This document shows, piece by piece, positions 1-64,000 of a stretch of 64,000 bases of DNA. The notes under the pieces are model-generated. The model saw only the letters and a program-made list of their open reading frames with translations. It searched no databases and was not told where the DNA came from. The position numbers were made by a program, and so were the translations under genes. Numbering within the stretch: the first letter of the stretch is position 1; the number at the start of each line of letters is the position of its first letter. The stretch is from Escherichia phage EscoHU1. The stretch lies in the sequence record NC_133119.1. One strand, written 5' to 3'.

Positions 1-5
1 CAAGA

Positions 6-209
6 ATGAAAAACGTAAAACATCTTAAGTATCGCTTAATTTACAACGGACGTATGGAAACAGAAGATCTAGCTCAGCTAGCGATCAATTCAGATGAAGT
101 TACAGTTCGTGCTTTGTCCATCGAGAAGCTGCGTGCTTCTTACGAAAATCGTATTATGGAATTGGAGGAAAAACTTTATGGACTTCTTGAATCAGAATCT
201 AAAAAGTAA
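6..209 (+). CDS. hypothetical protein (may extend upstream of window)
   Basis: 67-aa ORF from the ORF track; overlaps next ORF in another frame; no motif recognised. Confidence 0.3.
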   Translation: MKNVKHLKYRLIYNGRMETEDLAQLAINSDEVTVRALSIEKLRASYENRIMELEEKLYGLLESESKK

Positions 210-372
210 TTTAGAAAATATGCTTATGGAGCAGTGGAATGCTGGGTATAATGCTGGAGTAGCTACCTGTATTGCTGGTTTGGATATGCTTATTAAGCAA
301 GAGAAGGTTCGCCCAGAAGAAGCAATTCTGCTCCAAAATATCATCGAAGGATTCAAGCAAGGAATCGTATAA
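178..372 (+). CDS. hypothetical small protein
   Basis: ATG at 178 preceded by GGAGGA RBS (163-168); stop overlaps ATG of next gene at 372 (translational coupling); trimmed from ORF-track 94..372. Confidence 0.4.
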   Translation: MDFLNQNLKSNLENMLMEQWNAGYNAGVATCIAGLDMLIKQEKVRPEEAILLQNIIEGFKQGIV

Positions 373-1223
373 TGCGTAGACTAATCGTTGTTAGTGGTGC
401 AGGTTTGAGTGTAGATAGTGGTGTTCGTGCTTTCCGTACTGATACTGCTAGTGGGAAATCCTTGTGGGATGAGTACGATCTAGAGGAAGTATGTAGCTTG
501 CCTAACTTTGAAGCTGGCTTCCGTCGCTTCTGTGGTGAAGATGACCCTAACTACTTCAGTGCTCGTTTCCCTGGCATTGATGAAGATGGTAACGATCTGT
601 ATCTCAAGACTCATGAGTTCTACAACATGCGTCGTCAGGAATTACAGACTGTTGAGCCTAACATTGCCCATCTGCGAATTGCAGAATGGTTCCAGCGTTA
701 TGGTGCGGATAGCGTGAAGAACTTCACTACTAACGTTGATGACCTTCTGGAACGTGCTGGTATCCCTCGTGATGAAATCATTCACGCTCACGGGTACTTG
801 AAAGAGGTGATCTATCGTCAGGGTCGCAACCAAATCATCGAAGATGTTGGGTATACTGCGATTGCCCCTGAGGATTACGAATGGGTAAAACCAAACGTAA
901 CATTCTTTGGTGAGACGGCTCCGTGGTATATGGGTCAGATTAACCTGTTTGATACACTTACTAGCAATGATATGGTTATTGTAGTAGGTTGTAGCAACCA
1001 AGTAATCGACTTCAACTGGGAGCTATTTCCTGCTGTATGTCGTGGAACTAAGATGATGGTTGTTAACCCACAAGTTCGTTATGACGAACAGCTTGAGTAT
1101 GAGAAACGTGGTGTTACTGTATGGCGTGCTGGAGCTGCCGAAGTTTTTGGTAACAAACAATTCATTGGCCAAGTTGAAGCTTTTATGGAAGGAACTATTT
1201 ATGCACCAGAAAAGCATAGGTGA
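372..1223 (+). CDS. Sir2 (sirtuin)-family NAD-dependent protein, no Zn-ribbon cysteines
   Basis: 283 aa; sirtuin motifs GAGLSVDSGVRAFR, FTTNVDDLLERAG, IHAHGYL (catalytic His), VTFFGE, MVIVVGCS; CxxC zinc-binding pairs absent. Confidence 0.75.
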   Translation: MRRLIVVSGAGLSVDSGVRAFRTDTASGKSLWDEYDLEEVCSLPNFEAGFRRFCGEDDPNYFSARFPGIDEDGNDLYLKTHEFYNMRRQELQTVEPNIAHLRIAEWFQRYGADSVKNFTTNVDDLLERAGIPRDEIIHAHGYLKEVIYRQGRNQIIEDVGYTAIAPEDYEWVKPNVTFFGETAPWYMGQINLFDTLTSNDMVIVVGCSNQVIDFNWELFPAVCRGTKMMVVNPQVRYDEQLEYEKRGVTVWRAGAAEVFGNKQFIGQVEAFMEGTIYAPEKHR

Positions 1224-1383
1224 TCTTTTAGTATGGCCGGACGGTAGTTGGTGCTACCGTTTCGAATTTGCTACCGATGACTTCTCATGGAAGAGTGATG
1301 ATTTCTGTGTTATCTACGAAGATACAGCAGAATGGAAAGAATTCCTGATTAAGGAGGGAGAATATGGTGAAGAAGATTTTTAA
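1201..1383 (+). CDS. hypothetical small protein
   Basis: internal ATG of ORF-track 1060..1383 chosen to avoid long overlap; weak GGAAGG RBS. Confidence 0.35.
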   Translation: MHQKSIGDLLVWPDGSWCYRFEFATDDFSWKSDDFCVIYEDTAEWKEFLIKEGEYGEEDF

Positions 1384-1549
1384 GGGTATCTGGAAAGGTC
1401 TAGTATGGTTTGTCAACCTAATTGGTGTGATTACCATTTATTCTCTGTTCCTATCTGTTATATGGGGTAAAGGTGAACTGAAGGTTCCAGTTCCTTTTAC
1501 TGATGAAGTTAAAGTCTGGACGTGGGATGCTACTGGTGGAAATAAGTAA
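1364..1549 (+). CDS. small membrane protein
   Basis: 61 aa; strong RBS AAGGAGGGAG before ATG; hydrophobic helix LVWFVNLIGVITIYSLFLSVIW. Confidence 0.5.
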   Translation: MVKKIFKGIWKGLVWFVNLIGVITIYSLFLSVIWGKGELKVPVPFTDEVKVWTWDATGGNK

Positions 1550-2042
1550 TACTCCTGTGATTTTCCTGGATATTGATGGGGTGCTCAATTCGAGCATCTC
1601 TCACCATCATGCCCCAGATAATGAAAAGCTGTTCTTTGGCAGTGATTGGGTTTATAAACCATTACTCCAGGCTTTTCAGAACTTCCTTAAACCTTCTCCA
1701 ATAATGATTGTTGGGGTATCTTCATGGTTTTCTGTACGAAACGAGATGGAGAACGTTCAGATTATGACCGGGCTCGGTTTGATCGATCGTTTCCTTGGTA
1801 CAACAGATTTTACTGGAGGTGGTTTATCTCGAGGTAATTCTGTCTTACGTTTCGTAGAAAAACATAAGCTCAAGCATTGGTGCGTCCTAGATGATGCTGG
1901 TGCTATGATGTACCAATTTCCTACTGTTATTGTAAATGGCAGGACTGGAATAAACCTTCAAGATTTAAATGCTATCAGCTATATGCTGGAATTTAGTCCA
2001 GATCTTGAAATGTGTAAGGCTCTTCAGAAACTTAAGGTATAA
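1527..2042 (+). CDS. HAD-superfamily phosphatase-like protein
   Basis: N-terminal VIFLDIDGVLN (HAD motif I DxDG); start uncertain (ATG 1503 or 1527). Confidence 0.5.
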   Translation: MLLVEISNTPVIFLDIDGVLNSSISHHHAPDNEKLFFGSDWVYKPLLQAFQNFLKPSPIMIVGVSSWFSVRNEMENVQIMTGLGLIDRFLGTTDFTGGGLSRGNSVLRFVEKHKLKHWCVLDDAGAMMYQFPTVIVNGRTGINLQDLNAISYMLEFSPDLEMCKALQKLKV

Positions 2043-2044
2043 GC

Positions 2045-2473
2045 ATGTTCAATAATATTTTCATGAAAGAGGTAAATCCTATGCTTCTCAACTTCTGGTG
2101 CTCTCTCCCTAATGGTATGTATAATGAAACCATCAATCTGCTCAAGATTTGGTGTGAGAATAACGATATCTTCTTATCCTTTAAAGGCCCGCTAGAGGAA
2201 GCTCCGTGTATTGGAGTTAGCGTGGATTTAGGGGAGGGAGTAGAAGAGATTGTAGACTGGAAAGAACTCGATGAAATGGGTCTGGTTTTTGCCTTGAACC
2301 ATAAGCTGTTTATGCCTGCAAATCACCGTCTTATTGTAAATTATCGCACTGGTGAAGCTCCTGCTTTCCAGGTAAATGAACGTGAGGGCTGGTCATATTC
2401 GCCCGAGGAAGTAAATGAGGGGATTCAGAAACTTCGTCGTTTCGGATATATGATCCCAGGTTTAACTGCTTAA
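2045..2473 (+). CDS. hypothetical protein, tandem paralog 1
   Basis: 142 aa; shares W-x-EL-x2-MGL-x-ALN ... TGE ... PGL pattern with the next ORF. Confidence 0.55.
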   Translation: MFNNIFMKEVNPMLLNFWCSLPNGMYNETINLLKIWCENNDIFLSFKGPLEEAPCIGVSVDLGEGVEEIVDWKELDEMGLVFALNHKLFMPANHRLIVNYRTGEAPAFQVNEREGWSYSPEEVNEGIQKLRRFGYMIPGLTA

Positions 2474-2482
2474 GGAGGCAGA

Positions 2483-2878
2483 ATGGAACAAGTATTTTGG
2501 CGTCAGATAGATCCTAGTTTGGTAGAGCGTGCTGAGGGGCTCCTTGCACGTTGGTTGGGGGTTGACAAGGTTAGTGTAACATTTCCGTTTACTTCTGTAA
2601 CAGACCCTAGTGTAGGTGTCTTTGTGGACGAAAATGAAGATGATGGTTGGGAAGCTGACTGGAATGAATTGTCCAGCATGGGCTTGATTGTTGCCCTCAA
2701 CTTCTCTATATTCCATCCACGTGGCTTAGCCATTACACGTGACCCCGAAACTGGTGAATCCCCTTATCTTTTGCAAGTAGAAGATGATATTTGGGAGTAC
2801 ACCGAAGATATTCTCGAAGAAGCTAAAGGTCAATTAAATCGCATTGGAATCTATGTCCCAGGCCTAAATGATGATTGA
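2483..2878 (+). CDS. hypothetical protein, tandem paralog 2
   Basis: 131 aa; strong RBS AAGGAGG before ATG; paralogous to 2045..2473. Confidence 0.6.
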   Translation: MEQVFWRQIDPSLVERAEGLLARWLGVDKVSVTFPFTSVTDPSVGVFVDENEDDGWEADWNELSSMGLIVALNFSIFHPRGLAITRDPETGESPYLLQVEDDIWEYTEDILEEAKGQLNRIGIYVPGLNDD

Positions 2879-2969
2879 TTTTCATTAGCTCAATCCTGAT
2901 TACCGAGTCAAAATGACTCGGTTTTCTCTGTGCTCAAGGACACTGATAGCACCTTCGGAAAAATTTTAC

Positions 2970-2998
2970 TTGCAGGATGCTCAAAATCTTGATATAAT
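2970..2998 (+). promoter_or_regulatory. sigma70-type early promoter (TTGCAG-17-TATAAT)
   Basis: -35 at 2970-2975, 17-bp spacer, -10 at 2993-2998, AT-rich downstream. Confidence 0.6.
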
Positions 2999-3494
2999 AT
3001 TTATATTGAATTGAGAGACATTAGTAAAAATTGATTTTGCTAATTTTTCTTGTTTACAATCCGCAATACGGAACAGTTAGGCTGCCCCATTAAGGGTTGT
3101 TTTAACTATTACTAGTGTTTATACTGCATTAGTTAATTATCAATTAAGTGATCTGCGTACCCTGAATTCGGAAAGGTAAATCCAAACCGTGCATATTTAG
3201 CTCGTTATATAGGCAGAGTTTTATATGGGGGTGCGAACGAAAAGAGCAGCGAATGGTGACACGTCCAGTAGCCACCTACCAATAGGATAGTGAGGGCAAT
3301 CAGAATCGGCTTAGCGGCCAATGACCTAGGTTCTGATCTGGATAAGAGTTAAGAGAGCGCAGCACTGAGGTATGATAACTTATTCATACTGCTTGATGAT
3401 GATTAATGTTTGTGTAAATGGTAGTAATAGTTGTTCTATTCTTCTGAATAGTCCTAAAGAAAGATATCCGAATAACCAACATAGGAGTATTGTT

Positions 3495-6284
3495 GTGTTC
3501 TCAATCCTACAAGGTCACGCAGGATTTTCCAGAGATAAAGCCACTGGCATCTGGAAAGAGATCAAAGTGGAAGATTACACCTTTGCAAAGCGATTCTCTA
3601 AAGAGCATCCAGAAGGTAAACCAGCTTCCATGCCCTTCAAATTTGATGTACTTGAAGAACTTGACCCGCAAAACCTTGCTGAAATGTTACCTATCATGCG
3701 TCGTCTTACCAAAGACCCGCATATTGTAGCTATTCGTGGTAAATGTTTAGCCCCAAAAGATAATGTGCGTCGTACCAGGGGAAACTTTAACGTATCCAAT
3801 CCTAGTCATATTATTGCTATGGACGTGGATGGTATTGTAGATACTGGTGGTTATGACAAGTTTAATCTTGTTGGCATGGCACGTCATATTATTAAGATGT
3901 TGAATAGTATTAGCGAGGATATGTTTCCTCTTGATGCAGGGTTTATTGCCCATGCATCGTCTTCGGCTGGATTAAAACCAGGTATCCGAATGCACTTAAT
4001 GCTAGAATCTAATGTCAAGGTAACGCAGGGACAGTTAAAGTTCTTATTTACATCTATCAATGACAGTAGTAAGCAAAAGTATGGCTTTGATATTGCTGAC
4101 TTAGCTTATTATTCTTCTGTTCAGCTTCACTATTTTGCAGATCCCTTATTTGATGATGGTATAGTCGATCCGTTTAAAGCGGAGAATAAACCACGTCTTG
4201 TATATGTTAAGGGTTCGAAGGTGAATCTACCTAATAACCTAGTTGACTTTGAAACAACTAGAGGTGAGTTTAAAGAAGAGTTCTACTCCTTACTTGATCA
4301 AATTAAAGGCAAGAAGGCTGCATCTGATAAAGTGGAAGAAACCATCAGCGAACTAGAAGAAGCTGAGGATGGAGTGTACCTGCGTATTATCCCAAAACTT
4401 TATCACAGAGCGTTAGAAGATGGTGTTGACTTTACGTGGTTAGAACGTGAGATTAAACCAGCTTTATCTGAGTATATTGCGACTAAAGATAATAGTCGTA
4501 ATATTCAAGATTACTTTAATAACGGTCGTAAGCAGGCTCTCAAAGCCTTTGTAAATAACTCCAAACGTGAGATTCCACCAAACTTAAAAGGTGTACCATT
4601 AAAACGTCTAGACACAGATTCTCCACCAGAAGTTCCGTACCTGAAAATTAACATTGTACCCCCAAAAGGACATTTAACATTTGTTAAGGCAAGTCTTGGT
4701 ACGGGTAAAACTACAGCAGTAACTAAGTGGCTAGATGCAGGTGTTCTTCCAGGAAACTTTATTGCAATCACAAATACTAGGGCACTTGTATCTTCTAACG
4801 CGAAGAAATTCGGTGCTGGTCAGTATGATAAGTCAGTTGATATGCTGAACTTCAAACGTGGTGCCATTGATCGTATGTCTTCAACTATTCACTCTATCCA
4901 TAAGTTCAAGAGCTTTGTGGGTCAGATTGATACGATCTTTATTGATGAATGTGACGCAGTAATGAATGATCTGTTATTCGCTCCGGTTGTTAAAAACCGT
5001 CGTGAATGTATTCAGGTTCTTCGTGATATCCTTATTACTGCTAAAACTGTTATCTTATCCGATGGTGATATCAGTGCAGAAACGATTGAAGCCTATGGTT
5101 CTTTGATTGATTTTGATAAACCAGTCGCATTTTATAATCACCACCGTAAAATGCTGGCGAAAGCTCATGCTTATGAATTCCCTGATGAATCCAGTATTTG
5201 GGTTGCACTTCAAACATCTTTAGAGATGGGGGAGAAATCAATCCTAGTATCTGACTGTGGCCCGGATGAACTGAATGAGAAGGGAATGGCATTACGTCGT
5301 AATACTGGTGCGTTAGTTAAAGAAATTCACTCAAACTCTACGTCTGATGTAGATATCCGACGTATTCTGGATTATACAACTAATGAGCTAATTGATCAAC
5401 AGATTGATTGTTTATTATGTAGTCCATCTGTAACGAGTGGTGTTGACTTTAACTATTTTGATAACGTATTCGTAATCACTAGAACCTCAAACCAAGCGCC
5501 AAACATGCGTTTTCAAGCAATCAGGCGCGACCGTGGTGCTCAGAACATTTATTATTTTATTGATAAATCTACGAGTGGATTCTCTGCGGGTTCCGAGCAA
5601 TATAATATTGACGAGGGTTGGATTGAGTTAGCTCAGCAACTGTACGCACGCCGTCGTGAGCTGGAATCTAGAAACTATACCAGTACTTTGCGTTATTATC
5701 TTCTCGATCAAGGTGCAACTATTGATATCTTCAGTGAAAGCTGGGGGACTATCGAAGGTGCAGGCAAAGAGTATACAGAAGAGCGAATCAAAGCTATTCT
5801 GCACTCAACTCCTGAATATTGCGCACCACGTCATGCAGATGCCTATGAAGCCAAGTTACTTCTGGTTCGCTATTATCATCTGGATTCTATTAAAGATGTA
5901 ACAGTGGAACACGTTGAACAGTATATCAAGGATAAACCGAATGATAGAGCTGCATTTTTCCATAAGATGCACGAGATGTTCTGGGAAGATATCAAGAAGT
6001 GTTCAAACGTAACAATCAAACCTTTTATTGAAGCTCTTAAGAATAAGAAGAAGGATTTCTTCCTTAAGACAGGTCAGAGTGCTAACCCAAAATATGCTCG
6101 TATGTATCTTGGCATGATGGGTATCGGTAAAGATCTGGATACGGAAAAGATTGTGGACTGGTACAGAACTTACTGTAAGATCGAATGTATGCCGATTCCA
6201 GTTAAGTTTATGACAGATGAAGAACGTCAGATGCATGAGGAAGCTCTTGCTGAATTGGGAGCTAGAAATGACAGTGAAGAATAA
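3495..6284 (+). CDS. large replication protein: N-terminal primase-like region plus helicase-type ATPase (origin-binding-protein-like)
   Basis: ORF-track 3372..6284; likely GTG start at 3495 after AGGAG (3484-3488); Walker A SLGTGKTT, DExD-like IFIDECD; N-terminal AMDVDG / AHASSSAG. Confidence 0.7.
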   Translation: MFSILQGHAGFSRDKATGIWKEIKVEDYTFAKRFSKEHPEGKPASMPFKFDVLEELDPQNLAEMLPIMRRLTKDPHIVAIRGKCLAPKDNVRRTRGNFNVSNPSHIIAMDVDGIVDTGGYDKFNLVGMARHIIKMLNSISEDMFPLDAGFIAHASSSAGLKPGIRMHLMLESNVKVTQGQLKFLFTSINDSSKQKYGFDIADLAYYSSVQLHYFADPLFDDGIVDPFKAENKPRLVYVKGSKVNLPNNLVDFETTRGEFKEEFYSLLDQIKGKKAASDKVEETISELEEAEDGVYLRIIPKLYHRALEDGVDFTWLEREIKPALSEYIATKDNSRNIQDYFNNGRKQALKAFVNNSKREIPPNLKGVPLKRLDTDSPPEVPYLKINIVPPKGHLTFVKASLGTGKTTAVTKWLDAGVLPGNFIAITNTRALVSSNAKKFGAGQYDKSVDMLNFKRGAIDRMSSTIHSIHKFKSFVGQIDTIFIDECDAVMNDLLFAPVVKNRRECIQVLRDILITAKTVILSDGDISAETIEAYGSLIDFDKPVAFYNHHRKMLAKAHAYEFPDESSIWVALQTSLEMGEKSILVSDCGPDELNEKGMALRRNTGALVKEIHSNSTSDVDIRRILDYTTNELIDQQIDCLLCSPSVTSGVDFNYFDNVFVITRTSNQAPNMRFQAIRRDRGAQNIYYFIDKSTSGFSAGSEQYNIDEGWIELAQQLYARRRELESRNYTSTLRYYLLDQGATIDIFSESWGTIEGAGKEYTEERIKAILHSTPEYCAPRHADAYEAKLLLVRYYHLDSIKDVTVEHVEQYIKDKPNDRAAFFHKMHEMFWEDIKKCSNVTIKPFIEALKNKKKDFFLKTGQSANPKYARMYLGMMGIGKDLDTEKIVDWYRTYCKIECMPIPVKFMTDEERQMHEEALAELGARNDSEE

Positions 6285-6501
6285 AAAGTGGGAGACAAGG
6301 AAGTTTCCCGTAAAAGAACGTAAAACTTCTGTTTACGATACTGCGGAGAAACTATGTAGGGTTGTACCACCTCGTCTCGCTGGTATCCCTAATGTCTCCA
6401 TATGGTTACTTAAACAACGGAAGACTCGTGTGTCTCTTCGCATTGGCTTTGAGTTAGATAAAGTCTATGCTGAGCTTGCTTCTTTGCTCAAAGAATCGTA
6501 A
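6268..6501 (+). CDS. hypothetical small basic protein
   Basis: internal ATG of ORF-track 6217..6501; overlaps stop of upstream gene by 17 nt; K/R rich. Confidence 0.4.
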   Translation: MTVKNKKWETRKFPVKERKTSVYDTAEKLCRVVPPRLAGIPNVSIWLLKQRKTRVSLRIGFELDKVYAELASLLKES

Positions 6502-6509
6502 AAATTTAT

Positions 6510-6538
6510 TTGCTTTCAGGAAAAATTTTCTGTATAAT
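6510..6538 (+). promoter_or_regulatory. sigma70-type early promoter (TTGCTT-17-TGTATAAT)
   Basis: -35 6510-6515, extended -10 TGT+TATAAT 6531-6538, followed by AAATTTGAGAGAGG leader. Confidence 0.65.
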
Positions 6539-6569
6539 AGATTCATAAATTTGAGAGAGGAGTTTAAAT

Positions 6570-7274
6570 ATGGCTGGTTCTCGTAGAAAGAAACTTATTC
6601 ATGAAATCCCTGATGAAACCTTTAAAAAGGTTATTGAACATCTGGAGAATGGTGGTACTAAGAAAGCAGCATGTGAAATGCTCGGTGTTTCTTCTAACCC
6701 AACTATGGAACGAATGATCGAAGAATGGAGAGATCGTCAGGTTCAGGTTGCGGAAATGAAAAAGAAGAAGCGCGGAACACTGATTGAAGGTGTTGAGCTT
6801 GCAAACGTAATTGAACAGTATCTTTCTGGTGATTCTTTTGAAGAAATCGCCGATCGTAACTATCGTTCTGTAGCGATGATTAAATCTGTTCTGGAACGTT
6901 ATGGTGCTCTGCTTCGCTTAAACGATATTGTTGATCCATTGAATCCTCCGTTGATTCCTGATGATGCAATGGCAGAAGAATTTGAAGTTGGTGAACTTGT
7001 TTGGGTTCCTGGCTACCAGTGTATTGGTGAAATCAAGAAAGCAATGACTAATCCAGTTGGTTGTTATCGTGTTTGGTTGTTATCAGAAGGTAAACAACAG
7101 AACGTTCACTATATGCACTACGAATTAGCTTCTGTTAAACATCTGGAAAAGCTGGGAGTTGATGTTAAAGCTCTAGGCTTTAAGTGGAGTCGTGAAGAAG
7201 TTATCACATTGGTTAATGAAGCTGTTAAAGCTGCCTTGAAACTCGATAAAGAGAAAGGAAAACGCCGTGAGTAA
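6570..7274 (+). CDS. putative DNA-binding protein (N-terminal helix-turn-helix-like)
   Basis: 234 aa; N-terminal GGTKKAACEMLGVS resembles an HTH; good RBS GAGAGGAG. Confidence 0.6.
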   Translation: MAGSRRKKLIHEIPDETFKKVIEHLENGGTKKAACEMLGVSSNPTMERMIEEWRDRQVQVAEMKKKKRGTLIEGVELANVIEQYLSGDSFEEIADRNYRSVAMIKSVLERYGALLRLNDIVDPLNPPLIPDDAMAEEFEVGELVWVPGYQCIGEIKKAMTNPVGCYRVWLLSEGKQQNVHYMHYELASVKHLEKLGVDVKALGFKWSREEVITLVNEAVKAALKLDKEKGKRRE

Positions 7275-7521
7275 ACTAACTGATCTGTTAAAAGCTGGAG
7301 ACGTAAAATATCTCCAGCGAGATAGCTGGGAAAATAATGCCTATTCTACCACTATTATCAAAGTAGATGTTGATAATAATGACATCATAGAATTTACTTG
7401 GTGGTGGTCTAAAGATGGGCGTACTAAACTCACGCTAGACGATGCATCGTGGAAAACCACTGAGCTAACTCTAGACGAAGCTCTGGCCGACGATTGGGAG
7501 ATCGTTGAACTAGATGTGTAG
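7267..7521 (+). CDS. hypothetical protein
   Basis: 84 aa; start overlaps upstream stop (coupled). Confidence 0.5.
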   Translation: MSKLTDLLKAGDVKYLQRDSWENNAYSTTIIKVDVDNNDIIEFTWWWSKDGRTKLTLDDASWKTTELTLDEALADDWEIVELDV

Positions 7522-7541
7522 CAGTTACTGAAAAATTTCAG

Positions 7542-7570
7542 TTGCTTAATCCTGTAATTCTTGATATAAT
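7542..7570 (+). promoter_or_regulatory. sigma70-type early promoter (TTGCTT-17-TATAAT)
   Basis: -35 7542-7547, -10 7565-7570. Confidence 0.65.
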
Positions 7571-7628
7571 ATTCTCATAGTTTGAAAGAACTATTCTGTT
7601 TAATTCTTAATTAAGGAAATCGAAAAAT

Positions 7629-8039
7629 ATGACTACTCCAACTCAGTGGACTGATGAACTGTTCGAAAAAATGTCTTCCGACTACGTTGCTCGTATGGAG
7701 CAATTCCCAGAAGATGAGCGTCCGGGCGTTAGCATGGAAATTGTTAGCGAAATTGCTCAGGAAAATGGTGTAACTCCGAACGGTTTCCGTATGAAGCTGA
7801 CCAAAGCAGGTCTGTATATCAAGAAAGCTGCTGGCTCTACTTCTAAATCAAGCGCATCTACTGGAGAAAAAGCTTCTGGTGGTTCTCGTACTTCCAAAGC
7901 TCAGGCTCACTCCGATCTTCGCTCTGCATTCTCTGATGCTGGCTTAGCACCGGACTTCCTGGACGACACGATCATCGACAAGCTGACCGGTAAAGCAGCT
8001 GCTCATCTGGCAGAAGCTATCAGAGCTATTACTAAGTAA
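7629..8039 (+). CDS. hypothetical protein, probably abundant early protein
   Basis: 136 aa; codon usage biased toward CTG/CGT/GGT/GCT; directly downstream of a strong promoter. Confidence 0.6.
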   Translation: MTTPTQWTDELFEKMSSDYVARMEQFPEDERPGVSMEIVSEIAQENGVTPNGFRMKLTKAGLYIKKAAGSTSKSSASTGEKASGGSRTSKAQAHSDLRSAFSDAGLAPDFLDDTIIDKLTGKAAAHLAEAIRAITK

Positions 8040-8075
8040 TTCTTAGATAAATCCACCAACACAAGGAATACAGTT

Positions 8076-8372
8076 ATGAATAAAGCTGAAATTATTGCTC
8101 AATGCGAAAAATTTGGTGAGTTTTATCTTCATTACGAAAAACTTCGTCAGAAAGGAACCACGTACCTTCAGGGTACTATGGAATTTGATCCAGCTCAGGA
8201 TAAATACCTGGCTGAGCGTATTAAACGTGAGCGCATCCGTAAGCCGAAAGAAGATGAAATCCTCGTTTTCTCTCGTACTAATGATAGCTTCCGTTTCATT
8301 CCTGTTGCGAAAGTTCGCCGTGTGACGAGCCTCCAGTCAGAGTTAGATCGTGCTTCTCCAGTAGGCCGATAA
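8076..8372 (+). CDS. hypothetical protein
   Basis: 98 aa; followed by a terminator. Confidence 0.55.
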   Translation: MNKAEIIAQCEKFGEFYLHYEKLRQKGTTYLQGTMEFDPAQDKYLAERIKRERIRKPKEDEILVFSRTNDSFRFIPVAKVRRVTSLQSELDRASPVGR

Positions 8373-8382
8373 GAAACCAATT

Positions 8383-8407
8383 AGCCCCTATATGGGGCTT
8401 TTTGTGT
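8383..8407 (+). terminator. rho-independent terminator
   Basis: hairpin AGCCCC-TATAT-GGGGCT followed by TTTTTGTG. Confidence 0.65.
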
Positions 8408-8422
8408 ATTTGGGATATGTAA

Positions 8423-8731
8423 ATGAGCGATCAAGTAAATCAAAACTATGAAGGACACGTTGACGACCAGTCCATCATGCTTTGGGAGAAGGAGGGGGAA
8501 CAAGTAAGACTAACCGTATCTGAATTTCGTGGGAATCTATACATGGGAATTCGTTACTGGCTCCAAGATATTACTGGAGAGTGGTTTCCAACGAAATCCG
8601 GCTTCTCTTTTCCTTATACCCTAGAAACTACATCACAGCTATTCTACGCTTTTACGCAAATCCTCAGCGAATCTGAGGTCTTGCATGAAGTACAGAAACG
8701 AGCTGAAGAACTCAAAGCCAAGAATGCCTAG
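8423..8731 (+). CDS. hypothetical protein
   Basis: 102 aa ORF. Confidence 0.55.
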   Translation: MSDQVNQNYEGHVDDQSIMLWEKEGEQVRLTVSEFRGNLYMGIRYWLQDITGEWFPTKSGFSFPYTLETTSQLFYAFTQILSESEVLHEVQKRAEELKAKNA

Positions 8732-8758
8732 TTCTTGGCTTTTTCTTTATAAATGTAC

Positions 8759-8787
8759 TTGCTTTCGACTCAGTTTTCATATATAAT
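8759..8787 (+). promoter_or_regulatory. sigma70-type early promoter (TTGCTT-17-TATAAT)
   Basis: -35 8759-8764, -10 8782-8787, downstream TATATAAATTGATGAGAGGA leader. Confidence 0.65.
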
Positions 8788-8816
8788 ATTTATATAAATT
8801 GATGAGAGGATCAATT

Positions 8817-9017
8817 ATGGCAATGACAATAACACTTCCAAAGATTCAAGCAAAACTTAATTTGCTCTCCATAGCAAGAATCAATTACCAGGATAGTATC
8901 GGCACTCCAAACCAGAAAGCGTACAAAGATGCGTGGTTGAAAGAAGCTGCTGATTTAGCTGGTATGGCTGCGCAGTATAGTAAAGAACTCAAAATGGAAA
9001 TCGCAGATGATGAATAA
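8817..9017 (+). CDS. hypothetical small protein
   Basis: ATG 8817 with GAGGAT RBS 7 nt upstream; trimmed from ORF-track 8799..9017. Confidence 0.5.
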   Translation: MAMTITLPKIQAKLNLLSIARINYQDSIGTPNQKAYKDAWLKEAADLAGMAAQYSKELKMEIADDE

Positions 9018-9981
9018 TGTAAAAGACTTTATTAAACGTTGTCAAGAAGCGTACTACCAGGGAATGAGTCTTATTTCCGATGAAGAATATGATCGTCTGA
9101 TTAAAAGATTCCCACTAGAGGAAGAAATCGGACCGAAAGGTGATATCCCTCATTTGTATCGTATGTATTCTTTGCAGAAAGTCTATTACGATCGTGGTGA
9201 TAAAGCTCCATTCAACCCACTTGGTCAGGTTGAAACTGATAAGTTAGATGGTTGTGCGATTTCTCTATTATATATTAATGGTGAGTTTGTTCAAGCGTTA
9301 ACTCGTGGTAACGGTATTCTAGGGAATGATGTAACGCATAATGTTAAAATGCTGAACATCCCCAAAACTATTTCCCAAAAAGTACCAACTCAAATCACTG
9401 GTGAAGTTCTCATTACTAAAGAAGTAGAGAACAAACGTAACTATGCTTCTGGTGCTATTAACCTGAAAGATAGTGATGATTTCATGCAACGTATTGGTGA
9501 AGGTGGTTTAATCTTCGTTGCATATGGTATCCAGTGTTCAGCGGAAACAGTCGGTATTACAGAAGCCTATTTAAAAGATATGCTTTGGCTAGAGAATGAG
9601 AACTTCTTGACAGTTATTAATGTTCGTTCCTTCTTTAAATGGATTCCGACAGATGGTAAAGTTGTTCGCATTAACGACAACAATAAATTCTTCCGTGAAG
9701 GTTGGACTAATAAATTTCCTCGTGGTGCATTTGCTATTAAAGAGGATGAAGAAGGCGAAATTACCACACTTGTTAAAGTTGAATGGCAAGTAGGGGCTTC
9801 TGGTAAAGTAACTCCAGTTGGTTATTTCGAACCGGTGATTATTGATGATGCCACAATCGTTAAAGCAACTCTTAATAACGTTGATTATATTAACGCTCTC
9901 GATTTAGAGATCGGTTGCCAGATTCGAGTGATTCGTGCTGGTGGTGTAATCCCTTGTATAGTAGAGCGAGTATACGACTAA
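9007..9981 (+). CDS. NAD-dependent DNA ligase, N-terminal part (adenylation/OB region)
   Basis: 324 aa; adenylation motif KLDG (TDKLDGCAIS); ends before Zn-finger/HhH/BRCT part encoded by next ORF. Confidence 0.85.
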   Translation: MMNNVKDFIKRCQEAYYQGMSLISDEEYDRLIKRFPLEEEIGPKGDIPHLYRMYSLQKVYYDRGDKAPFNPLGQVETDKLDGCAISLLYINGEFVQALTRGNGILGNDVTHNVKMLNIPKTISQKVPTQITGEVLITKEVENKRNYASGAINLKDSDDFMQRIGEGGLIFVAYGIQCSAETVGITEAYLKDMLWLENENFLTVINVRSFFKWIPTDGKVVRINDNNKFFREGWTNKFPRGAFAIKEDEEGEITTLVKVEWQVGASGKVTPVGYFEPVIIDDATIVKATLNNVDYINALDLEIGCQIRVIRAGGVIPCIVERVYD

Positions 9982-10031
9982 TTCGTAACCCTTTGCTACC
10001 CGTTTACCATGTCGGAATTATAAAGTGGTTA

Positions 10032-10060
10032 TTGACATTTTCGCCGCTTAGGTATATACT
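10032..10060 (+). promoter_or_regulatory. sigma70-type promoter (TTGACA-17-TATACT) inside ligase spacer
   Basis: -35 10032-10037, -10 10055-10060. Confidence 0.5.
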
Positions 10061-10124
10061 ATTATCATTCAGTTGAGGGATAGAAAGTTATGGCGAGGGT
10101 AAGCAAAGTTAGTTAAAATTGTAG

Positions 10125-10153
10125 TTGCTAAATGCTTAAATACTTGCTATAAT
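10125..10153 (+). promoter_or_regulatory. sigma70-type early promoter (TTGCTA-17-TATAAT)
   Basis: -35 10125-10130, -10 10148-10153, downstream TATATAAATTGATAAGGAAG leader. Confidence 0.65.
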
Positions 10154-10183
10154 ATTTATATAAATTGATAAGGAAGAAATTTG

Positions 10184-10963
10184 ATGAAAATCGAAATTCC
10201 AACACAATGTCCCTCTTGTGGTTCTAAGCTAGATCTTGTCAACGGGCAATTATTCTGTAGGAATAAGTCCAACTGTCCAGCGCAATCAAGTAAGTTAATC
10301 GAGAACTTCTGCACAAAAATGAAGTTAAAGGGCTTTGGCCCGAAAACTATTGAGAAGCTGGAACTGACTAAGATCTCAGAACTGTTTTACCTGACCGAAG
10401 AAGATTTGGTCGGAGCTGTGGGTAGCAAGGTTGCCGCTAAGTTGATTAGCGAGTTAAATACTAAGGTTCGCGGAGACATTGACTTTGGTTCGGTTCTCGG
10501 TTCTTTAGGAATTCCTCTTATTGGAGAGGTTGCAGCAAAGAAACTGTCCCAAAATTGCACTAGCTTCCACGATGTGAAGGCTGACGGCAAGGCTGGAGAA
10601 AATTACAAAACCTGGCTAAATTCCCCACAAGGCAAGGATGTTATTGAATTACCATGGAAATTCTCAACTGGTATTCGAGGTACTAAAGCTGATATCATCA
10701 TTACGGATGATTTAGTTGCCCAGCCAAATGGAATCACGATCTGTATTACCGGATCTTTGCAAGATTTTGCAAATCGAACGGATGCAACAAACTATTTAGA
10801 AAGTCTAGGATATACGGTTAAGAAATCCGTTACCAAAGACGTCAAATACCTAATCTGTGAGGATGAATCAAAACGTTCTTCCTCATCTTATAAGAAAGCC
10901 GAAACGAATGGGATAGAAATCCTGTCGATTAAAGAACTATTGGAGAAAAATAATAATGTCTAA
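10184..10963 (+). CDS. NAD-dependent DNA ligase, C-terminal part (Zn finger, HhH, BRCT-like)
   Basis: CPSCGSKLDL...CRNKSNCPAQ zinc-finger motif; ATG 10184 with AAGGAAG RBS. Confidence 0.8.
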   Translation: MKIEIPTQCPSCGSKLDLVNGQLFCRNKSNCPAQSSKLIENFCTKMKLKGFGPKTIEKLELTKISELFYLTEEDLVGAVGSKVAAKLISELNTKVRGDIDFGSVLGSLGIPLIGEVAAKKLSQNCTSFHDVKADGKAGENYKTWLNSPQGKDVIELPWKFSTGIRGTKADIIITDDLVAQPNGITICITGSLQDFANRTDATNYLESLGYTVKKSVTKDVKYLICEDESKRSSSSYKKAETNGIEILSIKELLEKNNNV

Positions 10964-11723
10964 ACTGAACTGGAACGTAGAAGGTGTAACCGAGTCTCTG
11001 AAAGCAAAAGCCACTGCTCTGGGTGTTGCTGTAATCTCTCAAGAACAAGTAGCTGCTATCGCTGCTGAACTGGCTACCGAGACTGGTAAAGACGTTACCG
11101 CTCGCTCTGTTGGCTCTAAGCTGCGTAAAGAAGGTTTCGAAGTACAGAAAGCTAACGAAGTACAGAAATCCCCGTGGACTCCTGAGCAGGAAGCTGAACT
11201 AGTTGATTTCCTGAACGCTCATGCTGGTCAGTATACTTACGCTGAAATCGCTGCTGCTGTAGCTGGTGGTCAGTTCGGTGCTAAGCAGGTACAGGGTAAG
11301 ATCCTGAGTCTGGAAATGACCACTTCTGTTAAGCCAACTGAAAAAGCTGCTGCTGTTCGTTCCTTCACTCCGGACGAAGAAACTGACTTCGTTAATCAGG
11401 TTGTTGCTGGTGCTACTATTGAAGCTATCGCTGCTCACTTCGGTCGCAATATTAAGCAGATCCGTGGTAAAGCTCTGAGCCTGCTTCGTGAAGGTCGTAT
11501 CGCTGCTATGCCGGTACAGGAAACTTCAAGTGCTAAAACTCGTGAAGATCTGTTAGAAGGTCTGGATCTGGCTAACATGACTGTTGCTGAGATCGCTGAG
11601 AAAACTGGTAAGTCTGAGCGCGGTGTTAAGTCTATGCTGTCTCGTCGTGGTCTGGTTGCTAAGGACTATGATGGTGCCGCTAAGCGTGCTAAACTGGATG
11701 CAAAAGCTGCGGCTGCTGAATAA
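10956..11723 (+). CDS. hypothetical abundant protein with internal repeats (possible DNA-binding protein)
   Basis: 255 aa; about five copies of a K/R-x-x-G-K-x-L-S-L-like motif; strongly biased codon usage. Confidence 0.65.
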   Translation: MSKLNWNVEGVTESLKAKATALGVAVISQEQVAAIAAELATETGKDVTARSVGSKLRKEGFEVQKANEVQKSPWTPEQEAELVDFLNAHAGQYTYAEIAAAVAGGQFGAKQVQGKILSLEMTTSVKPTEKAAAVRSFTPDEETDFVNQVVAGATIEAIAAHFGRNIKQIRGKALSLLREGRIAAMPVQETSSAKTREDLLEGLDLANMTVAEIAEKTGKSERGVKSMLSRRGLVAKDYDGAAKRAKLDAKAAAAE

Positions 11724-11740
11724 TCTGGTAAATTAAACCT

Positions 11741-11775
11741 AAGGGGAGGGGGCTATGCTCCTTCCCCTTTTTGCA
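11741..11775 (+). terminator. rho-independent terminator
   Basis: GC-rich hairpin AAGGGGAGG...CCTTCCCC followed by TTTTT. Confidence 0.55.
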
Positions 11776-11805
11776 TTTAGAAGGCACGAAAGCGTGCAAA
11801 GGAGA

Positions 11806-13278
11806 ATGACCTTGTTTAACGTGCAAGCTGTAGTGTTGAAGATGCTTCTCGCTTCTGAACAGAAGCAAATAGCATTGGAAACATTCTCAAAACTGCATAA
11901 AGATCATTTTAATGACGCTTTCTCCTCAATTTACCAAGCCGTCCAGAATTATTATAAGAAATATAACGCAATGCCGTCCATTGACGCACTGATGCTTGAG
12001 GCCAATAGGAACGCCCGCCTTTCTCAAGCTCTTGTCGTCTTAGCTAACACTCAAATTCCAGAAGTGAGCATGGAACAGGCGCTTGAAGTCCTAGAAGCCG
12101 AATATACACAGGATCTATTCCTGAAACTTCTAGAAACAGACGTGCTTCAAGATTTAACAATGCTGGATCAGGGAGAAATTCTCAACCGAGTTGCCTCCCT
12201 TCACTTAAAATTAGAAGAGAAAGTAACGAATACTGGAAAGGTATTCAACGCAGACACAATGCGTATTTTCCAGAGAGAAGAAGATACCAAACTGAACTTG
12301 ATCGCTCTTGGTATTTGTAATGAGTTCGACGCTCAAATTGGTTTAGCTCGCACAGAAACGTTACTGCTTGGTGGTTGGCGTGGTACTGGTAAATCCATTA
12401 TCTGTTCAAACATACAGGTTCAGCAATATTTGAATGGAGACATTGCTCCATACTTCTCAATTGAGATGAAAGAGCACGAAGTGTTTAGACGTAATCTGGC
12501 TATGTTAGCTGGAGTATCTGCATTAGCAATGCGTAATAACACTCTTGAAGGTGCTGCTCTGTTGAGATTAGCCAGAACTAGGGCTAGGATGTTTAATGGG
12601 GGTGAAGAGCTTTTCGATAACTTCGTTAAGCAATACACTATGGCTAAAATGAGTGACTTCTATGATATGGAAAGTAAACTCCTTGAAGGCTATGAGCTTC
12701 ACACTCCTATGATCATCGTTTACGATCCTGAACTGTCTATTACGACGGTTGACGTAGAATTAAATAAACTAGTTGCTAAATATGGTGATAAGGTTACTGT
12801 AGCTCTTCTAGACTATATTAACCAAACAAGACTTCCAGATTCAAAGACCATTGATATGTATGACTGGAAAGAACAGATGGTTGTTAGTTCATCTTTCAAA
12901 TCTATCTGCCAGAAACATAACGTGGCTGGTGTTGCCCCTTACCAGATTGACCAAGATGGTAGAACGCGTATGTCTAAAGGGATTCTTGATTCCGCAGATA
13001 TGGCTGCTAATCTTAATGCTGCAAAAGCTGATAACGGTCAAGGTGCTATTATGTTTGACTTCGTTAAGACTCGTTCCTCTGATAGCGTGAAGTTTATGCC
13101 TAAGATGAACTGGGAAACTCTGCGAATGGATAACACTACCAACCTAGCAATGGAAGATATTGCGCAAATGGAAGCTGAGTTCGTTATTCCGATTGAAAAG
13201 GATAAACCAGCTCAACCTAAACGTGCTAAGAAAGACAAAGCTGAAAATTCAACAGGTGAACAGGCCAGCGATATATGA
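11806..13278 (+). CDS. DnaB-like replicative helicase
   Basis: Walker A GGWRGTGKS; ORF-track ATG at 11755 lies in the terminator loop, so start moved to ATG 11806. Confidence 0.75.
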   Translation: MTLFNVQAVVLKMLLASEQKQIALETFSKLHKDHFNDAFSSIYQAVQNYYKKYNAMPSIDALMLEANRNARLSQALVVLANTQIPEVSMEQALEVLEAEYTQDLFLKLLETDVLQDLTMLDQGEILNRVASLHLKLEEKVTNTGKVFNADTMRIFQREEDTKLNLIALGICNEFDAQIGLARTETLLLGGWRGTGKSIICSNIQVQQYLNGDIAPYFSIEMKEHEVFRRNLAMLAGVSALAMRNNTLEGAALLRLARTRARMFNGGEELFDNFVKQYTMAKMSDFYDMESKLLEGYELHTPMIIVYDPELSITTVDVELNKLVAKYGDKVTVALLDYINQTRLPDSKTIDMYDWKEQMVVSSSFKSICQKHNVAGVAPYQIDQDGRTRMSKGILDSADMAANLNAAKADNGQGAIMFDFVKTRSSDSVKFMPKMNWETLRMDNTTNLAMEDIAQMEAEFVIPIEKDKPAQPKRAKKDKAENSTGEQASDI

Positions 13279-14165
13279 GTAGAATAACAGAACTACTTGA
13301 TCTGAAAGGCATTGAATACAAAGACACAGGTGGGGACATCCTCATCTGTTGTCTCAATCCAGATCATGATGATAAACATCCAAGCTTGCGTATTGATCCT
13401 GAATCAGGTATTATGCATTGCTTGAGCTGTGGCTTCGGTAGAGGAATACCGAGCATTTACCATTATTTTAATGAGACTCAGTACAGACAGTCACCAAGAT
13501 TGTCACAAGTACGTAAAAAGATTTCAGAGATTAGGAATGGATCTACGAATCTTGCAATTCCTGAATCTGCTTACCTTTTCGAAGGTGATTTCCGAGGTAT
13601 CAGTTCTAAGACCTTGAAGAAATATTTTGCTTTCCAACATCAAGCAGACTGGGAAGGCAGAATTGTATTCCCAATAACAGATGCTGTTGGACGCAATATC
13701 CTATTTCTGGGACGTTCTATAAACAGTTCTGCCCCTCCTAAATACTTAGTAAAACCAAAACAAGTTTCACCACCGATTTTCCCTGTACGATATAATACAC
13801 CAGTTCTTGTTCTAGTTGAAGGTATCTTTGATATGTTAAATCTAGAAGATAACGGTGTGGATTATGCTTCTTGCTGCTTTGGTACACATCAGTTTACATC
13901 TGATAACATTGCTGATAAGTTCAGTCCTTACATTATTGCTGGAGTAAGAGTAGTTGTTATCTTGCTAGATAATGATGCCTCTGGTAATAAAGCTGCCCAA
14001 GCACTAGCGAAGCTAATTCGTACAAAAACACGTTTAACACCTGTAGTTGGTAACTTCCTTCTTCCAGAAGGCAAAGACCCAGGTGACTTAAATAAAGAAG
14101 AGATCGATATGTTGGCTCAACGTATTGAAATTTTAGTTGCCGAATCGCTCAAAGATTTGGTATAA
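13275..14165 (+). CDS. DnaG-like DNA primase (zinc-binding + TOPRIM)
   Basis: CCLNPDHDDKHPS...HCLSCG zinc motif; TOPRIM-like VLVEGIFDM and ILLDNDASG; start overlaps helicase stop. Confidence 0.8.
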   Translation: MSRITELLDLKGIEYKDTGGDILICCLNPDHDDKHPSLRIDPESGIMHCLSCGFGRGIPSIYHYFNETQYRQSPRLSQVRKKISEIRNGSTNLAIPESAYLFEGDFRGISSKTLKKYFAFQHQADWEGRIVFPITDAVGRNILFLGRSINSSAPPKYLVKPKQVSPPIFPVRYNTPVLVLVEGIFDMLNLEDNGVDYASCCFGTHQFTSDNIADKFSPYIIAGVRVVVILLDNDASGNKAAQALAKLIRTKTRLTPVVGNFLLPEGKDPGDLNKEEIDMLAQRIEILVAESLKDLV

Positions 14166-14227
14166 TATATTGGTAAGTTAGAGAAGAAACACTGAAGTTA
14201 TACTTACTTACCAAAAGGAGACTAAAT

Positions 14228-16795
14228 TTGAAAATTGCAGTAGTTGATAAAGCTCTAAATAACACTCGTTATGATAAACACTTCCAGCTCTATGGTGAGG
14301 AAGTCGATGTATTCCACATGTGTAACGAGAAGTTATCTGGCCGTTTGCTGAAAAAGCATATTACAATCGGAACTCCAGATAACCCGTTCGATCCGAACGA
14401 TTACGATTTTGTTGTGCTAGTTGGTGCTGAACCTTTCCTGTATTTCGCAGGTAAGAAAGGTATTGGTGATTATACTGGTAAACGTGTAGAGCATGGCGGC
14501 TATGCCAACTGGATTGCAAGTATTAGTCCAGCTCAGTTACACTTTAAACCTGAAATGAAACCAGTTTTCGATGCAACTGTAGAAAGTATTCACGATATTA
14601 TTAATGGTCGTGAGAAGATTGCAAAAGCTGGTGATTATCGTCCCATTACTGATCCAGATGAAGCGGAAGAATACATTAAGATGGTGTATAACATGGTTAT
14701 CGGACCTATCGCATTCGACTCCGAAACCTCAGCTTTATACGCTCGTGATGGTTATCTGCTTGGTGTTTCTATGTCTCACCAAGAGTATCAGGGTGTTTAT
14801 ATTGACTCTGACAGCATCACCGAAGTAGCTGTACATTATCTCCAGAAAATTCTGGATAGCAAGAATCATCAGATCGTTTTCCATAACTTGAAGTTCGATA
14901 TGCACTTTTACTCCTATCATCTAGGACTCTCCTTTGAGAAAGCACATAAAGAGCGTAGACTTCATGATACCATGTTACAACACTATGTTCTCGATGAACG
15001 TCGTGGTACTCACGGCTTGAAATCTCTGGCTATGAAGTATACTGACATGGGCGATTACGACTTTGAACTGGATAAGTTCAAGGATGATTATTGCAAGGCA
15101 CATAAGATCAAAAAAGAGGATTTCAGCTATGATCTGATTCCATTTGATATTATGTGGCCATATGCTGCAAAGGATACCGATGCTACTCTGCGTCTGCATA
15201 ACTTCTTCTTATCGAAAATTGAGAAGAATGAAAAACTTTGCAGTCTATACTATGATGTTCTAATGCCTGGTTGTGTATTCCTGCAACGTGTTGAAGATCG
15301 TGGTGTACCGATTTCTGTTGATCGCTTGAAAGAAGCTCAGTATCAATTAACTCATAACCTGAACAAGGCTCGTGAGAAGCTGTATACTTATCCAGAAGTC
15401 GTTCAGCTAGAGAAAGATCAGAATGAAGCGTTTAACCCGAACTCTGTTAAGCAACTTCGTGTTCTTCTGTTTGATTATGTTGGTTTGACTCCAACAGGTA
15501 AACTGACGGATACAGGTGCAGATTCTACAAACGCAGAAGCTCTGAACGAACTAGCTACTCAGCACCCGATTGCTAAAACTCTGCTAGAGATTCGTAAGCT
15601 GACTAAGCTGATCTCTACTTATGTTGAGAAGATTCTTCTGAGCATCGATGCAGATGGTTGCATTCGTACTGGCTTCCACGAACACATGACTACTTCTGGT
15701 CGTCTGAGTTCTTCTGGTAAGCTGAACCTGCAACAGTTACCACGTGATGAATCTATTATCAAGGGTTGTGTAGTAGCTCCTCCTGGATATCGTGTAATCG
15801 CATGGGACTTAACAACTGCGGAAGTTTATTACGCTGCTGTACTGTCTGGTGACAGAAACATGCAACAAGTATTTATCAACATGAAGAATGAGCCGGATAA
15901 ATACCCTGACTTCCACTCAAACATCGCACACATGGTATTTAAACTGACCTGTGAACCACGTGATGTTAAAAAGCTGTTCCCAGCTCTGCGTCAGGCTGCT
16001 AAGGCAATTACCTTCGGTATTCTGTATGGTTCTGGCCCAGCGAAAGTAGCTCATTCTGTTAACGAAGCTCTTCTGGAACAGGCTGCTAAGACAGGCGAAC
16101 CGTTTGTTGAATGTACCGTTGCAGATGCTAAGGACTATATCGAAACTTACTTCGGTCAGTTCCCTCAGCTTAAGCGTTGGATTGATAAGTGCCACGATCA
16201 GATCAAGAACTTTGGATTCATCTATAGTCACTTTGGTCGTAAGCGTCGTCTGCACAACATCCATTCCGAAGATCGTGGTGTTCAGGGTGAAGAAATCCGT
16301 TCTGGATTTAACGCAATCATTCAGTCTGCATCTTCTGATAGCCTGTTGTTAGGTGCTATTGATGCTGATGAAGAAATCCTGTCACTGGGTCTAGGAAAAG
16401 AGATGAAGATCGTCATGTTGGTTCACGACTCCGTGGTTGCCATTGTACGTGAAGATCTGATCGATCAGTATAACGAGATTCTGATTCGTAGCATCCAGAA
16501 GGATCGTGGTATTAGTATCCCTGGCTGCCCAATCGGTATTGATTCTGATTCTGAGAAAGGTGGTTCTCGTGACTACTCTTGTGGTAAGATGAAGAAACAG
16601 CACCCATCAATCGCTTGTATTGATGATGATGAGTATACTCGTTATGTTAAGGGTGTATTACTCGATGCAGATTTCGAGTATAAGAAGTTAGCTGCAATGG
16701 ATAAAGAGCATCCAGACCACAGCAAGTACAAGGATGATAAGTTTATTGCTGTATGTAAAGATCTGGATAATGTGAAAAGGATTTTAGGTGCTTGA
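14228..16795 (+). CDS. family A DNA polymerase with 3'-5' exonuclease domain
   Basis: 855 aa; exo motif FDSETSALY; Pol A motif B RQAAKAITFGILYGSG; TTG start after AAGGAGA RBS. Confidence 0.9.
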   Translation: MKIAVVDKALNNTRYDKHFQLYGEEVDVFHMCNEKLSGRLLKKHITIGTPDNPFDPNDYDFVVLVGAEPFLYFAGKKGIGDYTGKRVEHGGYANWIASISPAQLHFKPEMKPVFDATVESIHDIINGREKIAKAGDYRPITDPDEAEEYIKMVYNMVIGPIAFDSETSALYARDGYLLGVSMSHQEYQGVYIDSDSITEVAVHYLQKILDSKNHQIVFHNLKFDMHFYSYHLGLSFEKAHKERRLHDTMLQHYVLDERRGTHGLKSLAMKYTDMGDYDFELDKFKDDYCKAHKIKKEDFSYDLIPFDIMWPYAAKDTDATLRLHNFFLSKIEKNEKLCSLYYDVLMPGCVFLQRVEDRGVPISVDRLKEAQYQLTHNLNKAREKLYTYPEVVQLEKDQNEAFNPNSVKQLRVLLFDYVGLTPTGKLTDTGADSTNAEALNELATQHPIAKTLLEIRKLTKLISTYVEKILLSIDADGCIRTGFHEHMTTSGRLSSSGKLNLQQLPRDESIIKGCVVAPPGYRVIAWDLTTAEVYYAAVLSGDRNMQQVFINMKNEPDKYPDFHSNIAHMVFKLTCEPRDVKKLFPALRQAAKAITFGILYGSGPAKVAHSVNEALLEQAAKTGEPFVECTVADAKDYIETYFGQFPQLKRWIDKCHDQIKNFGFIYSHFGRKRRLHNIHSEDRGVQGEEIRSGFNAIIQSASSDSLLLGAIDADEEILSLGLGKEMKIVMLVHDSVVAIVREDLIDQYNEILIRSIQKDRGISIPGCPIGIDSDSEKGGSRDYSCGKMKKQHPSIACIDDDEYTRYVKGVLLDADFEYKKLAAMDKEHPDHSKYKDDKFIAVCKDLDNVKRILGA

Positions 16796-17285
16796 TTTCA
16801 AATTGCCCGTATATGCTTTACGGGCGTTTGTATCAATTGAGCAGGAAGGTGATTATTCCATAATTACAACAAGGTATAATAAATATGTGTTAGATAACAG
16901 GGAGTTGCCTGGCACATTCTCTCAACGTAGGTTAGCCTTATTTGAGAAGCGGAAAGAATTACCTTATAAGCTCTATCCTATTCGTGGTAGAATATCAATG
17001 TTGTCCCAATTAGTTGGGTCAAAGCGTAGCCAGTTCATAGATTCTGATGGAAATCTCATTAACTGGAAGAAAACTACGTTCTATGATGTTATCACATCTA
17101 AAGTTCTGCATTCTGCAAGAATTTATAATGGAAAGTATCAATGCTATGTGGCTAAAGTCCCGTATCCATTCGTGCTATCCTATGTTCCAGCTTATATAAG
17201 CTATATTCTGGTAAATAATAGCCCTGTTATTTATCAAGTCCATCAAGAGGAGCCTGAAATTCCTAGACTTAGAATAAAATTATGA
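16788..17285 (+). CDS. doubtful ORF / hypothetical protein
   Basis: 165-aa ORF-track ORF; GTG start lies inside polymerase and its hairpin; AT-rich; no motif. Confidence 0.25.
   Translation: MLDFKLPVYALRAFVSIEQEGDYSIITTRYNKYVLDNRELPGTFSQRRLALFEKRKELPYKLYPIRGRISMLSQLVGSKRSQFIDSDGNLINWKKTTFYDVITSKVLHSARIYNGKYQCYVAKVPYPFVLSYVPAYISYILVNNSPVIYQVHQEEPEIPRLRIKL
16803..16830 (+). terminator. terminator-like hairpin after polymerase gene
   Basis: GCCCGTA-TATGCTT-TACGGGC followed by GTTTGTAT. Confidence 0.45.
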
Positions 17286-18634
17286 AGGTTGTTATATCTA
17301 ATAAAGCCTATTTCAAGCCCGATGATGAACTCTGGGATTACTGTAGTAAACAAACCACTTATCACATCGAGACAATGACTAGTAAATACCCTATTATGTA
17401 TAAGAATAGTGGTGTTGTTGCTAAAGAGATTAAGTGGATTCCCATTACGCGTCTAGATTTACTAGATGCTAAGGGAGTAAAATACGAATTAGTTGACAAA
17501 CGCACGTTAGCTCCGGTAGAAATACCAGAACCTCAGTTCAAGCTACGTGAGGAAGATCAGCTTCCTATATATGAAGAGTGCGATGATACTTGTATTATCA
17601 ATGGTAAGCCTGGATTTGGTAAAACTATCCTAGCTCTAGCTCTTGCATATAAGTTTGGCCAGAAAACTCTGGTAATCTGCACTAACACATCCATTCGTGA
17701 AATGTGGGCTGCAGAAGTTCGTAAATGGTTTGGATTCGAGCCGGGTATTATAGGTTCTGGAAAGTATAACATTGATCCACCAATCGTGGTCAGTAATATA
17801 CAAACAGTGAACAAACATGCGAATAATCTTTCTAAGGTATTCGGTACTGTTATAGTTGATGAAGTTCACCACTGTGTAGCTACAACTTTCACTAATTTCC
17901 TAGAGATCTCATGTGCTCGCTACAAGATCGGTCTATCAGGTACATTAAAACGTAAAGATGGGCTACAAGTTATGTTCAAAGACTTCTTTGGATATAAGAT
18001 CTTTAGTCCTCCGGTTAATAATACTGTTCCACCCACAATCCATAGGTACTCCGTGCCTGTAGAATTATCAGGAAACCAGAACGTACCGTGGGCACTACGT
18101 GCTAATGATGTATATAATCATCCTGAATATCGGGAAACTATTATAAACCTAGCACATTTATATGTGTCTATGGGGCATAAGGTTCTCTTTGTAAGTGATA
18201 GGACGGAACTAATCCAAACAATATTAGAAGCTCTCGCACAACGTGGTGTTACAACCTATGAGATTATAGGTGCAACTCCTTTGGATGACCGATTGAGAAT
18301 CCAGAAAGATGTAGCGGAGGGCGGACCCTGTGTGCTTGCAGCAGCTCAGAGTATCTTCTCAGAAGGTATTTCTCTTAACGAGCTGTCTTGTTTAATAATG
18401 GGAAGTCTCATTAATAATGAATCTCTCATAGAACAGTTAGCAGGCCGCGTTCAACGTATTGTTGACGGAAAGCTAGATCCGATTGTTGTAGATTTAATTA
18501 TGAAAGGAGGTACTGGTTTAAGACAGGCTTCTGGACGTATGGCCGTGTATCGCAATAATGCGTGGAAAACTATTACTATGACTCCGGAGAAAGCAGTACA
18601 ATTAGCTAAAATTGCATTTGGCAACTGCTCATAA
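17282..18634 (+). CDS. SF2 ATP-dependent DNA helicase (T5 D10-like)
   Basis: 450 aa; Walker A GKPGFGKT; DExH box VDEVHH. Confidence 0.8.
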   Translation: MKVVISNKAYFKPDDELWDYCSKQTTYHIETMTSKYPIMYKNSGVVAKEIKWIPITRLDLLDAKGVKYELVDKRTLAPVEIPEPQFKLREEDQLPIYEECDDTCIINGKPGFGKTILALALAYKFGQKTLVICTNTSIREMWAAEVRKWFGFEPGIIGSGKYNIDPPIVVSNIQTVNKHANNLSKVFGTVIVDEVHHCVATTFTNFLEISCARYKIGLSGTLKRKDGLQVMFKDFFGYKIFSPPVNNTVPPTIHRYSVPVELSGNQNVPWALRANDVYNHPEYRETIINLAHLYVSMGHKVLFVSDRTELIQTILEALAQRGVTTYEIIGATPLDDRLRIQKDVAEGGPCVLAAAQSIFSEGISLNELSCLIMGSLINNESLIEQLAGRVQRIVDGKLDPIVVDLIMKGGTGLRQASGRMAVYRNNAWKTITMTPEKAVQLAKIAFGNCS

Positions 18635-18646
18635 TTATTGTATAAT
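18618..18646 (+). promoter_or_regulatory. sigma70-type promoter (TTGGCA-17-TATAAT)
   Basis: -35 18618-18623, -10 18641-18646, downstream ACATAAATTTGAGAGAG. Confidence 0.5.
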
Positions 18647-18717
18647 ATACACATAAATTTGAGAGAGAAAGTTTCGGATTGATAAGAAAGTCCGAAGCAG
18701 AAAAATAAAAATTGTAC

Positions 18718-18747
18718 TTGTCAAATCCTCCCGATTTAATGTATAAT
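18718..18747 (+). promoter_or_regulatory. sigma70-type early promoter (TTGTCA-18-TATAAT)
   Basis: -35 18718-18723, -10 18742-18747, downstream ACATAAATTGATGAGAGAC. Confidence 0.6.
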
Positions 18748-18774
18748 ATATACATAAATTGATGAGAGACAAAA

Positions 18775-19137
18775 ATGAAATTCTTTGATTACGAGAGAAT
18801 TTACCTCTTAGCTAGAGGAAACTCCGACCTGATTGTCAAGCTATTTAATAGAATGCTTGCAGAGCCTGATGCTCACCAGTTACTGGTCGGTTCTTCATTC
18901 ATCTTGAATGAATCAACTATTGTTGATAACCCTTACAAATTGTCTAATAGACAACTGGCAGAATATCTAGGAATTCTAAGTCTACGAAATTATGCCGAAT
19001 ATAAGTTTACAAACGATCCGAGTTTGGACATGCAATATGTCCCCATATGGATACCACGTTCTGTAATCGACACTAACCCACTAATTGCAATCAATAAATC
19101 GAAGATAATCTTTAAAGAGGAAATAAAATATGGCTAA
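18775..19137 (+). CDS. hypothetical protein
   Basis: 120 aa ORF downstream of tandem promoters. Confidence 0.55.
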   Translation: MKFFDYERIYLLARGNSDLIVKLFNRMLAEPDAHQLLVGSSFILNESTIVDNPYKLSNRQLAEYLGILSLRNYAEYKFTNDPSLDMQYVPIWIPRSVIDTNPLIAINKSKIIFKEEIKYG

Positions 19138-19903
19138 GTCTTGGGGCGAAACTACTGGCGGTTCTAACGATAAAATCGACTTCCTGAAATTCAACAACGG
19201 TGTAACTCGTGTTCGTATCGTTTCTGGTGTTCTTCCACGTTATGTCTACTGGCTGACTAACAAAGATGGTAATGCAGCTCCGTTTGAGTGCCTGCGTTTC
19301 AACCGTACTAAAGAGAGCTTCGTTCGCGGTAAAGCTGACCCGATTCACGAAATGGGCTTCTTCGAGAAAGAGCTGGACAAAGATGGTAATCGTGTTCCGC
19401 TGAAACCGAAGAAAAACTACATCGCTTTCGTTATCGACCGTTCTGATAACAAACTGAAAGTTATGGAAGTTAAAGCTACGATCCTGAAAGGCATCCAGTC
19501 TATCATGAAGCAGCTGAAACTGTCCGACCCGTTCGATATCGATATTTCTATCGAAAAGAAAGGTAAAGGCTTCGATACTGAGTACGATGTACAGCAGATC
19601 GCAGCAATGCAGTTCCAGATGGCTCTGAAAGATCCTACTAGCGCAGAAGCTAAACTGCACGCCGCAGATGCCGATATCCTCGGTGAAGCTATGTGTGATG
19701 ATACTGGTGAGTTCATCAAGTTTGAAAAAGTTCCTTCTCTGGAAGAAACCTACCCGGTTCCGTCCTACGAAGAGCAGAAAGAAGCTATTCTCGCCTTCAT
19801 GGAAGGTCGTGAGAAGCAAGACGGCGGTGACGCTAAGTCTGGTGGTGATGCTGGTTCTCAGAAAGGCATCGACGCTGAAGCTGCTAGCGATCTGGACGAC
19901 TAA
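19130..19903 (+). CDS. putative DNA-binding protein (SSB-like, acidic C-terminal tail)
   Basis: 257 aa; highly biased codon usage; C-terminus ...GIDAEAASDLDD. Confidence 0.6.
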   Translation: MAKSWGETTGGSNDKIDFLKFNNGVTRVRIVSGVLPRYVYWLTNKDGNAAPFECLRFNRTKESFVRGKADPIHEMGFFEKELDKDGNRVPLKPKKNYIAFVIDRSDNKLKVMEVKATILKGIQSIMKQLKLSDPFDIDISIEKKGKGFDTEYDVQQIAAMQFQMALKDPTSAEAKLHAADADILGEAMCDDTGEFIKFEKVPSLEETYPVPSYEEQKEAILAFMEGREKQDGGDAKSGGDAGSQKGIDAEAASDLDD

Positions 19904-19912
19904 TAAACCAAG

Positions 19913-19940
19913 GGGAGCTACGGCTCCCTTTCTTTTTAAC
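19913..19940 (+). terminator. rho-independent terminator
   Basis: GGGGAGC-TACG-GCTCCC followed by TTTCTTTTT. Confidence 0.65.
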
Positions 19941-19942
19941 TT

Positions 19943-20920
19943 ATGAGAATACTATTTAGTGCTGATCATCATATCAAATTAGGACAAGATAAAGTTCCAA
20001 AGGAATGGCAGAAGCGTCGCTTCCTGATGCTAGGAGAACGGTTAAATGACATATTCCATAATCATAACTGTGATCTGCATATTGCTGGTGGTGATATTCT
20101 TGATGTTGCCGACCCATCGTCGGAAGAAATAGAACTTCTTGAACAGTTCATGTCAAGACTTGACCATTCAGGCAAGATCTTCACTGGGAACCATGAAATG
20201 TTAACTAAAACTATTTCATGTCTGTATCATTATGCAGGAGTTATTAATAAAGTAACAAACGGAAATTGGGAAGTCATTACTAAACCATATCGTTCTCCTG
20301 AATTTGATATTATCCCTTATGATGAAATCCACAAACCAAAGTGGAAACCATCTGAGTCAAAACTATGTTTCACGCATGTTCGTGGTGAAATCCCTCCACA
20401 TGTAAAACCAGAGATTGATCTAACGAGGTATAACTGTTATGACACTGTAATTGCTGGCGATTTACATTCTTATACTAATAGTCAAACTGTTGGTTCTACT
20501 AGACTTCTTTATCCAGGATCTCCATTAACTACATCGTTCCATAGAGAACGAACAAAAGGTACAAATGGTTGTTTTATCATTGATACCGACACATTAAAAG
20601 TAGAATGGATTGAACTTGGTGACTTACCACAACTGATTCGTAAAACAATCGGAGTTGGTGAGGAAATGGAGCCTAGTGACTATGACCGTGTAATTTATGA
20701 AGTCACTGGTGACGTCGTTCAGTTAAAGTCTATTAAAGATTCTGATCTCTTAGATAAAAAGATTAACCATCGAGTTACTAAAGATGCTAAGTTAAATCTT
20801 GTTGATCTTGATATGTTAGGCGAGCTTGAGCTTTACTTCCGTGAAGTTGAAAAGCTGTCTCAAGACGACATTGATAGAATCTTGGCTAGAGCTGCTAAAT
20901 ATGTCAAAGATTATAATTAA
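19943..20920 (+). CDS. Mre11/SbcD-like nuclease (T5 D12-like)
   Basis: 325 aa; calcineurin-like phosphoesterase motifs LFSADHH, GNHE, AGDLH. Confidence 0.8.
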   Translation: MRILFSADHHIKLGQDKVPKEWQKRRFLMLGERLNDIFHNHNCDLHIAGGDILDVADPSSEEIELLEQFMSRLDHSGKIFTGNHEMLTKTISCLYHYAGVINKVTNGNWEVITKPYRSPEFDIIPYDEIHKPKWKPSESKLCFTHVRGEIPPHVKPEIDLTRYNCYDTVIAGDLHSYTNSQTVGSTRLLYPGSPLTTSFHRERTKGTNGCFIIDTDTLKVEWIELGDLPQLIRKTIGVGEEMEPSDYDRVIYEVTGDVVQLKSIKDSDLLDKKINHRVTKDAKLNLVDLDMLGELELYFREVEKLSQDDIDRILARAAKYVKDYN

Positions 20921-22739
20921 GACACTAAAATTCAGCAACGTTATGTCTTACGGTAAGGATATCGTAATTCATTTCGATAAGAATCCAGTTACTCAGTTAA
21001 TCGGAGGAAACGGTCTAGGGAAGTCCACTATTGCTACTGTTATTGAGGAATTGTTTTATAACAAGAACTCACGTGGTATCAAGAAGGACGCCCTATTCTC
21101 TTGGGGTTCTCCGAAGAAAGAGTATGATATGCATGCTTACTTCTCGAAAGATGAAGATGAGTATGAATTGCATAAAGTAGTTAAATCAACTGCTAAGGTT
21201 ACACTGATTAAGAATGGAGAAGATATCAGTGGACACACAGCAACTCAAACGTACAAGATGATTGAAGAGATTATGGGTGGTGACTTCCAAACATTCACTA
21301 AACTAATCTATCAATCTGTTGGTTCCAATCTAGACTTCCTCAAAGCAACTGATGCAACACGTAAAGCTTTTCTTGTTAATCTGTTCAATCAGGAACAGTA
21401 TAAAGAGATGTCAGAAACTATTAAGGCTGATCGTAAAGAAGTGGCAAGTACGTTAAGTAACTTGCAAGGCCAGATGGCCGTAATTACGAAGATCCTCAAT
21501 GGAAAAGGTAATCTCGGAAGTTTACAGGAGCCAGTTGAAGTTCCAGAATTTGATGAAGAACCGTTAGCACAAGAACTTACTGAATCGAAAATTAAGGCGG
21601 CATTAGCCAAGTCACAAGAGGCTAATATTACTAAACTCCGTAATTTGGACAAAGCTGTACAAGTTGCCGAACAATCTTTCGAGCCTTTCAAAAATTTCCC
21701 TGCGCCCACTGACCAATCTGAAGAGATCTCAAGTGTTACGCGTGACTTAACGATTGTTACCTCACGTGCGGGAGAAGTCAAGAAACGTTATCAGAAGTTT
21801 AAGCAAGAGGCTTCAAATACTGAATGTCCTACTTGTGGTACGCATCTTGATACAACTGCTGCTCAAAAAGCAATGGATATGGCTAGAACAGAATATGATC
21901 CTCTGTTTAAAGAGAAACAATCTCTCGAAGCTACATTGGAGCAGTTAAAGAAAGAACAACTCGAGTACGCTGCGTATACTAGAGCTAAGGATGCTTTAGA
22001 TAAGGCAGTAGCAGCTAGAGACGAGTTCAAAAATTCAATGAGTGATGCTTCTTTTGAAGAACTCAATGTGCAGATCCTACAGGTGCAAATCCGACAATTA
22101 GAACAGGAAATCGCTGATGGCCGTTCTAAAGTTGCAATTGCCAAAGAGCATAATGCAAATGTCGAATTAGCCAATGCAAAATATAAAGCGAAACTAGAAC
22201 AGATTGAAAAAGCTGAGGCAGAAATGTCTGAGATAACGTCCAAACTGGATGGAGTATCAGAAGCTGTTGCTGATCTTGATATTCTGATCGCTGCATTGAA
22301 AAATCTGGTAGGATATAAACTAGAGCATAGTGTGAAAGTATTTGAGGAATTGATTAATAAATATCTTTCTATTATGACTGGTGGTAAGTTCGCACTTGGA
22401 TTTGAACTTGATGAAACTAAATTACAAGTAGTAATCTTCAATGATGGAAACCGTACCAGTATGGAAAACTGCTCTACTGGTCAGCAAAGTAGAATTAACC
22501 TAGCAACTCTGTTAGCTATTCGAATGCTGTTAACATCTATTAGTAAAGTTAATATTAATCTTCTGTTCCTTGACGAAGTTATTAGCTTTATTGATACGAA
22601 AGGACTTGATACTCTCGTTGAATTATTAAATGAGGAAGATAGTCTGAATTCTATCATTGTTTCTCATGGGCATACGCATCCATTAGCCCATAAGATTACT
22701 GTCAAAAAAGATGCAGAAGGATTTTCCTACTTAGAATAA
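20901..22739 (+). CDS. Rad50/SbcC-like ATPase (T5 D13-like)
   Basis: N-terminal Walker A GGNGLGKST; central coiled coil with CPTCGT zinc hook; start moved to ATG 20901. Confidence 0.8.
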   Translation: MSKIIIKTLKFSNVMSYGKDIVIHFDKNPVTQLIGGNGLGKSTIATVIEELFYNKNSRGIKKDALFSWGSPKKEYDMHAYFSKDEDEYELHKVVKSTAKVTLIKNGEDISGHTATQTYKMIEEIMGGDFQTFTKLIYQSVGSNLDFLKATDATRKAFLVNLFNQEQYKEMSETIKADRKEVASTLSNLQGQMAVITKILNGKGNLGSLQEPVEVPEFDEEPLAQELTESKIKAALAKSQEANITKLRNLDKAVQVAEQSFEPFKNFPAPTDQSEEISSVTRDLTIVTSRAGEVKKRYQKFKQEASNTECPTCGTHLDTTAAQKAMDMARTEYDPLFKEKQSLEATLEQLKKEQLEYAAYTRAKDALDKAVAARDEFKNSMSDASFEELNVQILQVQIRQLEQEIADGRSKVAIAKEHNANVELANAKYKAKLEQIEKAEAEMSEITSKLDGVSEAVADLDILIAALKNLVGYKLEHSVKVFEELINKYLSIMTGGKFALGFELDETKLQVVIFNDGNRTSMENCSTGQQSRINLATLLAIRMLLTSISKVNINLLFLDEVISFIDTKGLDTLVELLNEEDSLNSIIVSHGHTHPLAHKITVKKDAEGFSYLE

Positions 22740-22742
22740 AAT

Positions 22743-23225
22743 ATGGCCGTAGATAGTAGAGAGAAAGGTAAACGTGGTGAATATCAGGTAAGAGATATAC
22801 TACGTGAACGTACAGGTCTTGAGTGGGAACGTGTTCCAGGTTCTGGTGCTTTTGGCCAGAGCCATGGACTGAAGGGTGACATCTACCTTCCACCACAAAG
22901 CGGACACATTAGTAAATACTGCTTCGAAGTTAAGTGGTATAAAGATGATAACATATCAAGTAATTTATTTAACGTTGGTGAATCCACTCTAGAGAAGTGG
23001 TGGCAGCAGTGTTCCCGTGAAGGTGAACAGATGAACTCCAAACCAGCCTTAATATTCAAGAAAGACAGAGGACAGTGGTTAATTGCTTTGGATAGCTCAG
23101 ACCCTATGGTCGACAACTTAATGAGTCGTACCCATATGGTGTTAAATAAGAAAGACATGGAAATCGTAATCGGGTTATTCGAACCGTGGTTACATCACGC
23201 ATCTGTTGAGGACTTAATTAAATAA
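22743..23225 (+). CDS. PD-(D/E)xK nuclease-like protein (Holliday-junction-resolvase-like)
   Basis: 160 aa; GKRGEYQVRD, GDIYL and FEVK pattern typical of the fold. Confidence 0.55.
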   Translation: MAVDSREKGKRGEYQVRDILRERTGLEWERVPGSGAFGQSHGLKGDIYLPPQSGHISKYCFEVKWYKDDNISSNLFNVGESTLEKWWQQCSREGEQMNSKPALIFKKDRGQWLIALDSSDPMVDNLMSRTHMVLNKKDMEIVIGLFEPWLHHASVEDLIK

Positions 23226-24100
23226 TGAGTAAATCCTGGGGAAAATTTATTGAAGAGGAAGAAGCTGAGCTGGCTTCTCGTCGCAACCTAATGATTGTTG
23301 ATGGAACTAACTTAGGCTTCCGCTTCAAACATAATAATAGTAAGAAACCCTTCGCTTCAAGTTATGTTTCTACAATTCAATCTCTCGCAAAATCCTACTC
23401 AGCTAGAACTACAATCGTTCTCGGTGATAAAGGAAAGTCTGTATTCCGTTTAGAGCATCTTCCTGATTATAAGGGCAACCGTGATGAAAAGTATGCTCAA
23501 CGTACAGAAGAAGAGAAAGCACTAGATGAACAGTTCTTCGAGTATCTTCGTGATGCTTTCGAGTTGTGTGAAACCACATTCCCAACTTTCACTATTCGTG
23601 GTGTAGAAGCAGACGATATGGCAGCTTATATTGTTAAGCTCATTGGTCATTTATATGATCACGTTTGGCTGATCTCTACTGATGGTGACTGGGATACTCT
23701 ATTAACTGATCGAGTTTCTCGCTTCTCCTTCACCACACGTCGTGAGTACCATCTTCGTGATATGTATGAACATCATAACGTTGACGATGTAGATCAGTTT
23801 ATCTCTCTGAAAGCAATTATGGGAGATCTTGGTGATAACATCCGTGGTGTTGAAGGCATCGGTGCAAAACGTGGTTATAATATTATCCGTGAATTTGGTA
23901 ATGTTCTGGATATTATTGATCAACTCCCTCTGCCTGGGAAACAGAAATATATACAGAATCTGAACGCATCGGAGGAGTTGCTTTTCCGAAATCTGATTCT
24001 GGTTGATTTACCGACCTATTGTGTAGATGCTATTGCTGCTGTGGGTCAAGACGTATTAGATAAGTTTACGAAAGATATTTTGGAGATCGCAGGACAATGA
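23225..24100 (+). CDS. D15: flap endonuclease / 5'-3' exonuclease (T5 D15-like)
   Basis: 291 aa; N-terminal MIVDGTNLGFR; size matches the T5 5'-exonuclease. Confidence 0.9.
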   Translation: MSKSWGKFIEEEEAELASRRNLMIVDGTNLGFRFKHNNSKKPFASSYVSTIQSLAKSYSARTTIVLGDKGKSVFRLEHLPDYKGNRDEKYAQRTEEEKALDEQFFEYLRDAFELCETTFPTFTIRGVEADDMAAYIVKLIGHLYDHVWLISTDGDWDTLLTDRVSRFSFTTRREYHLRDMYEHHNVDDVDQFISLKAIMGDLGDNIRGVEGIGAKRGYNIIREFGNVLDIIDQLPLPGKQKYIQNLNASEELLFRNLILVDLPTYCVDAIAAVGQDVLDKFTKDILEIAGQ

Positions 24101-24543
24101 TTAAAATTAAACTAACTCATCCAGATTGCATGCCAAAGATTGGTTCTGATGATGCCGCAGGTATGGATCTGCGTGCATTCTTCGGTACTAACCTTGCAGC
24201 AGATTTACGTGCTATTGCACCAGGCAAATCCCTTATGATTGACACCGGTGTCGCGGTGGAAATTCCGCGAGGTTGGTTTGGTTTGGTAGTTCCTCGCAGC
24301 TCTTTAGGTAAGCGTAAACTGATGATCGCAAATACCGCAGGAGTGATCGATTCAGACTACCGTGGTACTATTAAGATGAACCTTTATAACTATGGTTCTG
24401 AAATGCAAACTCTGGAGAATTTCGAAAGACTTTGTCAGCTAGTGGTACTACCACACTACTCAACCCATCATTTTGAAATTGTTGACGAACTAGAGGAGAC
24501 TGATCGTGGAGAAGGCGGCTTTGGAAGCTCAGGAAGTAAGTAA
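24097..24543 (+). CDS. dut: dUTPase
   Basis: 148 aa; motifs AGMDLRA, GVIDSDYRG, C-terminal RGEGGFGSSG. Confidence 0.85.
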   Translation: MIKIKLTHPDCMPKIGSDDAAGMDLRAFFGTNLAADLRAIAPGKSLMIDTGVAVEIPRGWFGLVVPRSSLGKRKLMIANTAGVIDSDYRGTIKMNLYNYGSEMQTLENFERLCQLVVLPHYSTHHFEIVDELEETDRGEGGFGSSGSK

Positions 24544-24772
24544 TTTTGCTGATCCTAATATGATAGGATCATTTGAACATCCCGCTACGTATCATCATGT
24601 TATGGTAGCAGAACCGGATGTGAATAACGTAGTTCTTAAGGTAGATCGTGAAGGCAATGTAATCCAGTGGGATGAAAAGGCTTTTGTCGAACTATGTAGC
24701 AATTCAGAAGATCCTACTCTTCGAGCTATGTTAGCAGTGTTTAACTTAGGTGTTATTGCAGGTAGCAGATAA
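24506..24772 (+). CDS. hypothetical protein
   Basis: 88 aa; GTG start after GAGGAG RBS (24493-24498). Confidence 0.5.
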   Translation: MEKAALEAQEVSNFADPNMIGSFEHPATYHHVMVAEPDVNNVVLKVDREGNVIQWDEKAFVELCSNSEDPTLRAMLAVFNLGVIAGSR

Positions 24773-24780
24773 TAATAAAC

Positions 24781-24818
24781 CCCAGTGGATTGTCCACTGG
24801 GGTTTTCTTTTATTTAGC
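24781..24818. terminator. bidirectional terminator between convergent early and late modules
   Basis: CCCCAGTGGA-TTGT-CCACTGGGG flanked by A-run upstream and TTTTCTTTT downstream. Confidence 0.7.
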
Positions 24819-26897
24819 AAGAAGTTGTTTTACCAATTCCTTGAGTTCATCAATTTCTTGCTGCTGCTTCTCAACCACTTCGTTAAGCTCGTTAAAAGCA
24901 TTAACTAGCAAAGCGTTTACACCAGCATGAGATACGCCGAGCATACTATCTTCTTTTTGTGGTTCGATCTTATATACTGCCTCTGGAAGAACAGCCTGTA
25001 CATCCTGGGCTATAACACCAGCTTCAATGTTATAGGTAGTATCTTTTTCCTCTTTAAGGGTACTTCTCTTATAATATGTATAGCCTACCAGAGATTTAAC
25101 CTTATCGCGAGCATTCTCAATTTCCTTGAGGTTGGCTTTCATGCGTATGTCAGAAGTACTTACCCATTGACCTGCAGCAGCAGTACCACCACTATCAAAG
25201 CGATATTCAGCACCTTTACAGTATAAGCTAAGCTGTGCACCACCAGCAGCCCATAGCACAGCATCCATACCAGATACCCAATCCACACCCCATTTAACAC
25301 TTTTCCATATAGCGTACGCTGCATCCGTAGCTTCATGCTCTACTAGCACTCCACAAGGTCTATCTCTCCAAGCAGTAAATGCCCCTCCTTTAATAGTACC
25401 ACCTACTAAGCTTCCAGCACCACCATCTGCTATACCCATACTTTTGAAGGTAGCTCGATCCCGTATTGGATCAGCTATTAAACCAAATGCCCCATGTACT
25501 TGTTGCCAAACACCCCAAGTACCACTATCCATTGTACGTGTGCAGATAGAACTTTTCCAAGCACCTGTAAATAACGTAGCCCTTTGAGTTCTATAATTTG
25601 GATCAGGGTGGACCAAAGTTTCTAGAAAGAACCAAGCATCTTCTAATCCTGGGATTTGTTGGAAAGGGCGTACGCCTACAATATTAGAGCCAGGAGAAGG
25701 AGGAACTGTTAAGGTTGAATTAAAGTCTATACTGTCAATATTAAAACCTCCTGGATATCTTCCAGATATAGACTGTAGCAAGCCCCACTCACTTAATTCT
25801 AGATTTCTTCTAGCCTGAGCAGCTGAATTAGCCCCGGTACCTCCACTAGCTATTCCTAGCGGTATTTCCTGATTAGTTTCTAGATTGTAAGCTCCCCAAA
25901 CCCCATCTGCTATTCTAAATATCTTCTTAGCATCAGGACTACTCATTCTAGTATCTAGGGCAGTCTGACTAAATCTATTAATACCAAATTTAGTTTTAGC
26001 CCCTTCTATAGAATTAGCCCCTGTACCACCATTAGCAACTGGTACAGTAGACTGTGAATTGAATTGCTCTTGCCAACCTTTCCAATTACCAGTACCATCC
26101 AGAACGTTAGTCCAAGTACTTCCAGATAATCCAGTGGCTTTTAACATACCATACTGAGCAGCACCATTAATATCCACACCATGGCAATGGAAGTTATATG
26201 TCCACCATCCTTCAGTAACTGGAGGAATATGTGTAACACCATCTCCAGAAGAGTAGTATCCACTTTGTCCAGCGATTGCGATATAATTTAGAACATTCTC
26301 CCCATTAGGTATTACTTCAGCTAAGGCGCCAACTGGAACATTAAGATTTTTTCTTGCAGCTTTTGGAGTAGTTCCTCCAGTACCACCAAATGCAACTTTT
26401 AATGCTTGTACAGCCGCAGTAGAACTCTCAATTAAACCAAAATCTCCGCTATCATATATAAATAAAGAATATTTCTCATTGGGAGATACAATAAAAGTTC
26501 CATTACTCTGCTGACGAAGGCGTTCAACTTGTAAGGCCTTCTTAGCACCATCTAATGTAGTAGCACCAGTACCACCTTGAGAAATTTTAATAGCTTTAGT
26601 AAGTGCATTTAATTCTGTAATATCGTTATTAGCACCTTTAGCAGCTTTAGTATTTAAAGTAGTATTAATACCACCTAACGCAGTGTTGATATTACCAATT
26701 GATTCGTTAATACTATTGATAGATGCATCGGTAGCAGCTTTATCAGTATTATACTTTGAAATTTGTAGATATTTAGAAGTTAGCACAACAGCACCAGCTT
26801 CTCCGTCAATAGAGAAAACGCCGGCAACCGCGGCGTCTCTATTAACTACAACATAGGGGGCCATAGCCCCACTTTTTGGCATTAAATTACGTGACAT
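24810..26897 (-). CDS. L-shaped tail fibre protein B (LtfB-like) with C-terminal intramolecular chaperone domain
   Basis: 695 aa; repeated GGTGA fibre motifs; C-terminal SDIRMKANLKEIE...GVIAQDVQ chaperone-type domain. Confidence 0.75.
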   Translation of the reverse strand: MSRNLMPKSGAMAPYVVVNRDAAVAGVFSIDGEAGAVVLTSKYLQISKYNTDKAATDASINSINESIGNINTALGGINTTLNTKAAKGANNDITELNALTKAIKISQGGTGATTLDGAKKALQVERLRQQSNGTFIVSPNEKYSLFIYDSGDFGLIESSTAAVQALKVAFGGTGGTTPKAARKNLNVPVGALAEVIPNGENVLNYIAIAGQSGYYSSGDGVTHIPPVTEGWWTYNFHCHGVDINGAAQYGMLKATGLSGSTWTNVLDGTGNWKGWQEQFNSQSTVPVANGGTGANSIEGAKTKFGINRFSQTALDTRMSSPDAKKIFRIADGVWGAYNLETNQEIPLGIASGGTGANSAAQARRNLELSEWGLLQSISGRYPGGFNIDSIDFNSTLTVPPSPGSNIVGVRPFQQIPGLEDAWFFLETLVHPDPNYRTQRATLFTGAWKSSICTRTMDSGTWGVWQQVHGAFGLIADPIRDRATFKSMGIADGGAGSLVGGTIKGGAFTAWRDRPCGVLVEHEATDAAYAIWKSVKWGVDWVSGMDAVLWAAGGAQLSLYCKGAEYRFDSGGTAAAGQWVSTSDIRMKANLKEIENARDKVKSLVGYTYYKRSTLKEEKDTTYNIEAGVIAQDVQAVLPEAVYKIEPQKEDSMLGVSHAGVNALLVNAFNELNEVVEKQQQEIDELKELVKQLLAK

Positions 26898-26939
26898 TAA
26901 CTAGTACCTTTATAAGGGGGCTAGGCCCCTACTGTATTA

Positions 26940-29900
26940 TCATAGTGACGTTAAAGATGTAACAGCTTGCTTAAGTTGTTCTAACTCTTGCTCCAGTTTA
27001 TTCATCTTATTACCCATATAAACCATTGCACACGCCATATCTGTTAGAATAACATTACTATCAAGAGCAAGTGTGTCATCATTTCTGTCAGTTTCAATCT
27101 GGCGATCAATGTATTCCTCACCATTTTCATCAACCCCGATCACATCCTCAAATACTGGTGAACCTGGGACAAGTTTCACATATTGCGGATCGATTTTTAA
27201 CAGGTCTTGAGCTATCAGGCCAAAACGCTGAATATCAGATCCATTGTATTTGAACATCGTTGGCAACCATTGCATTACTCGATCATAACTTTCCTTTCCA
27301 TCTGTGTAAACAATTTCTTTCTTTAAGTCACGATCAGATGTTGGGTTTTTTGCAAAGTCATAACCAACCCCCCACATATCTCCGGGCGAGTTTGCCCATG
27401 TTGAGAAAGTACCATTTACGTTAAACTCAAATCCTCTATGTTTATCGTTATCACCTAACAGCTTGAGTATTGTCCTGGACCATCCTTGGGCACCAGGGGA
27501 TAACATACCAATTGCGAAACGTATGTTATAACCATTTGGGGTTGAAGTACCCCCAGCAACTACCGGACTAAATGACCCGTCGTTATTTACAGTGGAGATA
27601 GTGTTATAAGGAATTGCATTTCCTGATTGTGATGCTTCTATACCCCATCCATGATTATTGTAAAGAGCACCTGCATTGACCGCCCTGGTTTGTAAGTAAC
27701 CTTGCGGATAGAAATCAAAATCAGTACCATCAATTCCAGGACTATAAACTCTTAGGCGATGACATTTAATCTTGTCTGAACCAGATCTAACAGCCCCGGA
27801 TAATGACATATCATTATACCAGTTATACCTAGTAAAGTTAGCCCAATCATCCAAAGGAACACTAGCCCCGGCATAAAGTTGGAGATTGTTTTGCTCACCC
27901 CCTTCCATTGTAAAACTATAATTAGCACCAATTTTTATTTTCTGAGCACTAAATTGACCATTTTCGTCAAATTGGTAGAAAGCTGTTTTATCGGCGGTTG
28001 AGTTTGTAGTCCTTATTGTTGTTTTCGCTACACCAGATTGAAGTTCGTTGTAAATAGAGGAATACGAAATTAAGTTTCTAGAAGCATCGTGGTTCCTCAT
28101 ATAAAACAGCCCAGAATTGAATCCATTATATAAGCTAGCGGCAACCTGAGCAAAGGTAGGTGTATTAACTTCGCCTAATTCTATGTTAGCCCTTGCATCT
28201 GCTGCATTCGTCGCCCCTGTACCACCATTATTAATAGCTAGAATTCCTTGGGTATCATTATTTAAATCAGGCTTATTTGCAGAACCGTATAGAATATTAG
28301 TATGGATAGTAGGATTTTCACCATCTAATTGATTATCATTTATAGTCCCGACAAAAACAATACCACTAGAGTATTGGGGGCAAATAAATGAGTGAGTATC
28401 CGCAGTTTTAGAATAAAATCCTGCAGAATACGATGGTAGTCCACCTATTCCTGTGTCATTTCTATAGTAGCCAGAACCAAAAGCTCTCATAGCTTTAAAA
28501 AGAGATACTAAATCAGGCTCGTTTAAAGTGAGTCCTGCACCACCTAAGCCAAAAGCACCACGAAGTAAAACCTCACCATTAATGCCATCCCAAACATTCT
28601 TAGTAACAACGTTACCTAGAGAAATATTACCACTCTCGTCTGGGCGAATAGTTCCGTTAACCATTGCTACATAAGGAAGTTTAATAGCTCCGGTATCATC
28701 AGCAGGACCAATTCCATTCACAGTAGTGATATAGGGAATTTGCTCTTTAATTGCGCCAGCATCTTCCTCTCCCTTAGTTGGAGCGCGGAATGCTTGCCCT
28801 TGCATCATATCTGGTAAACGGAACGTCGTAGATCCATCACCAGTGGAGAAGTAAAGAGTTGCACCAGCTTGCCATTGTTCTTCAGTAACAGAAGGGATTA
28901 AGCCAGCCTCAATAGCTTCCCAAGTATCTGGATAATCTACACGAAGAACTTCACGACCATCAGCAGGAAGAACACCAGGGTAGCCAACACCTGAATCTTT
29001 ATCATAAGGGAACCAAGTAACTTCACCCAGCCATAAAGAGGGGTTACCCCCAGGAAGAGTAATCTGTACGTTACCTGCGTCATCTGCATGAACGTTATTG
29101 ATTGATACGAGTTTCTGTTCAATTTCTACTAATTCTAGGACAGGAGCCTCAGCAGTACCAGCAACCTTATACCAACCATATTTTGAATCAGTTTGGTTCC
29201 AGACTAGAATCTTTTCACCCAGAACACGATTTGCAACATCTGCATCAGCTTCTGCTTTTGTCTTATAAACTTTGATGAAACCAGATATATCTTCTTTATC
29301 CAGCTTGCTATCTACAATCTGAGCTGCGCGATCGGCTTCAGCCTTAGCACGATTTGCCTCAGTAGTAGCATCTACAGCCTTATCTCCTGCTTCTACAGCA
29401 GAACCAGCCGCATTAGTTTCTGATTCTTTAGCATTTAATTCTGATTGTTTAGCGGAAGCAGCATGTTCTCCAGCAGTTGTAGCAGCAGCTTCTGCACCTG
29501 CTTTTGCTGTTTCAGCACCAGTCTTAGCAGTTTCTGCAGCTGTCTGAGCTTGTTGAGCCGCAGTTTTAGCTTGTTCGGCAAGTCTACGACTGGTCTCCGC
29601 ATTTTGAGCAGCTAATTCAGCAGAATTCCTGAATCCTTTAGATTCTTCCGCCGATGTAGCGGATGCTTCAGCACTCTTTTGTGACAGACCAGCTTGTCTC
29701 TCAGCTTCCGCAGCAGATTCCGCAGATTGAGTTGCAGATGTTTCAGAAGAAGTAGCATAAATTGCAGCTAGGTTCTCCGAGTCCTTAGCATTTGTTTCAG
29801 ATTCTTTTGCTGCAATTTCGGAATCTTTTGCTGCCGCAGCAGAAGCAGCAGAGGCTTCTACAGCAGCAGTTAATTCACTAGCAGTAATAGAACTAATAGA

Positions 29901-30002
29901 ATTACCTAAAACTACTGTATATTTAGGATACTTACTAGCAGTAGTTGTAGTGTCATCTATGTTCAGAATCTGCTGTACAATAATTTTAGTTTTAAGTGCC
30001 AT
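26940..30002 (-). CDS. L-shaped tail fibre protein A (LtfA / pb1-like) with C-terminal intramolecular chaperone domain
   Basis: 1020 aa; Ala/Glu-rich N-terminal coiled region; C-terminal SDRDLKKEIVYTD...GLIAQDL. Confidence 0.8.
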   Translation of the reverse strand: MALKTKIIVQQILNIDDTTTTASKYPKYTVVLGNSISSITASELTAAVEASAASAAAAKDSEIAAKESETNAKDSENLAAIYATSSETSATQSAESAAEAERQAGLSQKSAEASATSAEESKGFRNSAELAAQNAETSRRLAEQAKTAAQQAQTAAETAKTGAETAKAGAEAAATTAGEHAASAKQSELNAKESETNAAGSAVEAGDKAVDATTEANRAKAEADRAAQIVDSKLDKEDISGFIKVYKTKAEADADVANRVLGEKILVWNQTDSKYGWYKVAGTAEAPVLELVEIEQKLVSINNVHADDAGNVQITLPGGNPSLWLGEVTWFPYDKDSGVGYPGVLPADGREVLRVDYPDTWEAIEAGLIPSVTEEQWQAGATLYFSTGDGSTTFRLPDMMQGQAFRAPTKGEEDAGAIKEQIPYITTVNGIGPADDTGAIKLPYVAMVNGTIRPDESGNISLGNVVTKNVWDGINGEVLLRGAFGLGGAGLTLNEPDLVSLFKAMRAFGSGYYRNDTGIGGLPSYSAGFYSKTADTHSFICPQYSSGIVFVGTINDNQLDGENPTIHTNILYGSANKPDLNNDTQGILAINNGGTGATNAADARANIELGEVNTPTFAQVAASLYNGFNSGLFYMRNHDASRNLISYSSIYNELQSGVAKTTIRTTNSTADKTAFYQFDENGQFSAQKIKIGANYSFTMEGGEQNNLQLYAGASVPLDDWANFTRYNWYNDMSLSGAVRSGSDKIKCHRLRVYSPGIDGTDFDFYPQGYLQTRAVNAGALYNNHGWGIEASQSGNAIPYNTISTVNNDGSFSPVVAGGTSTPNGYNIRFAIGMLSPGAQGWSRTILKLLGDNDKHRGFEFNVNGTFSTWANSPGDMWGVGYDFAKNPTSDRDLKKEIVYTDGKESYDRVMQWLPTMFKYNGSDIQRFGLIAQDLLKIDPQYVKLVPGSPVFEDVIGVDENGEEYIDRQIETDRNDDTLALDSNVILTDMACAMVYMGNKMNKLEQELEQLKQAVTSLTSL

Positions 30003-30424
30003 TATTGAGTTACTCCATCGCTGATGTATACTTTACCTTCCATAATACGGAAAGAACTGACTTCAGAGCCAATTACATCACGAGTCATTAGGATATCATA
30101 ATAACCAGCAAAACGTTGTCTTGGGTTATACTTATCACGTTCTTTAGATGCTTTTTCACCAATATTAGTAACGTCTGCAACGGAAAGACTAATTGCAGCA
30201 GCACCTTGAGCAGCATCAATAACACGAGTTTTAAAGTTAGCTAGAACCTCGGCGTTCTCATCTAAACTAGATTTAATAGTTCCTCGGAGTGAATACCCCG
30301 TCAAATTAACAGGAACTTCTGTTGGTGGATATACACTATCATCAACATCCATAAATTGCATGATAAGACCATAAGGTACTTTTTCATCAACAACAATATC
30401 AATAACTCGGTTTTCTGTACTCAT
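30002..30424 (-). CDS. tail collar protein (T5 p132-like)
   Basis: 140 aa; position between pb4-like and fibre genes; stop overlaps fibre start. Confidence 0.6.
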
Positions 30425-30429
30425 TATAA

Positions 30430-32487
30430 TTACCTTATATGGATATACCCACTATTTAGGTCTATCTTCATCTTGTAGTATGCTTCAGGATTCCCTGATA
30501 ATGCAGCATTTCTATCGTAGATTATATTAACACCGATTTGCGATAAGAAGGCATTTCCTGCCACAATCTTATCCGCAGTAACAGTTCCATTAACAATCAT
30601 ATTGCCATGAAGAACCATTGCAGGGTTAATCCATCCAGCCCCGTTCCATTGACGGGTAAATGCTGTTTGTGGAGCATTACTGTTAAATTGTGTTAGAACA
30701 TCGTATTTAACCGGAGGTTTTCCAAAGTTATTTTGAAAGAATGCATTAGCCTGTCCATCATCCCAACCACCTAATCCAGGAATACCCATGGAGTACATCC
30801 CAGGACCACGCTGTCCATCATGTCCTATAGTACCTTCAGTACCACTCCACTGAACTACATCAGACCAGCTAGTACCTTCAAGAAGTTTGTTAGTAACTGG
30901 ATCAAGTGTACCTGTAGTCGCATAGATATTTTGTGTCATATCTGTACGGTTAGGTGGAGTTTTTGACCAACCAGGAGGCGGATAATCTTGTTCTAGCGGT
31001 TTGGCCGGTAAAGATGTTGCTAACTTATAAACAAATACTGTTTGTTTACCTTGTAAACCAGTCCCAATATCTACGTCACCATTTGGCGTTCCAATTACTA
31101 CACCACTAGAGATACGCAGAGTAGTACCATCATAACGTATCCATTGTGTAGCATTACCAATGTCTAATTTAGCTTTGGCAGAGGTATTATCCATACCCAT
31201 CCAAATACCAGAGTTATTATCTCCCCAAGATTTACCTTGAGTGTAAATTGCTGGATTATCTTTACCAGACAAGTTAGTCATAATAAAGTTTGCAGCATTA
31301 ATATCTCTAGTAATTACTTTACCATCAACGTTAACCACACGATTTATAGGATCGAAAGAGATAGGTGCTTTTCCTTCTTCATCTAGCAGACCAATGTTAA
31401 TAGCACCAGTAGCTGCATCAATTAAGAATGTCTGTCTCCAGATTTCTCCATCTTTCATACTACCCTTAATAAAGGCGTAGTTAACATCAATACCCGTCTC
31501 ATTGACAAAGCTATTGTCTAGGGGAGTATCTTCATTCAGAATAAATGTTACAGGAGCTGATTCTGTTATATCTTGTTTGTTTGGTCCCCAGGCAATTGAT
31601 GATACCTTAAAAGTATGGTCAACTTTCCATGGGAATGATATAATCGTTGCAGCTCTAGCAGCGCCCACGTTTATCTTTTGAGCTTTAGCCCATCCGGTTT
31701 TAGCGTATTCCTCGGAGTTTATATAAGTAACCAAGAACTCACGAACGTTAGCACCAGCACCACGTTCCCAGTTCCACTCAATTCTAACATCATATCGTTC
31801 TTTACCATCAGCAATTCGTGCAGCTTTAAAAACAATATCGATAGGTGCAGTAGGAGGAACAAAGTTATAGGCTACAGTTAGAATATTAGGGAACTCATAG
31901 TATCCAGAAGAATCAACTGTAATACCATCAGGCATAGTTACTTGACCAGATATTCTGATCTTATAATCTCCGATAGGAACTCCACCAAATTTAATAGTAG
32001 AACCTAAAGCCCCAATGTAATACTTAGTCCAAGGACTATCTTCAGTAGCTGTACTTTTCAACTCAATAGTACAGTAACTTGCTTCACCAGTTGTTTCCAC
32101 AACAACTATCGGTGCGCCTACCCCAACATCCACGGGTTCTGACTCAGATCTTGCTGTAACAATTATTGGCTTCTCTTTTGTTTTAAAGTTAGTTTCATTA
32201 GAGAGGTTAATACCAATTTTTGCATTTAAAAGTTCTGAGTCAATAATTGAGTCATAAAAAGCTCCCTGAACCTGATAGGTAGTTGAGGGAGTTAAATTAT
32301 TGATCATAACAAAGAAAGTGTCGATTCCAGTGAAATCTCTTCTATCCACTTCTTCGCCAAGTTTAAGCCAGAATGATCTACCGATAACATCGTAGTCGGT
32401 ATAGATAGAATGCTGGATATACGCCATCGTATATCCAGTCATAATACTATTTAAGACCATCTTGGCTGGTGCATTATTCGAAATCAT
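30430..32487 (-). CDS. central tail fibre protein (T5 pb4-like)
   Basis: 685 aa; size and position match T5 pb4. Confidence 0.7.
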
Positions 32488-35337
32488 TTAAATAGATGCC
32501 CAATCCACAGATTGCTCGCCATTATCACCTTCTGCTCTTATACGGAAGCGTAACTTCCTATTAATACCCAGAGCATCCTCGTTATGAAGAGCGTAGTCTG
32601 CCTTATTGTATATCAGTAGATAATCGTAGACATACTGATCTTCAATTCGTACACTTCTTAATAAACGATCTAGGTTATCGTAGATTTCGAGAGTGTAGAA
32701 GATTCCATCAATGATATCTTCTTCTGGAATTCTATCCCAGGCCAACTTAACATCTGGTCCCACAAACTCCGATGCATCTCCTGAGGCTGTATTAGTAACC
32801 CTGAAGTTACTAACGACGCTTAAGTTTTTAGCAGAGTTAAGTTCTACCGATAATGTTACAGGAGAACTTCGTCTACCATTAATATCTACAGCTCTAATCT
32901 CAAAGACTGCTAAACCAGCAGGTTCTCCAATAATTTCTTGGATCATTCGTAGATTTGGATTAGTTTCTAGTTGCTGTACGATATAAGGATCAGCATGTCC
33001 TGAGTGAACGATGGAGTAATAAACAACATTATTAGTTAAGCTAGGAAACCAAGATAACTCACCATTCTTACCAATAGATCCTACTTGTCCACCCGGTGTT
33101 GGTGTATACATAAAGTCTCTAGGAGGCAGTACGTTATTACTAACATCAGGAATATCGTTACCACTATTATCAACCTGCTCGGAGTTAATGAATACATCCT
33201 CACCATACTCTTGCAGTGTAATATTAATCTTACCTTCTCTAGAGTTTTCAACTTCATCAACTAGGAAGTATTTCTTATCCCAACCATAACGATCATATGT
33301 AAAAGCAATCGGATCGTTAGGCTCAATGCCTATGAAATGATATGGTAATGAGAATGTGAGAGTTCGTGAGTAACGAGACTTTTTCAGTTCTCTATCTGCA
33401 AAGCTACGTGCAGTATAGTAGTTAGTAATGTTTGCAAAAGAAAGCTGAAGTTTTTTATCTAACCCTTTATCTTGTTCTTTAAATATAGAGTTAAAGAATG
33501 TAATGGAGTTAGTTTTCCAGCTTAATGCGGGATCTAATATAGAGGCTTGTACTGAGTTGAATTTATTTCTACCAGTAGTATCTGATAGCTCCAGATCACC
33601 ATAGGTATCTAAGAAGTCAATCTCCAATGGAGTACTCGAGAACTTCTCAACAGTTATTCTATACTGGCCAGATAAGTTGTTGATAGCACCACCATAAGAC
33701 TCTATTAATCCCTGCACGTTTTTAAATACTGACTCAGAGGTATCGAGAATAGTATTCATTTGAACTATTTGTCTATTCTCTCCTACAGCATCAGTCCAAC
33801 CAACGTATCTCCAATAGGGTTGCCAAGAAACCTGGTAGGATTCATCAATGATATCCAGAATAGCTGCTTCTTGAATTAATTGCTGGAGAGGGAACTGATC
33901 AATAGTGATATTAGCACCGTAGCGGTCAGAGGTTAGGTAGTCCAGAGTTTGCCAGATACCATTTAAGCTAGTCTTATCAGCAGTTACTCTACCATCTGAA
34001 TGATAGATCTTAATCTTCTTACCTTGAACTTCAGCGCTAACTTCTGGAATTTCTGTTCTGTTTTCATTAATAGTAAAGCGAACAATAGCATAAGCAGTAT
34101 CTAACAGTTTATAACGAGAGTCCCAGTATTCCGGTCCATTCTCATTCATGTTCTGTAGATAGAAACCTTTCTCTTTTGCAATGTTAACTAGAACATCAGC
34201 AGCAGATTGATCAGCCTTACCATGATAAGTCCAGATACGGATATCTCCATTACCATCATTATACTTATATTCCTGTCCATGAACAGAAGGTTCAGAGCTT
34301 GGTTGACCAGAAGCAATACGTTGCATGGTATCACCAGCTACTTTCTTAGTACCAAAGCAAGTACGAGACTTACTATCATTAGGATCAATACAGATCATTG
34401 GTACATCACCAAAGTAGAAATCTAGGAATCCATCAATCTCACCCTCACAGAAGGCGTACACTACATATACGATATTAGGGTTATGCAGTTCAGTATCTGC
34501 AAATACTGGGATTCCAGGAATTTTCTGAACTCCATATACTACTGGCAGGAATTTAGCAGCTAAGTTAAAATCAAGATCTACTTCCTTAGTTACAGTCTCA
34601 TAGTATTTCTTTAGACTATAGCTTCTAGAAAGACCAAATAACTTTTTCTTAGATTGTAACTTATAACGTTCTTCCTGAACCTGATACTTAGCAAGAATAG
34701 AAATACTCTTGTTAGCGTGGAAGAACCCGTAGTCTTCTTGATATTCAGGTCGCTTAGCACCATTAGACGGAACTAATTGGCCGGCAACAATCTCAAGCCC
34801 TCTATGGTCAGCATCATCTGTGAAACGTCCATTTACTCTATCAAAGTCATAGAATTGGTTTGAACAGTTCCATGTAATAACGGATGTACTAACTCCGGAA
34901 GTACCAATGTTATCCTTAATACCACCACCAGTAATTTTACCACGGAAGTAAAGTAAAGGACCATTAGTGTCTGGATCTACAGGAAGAATGTTACCTTCTT
35001 CATCAATAACCGCTTGATGGATTGAAATAGATCTATCTAGGAAGGATACACCATTTTGGACTAGTTTTAATACTTCATCCTCAGCAGTACCTGTGATAGT
35101 AAAAGAAAGGCTACCAATGGAAAGTTTTCTATTTTGTTTATGTGTTGTTATAGACTTAACTTTACCGGATGTGTAAAGAATACCATTATAAATTACATCC
35201 CTAAAATAGTCTGTAAGATAAATGTACGCAGAACTTGATCCGGTAGAGCTTGGCAATTCAAGAGTAATAAGGCATGCAGTTTTTATTTTATTATTGGTTC
35301 TTAGATACTCTCTTGCACTGTCAAGAATTTTCTTCAT
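32488..35337 (-). CDS. baseplate hub protein (T5 pb3-like)
   Basis: 949 aa; size and position match T5 pb3. Confidence 0.8.
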   Translation of the reverse strand: MKKILDSAREYLRTNNKIKTACLITLELPSSTGSSSAYIYLTDYFRDVIYNGILYTSGKVKSITTHKQNRKLSIGSLSFTITGTAEDEVLKLVQNGVSFLDRSISIHQAVIDEEGNILPVDPDTNGPLLYFRGKITGGGIKDNIGTSGVSTSVITWNCSNQFYDFDRVNGRFTDDADHRGLEIVAGQLVPSNGAKRPEYQEDYGFFHANKSISILAKYQVQEERYKLQSKKKLFGLSRSYSLKKYYETVTKEVDLDFNLAAKFLPVVYGVQKIPGIPVFADTELHNPNIVYVVYAFCEGEIDGFLDFYFGDVPMICIDPNDSKSRTCFGTKKVAGDTMQRIASGQPSSEPSVHGQEYKYNDGNGDIRIWTYHGKADQSAADVLVNIAKEKGFYLQNMNENGPEYWDSRYKLLDTAYAIVRFTINENRTEIPEVSAEVQGKKIKIYHSDGRVTADKTSLNGIWQTLDYLTSDRYGANITIDQFPLQQLIQEAAILDIIDESYQVSWQPYWRYVGWTDAVGENRQIVQMNTILDTSESVFKNVQGLIESYGGAINNLSGQYRITVEKFSSTPLEIDFLDTYGDLELSDTTGRNKFNSVQASILDPALSWKTNSITFFNSIFKEQDKGLDKKLQLSFANITNYYTARSFADRELKKSRYSRTLTFSLPYHFIGIEPNDPIAFTYDRYGWDKKYFLVDEVENSREGKINITLQEYGEDVFINSEQVDNSGNDIPDVSNNVLPPRDFMYTPTPGGQVGSIGKNGELSWFPSLTNNVVYYSIVHSGHADPYIVQQLETNPNLRMIQEIIGEPAGLAVFEIRAVDINGRRSSPVTLSVELNSAKNLSVVSNFRVTNTASGDASEFVGPDVKLAWDRIPEEDIIDGIFYTLEIYDNLDRLLRSVRIEDQYVYDYLLIYNKADYALHNEDALGINRKLRFRIRAEGDNGEQSVDWASI

Positions 35338-35948
35338 AGACTTTCCCTCAAGGAAAGTGAAATACCAGTATATGTACCATTGCTATTTAACGTAGAGCCG
35401 AAGCTGTCTCCGTTCATTAATTTAGTTCTAAATAGAATACCATTAAATACCGGTTTCTCACTACCCGTAGTAGTAATGAATAGATCAGGGTAAACACTTA
35501 TATTCCAAGTATTTCCTGCTGTGTTGATAGAGGTGATTTTGTACACTTTTGGATGGTTGGACAATTTAAATAAATCACCTGGTTTAGGCAGTCCACGAAG
35601 TGTACCCTTAGTGTCCATAATAACTGTTGAACCTTTTTGTCCAGCAGGAATATTTACAGCACTAGTATCACCATGAACTCGGAAAGCTTCATATTGTGGT
35701 AATAACACATCAATATAGCTACCTGTTCTTTTATAATCTAGAATGAATGAGTCTAATTTAGCAAATTCATCTGGGAATAATTCTGGATAAGAGATATTAA
35801 TACCCCAATATTGAGCAGACACCTTAACCTCCCTAACTTTACCATTAGGTAATTCATCACGAATCATAGGGTCATTGTCTACTAAGTTAACGCTTTCAAA
35901 ACCTAACCCTGATAGCTCTGGGTTCGTGTATGGGTCTGGTAGTCTCAT
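35334..35948 (-). CDS. distal tail protein (T5 pb9-like)
   Basis: 204 aa; size and position match T5 pb9. Confidence 0.7.
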   Translation of the reverse strand: MRLPDPYTNPELSGLGFESVNLVDNDPMIRDELPNGKVREVKVSAQYWGINISYPELFPDEFAKLDSFILDYKRTGSYIDVLLPQYEAFRVHGDTSAVNIPAGQKGSTVIMDTKGTLRGLPKPGDLFKLSNHPKVYKITSINTAGNTWNISVYPDLFITTTGSEKPVFNGILFRTKLMNGDSFGSTLNSNGTYTGISLSLRESL

Positions 35949-35974
35949 AGTTAATTTCTCCTCTTAATAACAAT

Positions 35975-36003
35975 ATTATAATAGTATTGGAAAATTTTAT
36001 CAA
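35975..36003 (-). promoter_or_regulatory. sigma70-like promoter on minus strand upstream of pb9-like gene
   Basis: minus-strand TTGATA (plus 35998-36003), 17-bp spacer, TATAAT (plus 35975-35980). Confidence 0.45.
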
Positions 36004-36020
36004 GAAATTTTTATTTTTCC

Positions 36021-36052
36021 ATAAAGAAAAGGAGGACATAAAGTCCTCCTCC
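36021..36052 (-). terminator. rho-independent terminator after tape-measure gene
   Basis: minus-strand GGAGGAC-TTTAT-GTCCTCC followed by TTTTCTTTAT. Confidence 0.6.
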
Positions 36053-36056
36053 AGTA

Positions 36057-39000
36057 TTAAGAATTACCAAGTGATTTCAGGGTGGTTCCATTCTCATTAA
36101 GAGCCTGTTCCACGGCATCCCTGAAAGCAGCACTGTTGCTCGAAGCAAAGTCTCGGAAGCTAGCCGCATCCATCGTACTAATGTTCAACACAATAGGTCT
36201 ACCCGATGTACCCTTTGAAGATCCTTTGAGTTCATCAGTAGGAGTAGCCTTCATCGGAACCATAGGAGTGATTACTTCGGTACCATGCTCACCCATCTGG
36301 TAACTAACTCCAGGATACATATTACCACCTTCTGCACGAGGTACGAAAGAGTTAGCATTACCAATCCCTTGATCTCCTCGAATATAAGAAAGTTCGCCTG
36401 CATTAGCCGACATAGAAACGTCTACGTTCTTCTGGCGCTCTCCAAGAGTTAAGTAACCAGCTGTCTCAGCACCAGAGTCTCCAATAGAAGACATACCAGA
36501 TGCAGAGGATGCTTGAGCAAGAGCCATAGCACCTGCTAAACCAGCCGCAACCATCAGAGGAATAGAGAATGGATACGGAACAGCTGTTGCTGCTTGCATC
36601 ACCGCTACTGCTGTCTGGATAATGATTTGCTTCTTAGCTGCATCTTGCTGGATCTTGAGCTTTTCAGCCTCTAACTTCTTGATCTTAGCTTTGGATTGCT
36701 CAGATTTACCATCACGTTTCTGTTCTGCTGCAATAGCTGCATCAATAGCACTTACCTGTTGACCAACACTATACTGAATCATTGAAGACACAGTTTGCAT
36801 ACCAGCCGCTACTAGAGAAGTGGTATCCAGAGATCCTTGTGAGAACTGGATCATAGCGTTAGTTAGGTTACCCATGCTTTGTGCTACAGCGGTTGCTTCG
36901 GAGTTCAGTTCAGACAGCTTAGAAATAGCCTGGTCATAGGACGCCATTCTATTCTGCATATCCATATTTGCTTTATCATCTCCTTCCAGTCCAGTTGTTG
37001 GAGTGTAAACACCACCAACAGAAGAAGTGACTTGCTGCTGCATCTGAGCATCACGTTGCATCTTGAGCTGTGCTAGAGCTGCCGAAGTTTCTTGGATCTT
37101 ACGCTTGTACTCTTCCTGAGCTTGTGCATTTCCTTTTGTAATTTCCAGTAAACTTTGGTACAGAGCTTGCTGTTCAGTTAGTCTCTGAGATTCCCCAGTA
37201 ACGTTTCTGCTAGTCTGTGAAATATTGAGAGCTCTTTCACGTCCAGAAGCCATTTCCCTCTGCTGATCCTGACGGAACTTCCAGATTTCACGTTCAATCT
37301 GTGCCTGAGCACGTCTTGATTGTTCTGCTTCTTTCTGTTTATCTGCCTGTTTAGTATACCATGCGTACTTCTCTTTCTCGACAGTCAGTTCAAGATTCAA
37401 CTGAGCTAAACGATATTGAGTATCCGTCATAGTACGATTATTCAGGAGAGCAATTTCACGATCAACACCAAGAATCTTATCCGTATAGTCCTTAACCTTC
37501 TTCTGAGCTTCCATACCCTGGTTAGTAACTTTGATACGTTCTAACTGAATCTTAGCTATCTCATTCTCGATTGCTTTGTTACCTTTGTTAGTTTCTAGGA
37601 CACGCTTAAGAGCTGCTTCCTGTTCTTCTAACTGTTGGATTTCCAGACGTCTACCAGCTTCCTGTGCTTTCTCCTTGTCCTTAGTCTGGTTATACACTTC
37701 GGCAATCTTCTGCTGAACTTCTAACTGATTCTTAGTCTCATTACCAGTTAATTTTACATATCCAGCAAGAGCTTGTGAAGCAGTCTTCATCTCACTAAGA
37801 GTATTATATCCTAAGTTCAGACTCTTAACATACTCATCAGCATTTTTACCAGTACCAGCAGAAAGAGACTCAATAGTCTTAATCGTATCTGATAGAGATG
37901 CACTAGTTTTAGCCGCAGTATTAGTATTCTGAGCAATGTTCTGGATATCGTTAGCTAAGTCACTAGCAGTTTTCTTAGCCTGGTCATATGCTTTCTGCTG
38001 TTCTGTCAATCCTTTCAGAGTTGCAGAGTTAAAGTCATAAACCGCATCAGGATCATTCATATCCTTCTGCAGATTAATCTGCTTCTGGAATTCTGGATTA
38101 GCCTTAGCAGCTGCAGCACCAGCAGCTTGATATGCAGATTTCCATGCACCTAAGTTATCGGTTGAATCAGTAACTTCCTTATCCAAACGTTCTACTTGGA
38201 GTGCCATAGCCGCAGTTTCAGCTACGAACTTCTTATTTTCTTCTGAAGCACCAAGAGCAGCAGCACTTACCGGAACACCTTGAGCCACAGAACGAATTGC
38301 ACCTGCAGTAAAGAAGTCAGCCTGTTCCATACGCTTGTCTAGATCAGCTTTTAACTTATTACGCTTTTCCAGAGATTCTTTATACATATCAAGAGCTTTA
38401 TTATACCCTTCCTCAGAAGCGGAAAGACTTAAAGCTACAGCACCAACGTTAGTTGGGTCAATCTGACGGTTAGTTTCTTCCTGTGCTCTAGCAGCAGAAG
38501 CTGAGATAGATGCTTGAGAAGTATAGAATACTGCGTTGATAGAATCAATTACCGGCCCTAAATACTTAGCAGCAGCCTGTTGAACCTTTCTTAGGGCAGC
38601 ATCAGCATTAGCAGCAAACTGTTCCCATGGAGTTGCACGAAGTACGTCATCCAAGTAGCCGAAACGTTTAGTAGATTCAGCGATTACTGCGTTAGCATAT
38701 GCTTGTTGCTTTTGGAAAGTGGAAAGACTATTGACGTTATACGTAATACCTGTGTTAGCAGCATTTAACTGTTTAACGTAGTCAGCGTAAGCATCATTAA
38801 GACGAATAGTAACACCAAGTTCGTCCAGAAGTTCGATTTCTTGTTTAGATACACCCTTGATTACACGGTTAAGTGCATCAGTCATATCAACACCAAGAAC
38901 AGCAGCAGCACGACGAGCTACTAGACCAAATTTATTAAGTTGTTCAGCATCGAATCCATATGCAGAAGCAGAGGATGCTTGTCTCATTGCTTCTTCGAAG

Positions 39001-39737
39001 GAGATTGCATAACCAGCAGCCTCTTGTAGAGATCTAGCTAGAGTTTGTACCGGAGTACCTGTTTGAGTACCAACAATAGTACCAAACTTCTCAAGACGGT
39101 TTAACTGGTCACCCATCTTAAGTTGTTCGAATGCAGATTGTAGAACGAACACGTTAGATGCGATAGCAGCGTACATAAGAGGTAAACCACCACCCACTTT
39201 AGCCATAGCTGCAAAGTCACGAGTTGCACCACGTGCTGAACCAGAAGTATTACCAATTGCACGACTAGCACGTCCTGCAGCGGTAGTTGTATCATTAAAG
39301 CCTCTAGCAGTATTACCTAGTGCTCGGTTAGTATCATATAATCTATCTTGAACTTTTTCAGTTGCAGCAGCTACATCGTTACCCATCGCCTTAACAGATT
39401 TACCAACGTGTGTAAATCCAGACTCTAGCTTATCGGATACCTCGATCATAGCAATAGCAAGGTCATCTAACTTAGCACCAATACTATCCATAGATTTGGT
39501 GATACCAGTCATGCCTCTACTAGCCTGCATTTTAGTTAGACTTTTAGCTGCTCTATCCGCCGCCCTCTCAATGGAGTAAAGAGTTTTGGGCATTTTTCCT
39601 AACTGCTCATTAGTCAGTTCGGAAGCGGCAGCAGCATTTTCTAACGCATCGGAAACGTTCTCAATAGATTTTGCAGTACGGGTTGCCCCTTTCTGCTTTA
39701 CATCTATAAGTAGTTCTCGTATTAGCTTATCAGTCAT
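36057..39737 (-). CDS. tail tape measure protein (T5 pb2-like)
   Basis: 1226 aa; long coiled-coil-rich protein; position upstream of pb9-like gene. Confidence 0.85.
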   Translation of the reverse strand: MTDKLIRELLIDVKQKGATRTAKSIENVSDALENAAAASELTNEQLGKMPKTLYSIERAADRAAKSLTKMQASRGMTGITKSMDSIGAKLDDLAIAMIEVSDKLESGFTHVGKSVKAMGNDVAAATEKVQDRLYDTNRALGNTARGFNDTTTAAGRASRAIGNTSGSARGATRDFAAMAKVGGGLPLMYAAIASNVFVLQSAFEQLKMGDQLNRLEKFGTIVGTQTGTPVQTLARSLQEAAGYAISFEEAMRQASSASAYGFDAEQLNKFGLVARRAAAVLGVDMTDALNRVIKGVSKQEIELLDELGVTIRLNDAYADYVKQLNAANTGITYNVNSLSTFQKQQAYANAVIAESTKRFGYLDDVLRATPWEQFAANADAALRKVQQAAAKYLGPVIDSINAVFYTSQASISASAARAQEETNRQIDPTNVGAVALSLSASEEGYNKALDMYKESLEKRNKLKADLDKRMEQADFFTAGAIRSVAQGVPVSAAALGASEENKKFVAETAAMALQVERLDKEVTDSTDNLGAWKSAYQAAGAAAAKANPEFQKQINLQKDMNDPDAVYDFNSATLKGLTEQQKAYDQAKKTASDLANDIQNIAQNTNTAAKTSASLSDTIKTIESLSAGTGKNADEYVKSLNLGYNTLSEMKTASQALAGYVKLTGNETKNQLEVQQKIAEVYNQTKDKEKAQEAGRRLEIQQLEEQEAALKRVLETNKGNKAIENEIAKIQLERIKVTNQGMEAQKKVKDYTDKILGVDREIALLNNRTMTDTQYRLAQLNLELTVEKEKYAWYTKQADKQKEAEQSRRAQAQIEREIWKFRQDQQREMASGRERALNISQTSRNVTGESQRLTEQQALYQSLLEITKGNAQAQEEYKRKIQETSAALAQLKMQRDAQMQQQVTSSVGGVYTPTTGLEGDDKANMDMQNRMASYDQAISKLSELNSEATAVAQSMGNLTNAMIQFSQGSLDTTSLVAAGMQTVSSMIQYSVGQQVSAIDAAIAAEQKRDGKSEQSKAKIKKLEAEKLKIQQDAAKKQIIIQTAVAVMQAATAVPYPFSIPLMVAAGLAGAMALAQASSASGMSSIGDSGAETAGYLTLGERQKNVDVSMSANAGELSYIRGDQGIGNANSFVPRAEGGNMYPGVSYQMGEHGTEVITPMVPMKATPTDELKGSSKGTSGRPIVLNISTMDAASFRDFASSNSAAFRDAVEQALNENGTTLKSLGNS

Positions 39738-39751
39738 TTATTTTTCCCAAT

Positions 39752-39782
39752 AAAAAAGGCTCTGGGCAAATCACCCAGAGCC
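39752..39782 (-). terminator. rho-independent terminator directly upstream of tape-measure start
   Basis: minus-strand GGCTCTGGG-TGATTTG-CCCAGAGCC followed by TTTTTT, ~15 nt before the start codon. Confidence 0.6.
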
Positions 39783-39817
39783 AAGCCTCATCGTGGAACG
39801 CCCATTGGAGGAAACTT

Positions 39818-40186
39818 TTACTGAGCTCGAGATCTAGCATGTGGTTTAATGTTCGGGGTACGACCATTAGGTTTACTATGCTTCTCGGCTCTCTTACGAG
39901 CTGCATCTACAGCTTTCGAATCAAATATATTGATGATGTGTAGAACAAACTCTTTCTCTATAGGATCAGTAATCCCATAGATATCAAATAAAACACCTAG
40001 TGCACTTTTGTCTTTTCCTATAAAGATAGGAAAGTCACCTGGTATGAAACAGTCAATAAGACTATTATAAATATTCATACTAGTAGATACAATAGGTGGA
40101 AAATCTTCGAGTTCAACAGGCATTGCCTTAGGATCAGGTTCAATACCTAGAGACTCGCAAAGCATTAAATATTGTTGTTTTGTCAT
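39818..40186 (-). CDS. hypothetical protein (possible tail assembly chaperone)
   Basis: 122 aa; position between tube-side genes and tape measure. Confidence 0.45.
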   Translation of the reverse strand: MTKQQYLMLCESLGIEPDPKAMPVELEDFPPIVSTSMNIYNSLIDCFIPGDFPIFIGKDKSALGVLFDIYGITDPIEKEFVLHIINIFDSKAVDAARKRAEKHSKPNGRTPNIKPHARSRAQ

Positions 40187-40247
40187 TTTAGATGCTGAGG
40201 ATTTAATGCATTTATCTGCAAAATCGGCAACAGCATCTAGTAACTGC

Positions 40248-40652
40248 TTACGCTTTTGAGCTACGAAAAGTGTCTAAGTGGAACACTGTCTGGTTGATCC
40301 AAGAATCAAACGCAGCAGAGTTCTGCATAAGCATGATAGCGTTATCGCGACTAAACGGAACTTCAGTAGTAGGATCAGCTTCAGTTTCGATAAGCATCAG
40401 CTTCTCAACATCTCCAATCGTCAAGCCAGTCCAGCCAGCAATTGCAGTATCAACGAAAGCTTCAATAAACTTATCATCGTCCTGAACCTGAATCATAGTA
40501 CCGTTAACCCACTCATCACGCTTAGCGGAAGAGATAACACGCTTAGATGCAGCACGAGACATGTAGTTCAGTTGCAGCTTGAAGTTAGGCATACCTGGGT
40601 AAGCCAGCTCAATAGTACGAGTTTCAAGGGTAATATCTTTTAAATTGATCAT
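40248..40652 (-). CDS. hypothetical protein (possible tail assembly chaperone)
   Basis: 134 aa; start overlaps upstream gene stop. Confidence 0.45.
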   Translation of the reverse strand: MINLKDITLETRTIELAYPGMPNFKLQLNYMSRAASKRVISSAKRDEWVNGTMIQVQDDDKFIEAFVDTAIAGWTGLTIGDVEKLMLIETEADPTTEVPFSRDNAIMLMQNSAAFDSWINQTVFHLDTFRSSKA

Positions 40653-41548
40653 TTCTTTATTTCTCCAAAGAAGTCGATTCTTACCGGATCAGAGTCTGCA
40701 GTAGGGATTACATCCCATTCAACTCTGTATATATCCGAGAATTGTAGGCGTTTTGTTATACGTGCTGAAGGAAAGTCAATCGAAATATGTTCATTTCGGA
40801 TGGTTAATGGTATGTCAGTTTCGGGTTCAATATTATAAAACATATCACCAGCAAATCGCTTAGTGTAGTAAAATGCAATTGTTGCCGAAGCATTCATTTC
40901 ATTAACATAAGCTCTCTTATTATTATATATTTTGTTTATGTCAAATACGCTTTTATCTTCTCTCCAAGAACATTGTTGCTGGAATGACATAGAAGCGGAT
41001 AAAAGAGCTGGTAAAACATTACTGTTGGTAGATACTCTAGGAGGACTATATGACATAACTTCACCCTGAACAATAGAACCAGCAGGAGTAAAAGTAGACA
41101 CCTCAGAGAACTTACCAGATTCAATTCCTACGTTTAGGATAGGAACGCTTTTGTCTATAGAAAAGTCTACAGTAGATACATAGCAATTCTCAAAGTACAC
41201 ACAGTTATTATCTTTATTAACTATGTATATATTAAACATTGTTGGCTCAATATTTGTACTATAAAGTGGTAGTAAGAATGTGTTACCCTCTCGGTCAAAG
41301 CCCATCCACTCAAAGAAGTTAGCTTCAGTAAGGGTATTACTAAAATTTATAGCCAGCGATATTGAAGATGGAGTTTGTGCATTAATAATAGAGTCAGCAT
41401 AGTTGGTTCTACGATGGATAGTCCTACGAAGAGTTTTAAATTCCTCATAGGACGTATTGATATCGTAATTTGACAGGGCATCAAAATGATAAGCCCTGCC
41501 ATCATACTCAACTATAACTTTTGACTCCCTCATTAGAGAGTAGTACAT
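40649..41548 (-). CDS. tail protein (T5 p140-like)
   Basis: 299 aa; size and position relative to tube protein gene. Confidence 0.55.
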   Translation of the reverse strand: MYYSLMRESKVIVEYDGRAYHFDALSNYDINTSYEEFKTLRRTIHRRTNYADSIINAQTPSSISLAINFSNTLTEANFFEWMGFDREGNTFLLPLYSTNIEPTMFNIYIVNKDNNCVYFENCYVSTVDFSIDKSVPILNVGIESGKFSEVSTFTPAGSIVQGEVMSYSPPRVSTNSNVLPALLSASMSFQQQCSWREDKSVFDINKIYNNKRAYVNEMNASATIAFYYTKRFAGDMFYNIEPETDIPLTIRNEHISIDFPSARITKRLQFSDIYRVEWDVIPTADSDPVRIDFFGEIKK

Positions 41549-41552
41549 TTAA

Positions 41553-42962
41553 TTAGCCACCAGAAGCAGTAACTGTAATGCTCTTAGTACCTTCTACACC
41601 AGAACCATCTTTAGCTACGGCTTTCACAGTAACTGCACCAGTCTTAGAAGCATCAGCGGTCAGTAAACCAGAAGTTGCATCAATAGTAGCAGCAGTACCG
41701 GAGGAAATAGACCAAGTTACTTCCTTATTAGTAGCTTCAGCAGGCAAAACATCTACAGTCATCTGAAGAGTTGCACTATTATCAACGGAAGCTGCATCAC
41801 CCGCGGATTTAACAGTAATACCTGTTACCTTAACCGGAGCTGCTTTACCACCGTCACCAGTTGCAATCAGATTTGCAATAGTAGTTTTGGTGTACTTATT
41901 AGAGAAACCAAGATAACCTTCATCACCAGTATCCAGATCAGTAGGAATTGCTTTGAACTCTACAGAAGTACCAAGTACATCGTCAGTCTCAATAGTTGGG
42001 ATGTTAACGTGAGCTTGCTTAGCAACTAGAACAGCAGCTGGGCGCTCATCATCATATTCACCACCAAGTACTAGAGCGATTTCGAAGCGGTTAACTACTT
42101 TAAGGGTCTTAATCAGATCTTTATACAGATCCATAGAACCTAGAGCTTTATCGTTAAGATAAGCAGTCAGAGAACCAGTTAACTCGAATGCACCAGTAAA
42201 TGAACCGATTGGGATGTTAACGCGGGACATGACGTTCGGAGTCAGATAGGTGATGTTGTTGTTGATTGTAAAGCTACCACCAGTGATCGGAATGTCATAC
42301 GCCTTACCAGTATCCATATCCTTAATTTTGAGGATAGTCAGTTTGTTCTTGATGTAAGAACCCTGGATAGTCATGTAAGTTTCATCATCAATACCTACAG
42401 TATCAGGATCAAATGGAGCAGCATCCAGAGGGATCAGCTGGTTACCATTACCTGACCAAGTTACACGACCTATATCTTCGATATCAACGTTTACTTCAGC
42501 CTGGTTGATCTGGCAGGAATCGATATAACTCCAGGCTTTATCAGTAAGGATGTAAATGTGCAGCATTGCCAGTTCGTGGTATGCGTTATCCTTAAAGTTA
42601 ACCATGAAGTTAGTTTCGTTAGTGTGTGCACCTGTATCACCATCTAGGTTGATAGGCTTACCACTAGAAAGAGCATGCCACAGCATGTAGTCCGGAACGA
42701 TCTGCTTACTAGTAGTCTTATCTAAGTAAGGTAGGATGTAAGTAGAGAAACTCCACTCAGCTGCGTTCAGGGAGTCGTTGAAACGTTTTGAACCACGAGT
42801 TGGACGCGGACCAGCTTCGTTAACAGTAATATCGGTTGAGTTACTGTCCTGACCCCAAGAAATATCATCTTGAACTAGAATCTCTTGCGTGTTGGTCTTA
42901 TCGTGACCAGTCTTAACCGTAGACACGAAGATTCGAGTATTACGTAATAGTTGTAAAGACAT
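41553..42962 (-). CDS. major tail tube protein with C-terminal Ig-like domain (T5 pb6-like)
   Basis: 469 aa; C-terminal ~90 aa Ig-like region (VTGITVKSAGDAASV...VTVKAVAKDGSG). Confidence 0.8.
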   Translation of the reverse strand: MSLQLLRNTRIFVSTVKTGHDKTNTQEILVQDDISWGQDSNSTDITVNEAGPRPTRGSKRFNDSLNAAEWSFSTYILPYLDKTTSKQIVPDYMLWHALSSGKPINLDGDTGAHTNETNFMVNFKDNAYHELAMLHIYILTDKAWSYIDSCQINQAEVNVDIEDIGRVTWSGNGNQLIPLDAAPFDPDTVGIDDETYMTIQGSYIKNKLTILKIKDMDTGKAYDIPITGGSFTINNNITYLTPNVMSRVNIPIGSFTGAFELTGSLTAYLNDKALGSMDLYKDLIKTLKVVNRFEIALVLGGEYDDERPAAVLVAKQAHVNIPTIETDDVLGTSVEFKAIPTDLDTGDEGYLGFSNKYTKTTIANLIATGDGGKAAPVKVTGITVKSAGDAASVDNSATLQMTVDVLPAEATNKEVTWSISSGTAATIDATSGLLTADASKTGAVTVKAVAKDGSGVEGTKSITVTASGG

Positions 42963-42988
42963 TTATTTATATTCTCCTAATCTGTAAC

Positions 42989-43474
42989 TTATCTGCGAAG
43001 TGCCCTACGAGGTGGCTGATACCTCACTGTTACATTTATTTCCGCTAAACCATATGGGGCCAGTAGACCCTCATCTGTAGCTACTGAGGTGATGCTCATA
43101 TCAGTTGCCTCACATGGGAAGGTCGATCCATTAGGTTTACTAACAGTATATTCTAAATTTCCACCTGTGTCAATGACGGTTTTTATGTCAGCTACGAGTT
43201 TTTCAAGTTGCTCTTGAATATCTGTTTTCTCTTTGTCATACACGAGGATTGGAAGTTCTAAAAACATCCACTGTTGGCCTGAAGGAAGATACTGCCCAGT
43301 TTCATTTCCGATATGAACTGCCACGAAAGGAAATTCTCGGATTTCCTCGAATTTATAAGTTTGACGAGAAACGTTTCCATAAAGGTTATTGAAATACTCG
43401 TCAGGTTGTGAACCATCCATTTGTGTGGCGATTCGGTCAACCACTGCTTGTGCAATACTTGTTCTGTGATCCAT
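42989..43474 (-). CDS. tail terminator protein (T5 p142-like)
   Basis: 161 aa; position in head-tail joining block. Confidence 0.55.
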   Translation of the reverse strand: MDHRTSIAQAVVDRIATQMDGSQPDEYFNNLYGNVSRQTYKFEEIREFPFVAVHIGNETGQYLPSGQQWMFLELPILVYDKEKTDIQEQLEKLVADIKTVIDTGGNLEYTVSKPNGSTFPCEATDMSITSVATDEGLLAPYGLAEINVTVRYQPPRRALRR

Positions 43475-43477
43475 TTA

Positions 43478-44245
43478 TTAGGTTCCTTGATTAACCTTGA
43501 TTTTATATCTAGAGTGAATCAGGTCTCTTGCAGCTTTTGCGATTGCTTCCCCGATAAGTTTTTGAGGGTTTCGAGCGCCAGGGTAAGGTCGTAGAGAAAG
43601 TCTTCGATATGTAGAAACTGCGGGGTTGAACACAGAGTAAGGACGAACCATATAGTTATATGTCACATTCAGCTCTGGAGCACCTTTACTAGTTTCTGCA
43701 TCACGTAACATAACGTCTTTAATCTTTAAGGAGTTAGCAAAGCGACCAGTTCTGAACTTCAGAGGTGCTCCTGCTTTTTTCATATCCTTGATTAAATATT
43801 CCTTAGCAACTATCTCAAGAATAGCACGCATGTTACTATTCGATACGAAACGACCGGAAGCACCTGTTACTGCACCAGAATAGCCATCTTCAGTATCTCT
43901 AGGATCTCCAAAGTTTACCTGAACTCTACCGGTAGAACGTTTTTTACCAACAGCAGAACGTTTGCCTGTGGTTGCTTGAATTAGATTCTCTAGAGCGCCT
44001 AAATCACCAGAAAGATCTAAGTTAGAAGAAACAGCCTTCAATATAGATGCTGTCCTAACATTTAATAAGTCTTGTGATACTGGTTTTGAGAATTTGAAAG
44101 ATACCTGTGCAACTGTACCATCTCTTGTAGGATCTTTCAAACCTGTCTCAACTGTATATACAACAGTGTTCTTATTATTCTCAGATCGTCCTGCAGTATC
44201 TAGCTGCTCTTTAATAATTTGTCTAGCTAGATCAGAAAGAGCCAT
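43478..44245 (-). CDS. tail completion protein (T5 p143-like)
   Basis: 255 aa; position. Confidence 0.55.
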   Translation of the reverse strand: MALSDLARQIIKEQLDTAGRSENNKNTVVYTVETGLKDPTRDGTVAQVSFKFSKPVSQDLLNVRTASILKAVSSNLDLSGDLGALENLIQATTGKRSAVGKKRSTGRVQVNFGDPRDTEDGYSGAVTGASGRFVSNSNMRAILEIVAKEYLIKDMKKAGAPLKFRTGRFANSLKIKDVMLRDAETSKGAPELNVTYNYMVRPYSVFNPAVSTYRRLSLRPYPGARNPQKLIGEAIAKAARDLIHSRYKIKVNQGT

Positions 44246-44757
44246 TATACTCTCCTGTAGACTTCGATGATTGTACGAATATGCTCTGGAATACCAGACT
44301 TAGTATTGTTAAACGTAACTGTCTCACCACCAATAGTCTTGGCTTGACGATAATCTTGCTTATGCCAGTGATCTACTAACAGACATGCTGCCAGTTTAAG
44401 ATCTTCAGGCATTGGATTGAAACCACCTTGAGTATACTCTACATCCATATATCCTTCAGGAGGATTAAACTTAAGGAGAATAACACCATCAGGATACAGT
44501 TTAAACTGTTCCGGGTCTATTTCATTCTCGTTAATAGTCATCTTTGTAATAGATGTGGCTGAGGGAGAACTCAGGAAATATTTCCTACGGCTAGGTTTTG
44601 TAGTGATTAATTGATCTACCGCATCTGCATCGTCCATACCTAGAAGGCTTGTAATCAGCGTATTGGCAGCTTTAATCATCATCTCAACCTGAGTTTCCAT
44701 ATCAGGTCGCTTTGCATTAGCATATAGTCTGTAGTCTTCAACAGTGATGATTTGCAT
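44245..44757 (-). CDS. head completion protein (T5 p144-like)
   Basis: 170 aa; position immediately after capsid gene. Confidence 0.55.
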   Translation of the reverse strand: MQIITVEDYRLYANAKRPDMETQVEMMIKAANTLITSLLGMDDADAVDQLITTKPSRRKYFLSSPSATSITKMTINENEIDPEQFKLYPDGVILLKFNPPEGYMDVEYTQGGFNPMPEDLKLAACLLVDHWHKQDYRQAKTIGGETVTFNNTKSGIPEHIRTIIEVYRRV

Positions 44758-44771
44758 TTATTTTTCCCAAT

Positions 44772-44796
44772 AAAAAAGGAGAGCCGAAGCTCTCCT
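44772..44796 (-). terminator. rho-independent terminator after major capsid gene
   Basis: minus-strand GGAGAGC-TTCG-GCTCTCC followed by TTTTTT. Confidence 0.65.
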
Positions 44797-44816
44797 TATC
44801 GGCTGAAAAGCCTGTA

Positions 44817-46193
44817 TTAAGATGCAGCGTAAGCACCAGATACAACGCCGTTTTCGAAGTAACGTTGCAGGTTAACACGCTGGGTAACGTAGTATGCGTC
44901 ACGCTGTTTGCCAGCTTGGCGCTCGCGTTCAACAGTAACGGCACGCTGACGCGGCATTACGAAGTTATCTTTATAAACAATAACTGCGAATTCAGCGGAA
45001 GCAGCTTTAGCTGGGAAGTACTCAGAAACTACAACCGGCAGACCGTAAATACGACCAACCTGACCCTGCAGTTTAACAGCATCGTTACCAACCTGGGCAA
45101 CATCCTGCCATTCTTCATCTTCCAGCAGATCGTAGTAAGCATCCATAGATACGATCAGTACCAGTTTGCTCAGTTTCAGACCGTGACGGCCCAGTTTACG
45201 ACGCAGCTTGGAGATAGTCTTAGCAGTTACCAGAACAGAACCGTCAGCTTTAGCTTCGGTAACAACCTTAGCACCATCATCAGCAGCCAGTTTCAGCAGA
45301 CCCTTAGGCTGACCAGTACCATTACCGGACATGAAAGCTTCTTCGATAGAAACAGCGTGTGCTTCGATCAGACGCTTACGCAGCAGAGGCAGCAGGGAGA
45401 AGATTGCATCTTCTTCAGTTTCATCAGTGATGAAGGATTTAGCAGCCAGCTTGTAAGTTTTGAAGCTGATTTCAGTTAGTTGACCTTTAACTTCGTCACC
45501 AACAGTTTCGTCAGTACCGAATTTGGAAGCATCTACCCAAGTAGCACGACCAGCTTCTGGTTCAACGAGCATAGTAAGGATTTTGCTGGACATTGGCAGT
45601 TCATCGAACAGTGCACCAACTACCAGTTCCTTCTGCAGGTCACGGATAATACGGGTAGAGAAGATAGTTTCGTATGCTTCGCTAGACATGGAAACGGAAG
45701 AAGAACCGTTAACAGCTTTAACGTGAGCCTTACCATGTTCAGTTTCGAATACGTCTTTCTCCATCATATAAGACAGAAGAACCAGTTTCTCAACCTCATC
45801 TTCGAAAGCATCCTGAGTGCCATAAAGAGCTTTAGCTACGCTATCACCAACGAAGGAACGACCTTCACGAGCTGCCAACAGAGACTTGATTTCGTCCTGA
45901 AGACCAACGATGGTTTCCTGTTGCTTTTCTACAGTCTGTGCAAACAGTTCTGCGCTCTTCTTAGACTTCTCATCCAGGTTCTTAACCAGATCCAGAGCTT
46001 CTTCCAGACGCTTACGGTCTTCACCAACAGCTTTAGATACTAGGTCGTTCATACGAGCCAGTTCTTTTTCTTCCTGCTCTTCACGCAGACGCTTAGCTTC
46101 CGCAGCTTTCTGAGCAGCAGTCAGACCTTCCAGAGATTTAGCCAGATCACCCAGACCAAGTTCTTCCTTCAGCTTATTAATATCAATAGTCAT
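44817..46193 (-). CDS. major capsid protein (T5 pb8-like, HK97 fold) precursor
   Basis: 458 aa; N-terminal coiled scaffold-like delta domain; strongly biased codon usage; size equals T5 pb8. Confidence 0.9.
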   Translation of the reverse strand: MTIDINKLKEELGLGDLAKSLEGLTAAQKAAEAKRLREEQEEKELARMNDLVSKAVGEDRKRLEEALDLVKNLDEKSKKSAELFAQTVEKQQETIVGLQDEIKSLLAAREGRSFVGDSVAKALYGTQDAFEDEVEKLVLLSYMMEKDVFETEHGKAHVKAVNGSSSVSMSSEAYETIFSTRIIRDLQKELVVGALFDELPMSSKILTMLVEPEAGRATWVDASKFGTDETVGDEVKGQLTEISFKTYKLAAKSFITDETEEDAIFSLLPLLRKRLIEAHAVSIEEAFMSGNGTGQPKGLLKLAADDGAKVVTEAKADGSVLVTAKTISKLRRKLGRHGLKLSKLVLIVSMDAYYDLLEDEEWQDVAQVGNDAVKLQGQVGRIYGLPVVVSEYFPAKAASAEFAVIVYKDNFVMPRQRAVTVERERQAGKQRDAYYVTQRVNLQRYFENGVVSGAYAAS

Positions 46194-46210
46194 TTTTAAA
46201 TAATTCTCCG

Positions 46211-46843
46211 TTATTCTTTAACGTAGCCTAAAGCTATCGCAAGTTTTTCTAGTTCAGAAAGATTACGTTCTTGAGCTGGGACAGCCTTAGAACTTGTTGC
46301 AGTAAAAGATTTGCGCCATTCAGTGTAATCGTGGCCATTCATACTCTTAGCGAGGTTGAACGTTGAGTCCTGATTACAAGGTACAGAAACTACCGAAACT
46401 TCGTATAGTTCTAAATCTTTAATAATAAATATGTCAGTAGCTTCATCCCATTCTGCGTCTAGGCAGCGGAATCCGATACTGAAGGTTTTCAGTACACCGT
46501 TTTTAATTAGTGAGAAGATAGCTGGATCAGAACTTTCATAAATCTCGCATTCAATTTCGAGACCCATTTCAGTAGGGTTAAGATCAATACACTTGCCGAT
46601 TGGACGACGATGGTCGTGGCCGAAAAGAATAATCGGGTTTTTCATGTAGTTAGCAAGTGCATTAGACGTTTTCCATGCCGAAGCAGGAATTACGTCACCA
46701 GCGCGATCTTTACTAATTGTATTAGCGAATCCACGGATTTTTACAACACCCTCTTTGGATTCGCTATCAATAGACTTAATGTAAGCGTCTAAATGAACCG
46801 GTGCTGATTTTAACTTGTTATAGTCAATAGCAGCATTTGTCAT
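46211..46843 (-). CDS. prohead protease (T5 pb11-like)
   Basis: 210 aa; sits between capsid and decoration/portal genes. Confidence 0.8.
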   Translation of the reverse strand: MTNAAIDYNKLKSAPVHLDAYIKSIDSESKEGVVKIRGFANTISKDRAGDVIPASAWKTSNALANYMKNPIILFGHDHRRPIGKCIDLNPTEMGLEIECEIYESSDPAIFSLIKNGVLKTFSIGFRCLDAEWDEATDIFIIKDLELYEVSVVSVPCNQDSTFNLAKSMNGHDYTEWRKSFTATSSKAVPAQERNLSELEKLAIALGYVKE

Positions 46844-46846
46844 TTA

Positions 46847-47329
46847 TTAAGCCCCCGGCGCAGGGTTGATAGTTGTTACACACTCATTAGAAGTAATGGA
46901 AGTAGATTTACTATCCGTTACAACAACTTTGTAAGTACCAGCATCTTCTGCAGCAGCTGTAGCTTTGTTGAAATTAGGGCCAGTAACACCACTTAGTGGA
47001 GAACCGTCTTTAGTCCAAGCATAAGTATATGGTGCAGTACCACCAGTAACTGTTACGCCCAGATTAATTGCTGCACCAGTATCAACAGCTAGAGTTTTAG
47101 CCAGATTCTTTGTGAAAGCTAGAGCCGGAACAACCGGAGCAGTAACTTCGTATGCTTCTTTGAACTTATTCCAAACCTTGCGGTTGGTATGTGCAGTGGT
47201 CATTCCAAACTCTTTACGTAGAGTAGCGTAGTTTGGAACGAACTTGTGTGCTGCAACCGTAGCAAAGAAGATATGAGATTCTGGCAGCTTTTCACCAAAA
47301 ATGGCCTTTAGACCATCATAATCAATCAT
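46847..47329 (-). CDS. capsid decoration protein with Ig-like domain (T5 pb10-like)
   Basis: 160 aa; C-terminal Ig-like segment GVTVTGGTAPYTYAWTKDGS. Confidence 0.7.
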   Translation of the reverse strand: MIDYDGLKAIFGEKLPESHIFFATVAAHKFVPNYATLRKEFGMTTAHTNRKVWNKFKEAYEVTAPVVPALAFTKNLAKTLAVDTGAAINLGVTVTGGTAPYTYAWTKDGSPLSGVTGPNFNKATAAAEDAGTYKVVVTDSKSTSITSNECVTTINPAPGA

Positions 47330-48543
47330 TCTTTATCCCCATCGGCAGTGCCTTGCGGTCTACCACCTTCTTGACCAGATACACCTGTTGCAGAACCAGC
47401 AACGTTAGCAGGAATACGAATCTTATTCATCTGCTCATCATCTAAAGGTTCAAGGTTAAGCTCTTCACGAGCTTCGTTACCAGTCATGATACCGTTATTA
47501 ACCAAAGAGGTTAAATGTTTAGCCTCAGCTTCTTTATCTGGCGTCAGTGCAGCTACTTCCTTAGTATTAGGAGTAACCTTGTAGCCAAAGAAGAAAGTAA
47601 GAGAACTAGTCAGCTTGTTCAGCATAGGAATGATAGTCATGTAATAGAACAATTCGATGTTTGGTCGAATGTTAGCATTATTACCACCATCAAGTAACAC
47701 TTGCGGAACACCAAAGGCAAGACAGATGGATTTATTAAATCCTTCGATATCTTCCTTGAAGTCTAGATCTTTAAAAGAGGATATTTGGGAGTACGGTTTT
47801 GCTTTCATACCACCATCTAGAATCAGGACAGTAGACTGACCCGTACTAGGATTATAATCGAGTTGTAATTCTTCTTGTTTACGCTCACGCAATTTCTTGT
47901 TCAGGATTTCATCCGTCTCAAGAATAAGACCAATCACAGTGCCGTTATCGAGGAACTTCTCTTTAAAGTTAAGCATTTTAGAACGCTTCTCAAGAGAGTC
48001 AATAACTGTAGCAACACGAGATTGTCCAGAAATTTGGGAGTTTGTGCCACACACGTAACTGTTATCCTTTATAAAGATAATCTCATCTACGCGATAGTCT
48101 ATCTGGTTATTAAATATGAATTTTTTGATAAACTTATTGGCATCTGCCTCTACTTGCATTAGTGCAGCAGGGACATGGTAAAGTGCTGTGCCATCCCAAT
48201 AGATGTATGCACAACCCTCAAAAAGTAGGTCAGTGACTACAAGTCTACGGAATGTGCTTATATCCATGAATGGATTAGGTCGTACATTTAAGAGAGTGTC
48301 TAGAGTCTTTGCCTTGACGCCATTAGCGTACGTGACAATATTATATTTATCTCCGACAGTATAAGAACACTCCGCCGCACTATCGATAACCATGTTAGCA
48401 GTTCGGTTGAGAATCTCAATCTTACTGTAGGCTTGTCCAGTGGTAAATGGCTTACGGTTAGTGCGATGACTAACTGGTTCCATGTCTCTTATAATACGTT
48501 GACCCGGATTTAGCTTTTCAGTAATCCAGCTTTTTAAACCCAT
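47326..48543 (-). CDS. portal protein (T5 pb7-like)
   Basis: 405 aa; position between decoration gene and terminase. Confidence 0.85.
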   Translation of the reverse strand: MGLKSWITEKLNPGQRIIRDMEPVSHRTNRKPFTTGQAYSKIEILNRTANMVIDSAAECSYTVGDKYNIVTYANGVKAKTLDTLLNVRPNPFMDISTFRRLVVTDLLFEGCAYIYWDGTALYHVPAALMQVEADANKFIKKFIFNNQIDYRVDEIIFIKDNSYVCGTNSQISGQSRVATVIDSLEKRSKMLNFKEKFLDNGTVIGLILETDEILNKKLRERKQEELQLDYNPSTGQSTVLILDGGMKAKPYSQISSFKDLDFKEDIEGFNKSICLAFGVPQVLLDGGNNANIRPNIELFYYMTIIPMLNKLTSSLTFFFGYKVTPNTKEVAALTPDKEAEAKHLTSLVNNGIMTGNEAREELNLEPLDDEQMNKIRIPANVAGSATGVSGQEGGRPQGTADGDKE

Positions 48544-49067
48544 TATAAGAACCTTGCGAATCCTGATTTAATTTCAGTCTTGACTTGTGTCTTTTCTTGA
48601 GGATTCTGTAGCTTTTCCTTTTGTTTAAGAACCCATACCTTCTGCTTATTAGCAGAGAAAAGGGGAGGTTCTTTAGTGTACACCTTATGTAATAGTTGGT
48701 GATGGTGGACACAAAGGGTAACAGTGTCATCTACTAGCTCATGCCTATATCTTTCATAGAATGCCGTCCTATTTGAGAGGACTGTTTCTTCGTCAGTGAA
48801 ATCCAATTGGAGTTCTTTAGCAAATTTTTTAACTAGTAGAGACACTGTATGGTAATGATGAAGCTCTAATTCTTCACCACAACCACAGATTTCGCAGCGA
48901 TCGGCTTTTTTATATTGACTTTTTATACCGTCTCGCATGAGTGATATAGCATCACGTTTATATTTTACATTTCCTGCCACAGTATTCTCCTCAACTGTAT
49001 GAATATAGTATACATAATCATGTCGAATTTGTAAAGGGGATTTTAAAATGCAGGAATGGGATACCAA
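48543..49067 (-). CDS. HNH endonuclease
   Basis: CEICGCGEELELHHY ... CVHHHQLLHK; stop overlaps portal start; start codon uncertain. Confidence 0.65.
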   Translation of the reverse strand: MVSHSCILKSPLQIRHDYVYYIHTVEENTVAGNVKYKRDAISLMRDGIKSQYKKADRCEICGCGEELELHHYHTVSLLVKKFAKELQLDFTDEETVLSNRTAFYERYRHELVDDTVTLCVHHHQLLHKVYTKEPPLFSANKQKVWVLKQKEKLQNPQEKTQVKTEIKSGFARFL

Positions 49068-49094
49068 CTGAGTAGTATCCCATCCTATACTTAT

Positions 49095-50411
49095 TTATTT
49101 CCCACGGGAAATTGAGTAAATTCCATAACGCAGTGCGTCACAAAGGTGAGAATTCGCATCATGACGTGGTTTTTCACGTGATAATTTCTCTTCGCCTTCC
49201 TGGAAGTCCCACTTGTAGTTCGCTAGGGCGTGGATCAATGAGGTACATGAAGCATCTACGATGATCTTACCTTGCTGGAACAGTGCTTGTAGGCATGCCA
49301 GACCATCTAGGACAGATTTCTTAGCAGGTGCGGAAGCGATTTCATGTTCATATGCTAAGTCCTGACGGAACTGAGCAGCAGCGGAGTCTACAAATATACG
49401 ATCAACATTATAACGATCTATGCAGTGTTGGATATAAGCAGCATGTTGAGCTGTAGTCTTTTCAGCTTGCTGGTACTCTTCCAGAACATAATAGATATCG
49501 GTATCATAGTGATATTTGATAGTAAGAACTGCTGTTGGATCACGATAACCAACGTCGATACCAAGTAAGGTTTCAAATGCTTCATCATCTTTAAAGAAGT
49601 GACGCATACCCTTGAGGTCTTTAACATGCTCGATAGCATTGAAGGTGTCAAAGATCTGACCTTCGAATACAGAGAAGTCAGCCTCATATTCTTGGCGGAA
49701 GTAGTTTTTACTAACAGTACGACGCGCTTCTTCGATATCGTTCAGATCAGCACGTGGGTTATCACGATATGTACCATGAATAGATACCCAGTTAGGTAGC
49801 GTTTCGTTAAATCCTTTCTCATAGAACTCTTTAAACCAGTTACCACCACGAGGTGTGGAAATAAATAGAGCTTTAGAGTTTGGTTTATCTAGGGTAGGAC
49901 GTAACTGAATATCGAAAGCTGCACCACCAACATCGGAAATAGCTGCTTCGTCAAAGATGATGAAGTCATACGAACGACCAACCGCGGAGTCAGCCTGTGC
50001 CGCAGAAGCCAGCTTAAAGAGAGAACCATTCGCTAGTTCAATCTCCTTATCTTTGGCGTTCTCACGTTCAGTCTGTAGCCCATATTTCTTAATAAGACCA
50101 CGAATCTGAGACCAACCGATGTTAGCCAGTGAGTAGTTAGGTGCAACTACTAGCACCTTCACATTAGGCTCCAGAAGCTTCAGGAACCCAAGTGTATATG
50201 CGATGAATGACTTACCTACACGACGTGATACACATGCGGTCACGAAACGGTGTCTTGGGTCTTCCAACGCATTAATAATTGCAATTTGAGGGGCATTAGG
50301 TGTAATTCCCTCTTGTGCTAGGATGCTAGAGACTGGTAGACGAAAGAATCGTTTGTCAATACCAAAGTCAATAACATCTGTGGTGTTAATATAGTCTCTA
50401 GAGACTTTCAT
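49095..50411 (-). CDS. terL: terminase large subunit
   Basis: 438 aa; Walker A-like VSRRVGKS; C-terminal nuclease-type region. Confidence 0.9.
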   Translation of the reverse strand: MKVSRDYINTTDVIDFGIDKRFFRLPVSSILAQEGITPNAPQIAIINALEDPRHRFVTACVSRRVGKSFIAYTLGFLKLLEPNVKVLVVAPNYSLANIGWSQIRGLIKKYGLQTERENAKDKEIELANGSLFKLASAAQADSAVGRSYDFIIFDEAAISDVGGAAFDIQLRPTLDKPNSKALFISTPRGGNWFKEFYEKGFNETLPNWVSIHGTYRDNPRADLNDIEEARRTVSKNYFRQEYEADFSVFEGQIFDTFNAIEHVKDLKGMRHFFKDDEAFETLLGIDVGYRDPTAVLTIKYHYDTDIYYVLEEYQQAEKTTAQHAAYIQHCIDRYNVDRIFVDSAAAQFRQDLAYEHEIASAPAKKSVLDGLACLQALFQQGKIIVDASCTSLIHALANYKWDFQEGEEKLSREKPRHDANSHLCDALRYGIYSISRGK

Positions 50412-50893
50412 TATCTCTTACCTCCTCCTGCTAGAGCGGTAATAAGATTCATATAGTTTTCGTCACCACTTCCAGCAATAATATTATTCTGAATGTTAGT
50501 CTGGTTAGCCGGAGTACGGGCTGCTGCCTTCACTTTCTCCAGTTCTACCATCATTTTCATTTCTTCCATTTTCATCTTGTGCGCCTTCCAGAGAATATCC
50601 ATGATATCCTGGTCAGAACCCATGCCAGTTTCTTCAAGTTCTTCTAGCTTACGCTTGATAACTTCATCAAGAACCCCAAACAAACGGTCACGATTACGGA
50701 AGCCGCTTTCCATAAAGATATCGTTAAGATAGTTTTTAACTTCCCCACGATTCATTATATCACGGAATGCAATCTCGGACATCCCAAGACTACGAGCAGC
50801 GGCAGGAACATCACTACCGCACTGTAAATAGGCCTCAATAACATCCATGCCTTCGGGAGACATGAGATCGGGAACTAATACATCATTTGCCAT
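50411..50893 (-). CDS. putative terminase small subunit (HTH)
   Basis: 160 aa; N-terminal HTH-like [20 protein letters not shown]; immediately upstream of terL. Confidence 0.5.
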
Positions 50894-50903
50894 ATATCCT
50901 CCT

Positions 50904-52685
50904 TTAGGTTAGGCGTTGAACTGTTACACGTAGTCTTGGTAAGAAGATAGCAGCTGCTTCTGCAGCATGAATGATAACACCCAACTCAACATTACCATTA
51001 CCAAGGTTTTTTACTGTATAAATATACCCATTTCTACGAAAGGCCATCTCATCAGGCCTACTAGCCCACGTTTGGGTATAACTGTAGGAAGTTGTACTAT
51101 GATATGGTACTAGATATCCAGGAGGCAGGGTAAGAATCTGATGGAATACACCATCACCAGCTGTATAACTTTGTTGACGTCTACCTTGTACCTGCCAAGC
51201 ACTACCACCATAAGTACGTACAGGCATACCAGCAGTATTAAGATTACCCATAATAACTTCAGTAGTTAATATAACAGTAGAGTGAGCATTTGGTAATCCC
51301 AACCAAACTGTAGCCAAAGGTGTGTAGAAGTCACCAGCACCAGGGTAGGATGGAGTTATATCGTCCCCTACATAAGTACTTGCAACGTTGCCTGGGAATA
51401 ACCTGAGTGGTACAGTACTAGGACTCCACACAGGTCCATGTTCATTACCAATGGAGTTGGTATTAGTATCTACATACCATTGTTTACCTACACCAAATTT
51501 ATATAGGCTAATTTGAGAAGCTGCACCCCCATAGTTAACGGGTGACCACAACCCACCGTTACTAGAGCCAATAAATTCACATCGTGCAGTATTATCACCG
51601 AAAACTCCGGTATACGCGGCGTTATTACCAACATACTCCATATCAGGGCGATAGCCTAAGTTTCCGAAAGCATTCTGGTTAATAAATTTATAGCCTGTAT
51701 TTGGTAAACTAACACCTTTAATAGTAAAGTTAGATGGAGATATTAGGATATCTGAACCGGTAAATGGATTACCAGAAACCCCCATACTACCATTAGAATA
51801 GCGCAGATTTAGCACATACCAAATAACCTTAGTTGGAGTAACGTTATACCAGTCCTGTACATATACCTTTCTAGCAGACTGAGCAGCCATATTAGAAGTA
51901 GAACCTCTACAAACATATATTTTTTCTGGATATGCAGGAGATTGGTAAAGAACGTTTACGTTATCTGGTAGTACGCCTTTCTTACCTGCAAAGCCACGAA
52001 TATTGGAACTACAAACGTAAAACCAATCATGGCCTCTACCAGCAGAACCAACAGGCGCTTGCCAGTTAGGTTCCCAATAATCGGCGTTACCACCATCTAT
52101 AGGAACTGTAGATACGCCCGTTGGAAAGCCCATTAATCCCCAGGCTCTGGAAATAGCTTCCCCTGCAGAAACACCACCAGGTCTAAAGATCTGGAAACCG
52201 GAAGATTGTAGTAAAGTACCCCCAGTTCCTTGCCTAGCAATAGATTCCTCATGACCCAGGCTACCATTATAAATATAAGTACCGTGAGCTAAACTATCAC
52301 CGATTGCAAAAGCAGATGTTATAGCCAGTTCAGCACCAGCACGTGGTTGATCTTCGAAGAATGTTAAGAACTGGCCAACCTGAGATTGTGTACCATTCAG
52401 AAATCCACGATGAGTACCGTTAATCTCAATAGCAGTTAATATAACTCTACCAGGATCATTGGATTTAATGTTTATAATATCCCAAGGCATCTGAGTAACA
52501 AAATACCCATTGCCTGCATCACCTAGAGCGGCCTCGTAAGTCCCATCAACCAGGACGAAAGGCATATCTGAGTGAAAGATACTATTAGTATTTGGAGAGT
52601 AGTGTTCACCAGTATCACCACCATTAGCAGCGTTTAGAGATAATACAGTTTTACCATCACTAAATTTTCCTGCGAAAAAACTCAT
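50904..52685 (-). CDS. receptor-binding protein (T5 pb5-like)
   Basis: 593 aa; N-terminal MSFFAGKF...GGDT; Gly/Asn-rich; adjacent divergent lipoprotein gene as for T5 oad/llp. Confidence 0.7.
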
Positions 52686-52710
52686 ACAATCTCCTTCTTT
52701 AAAAATGTAT

Positions 52711-52739
52711 TTGCTTAGATCCCTCTATTTTGCTATAAT
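52711..52739 (+). promoter_or_regulatory. sigma70-type early promoter (TTGCTT-17-TATAAT) for lipoprotein gene
   Basis: -35 52711-52716, -10 52734-52739, leader TTTATAAATTAAACAGAGGAACG. Confidence 0.65.
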
Positions 52740-52768
52740 ATATTTATAAATTAAACAGAGGAACGATT

Positions 52769-53035
52769 ATGAAAAAGTTACTAGCTATCGTAGTTGCAGC
52801 AGTAGTGTTGACGGGTTGTGTACCAGCTCCCGAGACATTTTGTAAGGCATATGTGAAGTCTTATGGTCATGTTGGTGAAGAACACTATGCTTTAGATATT
52901 CGAGAAGCACGTACTGTGGGCTACCGATTCCCTAAAACTCAGTTACGCACTAAGTTTGGGTGGTGGGATTTGTCACAGTTTGATCTCAAATATGGCGATT
53001 GCAAATTTAAATTAGAACAATCTGGTCACTTGTAA
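52769..53035 (+). CDS. llp: lipoprotein (T5 Llp-like, receptor-blocking)
   Basis: 88 aa; signal peptide with lipobox LTGC; divergent from receptor-binding protein gene. Confidence 0.7.
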   Translation: MKKLLAIVVAAVVLTGCVPAPETFCKAYVKSYGHVGEEHYALDIREARTVGYRFPKTQLRTKFGWWDLSQFDLKYGDCKFKLEQSGHL

Positions 53036-53109
53036 TTAGTATAAAGTAAAAAGATCTCGAAGTAAACAAAAATTTTTATTTCTGGGATGAGGTACAGGTA
53101 GCAAACACA

Positions 53110-53424
53110 ATGCAAGATGAAGAAAAGTCCTTTCAGGAACCTGTTAACTTTGAAATAGATCCCAGGACTAAAGCAATACATGATGCAATTAACGAAATCA
53201 TTCAAGACGTCATAGAAGATACAATAGAAGACGTGATGGGAACATCCTTCTTAATAGAAGAATCCGGCTTCGATGAAGTAATGGATCTTATCGGGACAGT
53301 CATAATGGTTCGTGCAATTGCTAGGATATTCCAAATACCAGGACTACAGGAGAAGCAAAGAGATGTCAGACGACAACAGAAGAAAGAACAGACGCGGGGA
53401 AGTGTACGAAAGTTGGATAAATAG
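53110..53424 (+). CDS. hypothetical acidic protein
   Basis: 104 aa ORF; acidic N-terminal half. Confidence 0.4.
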   Translation: MQDEEKSFQEPVNFEIDPRTKAIHDAINEIIQDVIEDTIEDVMGTSFLIEESGFDEVMDLIGTVIMVRAIARIFQIPGLQEKQRDVRRQQKKEQTRGSVRKLDK

Positions 53425-53497
53425 TTTCGGATTCGGGACTGTGTTATTCTTTATCTTTGTACTCTTTTGGTTAGCAGCTATGGCGGGGTGGTTATAA
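53363..53497 (+). CDS. small membrane peptide
   Basis: 44 aa; AGGAG RBS 53349-53353; hydrophobic C-terminal helix; stop overlaps next ATG (TAATG). Confidence 0.35.
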   Translation: MSDDNRRKNRRGEVYESWINSFGFGTVLFFIFVLFWLAAMAGWL

Positions 53498-53601
53498 TGG
53501 AAGTATTAATTATTGCTTTACTAGTTGTGGTAATTATCGGACAGTGCATTCTAGATAACCACTTAGCTCGTATAGAACGTAAGCTGCGGGGAGACAAATA
53601 A
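53497..53601 (+). CDS. small membrane peptide
   Basis: 34 aa MEVLIIALLVVVIIGQ...; RBS GGGGTGG; TAATG overlaps at both ends; not in ORF track (<60 aa). Confidence 0.35.
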   Translation: MEVLIIALLVVVIIGQCILDNHLARIERKLRGDK

Positions 53602-53795
53602 TGGATTGGCTAGGACTTATTACACTTGTAGTATGGCTTATCTGGATTGTTGGATATATGACGTCACATCGTAATCGTATACAGCGGCTAGAGGATAAAG
53701 TCACCCAAATGAATATTAATATGGATAAGTTACTGGACTCCCAACGTAATGATCGGGCACGTATTCACCAACTTGAGAGGGAATTAGATGTTTAG
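53601..53795 (+). CDS. small membrane protein with charged C-terminal helix
   Basis: 64 aa; N-terminal helix LGLITLVVWLIWIVGY; RBS GCGGGGAG. Confidence 0.45.
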   Translation: MDWLGLITLVVWLIWIVGYMTSHRNRIQRLEDKVTQMNINMDKLLDSQRNDRARIHQLERELDV

Positions 53796-54033
53796 CTTTG
53801 TAGCTATCTTCATTATCGGGGTACTTGCGGGAATCTTCGGAACACTCGGGGCTATTAATAAGCATCGTGAATATGTTGCGGGAGTATCGCGGGAGCTTTC
53901 GGAAAGGGAGCGGAGGTTTGCGGAGAAACGGGAGGAGTTTGAGCGAGAGTGGTCGGATGGATCTCGGGCGTCGCGGAGGAGATTTCGTATGTCAGAATCG
54001 GGAGATAAGCCAGTAGACCGGTGTTCCTCCTAA
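53788..54033 (+). CDS. small membrane protein
   Basis: 81 aa; N-terminal helix FVAIFIIGVLAGIFGTLGAI; RBS GAGAGGGA. Confidence 0.45.
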   Translation: MFSFVAIFIIGVLAGIFGTLGAINKHREYVAGVSRELSERERRFAEKREEFEREWSDGSRASRRRFRMSESGDKPVDRCSS

Positions 54034-54147
54034 GTTAGCGCTAATTACCAATTCTCGAAATCTCATAAGATTACACATGAAGGCGTGCCCAGAGGTTCCC
54101 TAGATGAGAATGAGTCTCATTACCGCCCCGGTACTTAGCAAGCTAAT

Positions 54148-54191
54148 AGTCACACCATGTTATCATTACACAGTGTGACTATTTTATTTTT
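54148..54191 (+). terminator. terminator-like hairpin between convergent genes
   Basis: AGTCACAC ... GTGTGACT (8-bp stem, 17-nt loop) followed by ATTTTATTTTT. Confidence 0.45.
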
Positions 54192-54196
54192 AATTG

Positions 54197-54931
54197 TTAG
54201 GCAACTTTTAATTTATCAATGAATTGTTGCGGCGTGGTACTATATTCCGCGCGTTCTTCCTCGGTCATACCTTCCCAACACATTTTTAAACGTTCGGCTA
54301 GGAATTGATAATCGTTATCATCATCTAACGATTCATCAATAAAGGTTTCACCGATCAATGTTACCCCGATTGATAGGATATCGTTAACGGCTTGAGCGTC
54401 CAGCGTTTTAAATCCAGCATTTGCCGCCGCCGATAATACACCTTTATGATCATCAATCATTGTAAAATCAGCGTTCGGGTATAGCTGTTTAAACAGTTCA
54501 AAGTAATAAGATTTATATACAGCGTCTTTGCTGTGGTATATTTCGCTAACCTTATCCGCATCAAAGTATTTATGCAAAGTATCGCGGGAAAATACGCGAA
54601 TATTACTATTTCCGCGCCCTCTTAGACTTTGTTTACGCAAGAAATAATAATCAGATTTACCCATTAAGCGAGCGGTACAAATAAGGTTTAAGGTATTGGG
54701 ATCATTCATACATTGGCGCATATATTCAACCAATGGTAATAAGGAATCCTGCATAATTAATTCATGTTTGCAGGCTTCGCGGGAATACTTAACTAAATCT
54801 AAATTCCCGTTATCGTCAAAGCAAGGCGCTACACGATGGAAAGAATTTATAATCGTTCCGTCTAAATCCCAAATCATAACGCGGGAAATATGCGGGAAAG
54901 TGTGGGTAATATTCATGTTGACTTGATTCAT
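54197..54931 (-). CDS. dmp: HAD-family 5'-deoxyribonucleotidase (T5 Dmp-like)
   Basis: 244 aa; HAD motif I MIWDLDGTI; position next to A1-like gene. Confidence 0.7.
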   Translation of the reverse strand: MNQVNMNITHTFPHISRVMIWDLDGTIINSFHRVAPCFDDNGNLDLVKYSREACKHELIMQDSLLPLVEYMRQCMNDPNTLNLICTARLMGKSDYYFLRKQSLRGRGNSNIRVFSRDTLHKYFDADKVSEIYHSKDAVYKSYYFELFKQLYPNADFTMIDDHKGVLSAAANAGFKTLDAQAVNDILSIGVTLIGETFIDESLDDDNDYQFLAERLKMCWEGMTEEERAEYSTTPQQFIDKLKVA

Positions 54932-55018
54932 TTGTTACATTCTCCATTTAAGGGATTTAGGTTAATTCAATCTTGCCAGCTAATTATATTAGATTAGCTG
55001 GCAATGTTCAATTAACTA

Positions 55019-55411
55019 TTAGAACGCCAGACCAAAAGCGAGAGCATCGGCGATAAAGCTAAGATCTTCACCATGTACACTAGAGCGAATCCCCGCGCAA
55101 GTGTAAACCATCGCGCTAGCTTCGGGATTGCAAACCGGACACGGCTTAACAACCGCAAACGCTAGACCGGATTTAAGCGCATCAATAATAATTGTTTGCA
55201 CTGTCAAAGTATCAGCGTAAACGCCTTTTGCTTTTGTATGGCTTGCCACTTTGCCGGTATCATAAGCAAAGGTAGTAACCTGCAAAGCGTCGTTATAATT
55301 CAGCAAATCAAAATTAACTTGCCCCGCTTCGACGTGGTAACGTTCGCCATTAGAATAAACTAGAACGATGGAAGAAGTAGCACGATCAAAAGGAATGTTT
55401 TGGTTTTTCAT
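55019..55411 (-). CDS. hypothetical protein
   Basis: 130 aa ORF in pre-early-type leftward operon. Confidence 0.5.
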   Translation of the reverse strand: MKNQNIPFDRATSSIVLVYSNGERYHVEAGQVNFDLLNYNDALQVTTFAYDTGKVASHTKAKGVYADTLTVQTIIIDALKSGLAFAVVKPCPVCNPEASAMVYTCAGIRSSVHGEDLSFIADALAFGLAF

Positions 55412-55445
55412 GTTTATGACTCCAGATTATTTATATTTACGGGAT

Positions 55446-55724
55446 TTATTGAAAAAATACGTTTAAAGATAAATCAATTTTACGAAAGTATGTTTCGTCG
55501 CCGTCTTTCCTTTCTTGATTAAGGTAATCGCCTGTCATTACCTGAATAGAATCTTTTCCGAAAAAGATCATATTTTCGCCAATATTACTATCCCATACGG
55601 CATACATTCCCGCGTACATCCCACGGGTAACTAAATAAACGAAACTATCAAAAGACATTTCAGACCATGCAATATCTTCTAAACAATTGCTATCGGGGAT
55701 AGATATATTAATTTTACTAGCCAT
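55446..55724 (-). CDS. hypothetical protein
   Basis: 92 aa ORF. Confidence 0.5.
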   Translation of the reverse strand: MASKINISIPDSNCLEDIAWSEMSFDSFVYLVTRGMYAGMYAVWDSNIGENMIFFGKDSIQVMTGDYLNQERKDGDETYFRKIDLSLNVFFQ

Positions 55725-55776
55725 TTAATAAACCTTTTATTAATGGCGGTATATTTCAACCGCCGATTAAATTTAA

Positions 55777-57441
55777 TTATGCAAAGAATTTACCGTTTTT
55801 GAAATCAATCAAAGTACGTTGCCCGTTTGCATAGGTAATTAAATGCGTTTGCGTCCAGCTTGACGCGCCCACGTTGTAACCCATATCAAGCGACCCCGCC
55901 ACGCCAGCGGTATAAACGCCGCCGTAAATGCTAGCCGTATGAGTATGACCAGTGTTAAGGCGTCCAAGTTTCTTAAACTGCTTAGGATTGCCCCGACTGC
56001 CGTTAATGCCATTGTGACCATGTACGCCGCACTCAATGCCAGCGATTTTAAATGACTGGTCAGTAGTCAGGAAAATAGCGTTAAATTCGCAACCTGCAAC
56101 GTTTCTAAGCGCGTAATCTAGCACGTTAAAGGTATCATCCTTTTCAGCAATAGCGGCGTAAATCGCAGCGTTTAGACGGTGATACAATTCCGCGTTTGCG
56201 GGATCGTCTTTAATGTTAGCGTTACGATCATCAAGCCAGCGTGAAAGAGCTAAATCATGGTTAGATTCCACAATGATTGTTTGAGAGAAATCACGCTCCA
56301 TTGATTCTAATACGCGTCCAGTATCGATAAGATCATCAATAACTTTATCACGTCCTGCGGCGTACTGTTTAGCAAGGAATACACCACTAGCGCGGTTGTG
56401 ATGGTTGCGCGATGTAAAATCATGCACATCATGAATAAACTGATATTTAGGCTTGAGAATATCAAGCAAGCTGTTTTCACTAGCCCATGATGCAACGGCG
56501 CAATCATCATCTAATTTTTCGGCGTGAATATCGCCATATTGCAAGCCTAGAACATGATCGGACGTTTTATAACATCCGGTAGGAGTAGCGCAAACATTCA
56601 AATCATAGAACATTCCGCTTTCATCCATTGTTTCAAGCTGGCGAACGAAAAATTCTCCGTCGTCGTCGAACTCCACCAGCAAAGCGCCGAAATTATGCAG
56701 AGCCTCAGCTTTTTGACCTGCTTTCTGCTGAATGTAGTTTTTAAGCGTAGCCGTTCCGGTTGAATACATACGGCGCACTACTTCACCTTTTAACGCTGGC
56801 ACACTTTCAGCGGTGATTTTAGCGTGACCTATTGCCAGCCCTTCAATATTTAAAGCCGTGGCGGTTTCTGCGAATCCTGAAAGCGGATAATCTGCCGTTG
56901 GTAAAACGTTAATTTCAGCCATGAAAGCAAAGCGGCGGTTATTCAGGAAAACATTTTTATCGCAGATATATTTATCAAATGCGGGATCGTATTTGATTCC
57001 TTCTGCACCTTCCCCGTTCTGGAATCCATTTTTATTATAAATGAATTTACTAATCAGCAATTCAGCACCGATATATTCAGCAAATTTTTCCAGACTTGCT
57101 AAAAAGTTTTTATGCGGGAAAGTATTATTTTGAATCGACGTTAGAATAAAACGGCGACCGGATTTAACTTCCCATTGTTCAACGGTACTAGAAACAATTC
57201 CCGCCGCTTCGGGGCGATCATCATTTTTAATCGCCTTTTCAGCTTTTGCCGCTTTCGGTTTCGCTGGCTTGTTTGCTTCCAGCCAATCACAAATCGCGGT
57301 TGAATGTTTCGGCGTATCATAAACAGCTTTTGAAATATCGTCGCAAACTTCCAATTTAGTAGCGCGTAAACGCTTACCGTAGAAATTAAAATCAGCGGCC
57401 ATTTTCAAAATTTGAGCTTGTTTTTCTGCGGAAATATTCAT
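55777..57441 (-). CDS. A1: A1-like pre-early protein (metallophosphoesterase-type)
   Basis: 554 aa; calcineurin-like phosphoesterase motifs (GDIHAE, GNHD, GHTHTAS); size matches T5 A1. Confidence 0.8.
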   Translation of the reverse strand: MNISAEKQAQILKMAADFNFYGKRLRATKLEVCDDISKAVYDTPKHSTAICDWLEANKPAKPKAAKAEKAIKNDDRPEAAGIVSSTVEQWEVKSGRRFILTSIQNNTFPHKNFLASLEKFAEYIGAELLISKFIYNKNGFQNGEGAEGIKYDPAFDKYICDKNVFLNNRRFAFMAEINVLPTADYPLSGFAETATALNIEGLAIGHAKITAESVPALKGEVVRRMYSTGTATLKNYIQQKAGQKAEALHNFGALLVEFDDDGEFFVRQLETMDESGMFYDLNVCATPTGCYKTSDHVLGLQYGDIHAEKLDDDCAVASWASENSLLDILKPKYQFIHDVHDFTSRNHHNRASGVFLAKQYAAGRDKVIDDLIDTGRVLESMERDFSQTIIVESNHDLALSRWLDDRNANIKDDPANAELYHRLNAAIYAAIAEKDDTFNVLDYALRNVAGCEFNAIFLTTDQSFKIAGIECGVHGHNGINGSRGNPKQFKKLGRLNTGHTHTASIYGGVYTAGVAGSLDMGYNVGASSWTQTHLITYANGQRTLIDFKNGKFFA

Positions 57442-57549
57442 AACTAAATCAACTCCTATAAAGGGATAAATATTAATACTGGCAATATTGCCAAATATAA
57501 CGCCTTGCCTGAAGTGAGGACAATTTAAAAGGCGTTATAATTTGCAATA

Positions 57550-57795
57550 TTATTCTAGAATTGGCATAAGACTAGAACTAAACCCGCAACTAATAGCCAG
57601 CGTTAAAAATATAATCGCCAGATATTTTTGTTTATTAGCTTGACGTTTAAACATATCAGCGGCATAAGCTGAATTAATGCCGATAATAGAGATTATATAT
57701 TTGCCGTAATTAAATATAAATATAGCGGCAACTATAAATAAACCTAAAATAAACGCTTCACTAGGAAAGAAAATCATTTTAATAACTCCGGTCAA
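57550..57795 (-). CDS. small membrane protein
   Basis: 81 aa with two hydrophobic helices. Confidence 0.45.
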   Translation of the reverse strand: MTGVIKMIFFPSEAFILGLFIVAAIFIFNYGKYIISIIGINSAYAADMFKRQANKQKYLAIIFLTLAISCGFSSSLMPILE

Positions 57796-57806
57796 AGGGA
57801 AATTAT

Positions 57807-57826
57807 AGCGGGGAATATTCCCCGCT
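57807..57826 (-). terminator. intercistronic hairpin (possible attenuator)
   Basis: AGCGGGGA-ATAT-TCCCCGCT; same stem sequence recurs at 61089-61109. Confidence 0.4.
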
Positions 57827-57835
57827 AATTAAAAT

Positions 57836-58252
57836 TTATTCACCTGCGGCCTGTTTCACTTCCTCCGCTACGCCTAACAATTGCGCCACGGCTTCCAGCG
57901 TTTCCAGTTTTGCACTTTCCAGACTTGCCAGATCATCAGCGTCTTTAATAACGCCAGCATCAATGGCATGTTTAGCCATAACGCGCACATAGTGAGCTTT
58001 ACGGACACTAGACCCGCCGCCAACTTTACGCGGTTTATCGCTTTTCTGGTACGCTTTTGCGCTTGTCAGTTTAGAACGTACAGACACCGGACTAGCAGCG
58101 CCAACGGCGGCGGCAATTTCTTTTAAGCCGTCACTATTCGCAAACTCAATCCCGCTTTTAGCGACCATTTCAGAATACATAGAAACAGCCTTTTCGGTGT
58201 TTTCTTCGTTCCAAGAAAATTTTGCGGTTTTTTCGGTTTTAACGTTAGACAT
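57836..58252 (-). CDS. putative A2-like pre-early DNA-binding protein
   Basis: 138 aa; assigned by position upstream of A1-like gene and size only. Confidence 0.45.
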   Translation of the reverse strand: MSNVKTEKTAKFSWNEENTEKAVSMYSEMVAKSGIEFANSDGLKEIAAAVGAASPVSVRSKLTSAKAYQKSDKPRKVGGGSSVRKAHYVRVMAKHAIDAGVIKDADDLASLESAKLETLEAVAQLLGVAEEVKQAAGE

Positions 58253-58352
58253 AATTTAATACTCCATTCAATTATTAATTAAGGGATTATGATTAACTAA
58301 TGTTAATCCATATATTCCCCATATTTCAGGGGAATATAAAAGTAACACTAAT

Positions 58353-58604
58353 TTATGCTATGGCTTGCCATTTATCATCTTTCTGAATGACCTTTACAAC
58401 GTCGCCAGATTTAACACGGACGTTATAAATCGGCTTGCCGTTGTTGCTACGTTCCGTTTCCGCGTAAACCGCTTCGATTTTATCGAAAGGATCAAGCGCC
58501 GCACCTTTGATACGTTCGGCTTTTCCGGTTAATTCATCAGTTTTAGTTACAAAAGGAATGAAAACAGATTGACCTACTTTCGGCGCGGTAATAACGTTTT
58601 GCAT
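58353..58604 (-). CDS. hypothetical protein
   Basis: 83 aa; first gene of leftward operon. Confidence 0.45.
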   Translation of the reverse strand: MQNVITAPKVGQSVFIPFVTKTDELTGKAERIKGAALDPFDKIEAVYAETERSNNGKPIYNVRVKSGDVVKVIQKDDKWQAIA

Positions 58605-59377
58605 TTTTAATACTCCGGTTTATTGGGGATTATTCCACAATAGCGCCTCGATACTTTGAAACGCTATTAGATTATAATCCGCTAGGAGTTAGCCTAAACA
58701 TTACCGTTATCCAAATTTTTAAAGAGCAGTTACTACGGGGAACATCTTAAAACCTATCGGCTAGCGTGTCAAGCGTTTTTTAAACTTTTTTCGATTTGAT
58801 GTGAGTTATATAAATCAATCATTATATTACGCCACACCATTTCCAGCCCTTGTTGCTTGCCTTTCTTGTATTGCTTGAATCTGTATTTTACAGATCGTTG
58901 CGCTACTGTCAACAAATTTTTTGTTCTGCTATCCAGTGGGCTAGCAGGTTTCGCACTAATCACTAAAGCGTTTTTTGATTTGATCATTATCGTCGATTCC
59001 TTATATTATATAAGTTTACCGCCGATAGGCTTTAAGATATTCCCTAATTTTTAAAGAGCATGGCGGTAAACTTCCCCGCCGTTGTAGTCTGGCCTTTCGT
59101 TTCCGTCTTGCCGTCCTACGAGATAAATAATAGGTTATTCCCGAAAATGGCGCAAGCATATTTTTGTAAAGAAACGTAAAGAAAACCACTACTCGCAAAC
59201 GTCCAGCGGCGCACTAAATTTAATGAAACGGGCGCGCGAATAACACCAAAACAACCATTTTAGCAAGTAATTTTTTCATTTATATTTGCTTTGCCCTACT
59301 TGACAAAATCTAAAATCCTCGTGGTGAGGTTTTCTCGGTGTACCCCTTATGATTGCCTATCTTTTCCTTTGAGGCGC

Positions 59378-59404
59378 TTAGAATCGCTTACAGAGCGTTT
59401 TAGA
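59378..59404 (+). repeat. 27-bp direct repeat, copy 1 (TTAGAATCGCTTACAGAGCGTTTTAGA)
   Basis: 24/27 identical to 63154-63180. Confidence 0.7.
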
Positions 59405-59620
59405 CCCTGTTAATAACTTATACAAAAAGCAAAAATGAAATTTAATGAATTATCCACTTGATTTTTCAAAAAAGTATTTTCTGCTGTTATTTTTCATTGA
59501 CAAATAAGTTTAGGCGTGTATCAGACCCTTAGCAGACTAACAATCGCTAGGATGATAATCACGCTGGTGGATTGTAACAGCCGAAACAGTTAGCAGACTA
59601 TTAATACTCTAAAAACCTAT

Positions 59621-59650
59621 TAGCCAACTAACTATTTCATATTATATAAT
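59621..59650 (+). promoter_or_regulatory. candidate rightward promoter (TAGCCA-18-TATAAT)
   Basis: -10 TATAAT 59645-59650 with AT-rich downstream leader; weak -35. Confidence 0.35.
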
Positions 59651-59721
59651 ATACTTATAAATTAAAGAGAAATAATAACTATAAGAAACTATCGGCTAAG
59701 TGAGAACCACTATCATTTAGG

Positions 59722-59742
59722 TTATTCACAAAGTTATCCACA
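59722..59742 (+). promoter_or_regulatory. pair of DnaA boxes (TTATTCACA, TTATCCACA)
   Basis: 9-mers at 59722-59730 and 59734-59742 match TTATNCACA. Confidence 0.6.
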
Positions 59743-59782
59743 GCACAAAATAACTTGACGCAATAGGCGACGTTTTGGCGAC

Positions 59783-59829
59783 TTATCCACAGACTTATGT
59801 ACAGGTTATCCTACTGTATAAATATACAG
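59783..59829 (+). repeat. 47-bp inverted repeat, left copy (DnaA box + SOS-box-like palindrome)
   Basis: 41/47 identical to reverse complement of 63213-63259; begins with TTATCCACA 59783-59791. Confidence 0.7.
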
Positions 59830-59830
59830 G
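59811..59830. promoter_or_regulatory. LexA (SOS) box-like palindrome CTGTATAAATATACAG
   Basis: CTGT-N8-ACAG with AT-rich centre; matches E. coli LexA consensus TACTGTATATATATACAGTA at 17/20. Confidence 0.55.
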
Positions 59831-60017
59831 GTAGAATGGTAGCAGTAACAACCGCAATCAAATTTAAGCGGCCTAAAACGCGTTCTAAGCGGTTTTTCAG
59901 CATTACCCCTTATTATAATAAAGCCTTGTGTACGCTTACAGAGAGCTAGAAATAGAAAACGCGCGGTTAGCACAAAAATAGGCAGTAGGCAAGGAATAAA
60001 AAACCTTTTCTTTTTTC

Positions 60018-60047
60018 TTGCCCCTAGCGAACAAATATCTATATCAT
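60018..60047 (+). promoter_or_regulatory. candidate promoter for rightward operon (TTGCCC-18-TATCAT)
   Basis: -35 60018-60023, -10 60042-60047, ~30 nt before RBS GAGGGAG. Confidence 0.35.
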
Positions 60048-60078
60048 TCACTCACCGATTAACGAGGGAGACAAAGAA

Positions 60079-61080
60079 ATGTCTACTGTAAGAATTGCAG
60101 TACCAACAAACGCAACTATTATTAAAGGTAGTTTGCGCAACCTGCTAGATGGTAGTAGTGCGGCAAGTATTCAGCACACCGCCGCAATGGTTGAAAAAAT
60201 TCACGAGGATATTTTAGATAATAATGATACTCATTATTCAGTCGATGATTTCACGCTATTACTAGACCAGACAAGGGCGCTAGTAATTTTCAACCGTGAT
60301 TATCACATTTTCCGTAATAGTCGTGGAACTGATATTGATTTTATCATTGTTGGTTATAGTGAGTCTCATAATGGTTACATTGCGCGATTATATAACGTGC
60401 AAGAAAAAGAGCAGGTAACAGCAACAAAAGTAAATAGTATCAGGCTTGATAGTGTCGGGTCGTTATTAAATAGTATCTGGCGCGAATTATCGTCAAGCTA
60501 TAAAGGCGCGGATAGTGACGCAATCGAAACAACTGGCGTATTGTGTTTTGAACGCGCTAGCGGTAACATGTTGATTCCTGACGATTATTTAGGGTACGGG
60601 AATGAATCAAACGTTGCAAACGCTGGATTTACATTAAAACCGCTTGACAACGTAGCAAAACAGGCTGTAGAATCTCAAACTTCAAGCGCAAATGCGCAAA
60701 CTACTGAAAATAAAGGAAATATTATGTCTAAAGTATCTTCTATCGTTGCTGCTAATAAATCCGCCGTTGTAAACGCTGCTAAATTGGAAGCGGGTAAAAT
60801 TGCACTGACTCAAATCACAAAAGTAGCGGCGAAAAAAGCGCCGTTTATGATTAAAGGGTATATTGATACGCCGATTGGTCGCGTAGTGATCGCTAACCTG
60901 CTGAGTGTAGCGGTTGACCAGTACGCCCCGACTAATGCGAAAGCGAAAGCGGTAGCAGGCGCGGCAATGGAAGCGGCAATGTTGGAAATGGTACAGAGTT
61001 TCAATATTGCGGAAATGATCGATGAAATGGTAAAAGGTATTGACATTTCTACTTTTACCAATAACACCGAAAGCGAGTAA
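60079..61080 (+). CDS. hypothetical protein
   Basis: 333 aa; RBS GAGGGAG; Ala/Lys-rich C-terminal half; no enzymatic motif. Confidence 0.55.
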   Translation: MSTVRIAVPTNATIIKGSLRNLLDGSSAASIQHTAAMVEKIHEDILDNNDTHYSVDDFTLLLDQTRALVIFNRDYHIFRNSRGTDIDFIIVGYSESHNGYIARLYNVQEKEQVTATKVNSIRLDSVGSLLNSIWRELSSSYKGADSDAIETTGVLCFERASGNMLIPDDYLGYGNESNVANAGFTLKPLDNVAKQAVESQTSSANAQTTENKGNIMSKVSSIVAANKSAVVNAAKLEAGKIALTQITKVAAKKAPFMIKGYIDTPIGRVVIANLLSVAVDQYAPTNAKAKAVAGAAMEAAMLEMVQSFNIAEMIDEMVKGIDISTFTNNTESE

Positions 61081-61088
61081 TAATAACT

Positions 61089-61120
61089 AGCGGGGATTAT
61101 TTCCCCGCTTTACTATTTCC
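61089..61120 (+). terminator. rho-independent terminator / attenuator
   Basis: AGCGGGGA-TTATT-TCCCCGCT followed by TTACTATTT. Confidence 0.55.
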
Positions 61121-61145
61121 CTGCTAATTAATAGGAGACTAATTA

Positions 61146-61640
61146 ATGTCAGAAGAAAAATATGGCTTTTCGCTAGAAAGTGTGAATGAAGCTAAACACG
61201 ATATGATCGTTTTAGTTGATTGTCATACTGGTTATTGCGGGGAGGGCTGGACGGAAGAACATTTTGTTCCCGCTGGCTGTGATCTGGATGCTTTCGCAAA
61301 CGAACACGCATATGATAATGCTTCTCGTTTCGGTAGCGATGGGGAAGAAGATGAAGAAACAGGGGAATGGATTGAAAATGATAATGTATATGCGAGTCTT
61401 TATCATTATCAATTGAGTAAGTCCGGTACTTATGTAAATGGCGGCGATCCTATTAATATCGTTATGAAACTAATTATTAAACACGGTGGCGCGGAAATAA
61501 TTGGTAACAAGGCGTTATTATACGCAAACCGATTAAAACAGCTTGTTTATATTCCTGATAATTCCCGTTGGGATGAATATGCCGTTTTACAGAAAGAATT
61601 AAAACGCTGTTTCGGCGTGGAAGCATTAGAAATAGTCTAA
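61146..61640 (+). CDS. hypothetical acidic protein
   Basis: 164 aa; acidic patch GSDGEEDEETGEWIEND; RBS TAGGAGA. Confidence 0.55.
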   Translation: MSEEKYGFSLESVNEAKHDMIVLVDCHTGYCGEGWTEEHFVPAGCDLDAFANEHAYDNASRFGSDGEEDEETGEWIENDNVYASLYHYQLSKSGTYVNGGDPINIVMKLIIKHGGAEIIGNKALLYANRLKQLVYIPDNSRWDEYAVLQKELKRCFGVEALEIV

Positions 61641-61749
61641 TGTAAAGTTTTGTAAAGGTCGCTTTAATCGGCGGCCTTTTTTGTTATAATGCCTTTACAC
61701 CGAAACGGTGGATTGAAAATTTTCCCAAAATTTTTTGGAGGCGTTAAAA

Positions 61750-61980
61750 ATGGTTGCTTTCTCTTCTTCTGACTCTCTTTTCACTGGTAAAGGTTGGGTA
61801 TCTAATCGCTGGATCATTGATCAAATGGTTTCGGAATTTGGGATAGGTAAAACTTATGTTACTATTCAGGCGCTTTATGATAATGATCAGATTGACCAGC
61901 AAACCGCCGGATTTTTGCTGGACACGTTGAAATCAGAACATTGCACCAAAAAGCAAGCGGCAAAAATCGTTTTAATGTAA
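61750..61980 (+). CDS. hypothetical small protein
   Basis: ATG 61750 after GGAGG RBS; trimmed from ORF-track 61735..61980 (TTG). Confidence 0.45.
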   Translation: MVAFSSSDSLFTGKGWVSNRWIIDQMVSEFGIGKTYVTIQALYDNDQIDQQTAGFLLDTLKSEHCTKKQAAKIVLM

Positions 61981-62033
61981 TTAATAACGGGGCGTTACTT
62001 TCGCCCCTCATTCCCTAACTAGGAGTTAAGCAA

Positions 62034-62246
62034 ATGTTAAAGAATGTTTCCCTTGCCCGTTCTAAAGGTTTTAAGCTGGTGGATGTTAACACGTTCGAGC
62101 GTCCAGATTGTAAAATCGAATATGTAGCACGCAACAAAAACGCTTTCCGTGTTACAGAAAAGAAATTTGACAAGCGCGGAAATTTGGTAGCCGAAACGGT
62201 TAAACACTTTGCCACCTTTTACGCTGCGTTTCGTGGGGTGTTATGA
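62034..62246 (+). CDS. hypothetical small protein
   Basis: 70 aa; RBS TAGGAG. Confidence 0.5.
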   Translation: MLKNVSLARSKGFKLVDVNTFERPDCKIEYVARNKNAFRVTEKKFDKRGNLVAETVKHFATFYAAFRGVL

Positions 62247-62344
62247 GATCCTTATATATTGCTCTAGCGTTTGCTACCGTTGGCGTTGTATGTTCCGTCG
62301 CCGCATTTGTTTTAAAAATGTACCTGATATTTTCCCAGCTTTAG
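62243..62344 (+). CDS. small hydrophobic peptide
   Basis: 33 aa MRSLYIALAFATVGVVCSVAAFVLKMYLIFSQL; ATGA overlap with upstream stop; not in ORF track. Confidence 0.3.
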   Translation: MRSLYIALAFATVGVVCSVAAFVLKMYLIFSQL

Positions 62345-62355
62345 GAGCTTGACAA

Positions 62356-62703
62356 ATGGTTATTTACGAGGGCAATCGTTTTGTTGCTAATTGCCGTCCG
62401 GCATTATTAGCAAACTATTTAAATCAGCTTTCACCAGTTTATAAAGGTGTGGTTAATATCTATGAAGGCAAAGCACATTATAAAATTTCTGCCGTTGTCG
62501 CTCGCGAGCTTGCCTTTCAGTTTCTTACTTTTAACTCATGCGATATTCAGGTTATGGGTGAGTCATTAGTAGCAGAAAATGAAAATGAATTTATTGACAT
62601 TTTCCGCAAAGTATGTACCGAGCGCCTGATTATGAAAGGCGCATATATTCAATCAACCGCTGATAGTATTGAAACAGCGTTTCGAAAAATTGCATATGAA
62701 TAG
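62356..62703 (+). CDS. hypothetical protein
   Basis: 115 aa; RBS TAGGAGC. Confidence 0.5.
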   Translation: MVIYEGNRFVANCRPALLANYLNQLSPVYKGVVNIYEGKAHYKISAVVARELAFQFLTFNSCDIQVMGESLVAENENEFIDIFRKVCTERLIMKGAYIQSTADSIETAFRKIAYE

Positions 62704-62742
62704 CTGGTGGCGTAAAACGCAAAGTCACAAATCTAATAATAC

Positions 62743-62772
62743 CGCTGGGAAACATTCCCAGCGTTTACGATT
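62743..62772 (+). terminator. terminator-like hairpin
   Basis: CGCTGGGA-AACA-TCCCAGCG followed by TTTACGATTT. Confidence 0.45.
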
Positions 62773-62826
62773 TGGTAATGGCTTCACAATGATATTGATA
62801 ATCATTCTCATTCTAGGAGCAATGGC

Positions 62827-63066
62827 ATGGCTGTAAGAATTTTACGATATGTAGAACGTAAAGAAACCGATATTATGCAGCATCATTTAACTGATGCGCA
62901 ATATGCGCAATTTTTAGAAATGCAGAAAAGCGGAGCTAGTACGGCGGCGCTAGGGGCGTGGATCAATTCAGTTTCAATATGTACGCATTTTGATTCATAC
63001 GGATATACGCCAGCCGAAACCGTCCAGATCTTTGACGACTACGAGAAGGAATACATAGCAGACTAA
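62827..63066 (+). CDS. hypothetical small protein
   Basis: 79 aa; RBS TAGGAGCA. Confidence 0.5.
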   Translation: MAVRILRYVERKETDIMQHHLTDAQYAQFLEMQKSGASTAALGAWINSVSICTHFDSYGYTPAETVQIFDDYEKEYIAD

Positions 63067-63072
63067 TAATAA

Positions 63073-63101
63073 CGGGGCGCAACTACCGGCCCCGCCTTTT
63101 C
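63073..63101 (+). terminator. rho-independent terminator at end of rightward operon
   Basis: CGGGGC-10 nt-GCCCCG followed by CCTTTTCT. Confidence 0.5.
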
Positions 63102-63153
63102 TGGCCTTCCTCAAATTTCCCCTTGTAAAATACCTCCTCCAAAAATAAACGCG

Positions 63154-63180
63154 TTAGAATGCGTTACAGAGCGTTTTAGA
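63154..63180 (+). repeat. 27-bp direct repeat, copy 2 (TTAGAATGCGTTACAGAGCGTTTTAGA)
   Basis: 24/27 identical to 59378-59404. Confidence 0.7.
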
Positions 63181-63210
63181 GCTATATTAGAGCTATTCAC
63201 TACACAGGAA

Positions 63211-63230
63211 TACTGTATAAATATACAGTA
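63211..63230. promoter_or_regulatory. LexA (SOS) box-like palindrome TACTGTATAAATATACAGTA
   Basis: 19/20 match to E. coli LexA consensus; core 16-mer identical to 59814-59829. Confidence 0.6.
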
Positions 63231-63259
63231 GAATAACCTGTTGATAAGTCTGTTGATAA
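63213..63259 (-). repeat. 47-bp inverted repeat, right copy (SOS-box-like palindrome + degenerate DnaA boxes)
   Basis: reverse complement is 41/47 identical to 59783-59829; contains TGTTGATAA twice. Confidence 0.7.
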
Positions 63260-63352
63260 CGCCTCAAAATCGCTAGGATTTTGTCAGGTCAAATCGTGCT
63301 GTTAATAAACCTGTGAATAAATTAAATAACAGTGTTTCTCACTTCACTTTGT

Positions 63353-63497
63353 AAATGCGAGTCATTCTCGTTATCATTCGCGTTTCCCTTCCTAAATGCA
63401 AATCATTCTCATTCGTATTCCGGTAGTCAAATGATAACCATTCTCATTCGCATTCAACTTCTCAAATGCGAATCAATCTCATTATCATTCGCATTTT
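63353..63497 (+). repeat. tandem array of four imperfect palindromic units (consensus AAATGCGAATCATTCTCATT-N-CATTCGCATT)
   Basis: units start at 63353, 63394, 63429, 63464 (35-41 bp period); each unit is internally palindromic. Confidence 0.75.
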
Positions 63498-63502
63498 GGC
63501 AG

Positions 63503-63535
63503 GCAGGGCATTTTCATTTTGCCCTGCGCTTTTGT
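63503..63535 (+). terminator. hairpin between repeat arrays
   Basis: GCAGGGC-ATTTTCATTTT-GCCCTGC followed by GCTTTTG. Confidence 0.35.
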
Positions 63536-63757
63536 GCAAATCCGACATTTGCCCCCACGGATTACGTGCCAGCGTGCATGTGCGAATCCGACAATTTTTG
63601 GTAGTGTGCAAATCCGATGGCAAATATTTTTTATATGTGCGAATCCGACAATGAATTTTCCTAAAAACTCCAGCAATCACGAGTGCGGCTCGATTCCTGT
63701 GGAATTAGCTAGAATATGCGCAGAACCGACAAGCGTTAAGGTGTGCGAATCCGACAA
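63533..63757 (+). repeat. six direct copies of a 16-bp motif TGTGCGAATCCGACAA
   Basis: copies at 63533, 63579, 63605, 63636, 63717, 63742, all same orientation, irregular 25-81 bp spacing. Confidence 0.75.
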
Positions 63758-64000
63758 GATTTTTGTGACTTCGATGAGAGGGTGTGTAATTGTGTGAGTT
63801 TGTGGGAGAGTTGATGCAGCGAGAGAAAATTAGAGGAGAAACTGGAGGGTGCAGCTGTGGTGGCGTGAAACGCCTGGTTTGCTGCGTTTTTGGGGATAAT
63901 GTGGGATGTTTTGGGATAATTGGGCATGGAGCGAGATAAAGTGAAATTTTATTAGCAAAATGGGGCAAAATCGCTTGACAAGTGAAAATTCCTGTGGCTC

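Follow-up and report, generated by a model that had tools for sequence, protein, structure and literature searches.

In bacteriophage T5, the injection of DNA pauses after 8% of the genome and restarts minutes later, which has been an open question for more than 50 years. The stop requires no new protein synthesis (Davison, bioRxiv 10.1101/866236), and in recent accounts its mechanism is still "poorly understood", with nothing but repeats, palindromes and DnaA boxes listed at the stop signal (2023, PMC10644984; 2026, PMC13250531). A comparison of the IRC-spacer-IRD and IRD'-spacer-IRC' repeats in 25 phages retrieved eight DnaA boxes, set in pairs, as well as a constant 52-bp spacer (bioRxiv 10.1101/866236). 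In the same preprint, the DnaA-box arrays were proposed as part of the injection stop signal, the whole repeat region was found to be unusually conserved, the T5 replication origins were placed elsewhere than in the repeat module, and the functions of the palindromes were called impossible to guess (Davison, bioRxiv 10.1101/866236, the last in section 4.2).

Herein we characterized one of these palindromes in a 64-kb window, i.e., the whole stretch of 64,000 nucleotides that was analysed, from Escherichia phage EscoHU1. The window carries two copies of the element, termed box 1 and box 2. The 20-mer of box 2 is identical to positions 9330-9349 of the T5 record AY587007 (Wang et al.), which are annotated as "palindrome D", and the T5 "inverted repeat D" (AY587007 6112-6152) ends at the last base of the homologue of the box 1 core. 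Palindrome D and the repeats D/D' of T5 are the same element as the window boxes, with equal arm length, the 52-bp spacer and DnaA pairs 3 bp apart, whereas the T5 descriptions differ in that neither the AY587007 annotation (Wang et al. 2005) nor Davison gives the palindrome a function or a ligand. Palindrome D, the IRD/IRD' repeat and the flanking DnaA boxes are known already; the identity of palindrome D as a LexA operator appears to be new. The words LexA and SOS are absent from the Davison preprint (bioRxiv 10.1101/866236), and a LexA reading of palindrome D was found neither in PMC10644984 (on BF23), PMC13250531 (PNAS) and bioRxiv 10.64898/2026.04.02.716235 (on the pre-early genes of T5) nor by full-text searches, with a prior mention in Heusterspreute 1987, Wang 2005 or Davison 2015 being possible. 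The original prediction, made from the sequence of the window, was aware of no LexA boxes described for T5-type phages, and none were found in the literature reached.

Two LexA-type boxes in the pre-early repeat module

The last 5 kb of the window are 90-95% identical to hundreds of T5-like phages (Demerecviridae), the closest matches being the Salmonella phages HMD-P2, STK8t and Stitch. The window thus belongs to a T5-like phage of the family Demerecviridae, and these matches, together with the A1/A2 gene context, bear out the predicted placement of the boxes in the pre-early region of a lytic phage of the T5 type. The box region corresponds to about 5-10 kb of the T5-type terminal repeat, which is the first-step-transfer (pre-early) DNA. 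The features of the locus are as follows.

55777-57441, minus strand: pre-early gene A1
57836-58252, minus strand: pre-early gene A2
59698..59829, plus strand: arm IRC-spacer-IRD, with DnaA-box pairs at 59722-59730 and 59734-59742, and at 59783-59791 and 59795-59803
59806-59811: degenerate third DnaA box, TTATCC, running into LexA box 1
59812..59831: LexA-type SOS box 1, TACTGTATAAATATACAGGG, 22.2 bits
59870..59894, minus strand: inverted copy of the GCGTT-type element (repeat I3), on the operon side of box 1
60018..60047, plus strand: sigma-70 promoter-like site for the rightward pre-early operon; it is clear of box 1, ~190 bp away
60079-63066, plus strand: rightward pre-early gene block
60079-61080: DUF7566 gene, in the rightward pre-early operon
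63154..63180, plus strand: GCGTT-type element of about three tandem 10-bp units, GCGTTAGAAT GCGTTACAGA GCGTTTTAGA, 30 bp to the operon side of box 2
63211..63230: LexA-type SOS box 2, nearer the injection stop signal, TACTGTATAAATATACAGTA, 25.6 bits
63213..63344, minus strand: arm IRD'-spacer-IRC', with DnaA-type boxes at 63239-63247, 63251-63259, 63300-63308 and 63312-63320
63336..63496, plus strand: DRE-type direct repeats (from the repeat search and the T5 iss annotation), directly right of the IRC' arm

As in the T5 repeat module, the part of the terminal repeat to the right of A2 contains two arms of ~131 bp, inverted relative to each other and with several kb between them. In the repeat search they were returned as a single inverted repeat (I1), whose arms at 59698-59829 and 63213-63344 are 132 nt long and 74% complementary. 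Each arm holds two DnaA or DnaA-like pairs, the boxes of a pair being 3 bp apart, and a fixed spacer separates the IRD part from the IRC part. Of the five consensus DnaA boxes in the 64-kb window, four are located inside the two arms. Read from the operon outward, the order in an arm is the GCGTT-type element, ~30 bp, the LexA box, GGATAACC, a DnaA pair, the 52-bp spacer and the second DnaA pair, with 10 bp separating the box core from the first DnaA box in both window arms. The tandem-unit element at 63154..63180 is conserved as far as Vibrio phages. Weaker inverted similarity extends ~100 bp past the boxes towards the operon, and each box is therefore located inside a longer degenerate repeat, not at its tip.

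The rightward pre-early gene block is flanked by one arm on either side; the second arm is at the left margin of the injection stop signal, the DRE-type repeats being the start of the injection-stop repeat region proper. A long intergenic region separates the A2-side genes from the divergent rightward pre-early operon, and box 1 is found there, 248 bp ahead of the first rightward gene. Box 2 comes after the last rightward gene and a terminator-like hairpin, on the left border of the non-coding repeat region that carries the injection stop signal annotation in T5.

The 16-mer CTGTATAAATATACAG that was originally reported twice is indeed present as exact copies at 59814-59829 and 63213-63228, both on the plus strand. 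At up to two mismatches it is expected 0.09 times in dinucleotide-preserving shuffles, none of which reached the observed number. Both copies of the prediction thus exist; they are not independent, however, since each 16-mer is the operon-facing end of one inverted-repeat arm and the pair therefore represents the facing ends of one long inverted repeat. The further claim that the second copy departs from the LexA consensus at one central base was confirmed from 63211-63230, where 19 of the 20 positions, including the flanking TA, match the consensus TACTGTATATATATACAGTA and the sole difference is one central base. Sites of the form CTGT-N8-ACAG number four in the 64-kb window versus 0.81 expected, and the remaining two (12402 and 44729) have no A+T-rich centre.

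The boxes were scored with a LexA weight matrix trained on a hand-compiled list of 20 E. coli operators, which themselves range from 13.2 to 24.2 bits; box 2 exceeds all of them, at 25.6 bits, and box 1 scores 22.2. At a threshold of at least 19 bits, the window contains these two boxes, compared to 0.02 expected per 64 kb under a composition-matched random model. A third site of 16.1 bits (15378-15397) is located inside an 855-aa ORF and probably arose by chance.

As a test independent of this operator list, the box 2 20-mer was searched exactly in one genome per bacterial species. The matches listed come from more than 120 bacterial genomes, where chance would give ~1-5, and nearly all of these genomes belong to Beta- or Gammaproteobacteria. 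The LexA of Beta- and Gammaproteobacteria recognises CTGT-N8-ACAG. An ORF of at least 100 aa starts no more than 60 bp from the 20-mer in 60 of the 80 loci examined, and the Pfam assignments of ORFs at this distance included S24 peptidases (UmuD/LexA; 12 ORFs), SOS-cassette radical-SAM proteins (11), DnaE2-type polymerases (PHP / DNA_pol3_alpha; 10), RecA (5), the LexA DNA-binding domain (2), DinI (1) and SulA (1). Since the 20-mer sits at SOS genes in bacteria, the sequence of phage box 2 is, letter for letter, that of a working SOS operator. Both boxes are LexA-type by every sequence test, i.e., the matrix score and the occurrence of the 20-mer beside bacterial SOS genes, as the prediction of near-consensus LexA boxes had it. 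On these grounds LexA very probably binds the box sequence, and its occupancy of such an operator in an uninduced host would be expected from what is established about LexA.

Conservation across the T5-like phages

To follow the boxes across the family, we compared the pre-early regions of 15 relatives that were picked for diversity. Alongside T5, Stitch, SPC35 and DT571/2, these included phages of Klebsiella (Spivey, Roth49, vB_Kpn_3), Pantoea (AAS21), Erwinia (KEY), Pectobacterium (My1), Proteus (Stubb, A1 42% identical) and Vibrio (VCPH, phi 3, 234P1 and Chester, A1 32-34% identical). Escherichia and Salmonella are among the hosts as well, and the taxa covered are Tequintavirus, Epseptimavirus, Sugarlandvirus, Myunavirus, Novosibvirus, Jesfedecavirus and Thalassavirus, as well as unclassified Pantoea, Erwinia and Vibrio phages. 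High-scoring boxes were found in the non-coding pre-early DNA of all 15 relatives, spanning at least seven genera, so that the conservation across related phages for which the original prediction had proposed a check is clear. In total, 28 boxes of at least 19 bits were counted in 196 kb of pre-early DNA from the 15 phages, versus none in 3 Mb of composition-matched random sequence.

The stop-proximal box is the perfect 20-mer, with its centre either way, in nine of the 11 enteric-type genomes (the window included), and the exceptions, AAS21 and My1, carry ATCCAG, which is the most frequent of the natural variants. In a comparison of Vibrio phage VCPH with a 381-bp query that spans box 2, a single part could still be aligned; it starts exactly with the 20-mer and stops where the first DnaA pair ends. 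Column conservation was expressed as the major-allele frequency over 22 sites from 11 phages, in which the invariance of the box arms (CTG/CAG) is partly built in because the boxes were picked with the LexA matrix.

CTGTAT and ATACAG arms of the box: 0.98
GGATAACC after the box: 0.95
First DnaA pair: 0.90
Central four bases of the box: 0.80
52-bp spacer: 0.68
Operon-side flank: 0.63

The box arms are thus the best-conserved bases of the module, and the variants seen in them (CCAG, CTGG) are common ones in natural operators. The centre is asymmetric and reads AAAT or ATTT, with every combination occurring at the two sites, or ATCC in 234P1. A centre that flips between constant arms fits a symmetric dimer reading the arms, and is at odds with a directional element, for instance a -10 hexamer.

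For 23 of 30 boxes, 9-11 bp separate the core from the nearest DnaA box, in constant relative orientation, and the composite pattern (core, 10 bp, DnaA box) was recovered from IMG/VR only on contigs of 95-123 kb, which is the range of T5-type genomes. In some Vibrio phages the boxes are located away from DnaA boxes. Box 1 has decayed in the viable phage Stitch (ACAG to ACGG, 16.9 bits), and at least that copy is therefore dispensable. Taken at the level of sequence, both the identity of the LexA boxes and their conservation are strongly supported.

Three observations concern the sampling and the repeat itself. The known hosts of Demerecviridae are all Gammaproteobacteria, with one common LexA motif. 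Gene conversion between the arms contributes to the likeness of the two copies within a genome, whatever their function. A1 homologues occur in ~1,100 phage records, and those from phages infecting Alphaproteobacteria and Bacteroidetes represent other types of phage.

Possible roles of the boxes

As candidate roles of the sites, the original prediction put forward a roadblock to entering DNA or control of the pre-early genes. In nearly all known cases, phages and plasmids included, a LexA box is a classical operator, and under this reading LexA would repress a promoter in or near the module, making some pre-early transcript SOS-dependent or SOS-boosted. The promoter-like site of the rightward operon (60018..60047), however, is separated from box 1 by some 190 bp. 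Its counterpart by position is the T5 promoter 6411-6489, described as experimentally characterised (bioRxiv 10.64898/2026.04.02.716235), which is likewise ~200 bp from the T5 box at 6211-6230. Box 2 is downstream of the operon terminator, with no gene downstream of it on either strand. A weak sigma-70-like match on the minus strand (TTATCA-16-TATATT) does overlap box 2 and would favour an operator, but it hinges on the flipping centre, which holds its -10, and its -35 is a DnaA box, so that we rejected it as a promoter. The prediction that neither box overlaps an obvious promoter accordingly stands for conserved promoters. Two further candidates were discarded, namely TAGAAT after both boxes, which has no -35 at the proper distance and is not conserved as a hexamer in T5 or the others, and the TTGAC(A/G) conserved in the 52-bp spacer, which as a -35 has no conserved -10 at 16-18 bp. 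Compared with the window, T5, AAS21, KEY and Stubb, the Klebsiella phages and My1 have the gene block between the boxes in the opposite orientation, yet both boxes are kept, and there is thus no conserved fixed relation between box and promoter. Transcription-driven DNA entry that is stopped at the boxes was rejected owing to the same inversion of the operon. In favour of the operator reading are the Vibrio phages, where sigma-54-type -24/-12 elements have a LexA-type box directly adjoining them or 10 nt upstream (VCPH 3387/3406, 234P1 10939/10969, Chester 3788/3818), whereas the sigma-54 consensus occurs nowhere within the 64-kb window. SOS operators adjoin the promoter they regulate, and while some Vibrio-phage boxes adjoin sigma-54-type sites, the boxes of the enteric phages adjoin no such promoter and are not classical promoter operators; we regard a promoter role of this kind as distinctly unlikely.

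A more serious competitor for the site is a phage-encoded or virion-delivered dimer, for example the essential A2, in which case the likeness to an SOS box would be incidental, or LexA would mask the site until displaced. A2, which with A1 releases the injection stop, is present in every phage that carries the boxes and is labelled simply "DNA binding protein" by PHROGs/Pfam and annotation; it is a DNA-binding dimer, and a dimer would suit a palindrome. The box centre is also more conserved than in host operators, and half-broken boxes, found at a third position in My1, VCPH, phi3 and Chester, keep the TGTATAWWTATACA core with one CTG/CAG lost, as would fit a protein that reads the inner core and not the CTG/CAG arms. 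Nonetheless, it is very unlikely that agreement with the LexA consensus at 19 of 20 positions, the flanking TA among them, is incidental, the exact 20-mer serves as a working SOS operator in the matches listed, from more than 120 genomes, and LexA would fill such a site anyway in an uninduced cell. The AlphaFold model of A2 (32 homologues, pLDDT 83) is all-helical and has no beta-strand wing of the LexA DNA-binding domain; its best match in the PDB was not significant (E = 0.86), the A2 sequence matched no solved structure, and the fold gives no support to A2 as a LexA mimic. Likewise, no repressor or HTH family was detected among the pre-early ORFs with Pfam and PHROGs. A phage ligand is, on balance, rather unlikely. 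That the palindrome has no function and is carried inside a strongly conserved repeat, its SOS likeness being tolerated and not selected, would agree with the unusual conservation of the whole repeat region (Davison) and with the decay of box 1 in Stitch. It sits poorly, though, with a conservation of 0.98 in the box arms versus 0.63-0.90 in other parts of the module, and with high-scoring boxes in Proteus and Vibrio phages whose A1 is 32-42% identical and whose DNA is otherwise unalignable, and we consider it very improbable. The least probable of the readings weighed here is that the palindrome is kept as DNA, either as a recombination core that inverts the gene block or as a small cruciform or hairpin in a secondary-structure stop signal. 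Some lineages carry the block in inverted orientation, and the flanking sequence switches at the box/DnaA core; the stop region is described as rich in palindromes thought to form secondary structures (PMC13250531), and the box 2 hairpin folds better than shuffled sequence (z = -4.8). The stem, however, is 6-8 bp and A+T-rich, and folds as single-stranded DNA at -3.3 kcal/mol for one palindrome and -4.9 kcal/mol for the other, which is too weak to extrude from duplex; a structural role is therefore weak and a stable cruciform is not supported. Moreover, recombination needs only likeness of the arms, neither an SOS consensus nor constancy where the surrounding DNA no longer aligns, and the invariant part is the box arms and not the symmetry, given that the centre is asymmetric and flips. 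A known RNA family was also looked for at the locus, and none was found at threshold (Rfam).

The preferred reading is that the boxes are functional LexA sites that act in a non-promoter complex with DnaA, a proposal that we hold to be evenly balanced between true and false from the sequence evidence. It is an extension of Davison's DnaA model, not a replacement. The stop proceeds without new protein synthesis, which means that its factors pre-exist, as both LexA and DnaA do. Upon entry of the first 8% of the genome into an undamaged cell, pre-existing LexA dimers would fill both boxes at once, and LexA and DnaA on adjacent arrays would build a protein-DNA complex on each arm. LexA would cap the operon-facing end of the DnaA array, its footprint overlapping the degenerate third DnaA box (TTATCC|TAC). 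The role that we consider likeliest is structural: such a complex might hold or organise the first-transferred DNA during the pause before the A1/A2-dependent second-step transfer, A1/A2 might later resolve it, and the transfer step would thereby become sensitive to the SOS state of the host.

The individual steps differ in how far we would trust them. That the LexA-DnaA complex specifically holds the DNA at the stop is doubtful, albeit a serious candidate. Unlikely is the stronger version, in which LexA and DnaA are the pre-existing host factor that arrests transfer at 8%, A1/A2 end the pause, and the pause is shortened or bypassed in an SOS-induced, LexA-depleted host. T5 grows on recA-deficient laboratory strains, and RecA-dependent LexA cleavage is therefore not required for second-step transfer. 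An obligatory SOS timer, in which A1 would break down host DNA, RecA would be activated and LexA cleaved, and transfer would restart, was rejected on this account, which leaves a modulating role only.

Two further points speak against a hold by LexA and DnaA. There is no obvious way for proteins bound in the cytoplasm to stop DNA entry, a point on which Davison's model is equally weak. In addition, some Vibrio boxes lack DnaA neighbours or are near sigma-54-type sites, and the role may vary by lineage or be transcriptional.

Significance and comparison with known systems

If palindrome D is a conserved site of predicted top affinity for a named host protein, an anonymous repeat becomes a testable host-factor hypothesis, and one phased module links two host master regulators, LexA and DnaA. 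Should arrest by LexA and DnaA prove true, the phage would read the DNA-damage state of its host during genome entry; we know of no virus that uses the SOS repressor at this step. LexA that is inert at the boxes would also be informative, since the phage would then tolerate a repressor bound at a critical cis site.

The DnaA side of the module resembles origins of replication. Arrays of the oriC type carry sites for accessory proteins (IHF, Fis), and the phage module is similar to them in its ordered, phased DnaA boxes of the same orientation, its fixed spacer and a second host-protein site at a fixed distance. It differs in that there is no evidence of replication initiation at the phage module, and we know of no origin at which LexA acts as a partner of DnaA.

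The LexA side is closest to the Gammaproteobacterial SOS box, as in E. coli recA, sulA, umuDC and dinD, with which it shares the motif TACTGT-(AT-rich 8)-ACAGTA and with respect to which the phage score and heterology are within or better than the natural range. Unlike host SOS boxes, those of the enteric phages are off promoters and come as two copies 3.4 kb apart, in the arms of an inverted repeat, 10 bp from a DnaA array, and in a strictly lytic phage. Judged by its letters, the element is thus a genuine SOS-box sequence in an unprecedented setting. LexA operators do occur in mobile elements, including coliphage 186 tum, CTXphi rstA, Bacillus phage GIL01, colicin operons and integron integrases, all of which, as far as we know, are promoter-embedded switches of lysogeny and induction or of toxin expression. 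LexA sites that are kept off promoters by a whole family of strictly lytic phages would, to our knowledge, be the first case. As in those systems, a mobile element carries host LexA sites that would couple it to the SOS state; unlike in 186 tum, CTXphi rstA and the others, the carrier here is a virulent phage, and the sites are off promoters, in the region that controls DNA entry.

Inversion of the gene block between the boxes

The block between the two LexA-type boxes, comprising the DUF7566 gene and its neighbours, was located in the window and in the pre-early stretches of four relatives (L handles, each in its own coordinates):

Window 60079-63066, DUF7566 block
L003 (Klebsiella phage) 2547-5348, corresponding block
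L006 (Klebsiella phage) 2217-5359, corresponding block
L007 (Klebsiella phage) 2285-4972, corresponding block
L010 (My1) 8019-10487, corresponding block

In the window, Stitch, T5, SPC35, AAS21, KEY and Stubb, the block runs divergently from the pre-early genes A1/A2, but My1 and the three Klebsiella phages have it co-directional with them. The sequence flanking each box on its operon side is exchanged in step with block orientation. The inter-box block has therefore been inverted during evolution, and the inversion took place by recombination between the box/DnaA cores of the two repeat arms.

The GCGTT-type element and a third box

Each LexA-type box has, ~30 bp away on its operon side, a GCGTT-type element made up of roughly three 10-bp units in tandem (GCGTTAGAAT GCGTTACAGA GCGTTTTAGA), and the window has three copies of this element in all. 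It resembles a phased array of binding sites for some protein and is still recognisable in the Vibrio phages (CTAAAACGCTCTGTAAGCGATTCTAAGCG). In My1 and the Vibrio phages, a third box lacking one CTG/CAG arm (TGTATAWWTATACATG) directly abuts such an element; at the same place, the window retains no more than a decayed remnant (CCCTGTTAATAACTTATACAA).

Window 59378-59404, GCGTT-type element
Window 59870-59894, GCGTT-type element (inverted)
Window 63154-63180, GCGTT-type element
Window 59405-59425, third-box remnant
L010 (My1) 7248, third box
L005 (Vibrio phage VCPH) 2948, third box
L012 (phi 3) 7547 and 10551, third boxes
L015 (Chester) 216 and 3788, third boxes

Another LexA-like sequence, AGCTGTATACTTATCCAGAA (15378-15397), scores 16.1 bits; it falls within an 855-aa ORF (14228-16795, + strand) and is probably there by chance.

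Sigma-54-type and Fur-box-like sequences

The Vibrio T5-like phages have frequent matches to the sigma-54-type promoter consensus (TGGCAC/T-N5-TTGC) in their non-coding pre-early DNA, with six sites in VCPH, six in 234P1 and two each in phi 3 and Chester; My1 has a single site, and there are none in the whole 64-kb window or in the enteric relatives. Three of the sites have a LexA-type box either abutting their -24 element or 10 nt upstream of it.

L005 (VCPH) 2915-5800, sigma-54-type sites
L013 (234P1) 7021-10969, sigma-54-type sites
L012 (phi 3) 7513 and 10449, sigma-54-type sites
L015 (Chester) 182 and 3818, sigma-54-type sites
L010 (My1) 7379, sigma-54-type site

The T5 receptor FhuA is Fur-regulated. 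Searching the window with GATAATGATAATCATTATC at ≤3 mismatches returned 4 matches against 0.06 expected, the best Fur-box-like match (GATATTGATAATCATTCTC) lying just upstream of the ORF at 62827-63066; at ≤6 mismatches, 18 of 53 matches fell within 60-64 kb, the stop-region direct repeats (DRE) among them.

Window 62791-62809, 60220-60238 and 63336-63496, concentrated Fur-box-like sequences

A2, the spacer hexamer and the stop-region repeats

Second-step transfer depends on A2, whose predicted structure (pLDDT 83, good confidence) is all-helical and in two parts; comparison with the PDB gave neither a structural nor a sequence match of significance. Every arm of the inverted repeat in the enteric phages keeps a TTGAC(A/G) hexamer in its 52-bp spacer, and no -10-like hexamer follows it at 16-18 bp in these arms.

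Window 57836-58252, - strand, A2
Window 59755-59760, spacer hexamer
Window 63283-63288, spacer hexamer (inverted)
Window 63533-63762, TGTGCGAATCCGACA present four times, on the right-hand side of the DnaA arm

The T5 counterpart of the TGTGCGAATCCGACA copies is the series named 'direct repeat D', close to where the 7.9% nick is annotated in T5.

Follow-up and report, generated by a model that had tools for sequence, protein, structure and literature searches.

The window analysed here is a 64,000-nucleotide stretch of the genome of Escherichia phage EscoHU1 (NC_133119.1), in which positions 60079 to 63066 hold a series of rightward genes. This segment is very probably the set of pre-early (first-step-transfer) genes of a T5-like, Epseptimavirus-type phage, with products that act on the host. 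A T5-type pre-early block as such is already familiar and largely ordinary. The DNA is 91–95% identical to many Epseptimavirus and Tequintavirus genomes, and tblastn recovers orthologues of dmp, A1, A2, hdi, T5.011, T5.012, T5.014, and T5.015, all in T5 order. The dmp-A1-A2 unit lies to the left of the block and diverges from it, in agreement with the adjacency to A1/A2/dmp-like genes put forward in the original prediction. Gene by gene, identity to one and the same genome ranges from 85 to 100%, a mosaic that points to frequent recombination.

The block occupies a terminal-repeat position between two inverted repeats. The left arm (59698–59829), identified by repeat search and in the sequence, is an imperfect 132-nt element corresponding to the “IRC-spacer-IRD” of T5. 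It contains two sets of paired DnaA boxes (59722–59730 with 59734–59742, and 59783–59791 with 59795–59803) and the palindrome TACTGTATAAATATACAG (59812–59829). The right arm (63213–63344), also identified by repeat search, corresponds to IRD'-spacer-IRC' of T5 and carries the palindrome again; beyond this arm lies the repeat-rich injection-stop region. Paired inverted repeats of 131 nt with DnaA boxes have been reported in T5-like phages (10.1101/866236). This placement, the divergence from dmp-A1-A2, and the ordered T5 orthologues are those of a T5-like right-hand pre-early block. An Rfam scan of 58900–64000 returned nothing meaningful.

The block contains eight open reading frames, all on the + strand. 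Seven of them (333, 164, 76, 70, 33, 115, and 79 aa) have the coordinates first proposed, while a 46-aa frame at 62696–62836 had been overlooked. Ribosome-binding sites, also predicted earlier, can be read in the sequence upstream of six starts. These are GAGGGAG 8 nt before the ATG at 60079 (333 aa), GGAGG at 61737–61741 before the start at 61750 (76 aa), and TAGGAG at 61132–61137, 62020–62025, 62342–62347, and 62814–62819 before the starts at 61146 (164 aa), 62034 (70 aa), 62356 (115 aa), and 62827 (79 aa), respectively. Each frame is under purifying selection, with dN/dS of 0.03–0.34 against up to seven related loci, and six match PHROG families with E values from 1e-50 to 1e-158. Scans of all frames against Pfam, PHROGs, NCBIfam, and PADLOC yielded only DUF7566 and the PHROG matches, and single-sequence and profile searches of PDB with the block proteins gave nothing below E 0.01. 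Literature searches turned up no study characterising the 164-, 76-, 70-, 79-, or 33-aa families. The description of the genes as lacking a recognisable motif is fair by eye, but four of them have clear orthologues among the numbered T5 genes. Likewise, most products are uncharacterised, as had been supposed, with the exception of the 115-aa and 333-aa proteins, which are orthologues of T5.015 and T5.011.

Transcription of the block would be carried out by the host sigma-70 RNA polymerase once the first ~8% of the genome is in the cell, with a predicted start at a conserved promoter at about 60018–60047. This promoter-like site upstream of the 333-aa gene (+ strand) reads TTGCCC-18-TATCAT, is preceded by an A/T-rich stretch, and is homologous to a promoter annotated at T5 6411–6489; a BF23 prediction falls at the same place. 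Pre-early expression has been measured in the relative Bas33 (PMC13250531). GC-rich hairpins lie 3' of the 333-, 164-, 76-, 115-, and 79-aa frames, and the sole canonical terminator is the one after the 164-aa gene (61654–61690, + strand), with a stem at 61654–61679 followed by U6. It overlaps an extended -10 element, TGTTATAAT (TGnTATAAT; 61682–61690, + strand), a second promoter that is probably also used. At the homologous site, the BF23 record has an independent annotation of a terminator and a promoter, and in T5 this element directly follows T5.011. The genes were originally taken to be one operon. They are indeed rightward and equipped with ribosome-binding sites, but the terminator/promoter overlap divides the block in two just past the 164-aa gene.

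The remaining hairpins, all on the + strand, are more varied. The one after the 333-aa gene (61089–61109; -15.7 kcal/mol, z -3.95) has an interrupted U tail; it is missing in T5 and belongs to the same insertion as the 164-aa gene. The hairpin after the 76-aa gene (61989–62007) has no U tract, and another (62743–62763; -16.7 kcal/mol, z -4.3) lies inside the 46-aa frame. The transcription unit likely ends at a GC hairpin at 63074–63093 followed by CCUUUUCU; in T5 and BF23, the corresponding sites have annotated terminators.

The first gene (60079–61080, + strand) encodes a 333-aa orthologue of T5.011 with 57% identity and a match to Pfam DUF7566 (E 5e-140). From an AF2 model and alignments, the protein has a variable N-terminal alpha/beta domain (residues 1–190), a disordered linker, and a helical, near-invariant C-terminal domain (about 216–333). 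T5.011 is toxic in E. coli and leaves the nucleoid disturbed or disorganised (PMC8201957; 10.64898/2026.04.02.716235), and the EscoHU1 protein would act on the host in the same way. UniRef and some GenBank records label this family “DNA N-6-adenine methyltransferase”, a name without support, as neither a methyltransferase domain nor a SAM-binding or catalytic motif is present. Within the gene, a promoter-like site, a Shine-Dalgarno-like AAGGA, and Met216, all three conserved in T5, together resemble an internal start. This candidate is no more than a side observation, the methionine of the Sugarland homologue being at another position.

Further along the block, the 115-aa frame (62356–62703, + strand) is an orthologue of T5.015, with 87% identity over 113 aa. 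The homology is full-length (113 of 114 residues), and the family HMM matches with an E value of 3e-50. A Pfam scan of the 115-aa protein gave no match, the scanned copy being without PF26847; precomputed tables record this family, “Phage_T5_AP_Endonuclease”, on close and distant homologues of 119–130 aa, including the 88%-identical protein of locus L009. T5.015 binds Ung, the uracil-DNA glycosylase of the host, and nicks dUMP-containing host DNA at the abasic sites that Ung makes, which leads to arrest of replication and division (PMC8201957). Together with T5.011 and T5.013, it is one of the toxic proteins of T5 (10.64898/2026.04.02.716235). By transfer from T5 at 87% identity, the 115-aa protein is inferred to be an Ung-dependent abasic-site nickase, which would act on the host by binding Ung and nicking abasic sites as T5.015 does.

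Databases give a different account. The 70-aa frame (62034–62246, + strand) encodes a basic protein (pI 10.1) that is 93% identical to T5.014, and phrog_4227, RefSeq, and Pharokka name its family [quoted passage not shown]. If these names were right, the 70-aa protein would be the nickase and the 115-aa protein would have some other function, which is very improbable. The publication on the nickase uses T5.0xx locus tags, under which the 70-aa protein is T5.014 (AAS77061.1) and GenBank AAS77062.1, “T5.015”, is a 114-aa protein that UniRef calls “DNA-(apurinic or apyrimidinic site) endonuclease”. The 70-aa protein is “ORF015” in the Paris-Orsay numbering of T5 alone (UniProt Q5DMS9). In addition, PF26847 is placed on the longer homologues, and T5.014 has been assayed and is non-toxic (PMC8201957). 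The nickase name on the T5.014 family is probably wrong, and the mislabel probably originates from the two T5 numbering schemes. The error extends across PHROGs, RefSeq, and Pharokka, and genuine orthologues of T5.015 are listed as hypothetical.

The other small frames, all on the + strand, are less well characterised. The 76-aa frame (61750–61980) is 89% identical to T5.012, which is non-toxic (PMC8201957). A hydrophobic 33-aa peptide (62243–62344), found in Epseptimavirus-type phages, has its start coupled to the stop of the 70-aa gene through an ATGA overlap. The 46-aa frame overlaps both the stop of the 115-aa gene and the start of the 79-aa gene and has a hydrophobic C-terminus. It is annotated in SpoonbillGilly, and against each of four loci it has 4–6 synonymous differences and 0 non-synonymous ones. 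Both hydrophobic peptides probably act at the membrane. The 79-aa frame (62827–63066) encodes an acidic protein of phrog_12351 without a T5 counterpart.

The 164-aa protein (61146–61640, + strand; phrog_6741) has a counterpart in BF23 but none in T5. As originally observed, it is strongly acidic (pI 4.55, net charge -17), the second most acidic among the 67 long frames of the window. The whole family shares this character; all 27 aligned members have a pI of 4.05–4.80 and a net charge of -10 to -33. The family is small and confined to Demerecviridae-type phages, with only 33 representatives among 1.84 billion proteins. Its near-invariant residues are limited to T28, G29, G32, A55, and A59, with no conserved residue of a catalytic type. 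Most likely, the protein is a non-enzymatic polyanionic binding protein. Sugarland gp013, a 164-aa protein encoded beside the homologue in that phage, was considered as a family paralogue and rejected (hhalign probability 0.2%).

The acidic patch had been likened to those of DNA-mimic anti-restriction proteins. The acidity of the protein and its family stands, but the patch itself is a length-variable loop, which is a CxxC...CxxC zinc ribbon in the majority of the distant homologues. Structure prediction, proposed earlier as a check, speaks against the comparison. The model is confident (pLDDT 86.7, pTM 0.81) and consists of two alpha/beta domains that match no solved fold, whether Ocr, ArdA, Ugi, or any other solved DNA mimic. 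Searches of Pfam, NCBIfam, PADLOC, and PDB sequences with the protein also gave no match. The 164-aa protein thus has the strong net negative charge of Ocr and ArdA and belongs to no mimic family known by sequence or fold.

These properties bear on the idea that the block serves chiefly as an anti-defence island, in which the 164-aa protein, as an Ocr/ArdA-type DNA mimic, titrates restriction enzymes before the remaining genome enters. The family-wide acidity fits, as do the pre-early timing and a gene content that differs among relatives. The restriction insensitivity of T5-like phages arises from expression of first-step-transfer DNA, with no gene assigned to it (PMC10644984). In the laboratory, T5 can do without the corresponding genes, hegG to T5.017 being deletable, and the authors of that deletion study see a possible role against defence systems (10.64898/2026.04.02.716235). 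Dispensable pre-early genes are more generally viewed as possible counter-defence factors (10.64898/2026.04.02.716235; PMC10644984), and an anti-defence role would be just as consistent with the dispensability of the T5 right arm on laboratory strains. However, T5 is restriction-insensitive and lacks homologues of the 164-, 33-, and 79-aa proteins, whereas Epseptimavirus, the genus that carries these genes, is more restriction-sensitive (PMC10644984). The variable loop with its zinc ribbon and the fruitless database searches also argue against this explanation, and synteny links the 164-aa gene to the nickase gene and not to restriction. An anti-defence island with a DNA mimic is therefore unlikely.

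The synteny is a new observation of this analysis. In all nine assessable distant loci (Sugarland and eight metagenomic ones), HMM searches and hhalign place a 164-aa-family gene directly beside a T5.015-family gene. The pair occurs in either order, reversed in L014 and L016/17 relative to L007, L008, L010, L011, L013, and L015, and a DUF7566 gene lies upstream of it in every contig long enough to include that position. The adjacency holds at 24–34% identity, while all other downstream genes differ among those loci. Every locus examined that has the 164-aa family also has a T5.015-family gene. Because the genes abut in all distant relatives examined, the most likely role of the 164-aa protein, still a tentative one, is to modulate the Ung/abasic-site nicking pathway; it might serve, for example, as a nucleic acid-like decoy for Ung, the nickase, or a host repair enzyme. 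We think this role is to be favoured over anti-restriction by DNA mimicry.

Several aspects of the gene organisation qualify the partnership. In the lineage of EscoHU1 itself, about 0.7 kb holding three genes and the terminator separates the 164-aa gene from the 115-aa gene. Common descent by itself often preserves gene order in phage modules, which makes adjacency less telling than in bacteria. T5 nicks without any 164-aa homologue, and the 164-aa protein is thus not required for Ung-dependent nicking. It is possible, if less likely than not, that the 164-, 33-, 46-, and 79-aa frames are mobile cassettes independent of one another and aimed at unrelated targets in the host, and that the link to T5.015 is only inherited gene order. 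Relative to T5, the 164-aa gene is inserted as a distinct unit, bringing a hairpin and a ribosome-binding site of its own, at a point after the T5.011 stop and before the conserved terminator. About 337 phage records contain the 164-aa gene against 436 with T5.015, so the nickase often occurs without it, and the mosaic identity along the block also suits cassettes. On the other hand, cassettes of this kind do not readily account for a pairing that persists through such divergence and through inversion of its order, with the remaining downstream genes all exchanged and a T5.015-family gene always in attendance.

Modulation of the nicking pathway can be drawn in more specific terms, at a probability that is low. 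The 164-aa protein would be a polyanionic decoy of a new fold, particular to Demerecviridae-type phages and ancestrally bearing a zinc ribbon, that works with the T5.015 nickase, for instance by binding Ung or by blocking enzymes with which the host repairs abasic sites, such as exonuclease III or endonuclease IV. Ung lesions in the host DNA would thereby become lethal nicks, and the two proteins would form with DUF7566 a conserved three-gene core of the pre-early region for attack on host DNA. For the 164-aa family, a concrete and testable tie to Ung-dependent nicking replaces the generic guess that an acidic protein is a DNA mimic. Lists of counter-defence candidates in T5-like phages can also be shortened; T5.015 and T5.011 are removable, since their homology is already clear.

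Among known systems, Ocr, ArdA, Ugi, and p56 resemble the 164-aa protein in being small, strongly negative, and early-expressed (as would be expected of the EscoHU1 gene), and in this family the charge is conserved throughout. They differ in sequence and fold, the 164-aa protein having two alpha/beta domains and an ancestral zinc-ribbon insertion. The charge density of Ocr and ArdA is about -0.17 to -0.25 per residue, and that of the 164-aa protein is lower, at -0.10. Its direct homologues are BF23_00011 (83% identity) and the other members of phrog_6741, which share its position after the T5.011 orthologue, show no difference, and are all annotated as hypothetical proteins. The 115-aa protein corresponds to T5.015 (Mahata et al. 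2021; PF26847) in the family motifs (M/L)GE(S/A), TERL, and T.(F/I)R, with nothing notable to separate the sequences and a public annotation of “hypothetical”. Compared with T5 as a whole, the EscoHU1 block is missing hegG, T5.013, T5.016, and T5.017, contains the 164-, 33-, 46-, and 79-aa frames that have no T5 counterpart, and has a T5.011 orthologue whose N-terminal domain is strongly diverged. It shares with T5.011–T5.017 the place between DnaA-box inverted repeats, the orientation, and the conserved promoter and terminator, together with orthologues of T5.011 (57%), T5.012 (89%), T5.014 (93%), and T5.015 (87%).

The DNA that holds the seven rightward ORFs at 60079-63066 shares 91-95% identity with many T5-like phages of Salmonella and Escherichia. 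Its left-hand neighbours, on the minus strand, are orthologues of T5 dmp, T5.002, A1, T5.005, A2, T5.007 and hdi (T5.008), together with a weak match to T5.009, so that the block does adjoin A1/A2/dmp-like genes, as first proposed. The 333-aa (60079-61080), 76-aa (61750-61980), 70-aa (62034-62246) and 115-aa (62356-62703) ORFs are orthologues of T5.011, T5.012, T5.014 and T5.015, with identities of 57%, 89%, 93% and 87%, respectively. The view that all these genes are unknown fails for the 333- and 115-aa ORFs and stands for several orphans. Comparison with T5 proteins found no counterpart for the 164-, 33-, 46- and 79-aa ORFs, and none in the EscoHU1 region for T5.003, hegG, T5.013, T5.016 and T5.017. 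The block is bracketed by an imperfect 132-nt inverted repeat (arms 59698-59829 and 63213-63344) with paired DnaA boxes 3 nt apart, the IRC-spacer-IRD / IRD'-spacer-IRC' arrangement reported from T5-like phages (10.1101/866236). A repeat-rich injection-stop region comes after the right arm. From the gene order, the bracketing repeats and this flanking region, the segment is the right-hand pre-early unit of the first-step-transfer DNA.

The direct-repeat arrays right of the block (63330-63800), with four copies of TGTGCGAATCCGACA plus ATCATTCTCATTC-type repeats, correspond in both location and type to the injection-stop-signal repeats of T5. The ~1.1 kb separating the 333-aa ORF from the hdi/T5.009 orthologues (58988-60078) contains no convincing gene; T5 has the HNH endonuclease hegG there. 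This stretch holds several promoter-like sites (e.g., TTGACA at ~59311 and ~59499, and TAGCCA-18-TATAAT at 59621-59650), as well as DnaA box pairs and short repeats (D5, D9) that recur to the right of the block. Both inverted-repeat arms carry an identical 18-nt palindrome, TACTGTATAAATATACAG, at their inner ends (59812-59829 and 63211-63228); it is conserved in T5, OSY-STA, SpoonbillGilly and SIY1lw. Its sequence fits that of a LexA SOS box (CTGT-N8-ACAG, with an A/T-rich core). Matches to this pattern number 4 in the window where 0.8 would be expected, and an all-A/T core is confined to the two TACTGTATAAATATACAG copies. LexA is absent from Davison's analysis of these repeats (10.1101/866236).

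All seven ORFs were found where originally predicted, and most have the TAGGAG-type ribosome-binding sites attributed to them (four TAGGAG, one GGAGG and one GAGGGAG). The Shine-Dalgarno sequence is strong in six of the seven, 7-8 nt 5' of ATG, and the 33-aa ORF (62243-62344) begins within an ATGA that includes the stop codon of the ORF before it. These are real genes, as six ORFs have PHROG matches (E 1e-50 to 1e-158) and dN/dS is 0.03-0.34 in every ORF in codon-wise comparison against up to seven related loci. An eighth ORF (62696-62836), absent from the original prediction, specifies a 46-aa product that is hydrophobic at its C-terminus; it overlaps the 115-aa ORF at the stop and the 79-aa ORF (62827-63066) at the start. 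Against four relatives it has 4-6 synonymous and no non-synonymous changes, and it is annotated in one record, SpoonbillGilly. In close relatives the T5.015 orthologue is followed by an extra gene of 61-70 aa before the 46-aa ORF is reached (homologous loci L001, 7688-7900, and L002, 7697-7882); it is deleted in the window (62703-62827), and the 46-aa ORF therefore abuts the 115-aa ORF.

Two public labels in this region are misleading. Mahata and colleagues cloned T5.002 to T5.017, found T5.008, T5.011 and T5.015 toxic and T5.014 not, and showed that T5.015 binds Ung and nicks Ung-made abasic sites (PMC8201957). The name of the Ung-dependent AP endonuclease is assigned to the 70-aa proteins of the T5.014 family by PHROG 4227, RefSeq and genomes annotated with Pharokka, which label the 115-aa family (phrog_4379) unknown or hypothetical. 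However, GenBank AAS77062.1 "T5.015" is the 114-aa T5 protein, named AP endonuclease in UniRef; Pfam PF26847 "Phage_T5_AP_Endonuclease" is recorded on 119-130-aa homologues; and the 70-aa protein is "ORF015" only in Paris-Orsay numbering (UniProt Q5DMS9). Together with the non-toxicity of T5.014, these records point away from the 70-aa ORF and make the 115-aa ORF the predicted nickase. The 70-aa label is very probably an off-by-one transfer between T5 numbering schemes.

The second label, "DNA N-6-adenine methyltransferase", is given by UniRef and some GenBank records to many 333-aa homologues; the 333-aa ORF matched only DUF7566 and no methyltransferase model, and this assignment was rejected. 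Annor and colleagues confirmed toxicity of 011, 013 and 015, and found that T5 011 causes uneven nucleoids and is clonable only once recoded (10.64898/2026.04.02.716235). No other site in the region matches sigma-70 as well as TTGACA-18-TAGAAT inside the 333-aa ORF (60644-60673, 11 of 12 positions). Further 3' (60713-60726) come an AAGGA and, 6 nt on, the invariant Met216, at the start of an ultra-conserved C-terminal domain. T5 keeps TTGACAA, the TAnAnT pattern and AAGGA; in Sugarland the Met216 position is shifted. This arrangement could yield a separate 118-aa product, which could be why the wild-type T5 gene resists cloning.

The 164-aa protein (61146-61640) is acidic as described, with a pI of 4.55 and a net charge of -17, and ranks second in acidity among 67 long ORFs in the window. 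Its family (phrog_6741) is small, with 19 clusters among 5.8 billion proteins and 33 representatives in a profile search of 1.84 billion. It occurs in 337 phage records, all T5 type, including BF23 (83% identity) and Klebsiella Sugarland-like phages (~33%). The AlphaFold2 model is a confident two-domain fold (pLDDT 86.7, pTM 0.81) whose only BFVD matches are uncharacterised proteins from phages of the Demerecviridae type; neither sequence nor profile searches matched anything in PDB, Pfam, NCBIfam or PADLOC. The acidic patch is present (EEDEETGE) but occupies a loop of variable length, which in the majority of distant members is a CxxC...CxxC zinc ribbon, and strong negative charge is family-wide (pI 4.05-4.80, net charge -10 to -33, 27 of 27 aligned members). 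The only near-invariant residues are small (T28, G29, G32, A55, A59), and the TGxCGE motif does not retain its Cys across the family, which favours a binding protein over an enzyme. The patch had been taken as a sign of a DNA-mimic anti-restriction protein. This is improbable, because the protein resembles no known mimic in structure or sequence, T5 is insensitive to restriction without having the gene, and Epseptimavirus, which carries it, is the more restriction-sensitive genus (PMC10644984).

The neighbourhood of the gene points elsewhere. At every examined locus encoding distant homologues (24-34% identity), a T5.015-family gene directly adjoins the acidic-protein gene, often with overlapping stop and start, either downstream (Sugarland (L007), L008, L010, L011, L013, L015) or upstream (L014, L016/L017). 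The most distant neighbours match T5.015 by hhalign (probability 99.6%, E 9e-25), and T5.015-family neighbours not in the model give HMM matches of E 1e-10 to 1e-17. On all contigs long enough to show it, a DUF7566 gene is found further upstream. Other downstream genes at these loci matched none of three profiles and have no recorded family except an HNH endonuclease (L016/L017), so that DUF7566, the acidic protein and the nickase make up the conserved core of the unit. The acidic protein was not found without the nickase at any examined locus; the nickase does occur without its acidic neighbour, as in T5 (436 versus 337 records). In Sugarlandvirus (L007, 1877-4324) the three genes share the orientation of A2 instead of diverging from it, and an unrelated 164-aa gene (gp013) separates the first two. 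From synteny and composition, the best-supported idea, still tentative, is that the 164-aa protein has no enzymatic activity and serves as a polyanionic binder, either within the Ung/abasic-site pathway or beside it.

Taken together, the genes make up a host-takeover cassette, in which the T5.015 orthologue would nick host DNA in an Ung-dependent manner, alongside one known toxic protein, predicted small membrane peptides and several orphans. Some orphans may have anti-defence roles. In T5, hegG to T5.017 can be deleted with a small-plaque phenotype, and only laboratory strains were used to test this right-arm deletion (10.64898/2026.04.02.716235). The operon, its repeats, promoter, terminator and T5.015 function are already published, and near-identical genes are present in hundreds of database genomes. 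Added here are the conserved adjacency of the acidic and nickase families, the acidity of the whole family combined with an ancestral zinc ribbon, and the diagnosis of the two labels.

Transcription signals modify the idea of one operon: the block is rightward throughout, but is better described as two predicted tandem units with internal hairpins. A promoter-like TTGCCC-18-TATCAT (60018-60047) is homologous to the annotated promoter upstream of T5.011. GC-rich hairpins lie 3' of the 333-, 164-, 76-, 115- and 79-aa ORFs, and four of the five are far above shuffled controls in stability. Only the one after the 164-aa ORF is a canonical-looking predicted terminator (61654-61679, then U6), overlapped by the promoter element TGTTATAAT (61682-61690). 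In T5 the equivalent terminator and promoter element directly follow T5.011, and the 164-aa gene, with its upstream hairpin and ribosome-binding site, is thus inserted at that junction relative to T5. A terminator and a promoter are also annotated, independently, at the homologous site in the BF23 record.

Follow-up and report, generated by a model that had tools for sequence, protein, structure and literature searches.

A conserved tandem array near the right end of the EscoHU1 terminal repeat matches clusters of Fur boxes

The terminal repeat of EscoHU1 and the array at its right end

The window studied here is the whole analysed stretch of Escherichia phage EscoHU1 (NC_133119.1), with a length of 64,000 nucleotides. 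BLAST shows it to be DNA of a T5-like phage, with Salmonella phage JNwz02 as the best match (96%), and hundreds of Epseptimavirus and Tequintavirus records also match. The left terminus of T5 aligns to about position 54086, and therefore the terminal repeat lies inside the window in full (roughly 54.09 to 63.8-64.0 kb). The array reported below is located near the right end of this repeat, in its convergent non-coding part, and the same repeat holds dmp, A1 and A2 as assigned by PHROG, as expected of a T5-like phage. The features are listed here with their strand where one applies; bits are scores by the Fur position weight matrix (PWM) that is described further below.

54197-54931, minus strand: dmp-like gene
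55777-57441, minus strand: A1 (DNA transfer protein)
57836-58252, minus strand: A2, of a PHROG family named 'DNA binding protein'
59699-59717: Fur-PWM site, 18.4 bits, adjoining the second, inverted DnaA-box/palindrome D module (T5 'Repeat Region 2')
62788-62812: isolated double Fur-type site, 18.0 + 22.5 bits; the 22.5-bit site at 62794-62812 is the strongest isolated one
63211-63230: palindrome D (palD), TACTGTATAAATATACAGTA, with an inverted copy at 59814-59833, thus two per terminal repeat
63239-63259: pair of DnaA-box-like 9-mers, TGTTGATAA twice, 3 bp apart, counterpart of T5 inverted repeat D' (IRD')
63300-63320: pair of DnaA-box-like 9-mers, TGTTAATAA and the consensus TGTGAATAA, 3 bp apart, counterpart of T5 inverted repeat C' (IRC')
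63353-63385: array unit 1, 41-bp type, counterpart of T5 direct repeat C (DRC) copy 1 / palindrome E (palE); 16.5 bits at 63354 for the primary Fur-PWM site, 9.1 bits at 63360 for its satellite
63394-63420: array unit 2, 35-bp type; 19.6 bits at 63395 for the Fur-PWM site, 5.5 bits at +6 for its satellite
63429-63455: array unit 3, 35-bp type; 23.0 bits at 63430 for the Fur-PWM site, 7.2 bits at +6 for its satellite
63464-63497: array unit 4, long type, counterpart of T5 DRC copy 4 / palI; 16.7 bits at 63465 for the Fur-PWM site, 10.4 bits at +6 and 7.7 bits at +12 for its satellites
63503-63529: equivalent of palindrome J (palJ), a GC-rich hairpin ending in CTGCGC, where the major 7.9% single-strand nick of T5 is annotated
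63533-63757, plus strand: direct repeat D (DRD) family, TGTGCRAATCCGAC, 5-6 copies, running to the end of the terminal repeat

A repeat search of the window finds the array as four direct-repeat units, which start at 63353, 63394, 63429 and 63464 and thus have a start-to-start spacing of 41/35/35 bp. This bears out the original prediction, made from the letters of the sequence, of four tandem palindromic units with a 35-41 bp period, and its consensus is also accurate. Tandem Repeats Finder reports units 2-4 only (period 35, score 103), skipping unit 1 because of its longer period. On the inverted half-sites described for each unit the prediction goes somewhat too far: arms forming a perfect inverted repeat, 10 bp long (AAATGCGAAT/ATTCGCATTT), occur in unit 4 only, those of units 1-3 being imperfect. 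The description of the units as sites of the kind bound by dimeric proteins holds. In fact the palindrome of a unit, 25 bp in length and of the form AATGCGAAT-N7-ATTCGCATT, consists of two overlapping 19-bp Fur-type sites with an offset of exactly 6 bp, and the 41-bp units have one hexamer more. The array was also said to have no coding potential, which is reasonable: open reading frames called mechanically overlap it, most relatives carry no annotation there, and the conservation follows core versus spacer and is not codon-like. An Rfam search gives a chance-level match only (E = 0.71), and a search of a plasmid collection with the window gives no match.

Counterpart of the array in phage T5

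Pairwise alignment with the feature table of AY587007 shows that the units of the window align column for column with DRC copies 1-4 of T5, with 2-5 mismatches in 27 nt against the DRC consensus. In AY587007 the order is palindrome D, inverted repeat D', direct repeat B and inverted repeat C', next the four DRC copies with palindromes E-I (9468-9637), and after these palindrome J with the major 7.9% nick and the DRD copies. The EscoHU1 array likewise stands between the IRC' pair of DnaA boxes and palindrome J, the 7.9% nick and the DRD repeats, and the same order is found in at least 15 other phages. The record AY543070 labels positions 9140-10149 of T5 as 'injection stop signal (iss)', hence the placement near the end of the terminal repeat given by the original prediction is right, namely at the right end of a T5-like repeat and within the region that T5 records annotate as iss. 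That the iss acts in cis to stop the first-step transfer is a hypothesis even for T5.

The EscoHU1 and T5 arrays share their position, their unit core and a direct alignment. They differ in that EscoHU1 has four full units with left arms of the AAATGCG type, while T5 has three strong units (DRC1, DRC3 and DRC4 with 18.2, 23.6 and 18.9 bits) besides degenerate half-units, with arms of the AAATGAG type; further Fur-PWM sites of T5 lie in Repeat Region 2 and in dmp. The array as a repeat is therefore already known and annotated in T5, and what is new is the reading of its units as Fur boxes. The preprint of Davison (bioRxiv 10.1101/866236) treats the region as 'Repeat Region 3', describes its conservation in 25 phages and its DnaA boxes, and proposes membrane-bound DnaA as the stop factor; it leaves DRC without a function, and Fur and LexA do not appear in it. 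In the searchable literature, with older subscription papers outside of it, we found no link between T5 and Fur. The original prediction, right about the palindromic units, had missed both their identity with DRC/palE-I and the overlapping Fur boxes.

Match of the units to the Fur box

The Fur PWM was obtained by an unseeded, palindrome-symmetrised EM motif search in nine Fur-repressed intergenic regions of MG1655 (fepA-fes, fepD-entS, fepB-entC, fhuA, cirA, fiu, fecI, tonB and exbB). The motif learned de novo is AATGATAATCATTATCATT (14.2 bits); the best sites of the training regions score 12.5-21.7 bits, and secondary sites are found in these regions at 6-bp offsets. On the array, units 1-4 score 16.5, 19.6, 23.0 and 16.7 bits. 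When each region is left out in turn, the left-out E. coli Fur sites score 9.1-20.4 bits (mean 16.1) and the array units 16.2, 19.4, 22.7 and 16.5 bits, where the PWM comes from nine promoters and the full model served as the starting point of each leave-one-out run. In 37.5 kb of non-training E. coli DNA there is only one position of at least 12 bits, located in the fecR-fecA intergenic region.

The motif concentrates in the terminal repeat. In its 9.9 kb there are 15 sites of at least 10 bits against 1.19 expected (maximum 5 in 300 simulations), the null models being first-order Markov simulations and not exact dinucleotide shuffles, and the other 54 kb of the window have 3 such sites. With a PWM built from the units of other phages only, all matches of at least 10 bits fall within 54.1-63.5 kb, with about 1.2 expected in 64 kb, and the array is far more than chance would give. 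Some of the matches in the terminal repeat fall within genes such as dmp and may be no more than a by-product of the coding sequence; the one at 54304, inside conserved dmp coding sequence, may reflect coding and not function.

The hexamer register is a second property of the arrays. Satellites of at least 8 bits are found at +6 bp only (42 cases in 28 distinct arrays), and 61 of 78 unit spacings are congruent to 5 mod 6 (17, 23, 29, 35, 41 and 47 bp), the remaining, longer ones being mostly sums of 6k+5 steps. Spacings that change in 6-bp steps show that the units gain or lose whole hexamers. The units vary mainly at positions that Fur tolerates and with the same minor alleles, and the information profiles of units and Fur sites have a Spearman correlation of 0.65, which is partly circular since the units were chosen with the Fur PWM. 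Over the array, promoters are represented by weak 9/12 consensus matches, which are not significantly above shuffled sequence and are not kept in all clades; a scan of the array together with the divergent pre-early intergenic region likewise gives weak consensus matches, none of them assignable.

Conservation among T5-like phages

The original prediction had proposed a search of other T5-like genomes for the unit, and the array turns out to be conserved in relatives, on the whole in more than 500 phage records. Arrays of 3-8 units are found in phages of E. coli, Salmonella, Klebsiella and Erwinia, and all Tequintavirus, Epseptimavirus and Sugarlandvirus phages examined have 3-5 sites of 15-24 bits. 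A pattern scan of IMG/VR for the palD-GGATAA junction returns the same three clades only. The distance from palD to the first site of the array is nearly constant, 141-144 bp with +141 in almost all contexts, whereas the sequences between the units diverge. Phages of more distant hosts were reached by tblastn with A1. Among them, Erwinia phage KEY (A1 identity 65%) fills the slot with eight sites that score 14-20 bits, and in Proteus phage Stubb the slot holds one strong Fur-type site.

In Vibrio phages the slot is occupied differently. Vibrio phage phi 3 carries an unrelated 4.5 x 30 bp tandem array with the unit ATTAGCTAGAACTAATAAAGGTAAGGCTAA, and Vibrio phage VCPH an unrelated one of about 9 x 15 bp. 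These arrays agree with that of EscoHU1 in lying between the DnaA-box module and a GCGC palindrome with DRD-like repeats and in being tandem and partly palindromic, and they differ in a unit sequence that is unrelated and not Fur-like. Isolated Fur-type sites are present in both phages, one of 20.9 bits at -244 from palD in VCPH and one of 21.6 bits elsewhere in the repeat of phi 3. What is conserved is thus an architecture in which dimer-type sites in tandem are flanked by the DnaA-box module on one side and the nick palindrome on the other, and the Fur-box identity of the array, as judged by motif score, is specific to phages of Enterobacterales. The different Vibrio array fits a binder that co-varies with the phage clade, and a Fur-type array is not universal.

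CTGCGC, the motif of the 7.9% nick site of T5, comes immediately after the array slot in all clades, those of Vibrio and Proteus with their differing arrays among them (63526-63529 in the window, ~7490-7510 in sequence L066 and ~11410 in sequence L065). Adjacency to the nick site is thus more conserved than the sequence of the array. In some relatives (S.Kent 1-2-1, MET_P1_179_112 and Shivani) the match to the iss is interrupted by about 1.1 kb, for which the annotation shows an HNH homing endonuclease, and therefore the iss region tolerates a large insertion.

Neighbouring elements and isolated Fur-type sites

Palindrome D is kept in T5-like phages of E. coli, Salmonella, Klebsiella, Erwinia and Vibrio, and in a degenerate form in Proteus. 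With 19 of 20 positions agreeing with the LexA consensus, it is by sequence a near-consensus LexA (SOS) box.

Several Fur-type sites lie outside the array. The isolated double site at 62788-62812 is 14 bp upstream of the ATG of a 79-aa open reading frame (62827-63066, PHROG 12351), and a terminator-like hairpin (62743-62763) precedes the strong site at 62794-62812; the frame may be an iron-regulated pre-early gene. In most relatives an equivalent isolated site precedes palD by 182-426 bp; T5 has none, and in Tequintaviruses the site is located downstream of the last open reading frame instead. The site at 59699-59717 belongs to the large intergenic region between the divergent pre-early operons and is found at +112 from palD in many relatives. 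At the other end of the repeat, a palindromic Fur-type site, GATGAGAATGAGTCTCATT, with 13.7 bits (54103-54121) stands close to the left genome terminus as inferred, at a distance of about 17 bp; in V. cholerae phage phi 3 a Fur-type site of 15.9 bits is found at genome position 30, and T5 is without a terminus site.

Between the DRD copies we observe another motif, TTAGCTAGAA(CT), which is common to the window (63697-63712), T5 and Proteus phage Stubb, with positions 7340-7490 in L066 and ~11740 in L065. In Vibrio phi 3 amplification of this motif makes up the 4.5 x 30-bp array, which takes the place of the Fur-type one. The motif seems to be a second element of the iss region conserved for protein binding.

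As for the proteins of the window, tblastn with an E. coli Fur sequence detects no Fur homologue (best E 0.07). The N-terminal half of A2 (FSWNEENTEKAV...GLKEIAAAVG...SVRSKL) resembles by eye a helix-turn-helix of the Myb/GcrA type; A2 has no match in Pfam or PDB, and the search of solved structures gives no significant result for it.

A candidate cluster of host Fur sites and the alternatives

The array, as the counterpart of T5 DRC and palE-I in the iss, is in our judgement most probably a set of clustered sites to which the host Fur protein binds, at a probability of roughly 0.55. This reading draws on the units, which are homologous to DRC, score like genuine Fur boxes and keep the hexamer register, and on a motif that is conserved among phages and concentrated in the terminal repeat; the lack of a Fur homologue in the window and the weak hairpins of three of the four units also count in its favour. 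Each unit of 35-41 bp would provide one strong 19-bp Fur box with one or two weaker boxes offset by 6 bp, two Fur dimers could occupy each offset pair on opposite faces of the helix, and Fe2+-Fur could in this way cover most of the ~145-bp array with roughly 8-10 dimers. Every predicted site tried by gel shift in the work of Chen et al. (2007, PMC2189734) bound Fur, which suggests that binding to the array in vitro is likely.

Lying directly right of the LexA-like box and the two pairs of DnaA boxes, and directly left of the nick-site palindrome and the DRD repeats, the array is on the last DNA that enters in the first-step transfer, when only host proteins are present. We infer from the sequence that Fur would bind the array, and we also infer that the Fur, DnaA and LexA sites would form a host-protein complex. 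The complex could report the state of the host (iron, SOS, replication) to the phage, or could help to keep the DNA in place or in order where the first step of transfer gives way to the second. The biological role is less certain than the binding. Bound Fur might sense the iron status and regulate the pre-early programme by it, might have an architectural part in processing of the nick or of the repeat end, or might contribute to holding the DNA at the iss.

Several observations speak against the Fur reading. The T5-like phages of Vibrio carry a different array although Fur specificity is reported to be conserved among distant bacteria, with highly similar models for E. coli, P. aeruginosa and B. 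subtilis (PMC2189734). No convincing promoter overlaps the array, and fur was not reported as a host requirement of T5 in one published screen. In the same screen FeoB overexpression protected against T5, which its authors attribute to repression of fhuA.

A far-reaching version would make Fur, together with DnaA and LexA, the host component that recognises the iss, with two-step transfer, or the length of its pause, gated by the iron status of the host in T5-like phages of Enterobacterales. We consider it improbable. FhuA and FepA, which these phages use as receptors, are Fur-regulated, and an iron gate would fit this use. The different Vibrio array, the lack of a reported fur requirement and the physics of capsid pressure argue against a necessary role of Fur in the stop, since it is hard to see how a cytoplasmic protein would arrest an ejection that is driven by pressure from the capsid.

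The units could instead be operators for a protein of the phage itself, their likeness to Fur boxes being coincidence or mimicry, with the pre-early A2, a late protein that positions the 7.9% nick, or the protein that cuts the end of the terminal repeat as candidate binders. A2 is encoded in the same terminal repeat and bears the family name of a DNA binding protein, immediately next to the array come the conserved nick palindrome with its CTGCGC and the DRD repeats, which reach the end of the repeat, and the different array of the Vibrio relatives, whose A1 is about 33% identical, is what co-evolution with a phage protein would predict. However, such an operator would need to coincide with the Fur box at 16-23 bits per unit and in the 6-bp register as well. 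In addition, the motif stays unchanged from T5 to Erwinia phage KEY over the fall of A1 identity to 65%, Vibrio phage VCPH retains an isolated site of equal quality, and no evidence of sequence specificity in A2 was found by the search of solved structures. A phage binder is the main rival, if a rather unlikely one.

The palindromes could also act as DNA structures or as cleavage sites. Davison lists palindromes D-J, palE-I among them, as candidate A1 cleavage sites, and the palindromes might then be targets of a restriction-like A1/A2 cleavage that sets the first-step DNA free, as in that model, or cruciforms and hairpins that stall the transfer. The whole array as single-stranded DNA does fold better than shuffled sequence (z = -4.2), with a hairpin of -7.7 kcal/mol in unit 4; the palJ hairpin has -9.3 kcal/mol. 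However, units 1-3 fold weakly (-1.1 to -3.4 kcal/mol, loops of 5-9 nt), mostly within the shuffled range, and what is conserved across phages is the Fur-type core and not the complementarity of stems. Extrusion of cruciforms from short AT-rich stems with large loops is also unfavourable. With three of the four units folding weakly, hairpins or cruciforms are rejected as the main explanation, and structure or cleavage as a whole we hold to be highly improbable. As to other host regulators, ArgR, Zur, TyrR and IHF were compared by eye through their consensus sequences and rejected, for a misfit of half-site spacing or of sequence.

The iteron or origin label attached to the array by the original prediction can hardly be true: the tandem repeats do stand next to four DnaA-type boxes, which might serve initiation as at plasmid and phage origins, but the gene neighbourhood and PHROG searches show no initiator or rep gene near the array, the units are palindromic composites of 35-41 bp and not iterons of 17-22 bp, and the T5 origins are located near the middle of the genome with replication genes silent during first-step transfer (Davison, bioRxiv 10.1101/866236). 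The role in injection stop or packaging that the original prediction also named is a possibility, as it is in the literature.

The stop of T5 DNA transfer at 8%, reached without phage protein synthesis, is a question that has been open for decades, and the only current proposal of a host factor for it is DnaA. Among the most conserved blocks of the iss there is an array of operator-grade Fur boxes, beside a box of the LexA type and DnaA boxes, and reading the units as Fur boxes makes the two-step injection problem of T5 directly and cheaply testable. If Fur binds, this would be a rare case of a virulent phage that reads the iron status of its host on the first injected DNA; if Fur does not bind, the exact mimicry of a Fur box by a phage operator needs explaining.

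Comparison with known Fur sites

Host Fur operators on phage DNA have precedents, as nohA is a gene of the Qin prophage and the stx1 promoter is a Fur site on phage DNA. The EscoHU1 array would share with both sites a host Fur operator, here a predicted one, carried on phage DNA. They are single promoter-proximal operators that control a gene, while EscoHU1 has a multi-unit array without an evident regulated gene. Of these sites, that of nohA was shifted by Fur (Chen et al. 2007, PMC2189734).

The same work describes overlapping Fur sites 6 (or 3) bp apart, an arrangement of two dimers, and site clusters up to about 140 bp long, and 83% of the E. coli Fur clusters overlap a promoter (PMC2189734). 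Compared with the E. coli clusters at fepA-fes, fepB-entC, fhuA, cirA, fecI and exbB, the array has the same 19-bp motif with an equal or higher score, the same overlap of sites exactly 6 bp apart and a cluster length like theirs, which reaches about 140 bp. The differences are those of layout and location: the phage arrays are regular tandems of 3-8 composite units with a 6k+5 bp period, and the array is located in a convergent non-coding part of the terminal repeat of a virulent phage, with no clear promoter.

Follow-up and report, generated by a model that had tools for sequence, protein, structure and literature searches.

The window analysed here was the right-hand 64 kb (64,000 nucleotides, to which all positions refer unless another record is named) of the genome of Escherichia phage EscoHU1 (NC_133119.1), a T5-like (Epseptimavirus) phage. 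Its last kilobase matched 520 phage records, with phages of Salmonella, Escherichia and Klebsiella at the head; the top matches listed were all T5-like, and the best was Salmonella phage JNwz02 (Epseptimavirus), at 95.9%. A plasmid element was rejected, as this kilobase found no match in PLSDB. Positions 54154-64000 aligned with positions 83-10219 of T5 (NC_005859), the alignment stopping exactly at 64000; within it, 63140-64000 corresponded to T5 9338-10219 and ended at the terminal-repeat end of T5, whose RefSeq record annotates 1-10219 as the left terminal repeat. Two features referred to below were

50411-50893, minus strand: small terminase gene (phrog_3802)
54086-64000, no strand assigned: right terminal repeat of ~9.9 kb, with the pre-early genes (dmp, A1, A2, others) and a non-coding region; left boundary deduced from T5

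The terminase genes as a whole occupied 49095-50893 and the pre-early genes dmp, A1 and A2 54197-58252. Downstream of these pre-early genes, a long non-coding stretch was found at the inner repeat end, in which a DnaA-box inverted repeat, a palindromic DRE/DRC array, a nick site, an array of direct repeats and the end of the terminal repeat followed one another in this order; the T5 RefSeq record likewise shows no CDS between 9157 and 10936. Promoter and terminator scans and a search of Rfam returned no strong promoter, no convincing terminator and no Rfam match in the region, and a transcriptional or RNA function of the repeats was set aside on this basis. The elements at the right-hand end of the stretch were as follows.

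63503-63529, no strand assigned: GCAGGGC...GCCCTGC hairpin with GCGC at its end, homologous to the site of the major T5 single-strand interruption at 7.9%/99.6%
63533-63547, plus strand: DRD1, TGTGCAAATCCGACA (longer form TGTGCAAATCCGACAT), PWM score 28.0, orthologue at T5 9752
63579-63593, plus strand: DRD2, exact copy, TGTGCGAATCCGACA, orthologue at T5 9798
63605-63619, plus strand: DRD3, TGTGCAAATCCGATG (longer form TGTGCAAATCCGATGG), variant 3′ end, PWM score 23.7, orthologue at T5 9824
63636-63650, plus strand: DRD4, exact copy, TGTGCGAATCCGACA, orthologue at T5 9855
63661-63682, plus strand: CTAAAAACTCCAGCAATCACGA, between DRD4 and DRD5, resembling the first bases outside the T5/BF23 terminal repeat, TAAAAACTCAGGCAATCA
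63717-63731, plus strand: DRD5, TGCGCAGAACCGACA (longer form TGCGCAGAACCGACAA), decayed, PWM score 13.0, orthologue at T5 9936
63742-63756, plus strand: DRD6, exact copy, TGTGCGAATCCGACA, orthologue at T5 9961
63758-63961, plus strand: tract rich in G and poor in C that separates DRD6 from the terminus box; conserved in T5, My1 and Klebsiella phages
63962-64000, plus strand: terminus box GGGGCAAAATCGCTTGACAAGTGAAAATTCCTGTGGCTC, aligning with T5 10181-10219; its last base closes both the terminal repeat and the genome on the right

The six direct repeats, which are all copies of TGTGCRAATCCGACA on the same strand, spanned 63533-63756 on the plus strand. Six copies in one orientation had been claimed by the first-pass annotation, and they were indeed present where it placed them, although they were not identical: three were exact (TGTGCGAATCCGACAA at 63579, 63636 and 63742), two were close variants, and DRD5 was degenerate, with four mismatches and a PWM score of 13 against a maximum of 28, its T5 counterpart being perfect. 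The separation of 25-81 bp given there agreed with the observed 46, 26, 31, 81 and 25 bp when taken from start to start. A chance origin of the repeats is excluded. The 16-mer was matched five times in the window at up to three mismatches, against 0.43 expected, and none of 100 shuffled sequences reached five matches; the 10-mer core GCRAATCCGA was matched six times, against 0.18 expected.

The same motif was found in T5 with identical spacings, at 9752, 9798, 9824, 9855, 9936 and 9961 (stretch 9752-9976), and extra copies were found just beyond the repeat end, at 10305, 10340 and 10477. When the first 13 kb of T5 were searched with the motif TGTGCRAATCCGAC at up to three mismatches, ten copies were recovered, of which nine formed the array and one lay inside T5.019. 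The T5 RefSeq record (NC_005859) carries a misc_feature at 9140-10149, ‘injection stop signal (iss)’, which contains the orthologous repeats, and Davison (2020, bioRxiv 10.1101/866236), in the nomenclature of Wang et al. (2005), listed nine DRD copies in ‘Repeat Region 3’ and stated that about 25 T5-like phages share this conserved region. The six repeats of EscoHU1 are, as judged from motif and position, almost certainly the DRD direct repeats of this T5-type Repeat Region 3, annotated as iss. The DRD element has thus already been described (Wang 2005, Davison 2015/2020) and is found here as an orthologue; in the literature up to 2026, the region is described only as a presumed injection stop signal. 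The likeness to T5 covers the motif, the six positions and their spacings, the neighbouring elements and the distance to the repeat end. In contrast, identity over the region was ~79%, DRD5 has decayed in this phage, and three of its copies have G, and not A, at core position 5. Copies outside the repeat were present in the closest relatives (three, including MF431736), and the EscoHU1 window stops at the genome end, before DRD7-9.

Several other elements surround the array. Between DRD4 and DRD5, the CTAAAAACTCCAGCAATCACGA element (63661-63682) probably corresponds to the ‘DRA’ repeat of the literature, and a third copy resembling it was seen just ahead of DRD7. The GT-rich tract with duplicated motifs that had been reported downstream of the repeats was real: positions 63758-64000 held 85 G and 24 C (GC skew +0.56), and a 20-bp tandem duplication at 63889-63928 carried GGGATAAT at 63893 and again at 63913. 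Upstream, paired DnaA boxes lay at 63239-63320, some 220-300 bp before the DRDs. An almost perfect LexA-type SOS box (CTGT-N8-ACAG), TACTGTATAAATATACAGTA, was observed between paired DnaA boxes at 63211-63230, and the same palindrome was present in T5 (about 9411-9430) and, twice, in Vibrio phage Pylo. At 63351-63490, the palindromic array consisted of units (AAATGCGAATCATTCTCATT...) with a weak likeness to the Fur box (5-6 mismatches in 19), which is only a hint, as 53 positions of the window matched equally well.

Immediately to the left of the array, the nick-site GCGC ended 4 bp before the start of DRD1, and the T5 RefSeq record places a major single-strand interruption at 9748-9749, likewise 4 bp ahead of the first DRD copy. 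By homology, the nick in EscoHU1 would fall after 63529, on the minus strand. The four annotated major nick sites of T5 had more in common than R/GCGC, sharing CCCTGCGC/ (the slash marks the break) followed by (G)ATTACG ~28 nt on, and the corresponding module in EscoHU1 consisted of GCCCTGCGC at 63521-63529 and CGGATTACG at 63558-63566 (T5 equivalent, 9740-9790). Such proximity raises the question of whether the DRDs help to specify the adjacent 7.9%/99.6% interruption, the more so as a DRD1-like copy still stood beside the nick site in a Proteus phage. However, the other annotated major nicks of T5 (18.5, 32.6 and 64.8%) displayed CCCTGCGC and a downstream TTAC(G) with no DRD, and only one of the nine DRD copies adjoins a nick. 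The DRDs were accordingly rejected as the nick-site determinant, and even a contributory role in nicking is extremely improbable.

The last base of the window, 64000, aligned with the last base of the T5 terminal repeat, and the genome-end-proximal location proposed by the first-pass annotation was therefore borne out. At the level of sequence alignment, this confirms that the EscoHU1 window ends at the true genome terminus. The right repeat end fell at a conserved sequence terminating in TTGACAAGTGAAAATTCYTGTGGMTC in T5, BF23 and phiR2-01; the ends of BF23 were determined with PhageTerm (PMC10644984), and the repeat end of phiR2-01 comes from doubled read coverage (PMC8624392). DRD6 started 258 bp before the physical right end, the same distance being found in T5, BF23 and phiR2-01, and in these three phages the terminus lay 257 bp past the DRD6 core and 87 bp ahead of the DRD7 core. 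The DRDs of EscoHU1 thus occupied the last 470 bp of the ~10-kb direct terminal repeat, and the array as known from relatives straddled the right terminal-repeat boundary, with six copies inside and two to four outside. The earlier suggestion that the repeats mark a terminal-repeat boundary needs to be reworded in this light: the boundary does not coincide with the repeats of the window, being 243 bp past the last copy, at 64000, but in relatives the repeat family continues across it. A homologous terminus box was also found at the end of a My1-type contig, with DRD copies on both sides, and in the record of Vibrio phage Pylo the repeat boundary fell within an array of about 11 copies. The DRDs therefore lie, by their geometry, next to the cut that forms a genome end, as a terminase site does, and the terminase recognition suggested by the first-pass annotation is plausible in this respect. 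The terminus box (63962-64000) itself is likely to be the actual determinant of the cut site. Some GenBank records of T5-like phages disagree with this conserved terminus, being ~210 bp short (the chee130_1 group, MF431736) or 28 bp short (Kenya-K38, OQ291035). The chee130_1-type repeat end, 48-50 bp after DRD6, was discarded as imprecise, since it had been set by a ‘>130% coverage’ rule.

Comparison across phages indicated that the array is highly constrained. The core GTGCAAATCCGA, its orientation and its spacing were conserved in Tequintavirus, Epseptimavirus, Klebsiella, Pantoea and Pectobacterium phages, and more loosely in Vibrio phages; the core was kept in Klebsiella phage Roth49 (4+6 copies), in Pantoea phage AAS21 and in the My1-type contig, and it was looser in the roughly 11 copies of Vibrio phage Pylo. 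The layout was nearly fixed and confined to one strand: a block of six copies was followed, after 342-344 bp, by a pair spaced 35 bp apart and in many cases by a ninth copy 137 bp on, which gave near-invariant spacings across loci of 46, 26, 31, 106, ~343, 35 and 137. The 106 bp from DRD4 to DRD6 stayed the same while DRD5 took one of two alternative positions exactly 10 bp apart (81+25 or 71+35), EscoHU1 using 81+25 and other phages having DRD5 10 bp further left. In 154 distinct site contexts, the positions of T-GTGC-R-AATCCGA-Y carried 1.2-2.0 bits (those of the core 1.6-2.0) and the flanks less than 0.4 bits, and a T-tract was located 5 bp downstream of each copy. This breadth of conservation, the straddling of the boundary, the uniqueness within the genome and the absence from bacterial genomes are the new detail added to the earlier descriptions of the element.

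As for uniqueness, a PWM scan of the window and of T5 from 13 to 63 kb revealed no comparable site elsewhere, beyond a few intragenic copies, and no DRD at the left repeat boundary. Among the intragenic matches, a tandem DRD-like pair, GTGCAGATCCTAC and GTGCAAATCCGAC, encoding VQILQVQIRQ, was noticed in the D13 (SbcC-like) gene at 22067-22096 (T5 78936-78965); in T5 it lies at 64.8% of the genome, the classical major-nick position, with no GCGC beside it. This pair was dismissed as a conserved element, as it ranked 132nd of 987, not above the gene background, and was absent from the Vibrio-type D13. A same-orientation copy was also noticed in the early gene T5.019 (T5 12153-12168), about 1.9 kb to the right of the repeat end. 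It was present in most Tequintavirus and Epseptimavirus loci, and its candidacy as a conserved element was dropped as well (rank 184 of 799, not above the gene background). Outside these genomes, an IMG/VR scan for paired motifs (two copies 8-38 bp apart) recovered 39 stretches, all on contigs of 95-122 kb, which is the T5-like range, and the same scan of one genome each from 185,579 bacterial and archaeal species gave a single match, on a 3-kb MAG contig. Such a distribution argues that the DRD array is not a host element. The one lineage that departed from the pattern was a Proteus Novosibvirus phage, in which the nick-site module, one DRD1-like copy, the G-rich tract and a terminus-box-like sequence, a probable homologue of the box, were kept, and the DRD array was absent, other repeat families being found instead.

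These comparisons bear directly on the possibility that the DRDs are weak sites for a conserved host protein, DnaA, extending the DnaA-box cluster proposed to tether incoming DNA to the membrane. The reverse complement of the repeat, ATTTGCACA, is one position off the DnaA-box consensus TTWTNCACA, the A-variant matching 8/9 positions, and some Klebsiella-phage copies (TTTTGCACA) match all nine; true DnaA boxes, moreover, lie 220-300 bp upstream. Nevertheless, the consensus was not conserved as such in the DRDs of the window, which showed one to two mismatches, the two-mismatch G-variant being the dominant form. The conservation of the repeat also extended well beyond a 9-bp box, with an invariant CCGA, and the Pylo motif, TTTGCACCT, loses the final box position even though the true DnaA boxes of Pylo are perfect. 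Together with the virtual lack of the paired motif among the bacterial genomes scanned, this makes a DnaA-binding role very improbable, and the copies of My1 and the Vibrio phages ruled out both a DnaA box and a palindromic operator.

The combination of direct repeats, paired DnaA boxes (63239-63320) and AT-rich palindromes is also reminiscent of iteron-type replication origins, and the T5 gene set includes a putative origin-binding helicase that carries a helix-turn-helix motif, so that the DRDs might be iterons bound by a phage initiator, such as the UL9-like origin-binding helicase D2. The spacing of the DRDs is irregular, however, unlike helically phased tandem iterons, no initiator gene adjoins them (the neighbours are unannotated or pre-early genes), and an origin at this place would mean two copies per genome. 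Mapped initiation also points elsewhere, the electron-microscopy studies, as far as they are cited by Davison, placing the origins near the genome centre. An origin at the DRDs is thus considered improbable.

A more substantial alternative concerns the two-step transfer of T5 DNA. It would hold that the DRDs are part of the injection stop/restart signal and serve as sites for the pre-early dimer A2 (with A1), or for a virion-borne or host protein, which would either arrest the DNA at about 8% transfer or, on resumption of the second step, capture the DNA and ratchet it in. The array lies within the T5 iss feature, the region is conserved in all T5-like phages, and the point at which first-step-transfer DNA is estimated to shear (9618 in AY587007, ~9698 in NC_005859, corresponding to ~63470 of the window) lies only about 50 bp to the left of the array. 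Furthermore, second-step transfer depends on A1 and A2, the latter being a dimer that binds DNA, and the basic core of A2, VRSKL..YQK..RKVGGGSS.RKAHYV, was strongly conserved, even in Vibrio and Proteus phages. On the other hand, the same published estimate puts the DRDs on the not-yet-injected side of the stop, and Davison regarded the DnaA-box inverted repeat and the adjacent DRE repeats, left of the shear point, as the likely stop signal. A2 cannot cause the stop, because the stop occurs without new protein synthesis. In addition, an asymmetric core in uniform orientation is easier to reconcile with a head-to-tail oligomer than with a symmetric dimer, conservation of the TGT..ACA quasi-palindrome did not extend to My1 or Pylo, and A2 is present in the Proteus phage, in which the DRD array is missing. 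The AlphaFold model of A2 (pLDDT 83) gave no significant fold match, with no PDB fold having an E-value below 0.8 and with weak HTH/Myb-like resemblances, while a PDB sequence search found nothing for A2 and Pfam was uninformative. Finally, a role in transfer leaves unexplained that the repeat boundary always falls inside the array. A part for the DRDs in the transfer stop or restart is therefore regarded as possible but doubtful, and the earlier proposal of an injection-stop signal holds insofar as the locus is orthologous to the iss annotation of T5, this orthology being positional only.

The reading favoured here, although with somewhat less than even confidence, is that the packaging machinery would recognise the DRDs as a platform on which to form the right genome end. 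From the pattern of the repeats, we infer that a protein binds them, which protein this may be and that they act in end formation. The DRDs would be asymmetric, same-orientation binding sites for a phage-encoded DNA-binding protein, with the small terminase subunit as the most likely candidate. In concatemers with one terminal repeat per junction, DRD1-6 and DRD7-9 would form a contiguous array of about 750 bp, onto which the packaging complex would be loaded and which would direct the cut to the terminus box, ending in TTGACAAGTGAAAATTCYTGTGGMTC, within the 343-bp gap between DRD6 and DRD7. The right end of the genome would result from this cut, and the DnaA boxes and palindromes further left would then serve the injection stop. 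An oligomeric phage protein acting on concatemer junctions is favoured because the core is asymmetric, the orientation uniform, the spacing fixed and accompanied by T-tracts, and the array present once per genome unit. The reader is taken to be phage-encoded also because the array is absent from hosts and is replaced by other repeats in one lineage; motif replacement in the Proteus Novosibvirus phage would fit a phage-encoded reader that co-evolves with its sites. The packaging reading agrees with the accepted model for long direct terminal repeats, in which a fixed position is recognised, staggered nicks are introduced and the 3′ ends are extended (PMC5557969; PMC8108384). The right end should be packaged first, because the left end is injected first.

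A more specific version of the packaging reading, held only tentatively, is that the packaging-recognition site comprises the DRD array as well as the terminus box, the small terminase assembling on DRD1-9 across the concatemer junction and setting the right boundary of the 10-kb repeat; this might also explain why the major nick lies 4 bp from DRD1. If true, the region called ‘injection stop signal’ would hold two separable signals. Several points weigh against the packaging reading. The helix-turn-helix region of the small terminase was poorly conserved relative to Pylo (44% overall), in which the DRD core is the same, and the terminase genes lie about 13 kb from the DRD sites. The conserved terminus box alone could be sufficient for the terminase, and the terminal-repeat ends are imprecise in several database records. 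Because the left repeat boundary has no DRD, the packaging reading would have to invoke a further signal on that side. The left end of T5 has also been stated to be packaged first (PMC3517423), in which case the role of the DRDs would shift from initiation to termination. Comparison with distant phages did not discriminate between the two candidate proteins: identities were 44% for the small terminase and 44% for A2 in Vibrio phage Pylo, and 48% and 40%, respectively, in Proteus phage PL1. The motif persisted in the former phage and disappeared from the latter.

The small terminase gene was observed to coincide with an ORF named ‘putative sciB’ in the T5 record M62847 and ‘putative SciB protein’ in MT311645, sciA and sciB being loci reported to control single-chain interruptions. 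This coincidence raises the possibility that the small terminase affects nicking. A 174-aa protein encoded on the minus strand at 48543-49067, between the genes for the large terminase and the portal, was also observed to have a weak HNH-endonuclease match (phrog_8048, E 2e-5). It recalls the HNH proteins that assist the terminase in some cos phages.

For EscoHU1 itself, these results establish an orthologue of a described element and, by alignment, a true genome terminus, and nothing further is added. The functions first proposed for the repeats were the right set, but the first-pass annotation did not resolve them and did not recognise the known DRD element. The array sits where the transfer stop and restart of T5 and the recognition and cutting of the 10-kb-repeat end both act. 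The 1.6-kb non-coding region must hold at least two cis functions, transfer stop and right-end formation, and the geometry of the DRDs suggests that the end-formation signal is separable from the injection stop signal. Being highly constrained and specific to T5-like phages, the DRD array offers a defined, mutable target for either function.

The recognition sites of several terminases flank or adjoin the cut, as do the R-sites of lambda cosB, the 4+3 hexamers of P1 pac and pacL/pacR of SPP1. In these systems, multiple short sites are found within a few hundred bp of a DNA end; they lie on the side that is packaged first, and P1 and SPP1 have them on either side of the cut. The DRDs resemble them in being multiple short sites near a DNA end, at one locus per genome unit, but they are far from the terminase genes and form a longer array (about 750 bp), and the T5-like phages have 10-kb direct terminal repeats, as opposed to the cohesive or headful ends of lambda, P1 and SPP1. 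Iterons such as those of P1 oriR, R6K and lambda ori are likewise repeats of 15-20 bp in a single orientation, close to DnaA boxes and AT-rich DNA, and the DRDs differ from them in their irregular spacing, in having no adjacent initiator gene and in that the published T5 origins are located elsewhere. In T7, arrays of short repeats, SRL and SRR, flank both sides of the 160-bp terminal repetition. The DRDs differ from SRL and SRR in sequence and unit length; in both cases, however, short direct repeats lie beside the exact boundary of a direct terminal repeat in phages that package their DNA from concatemers.
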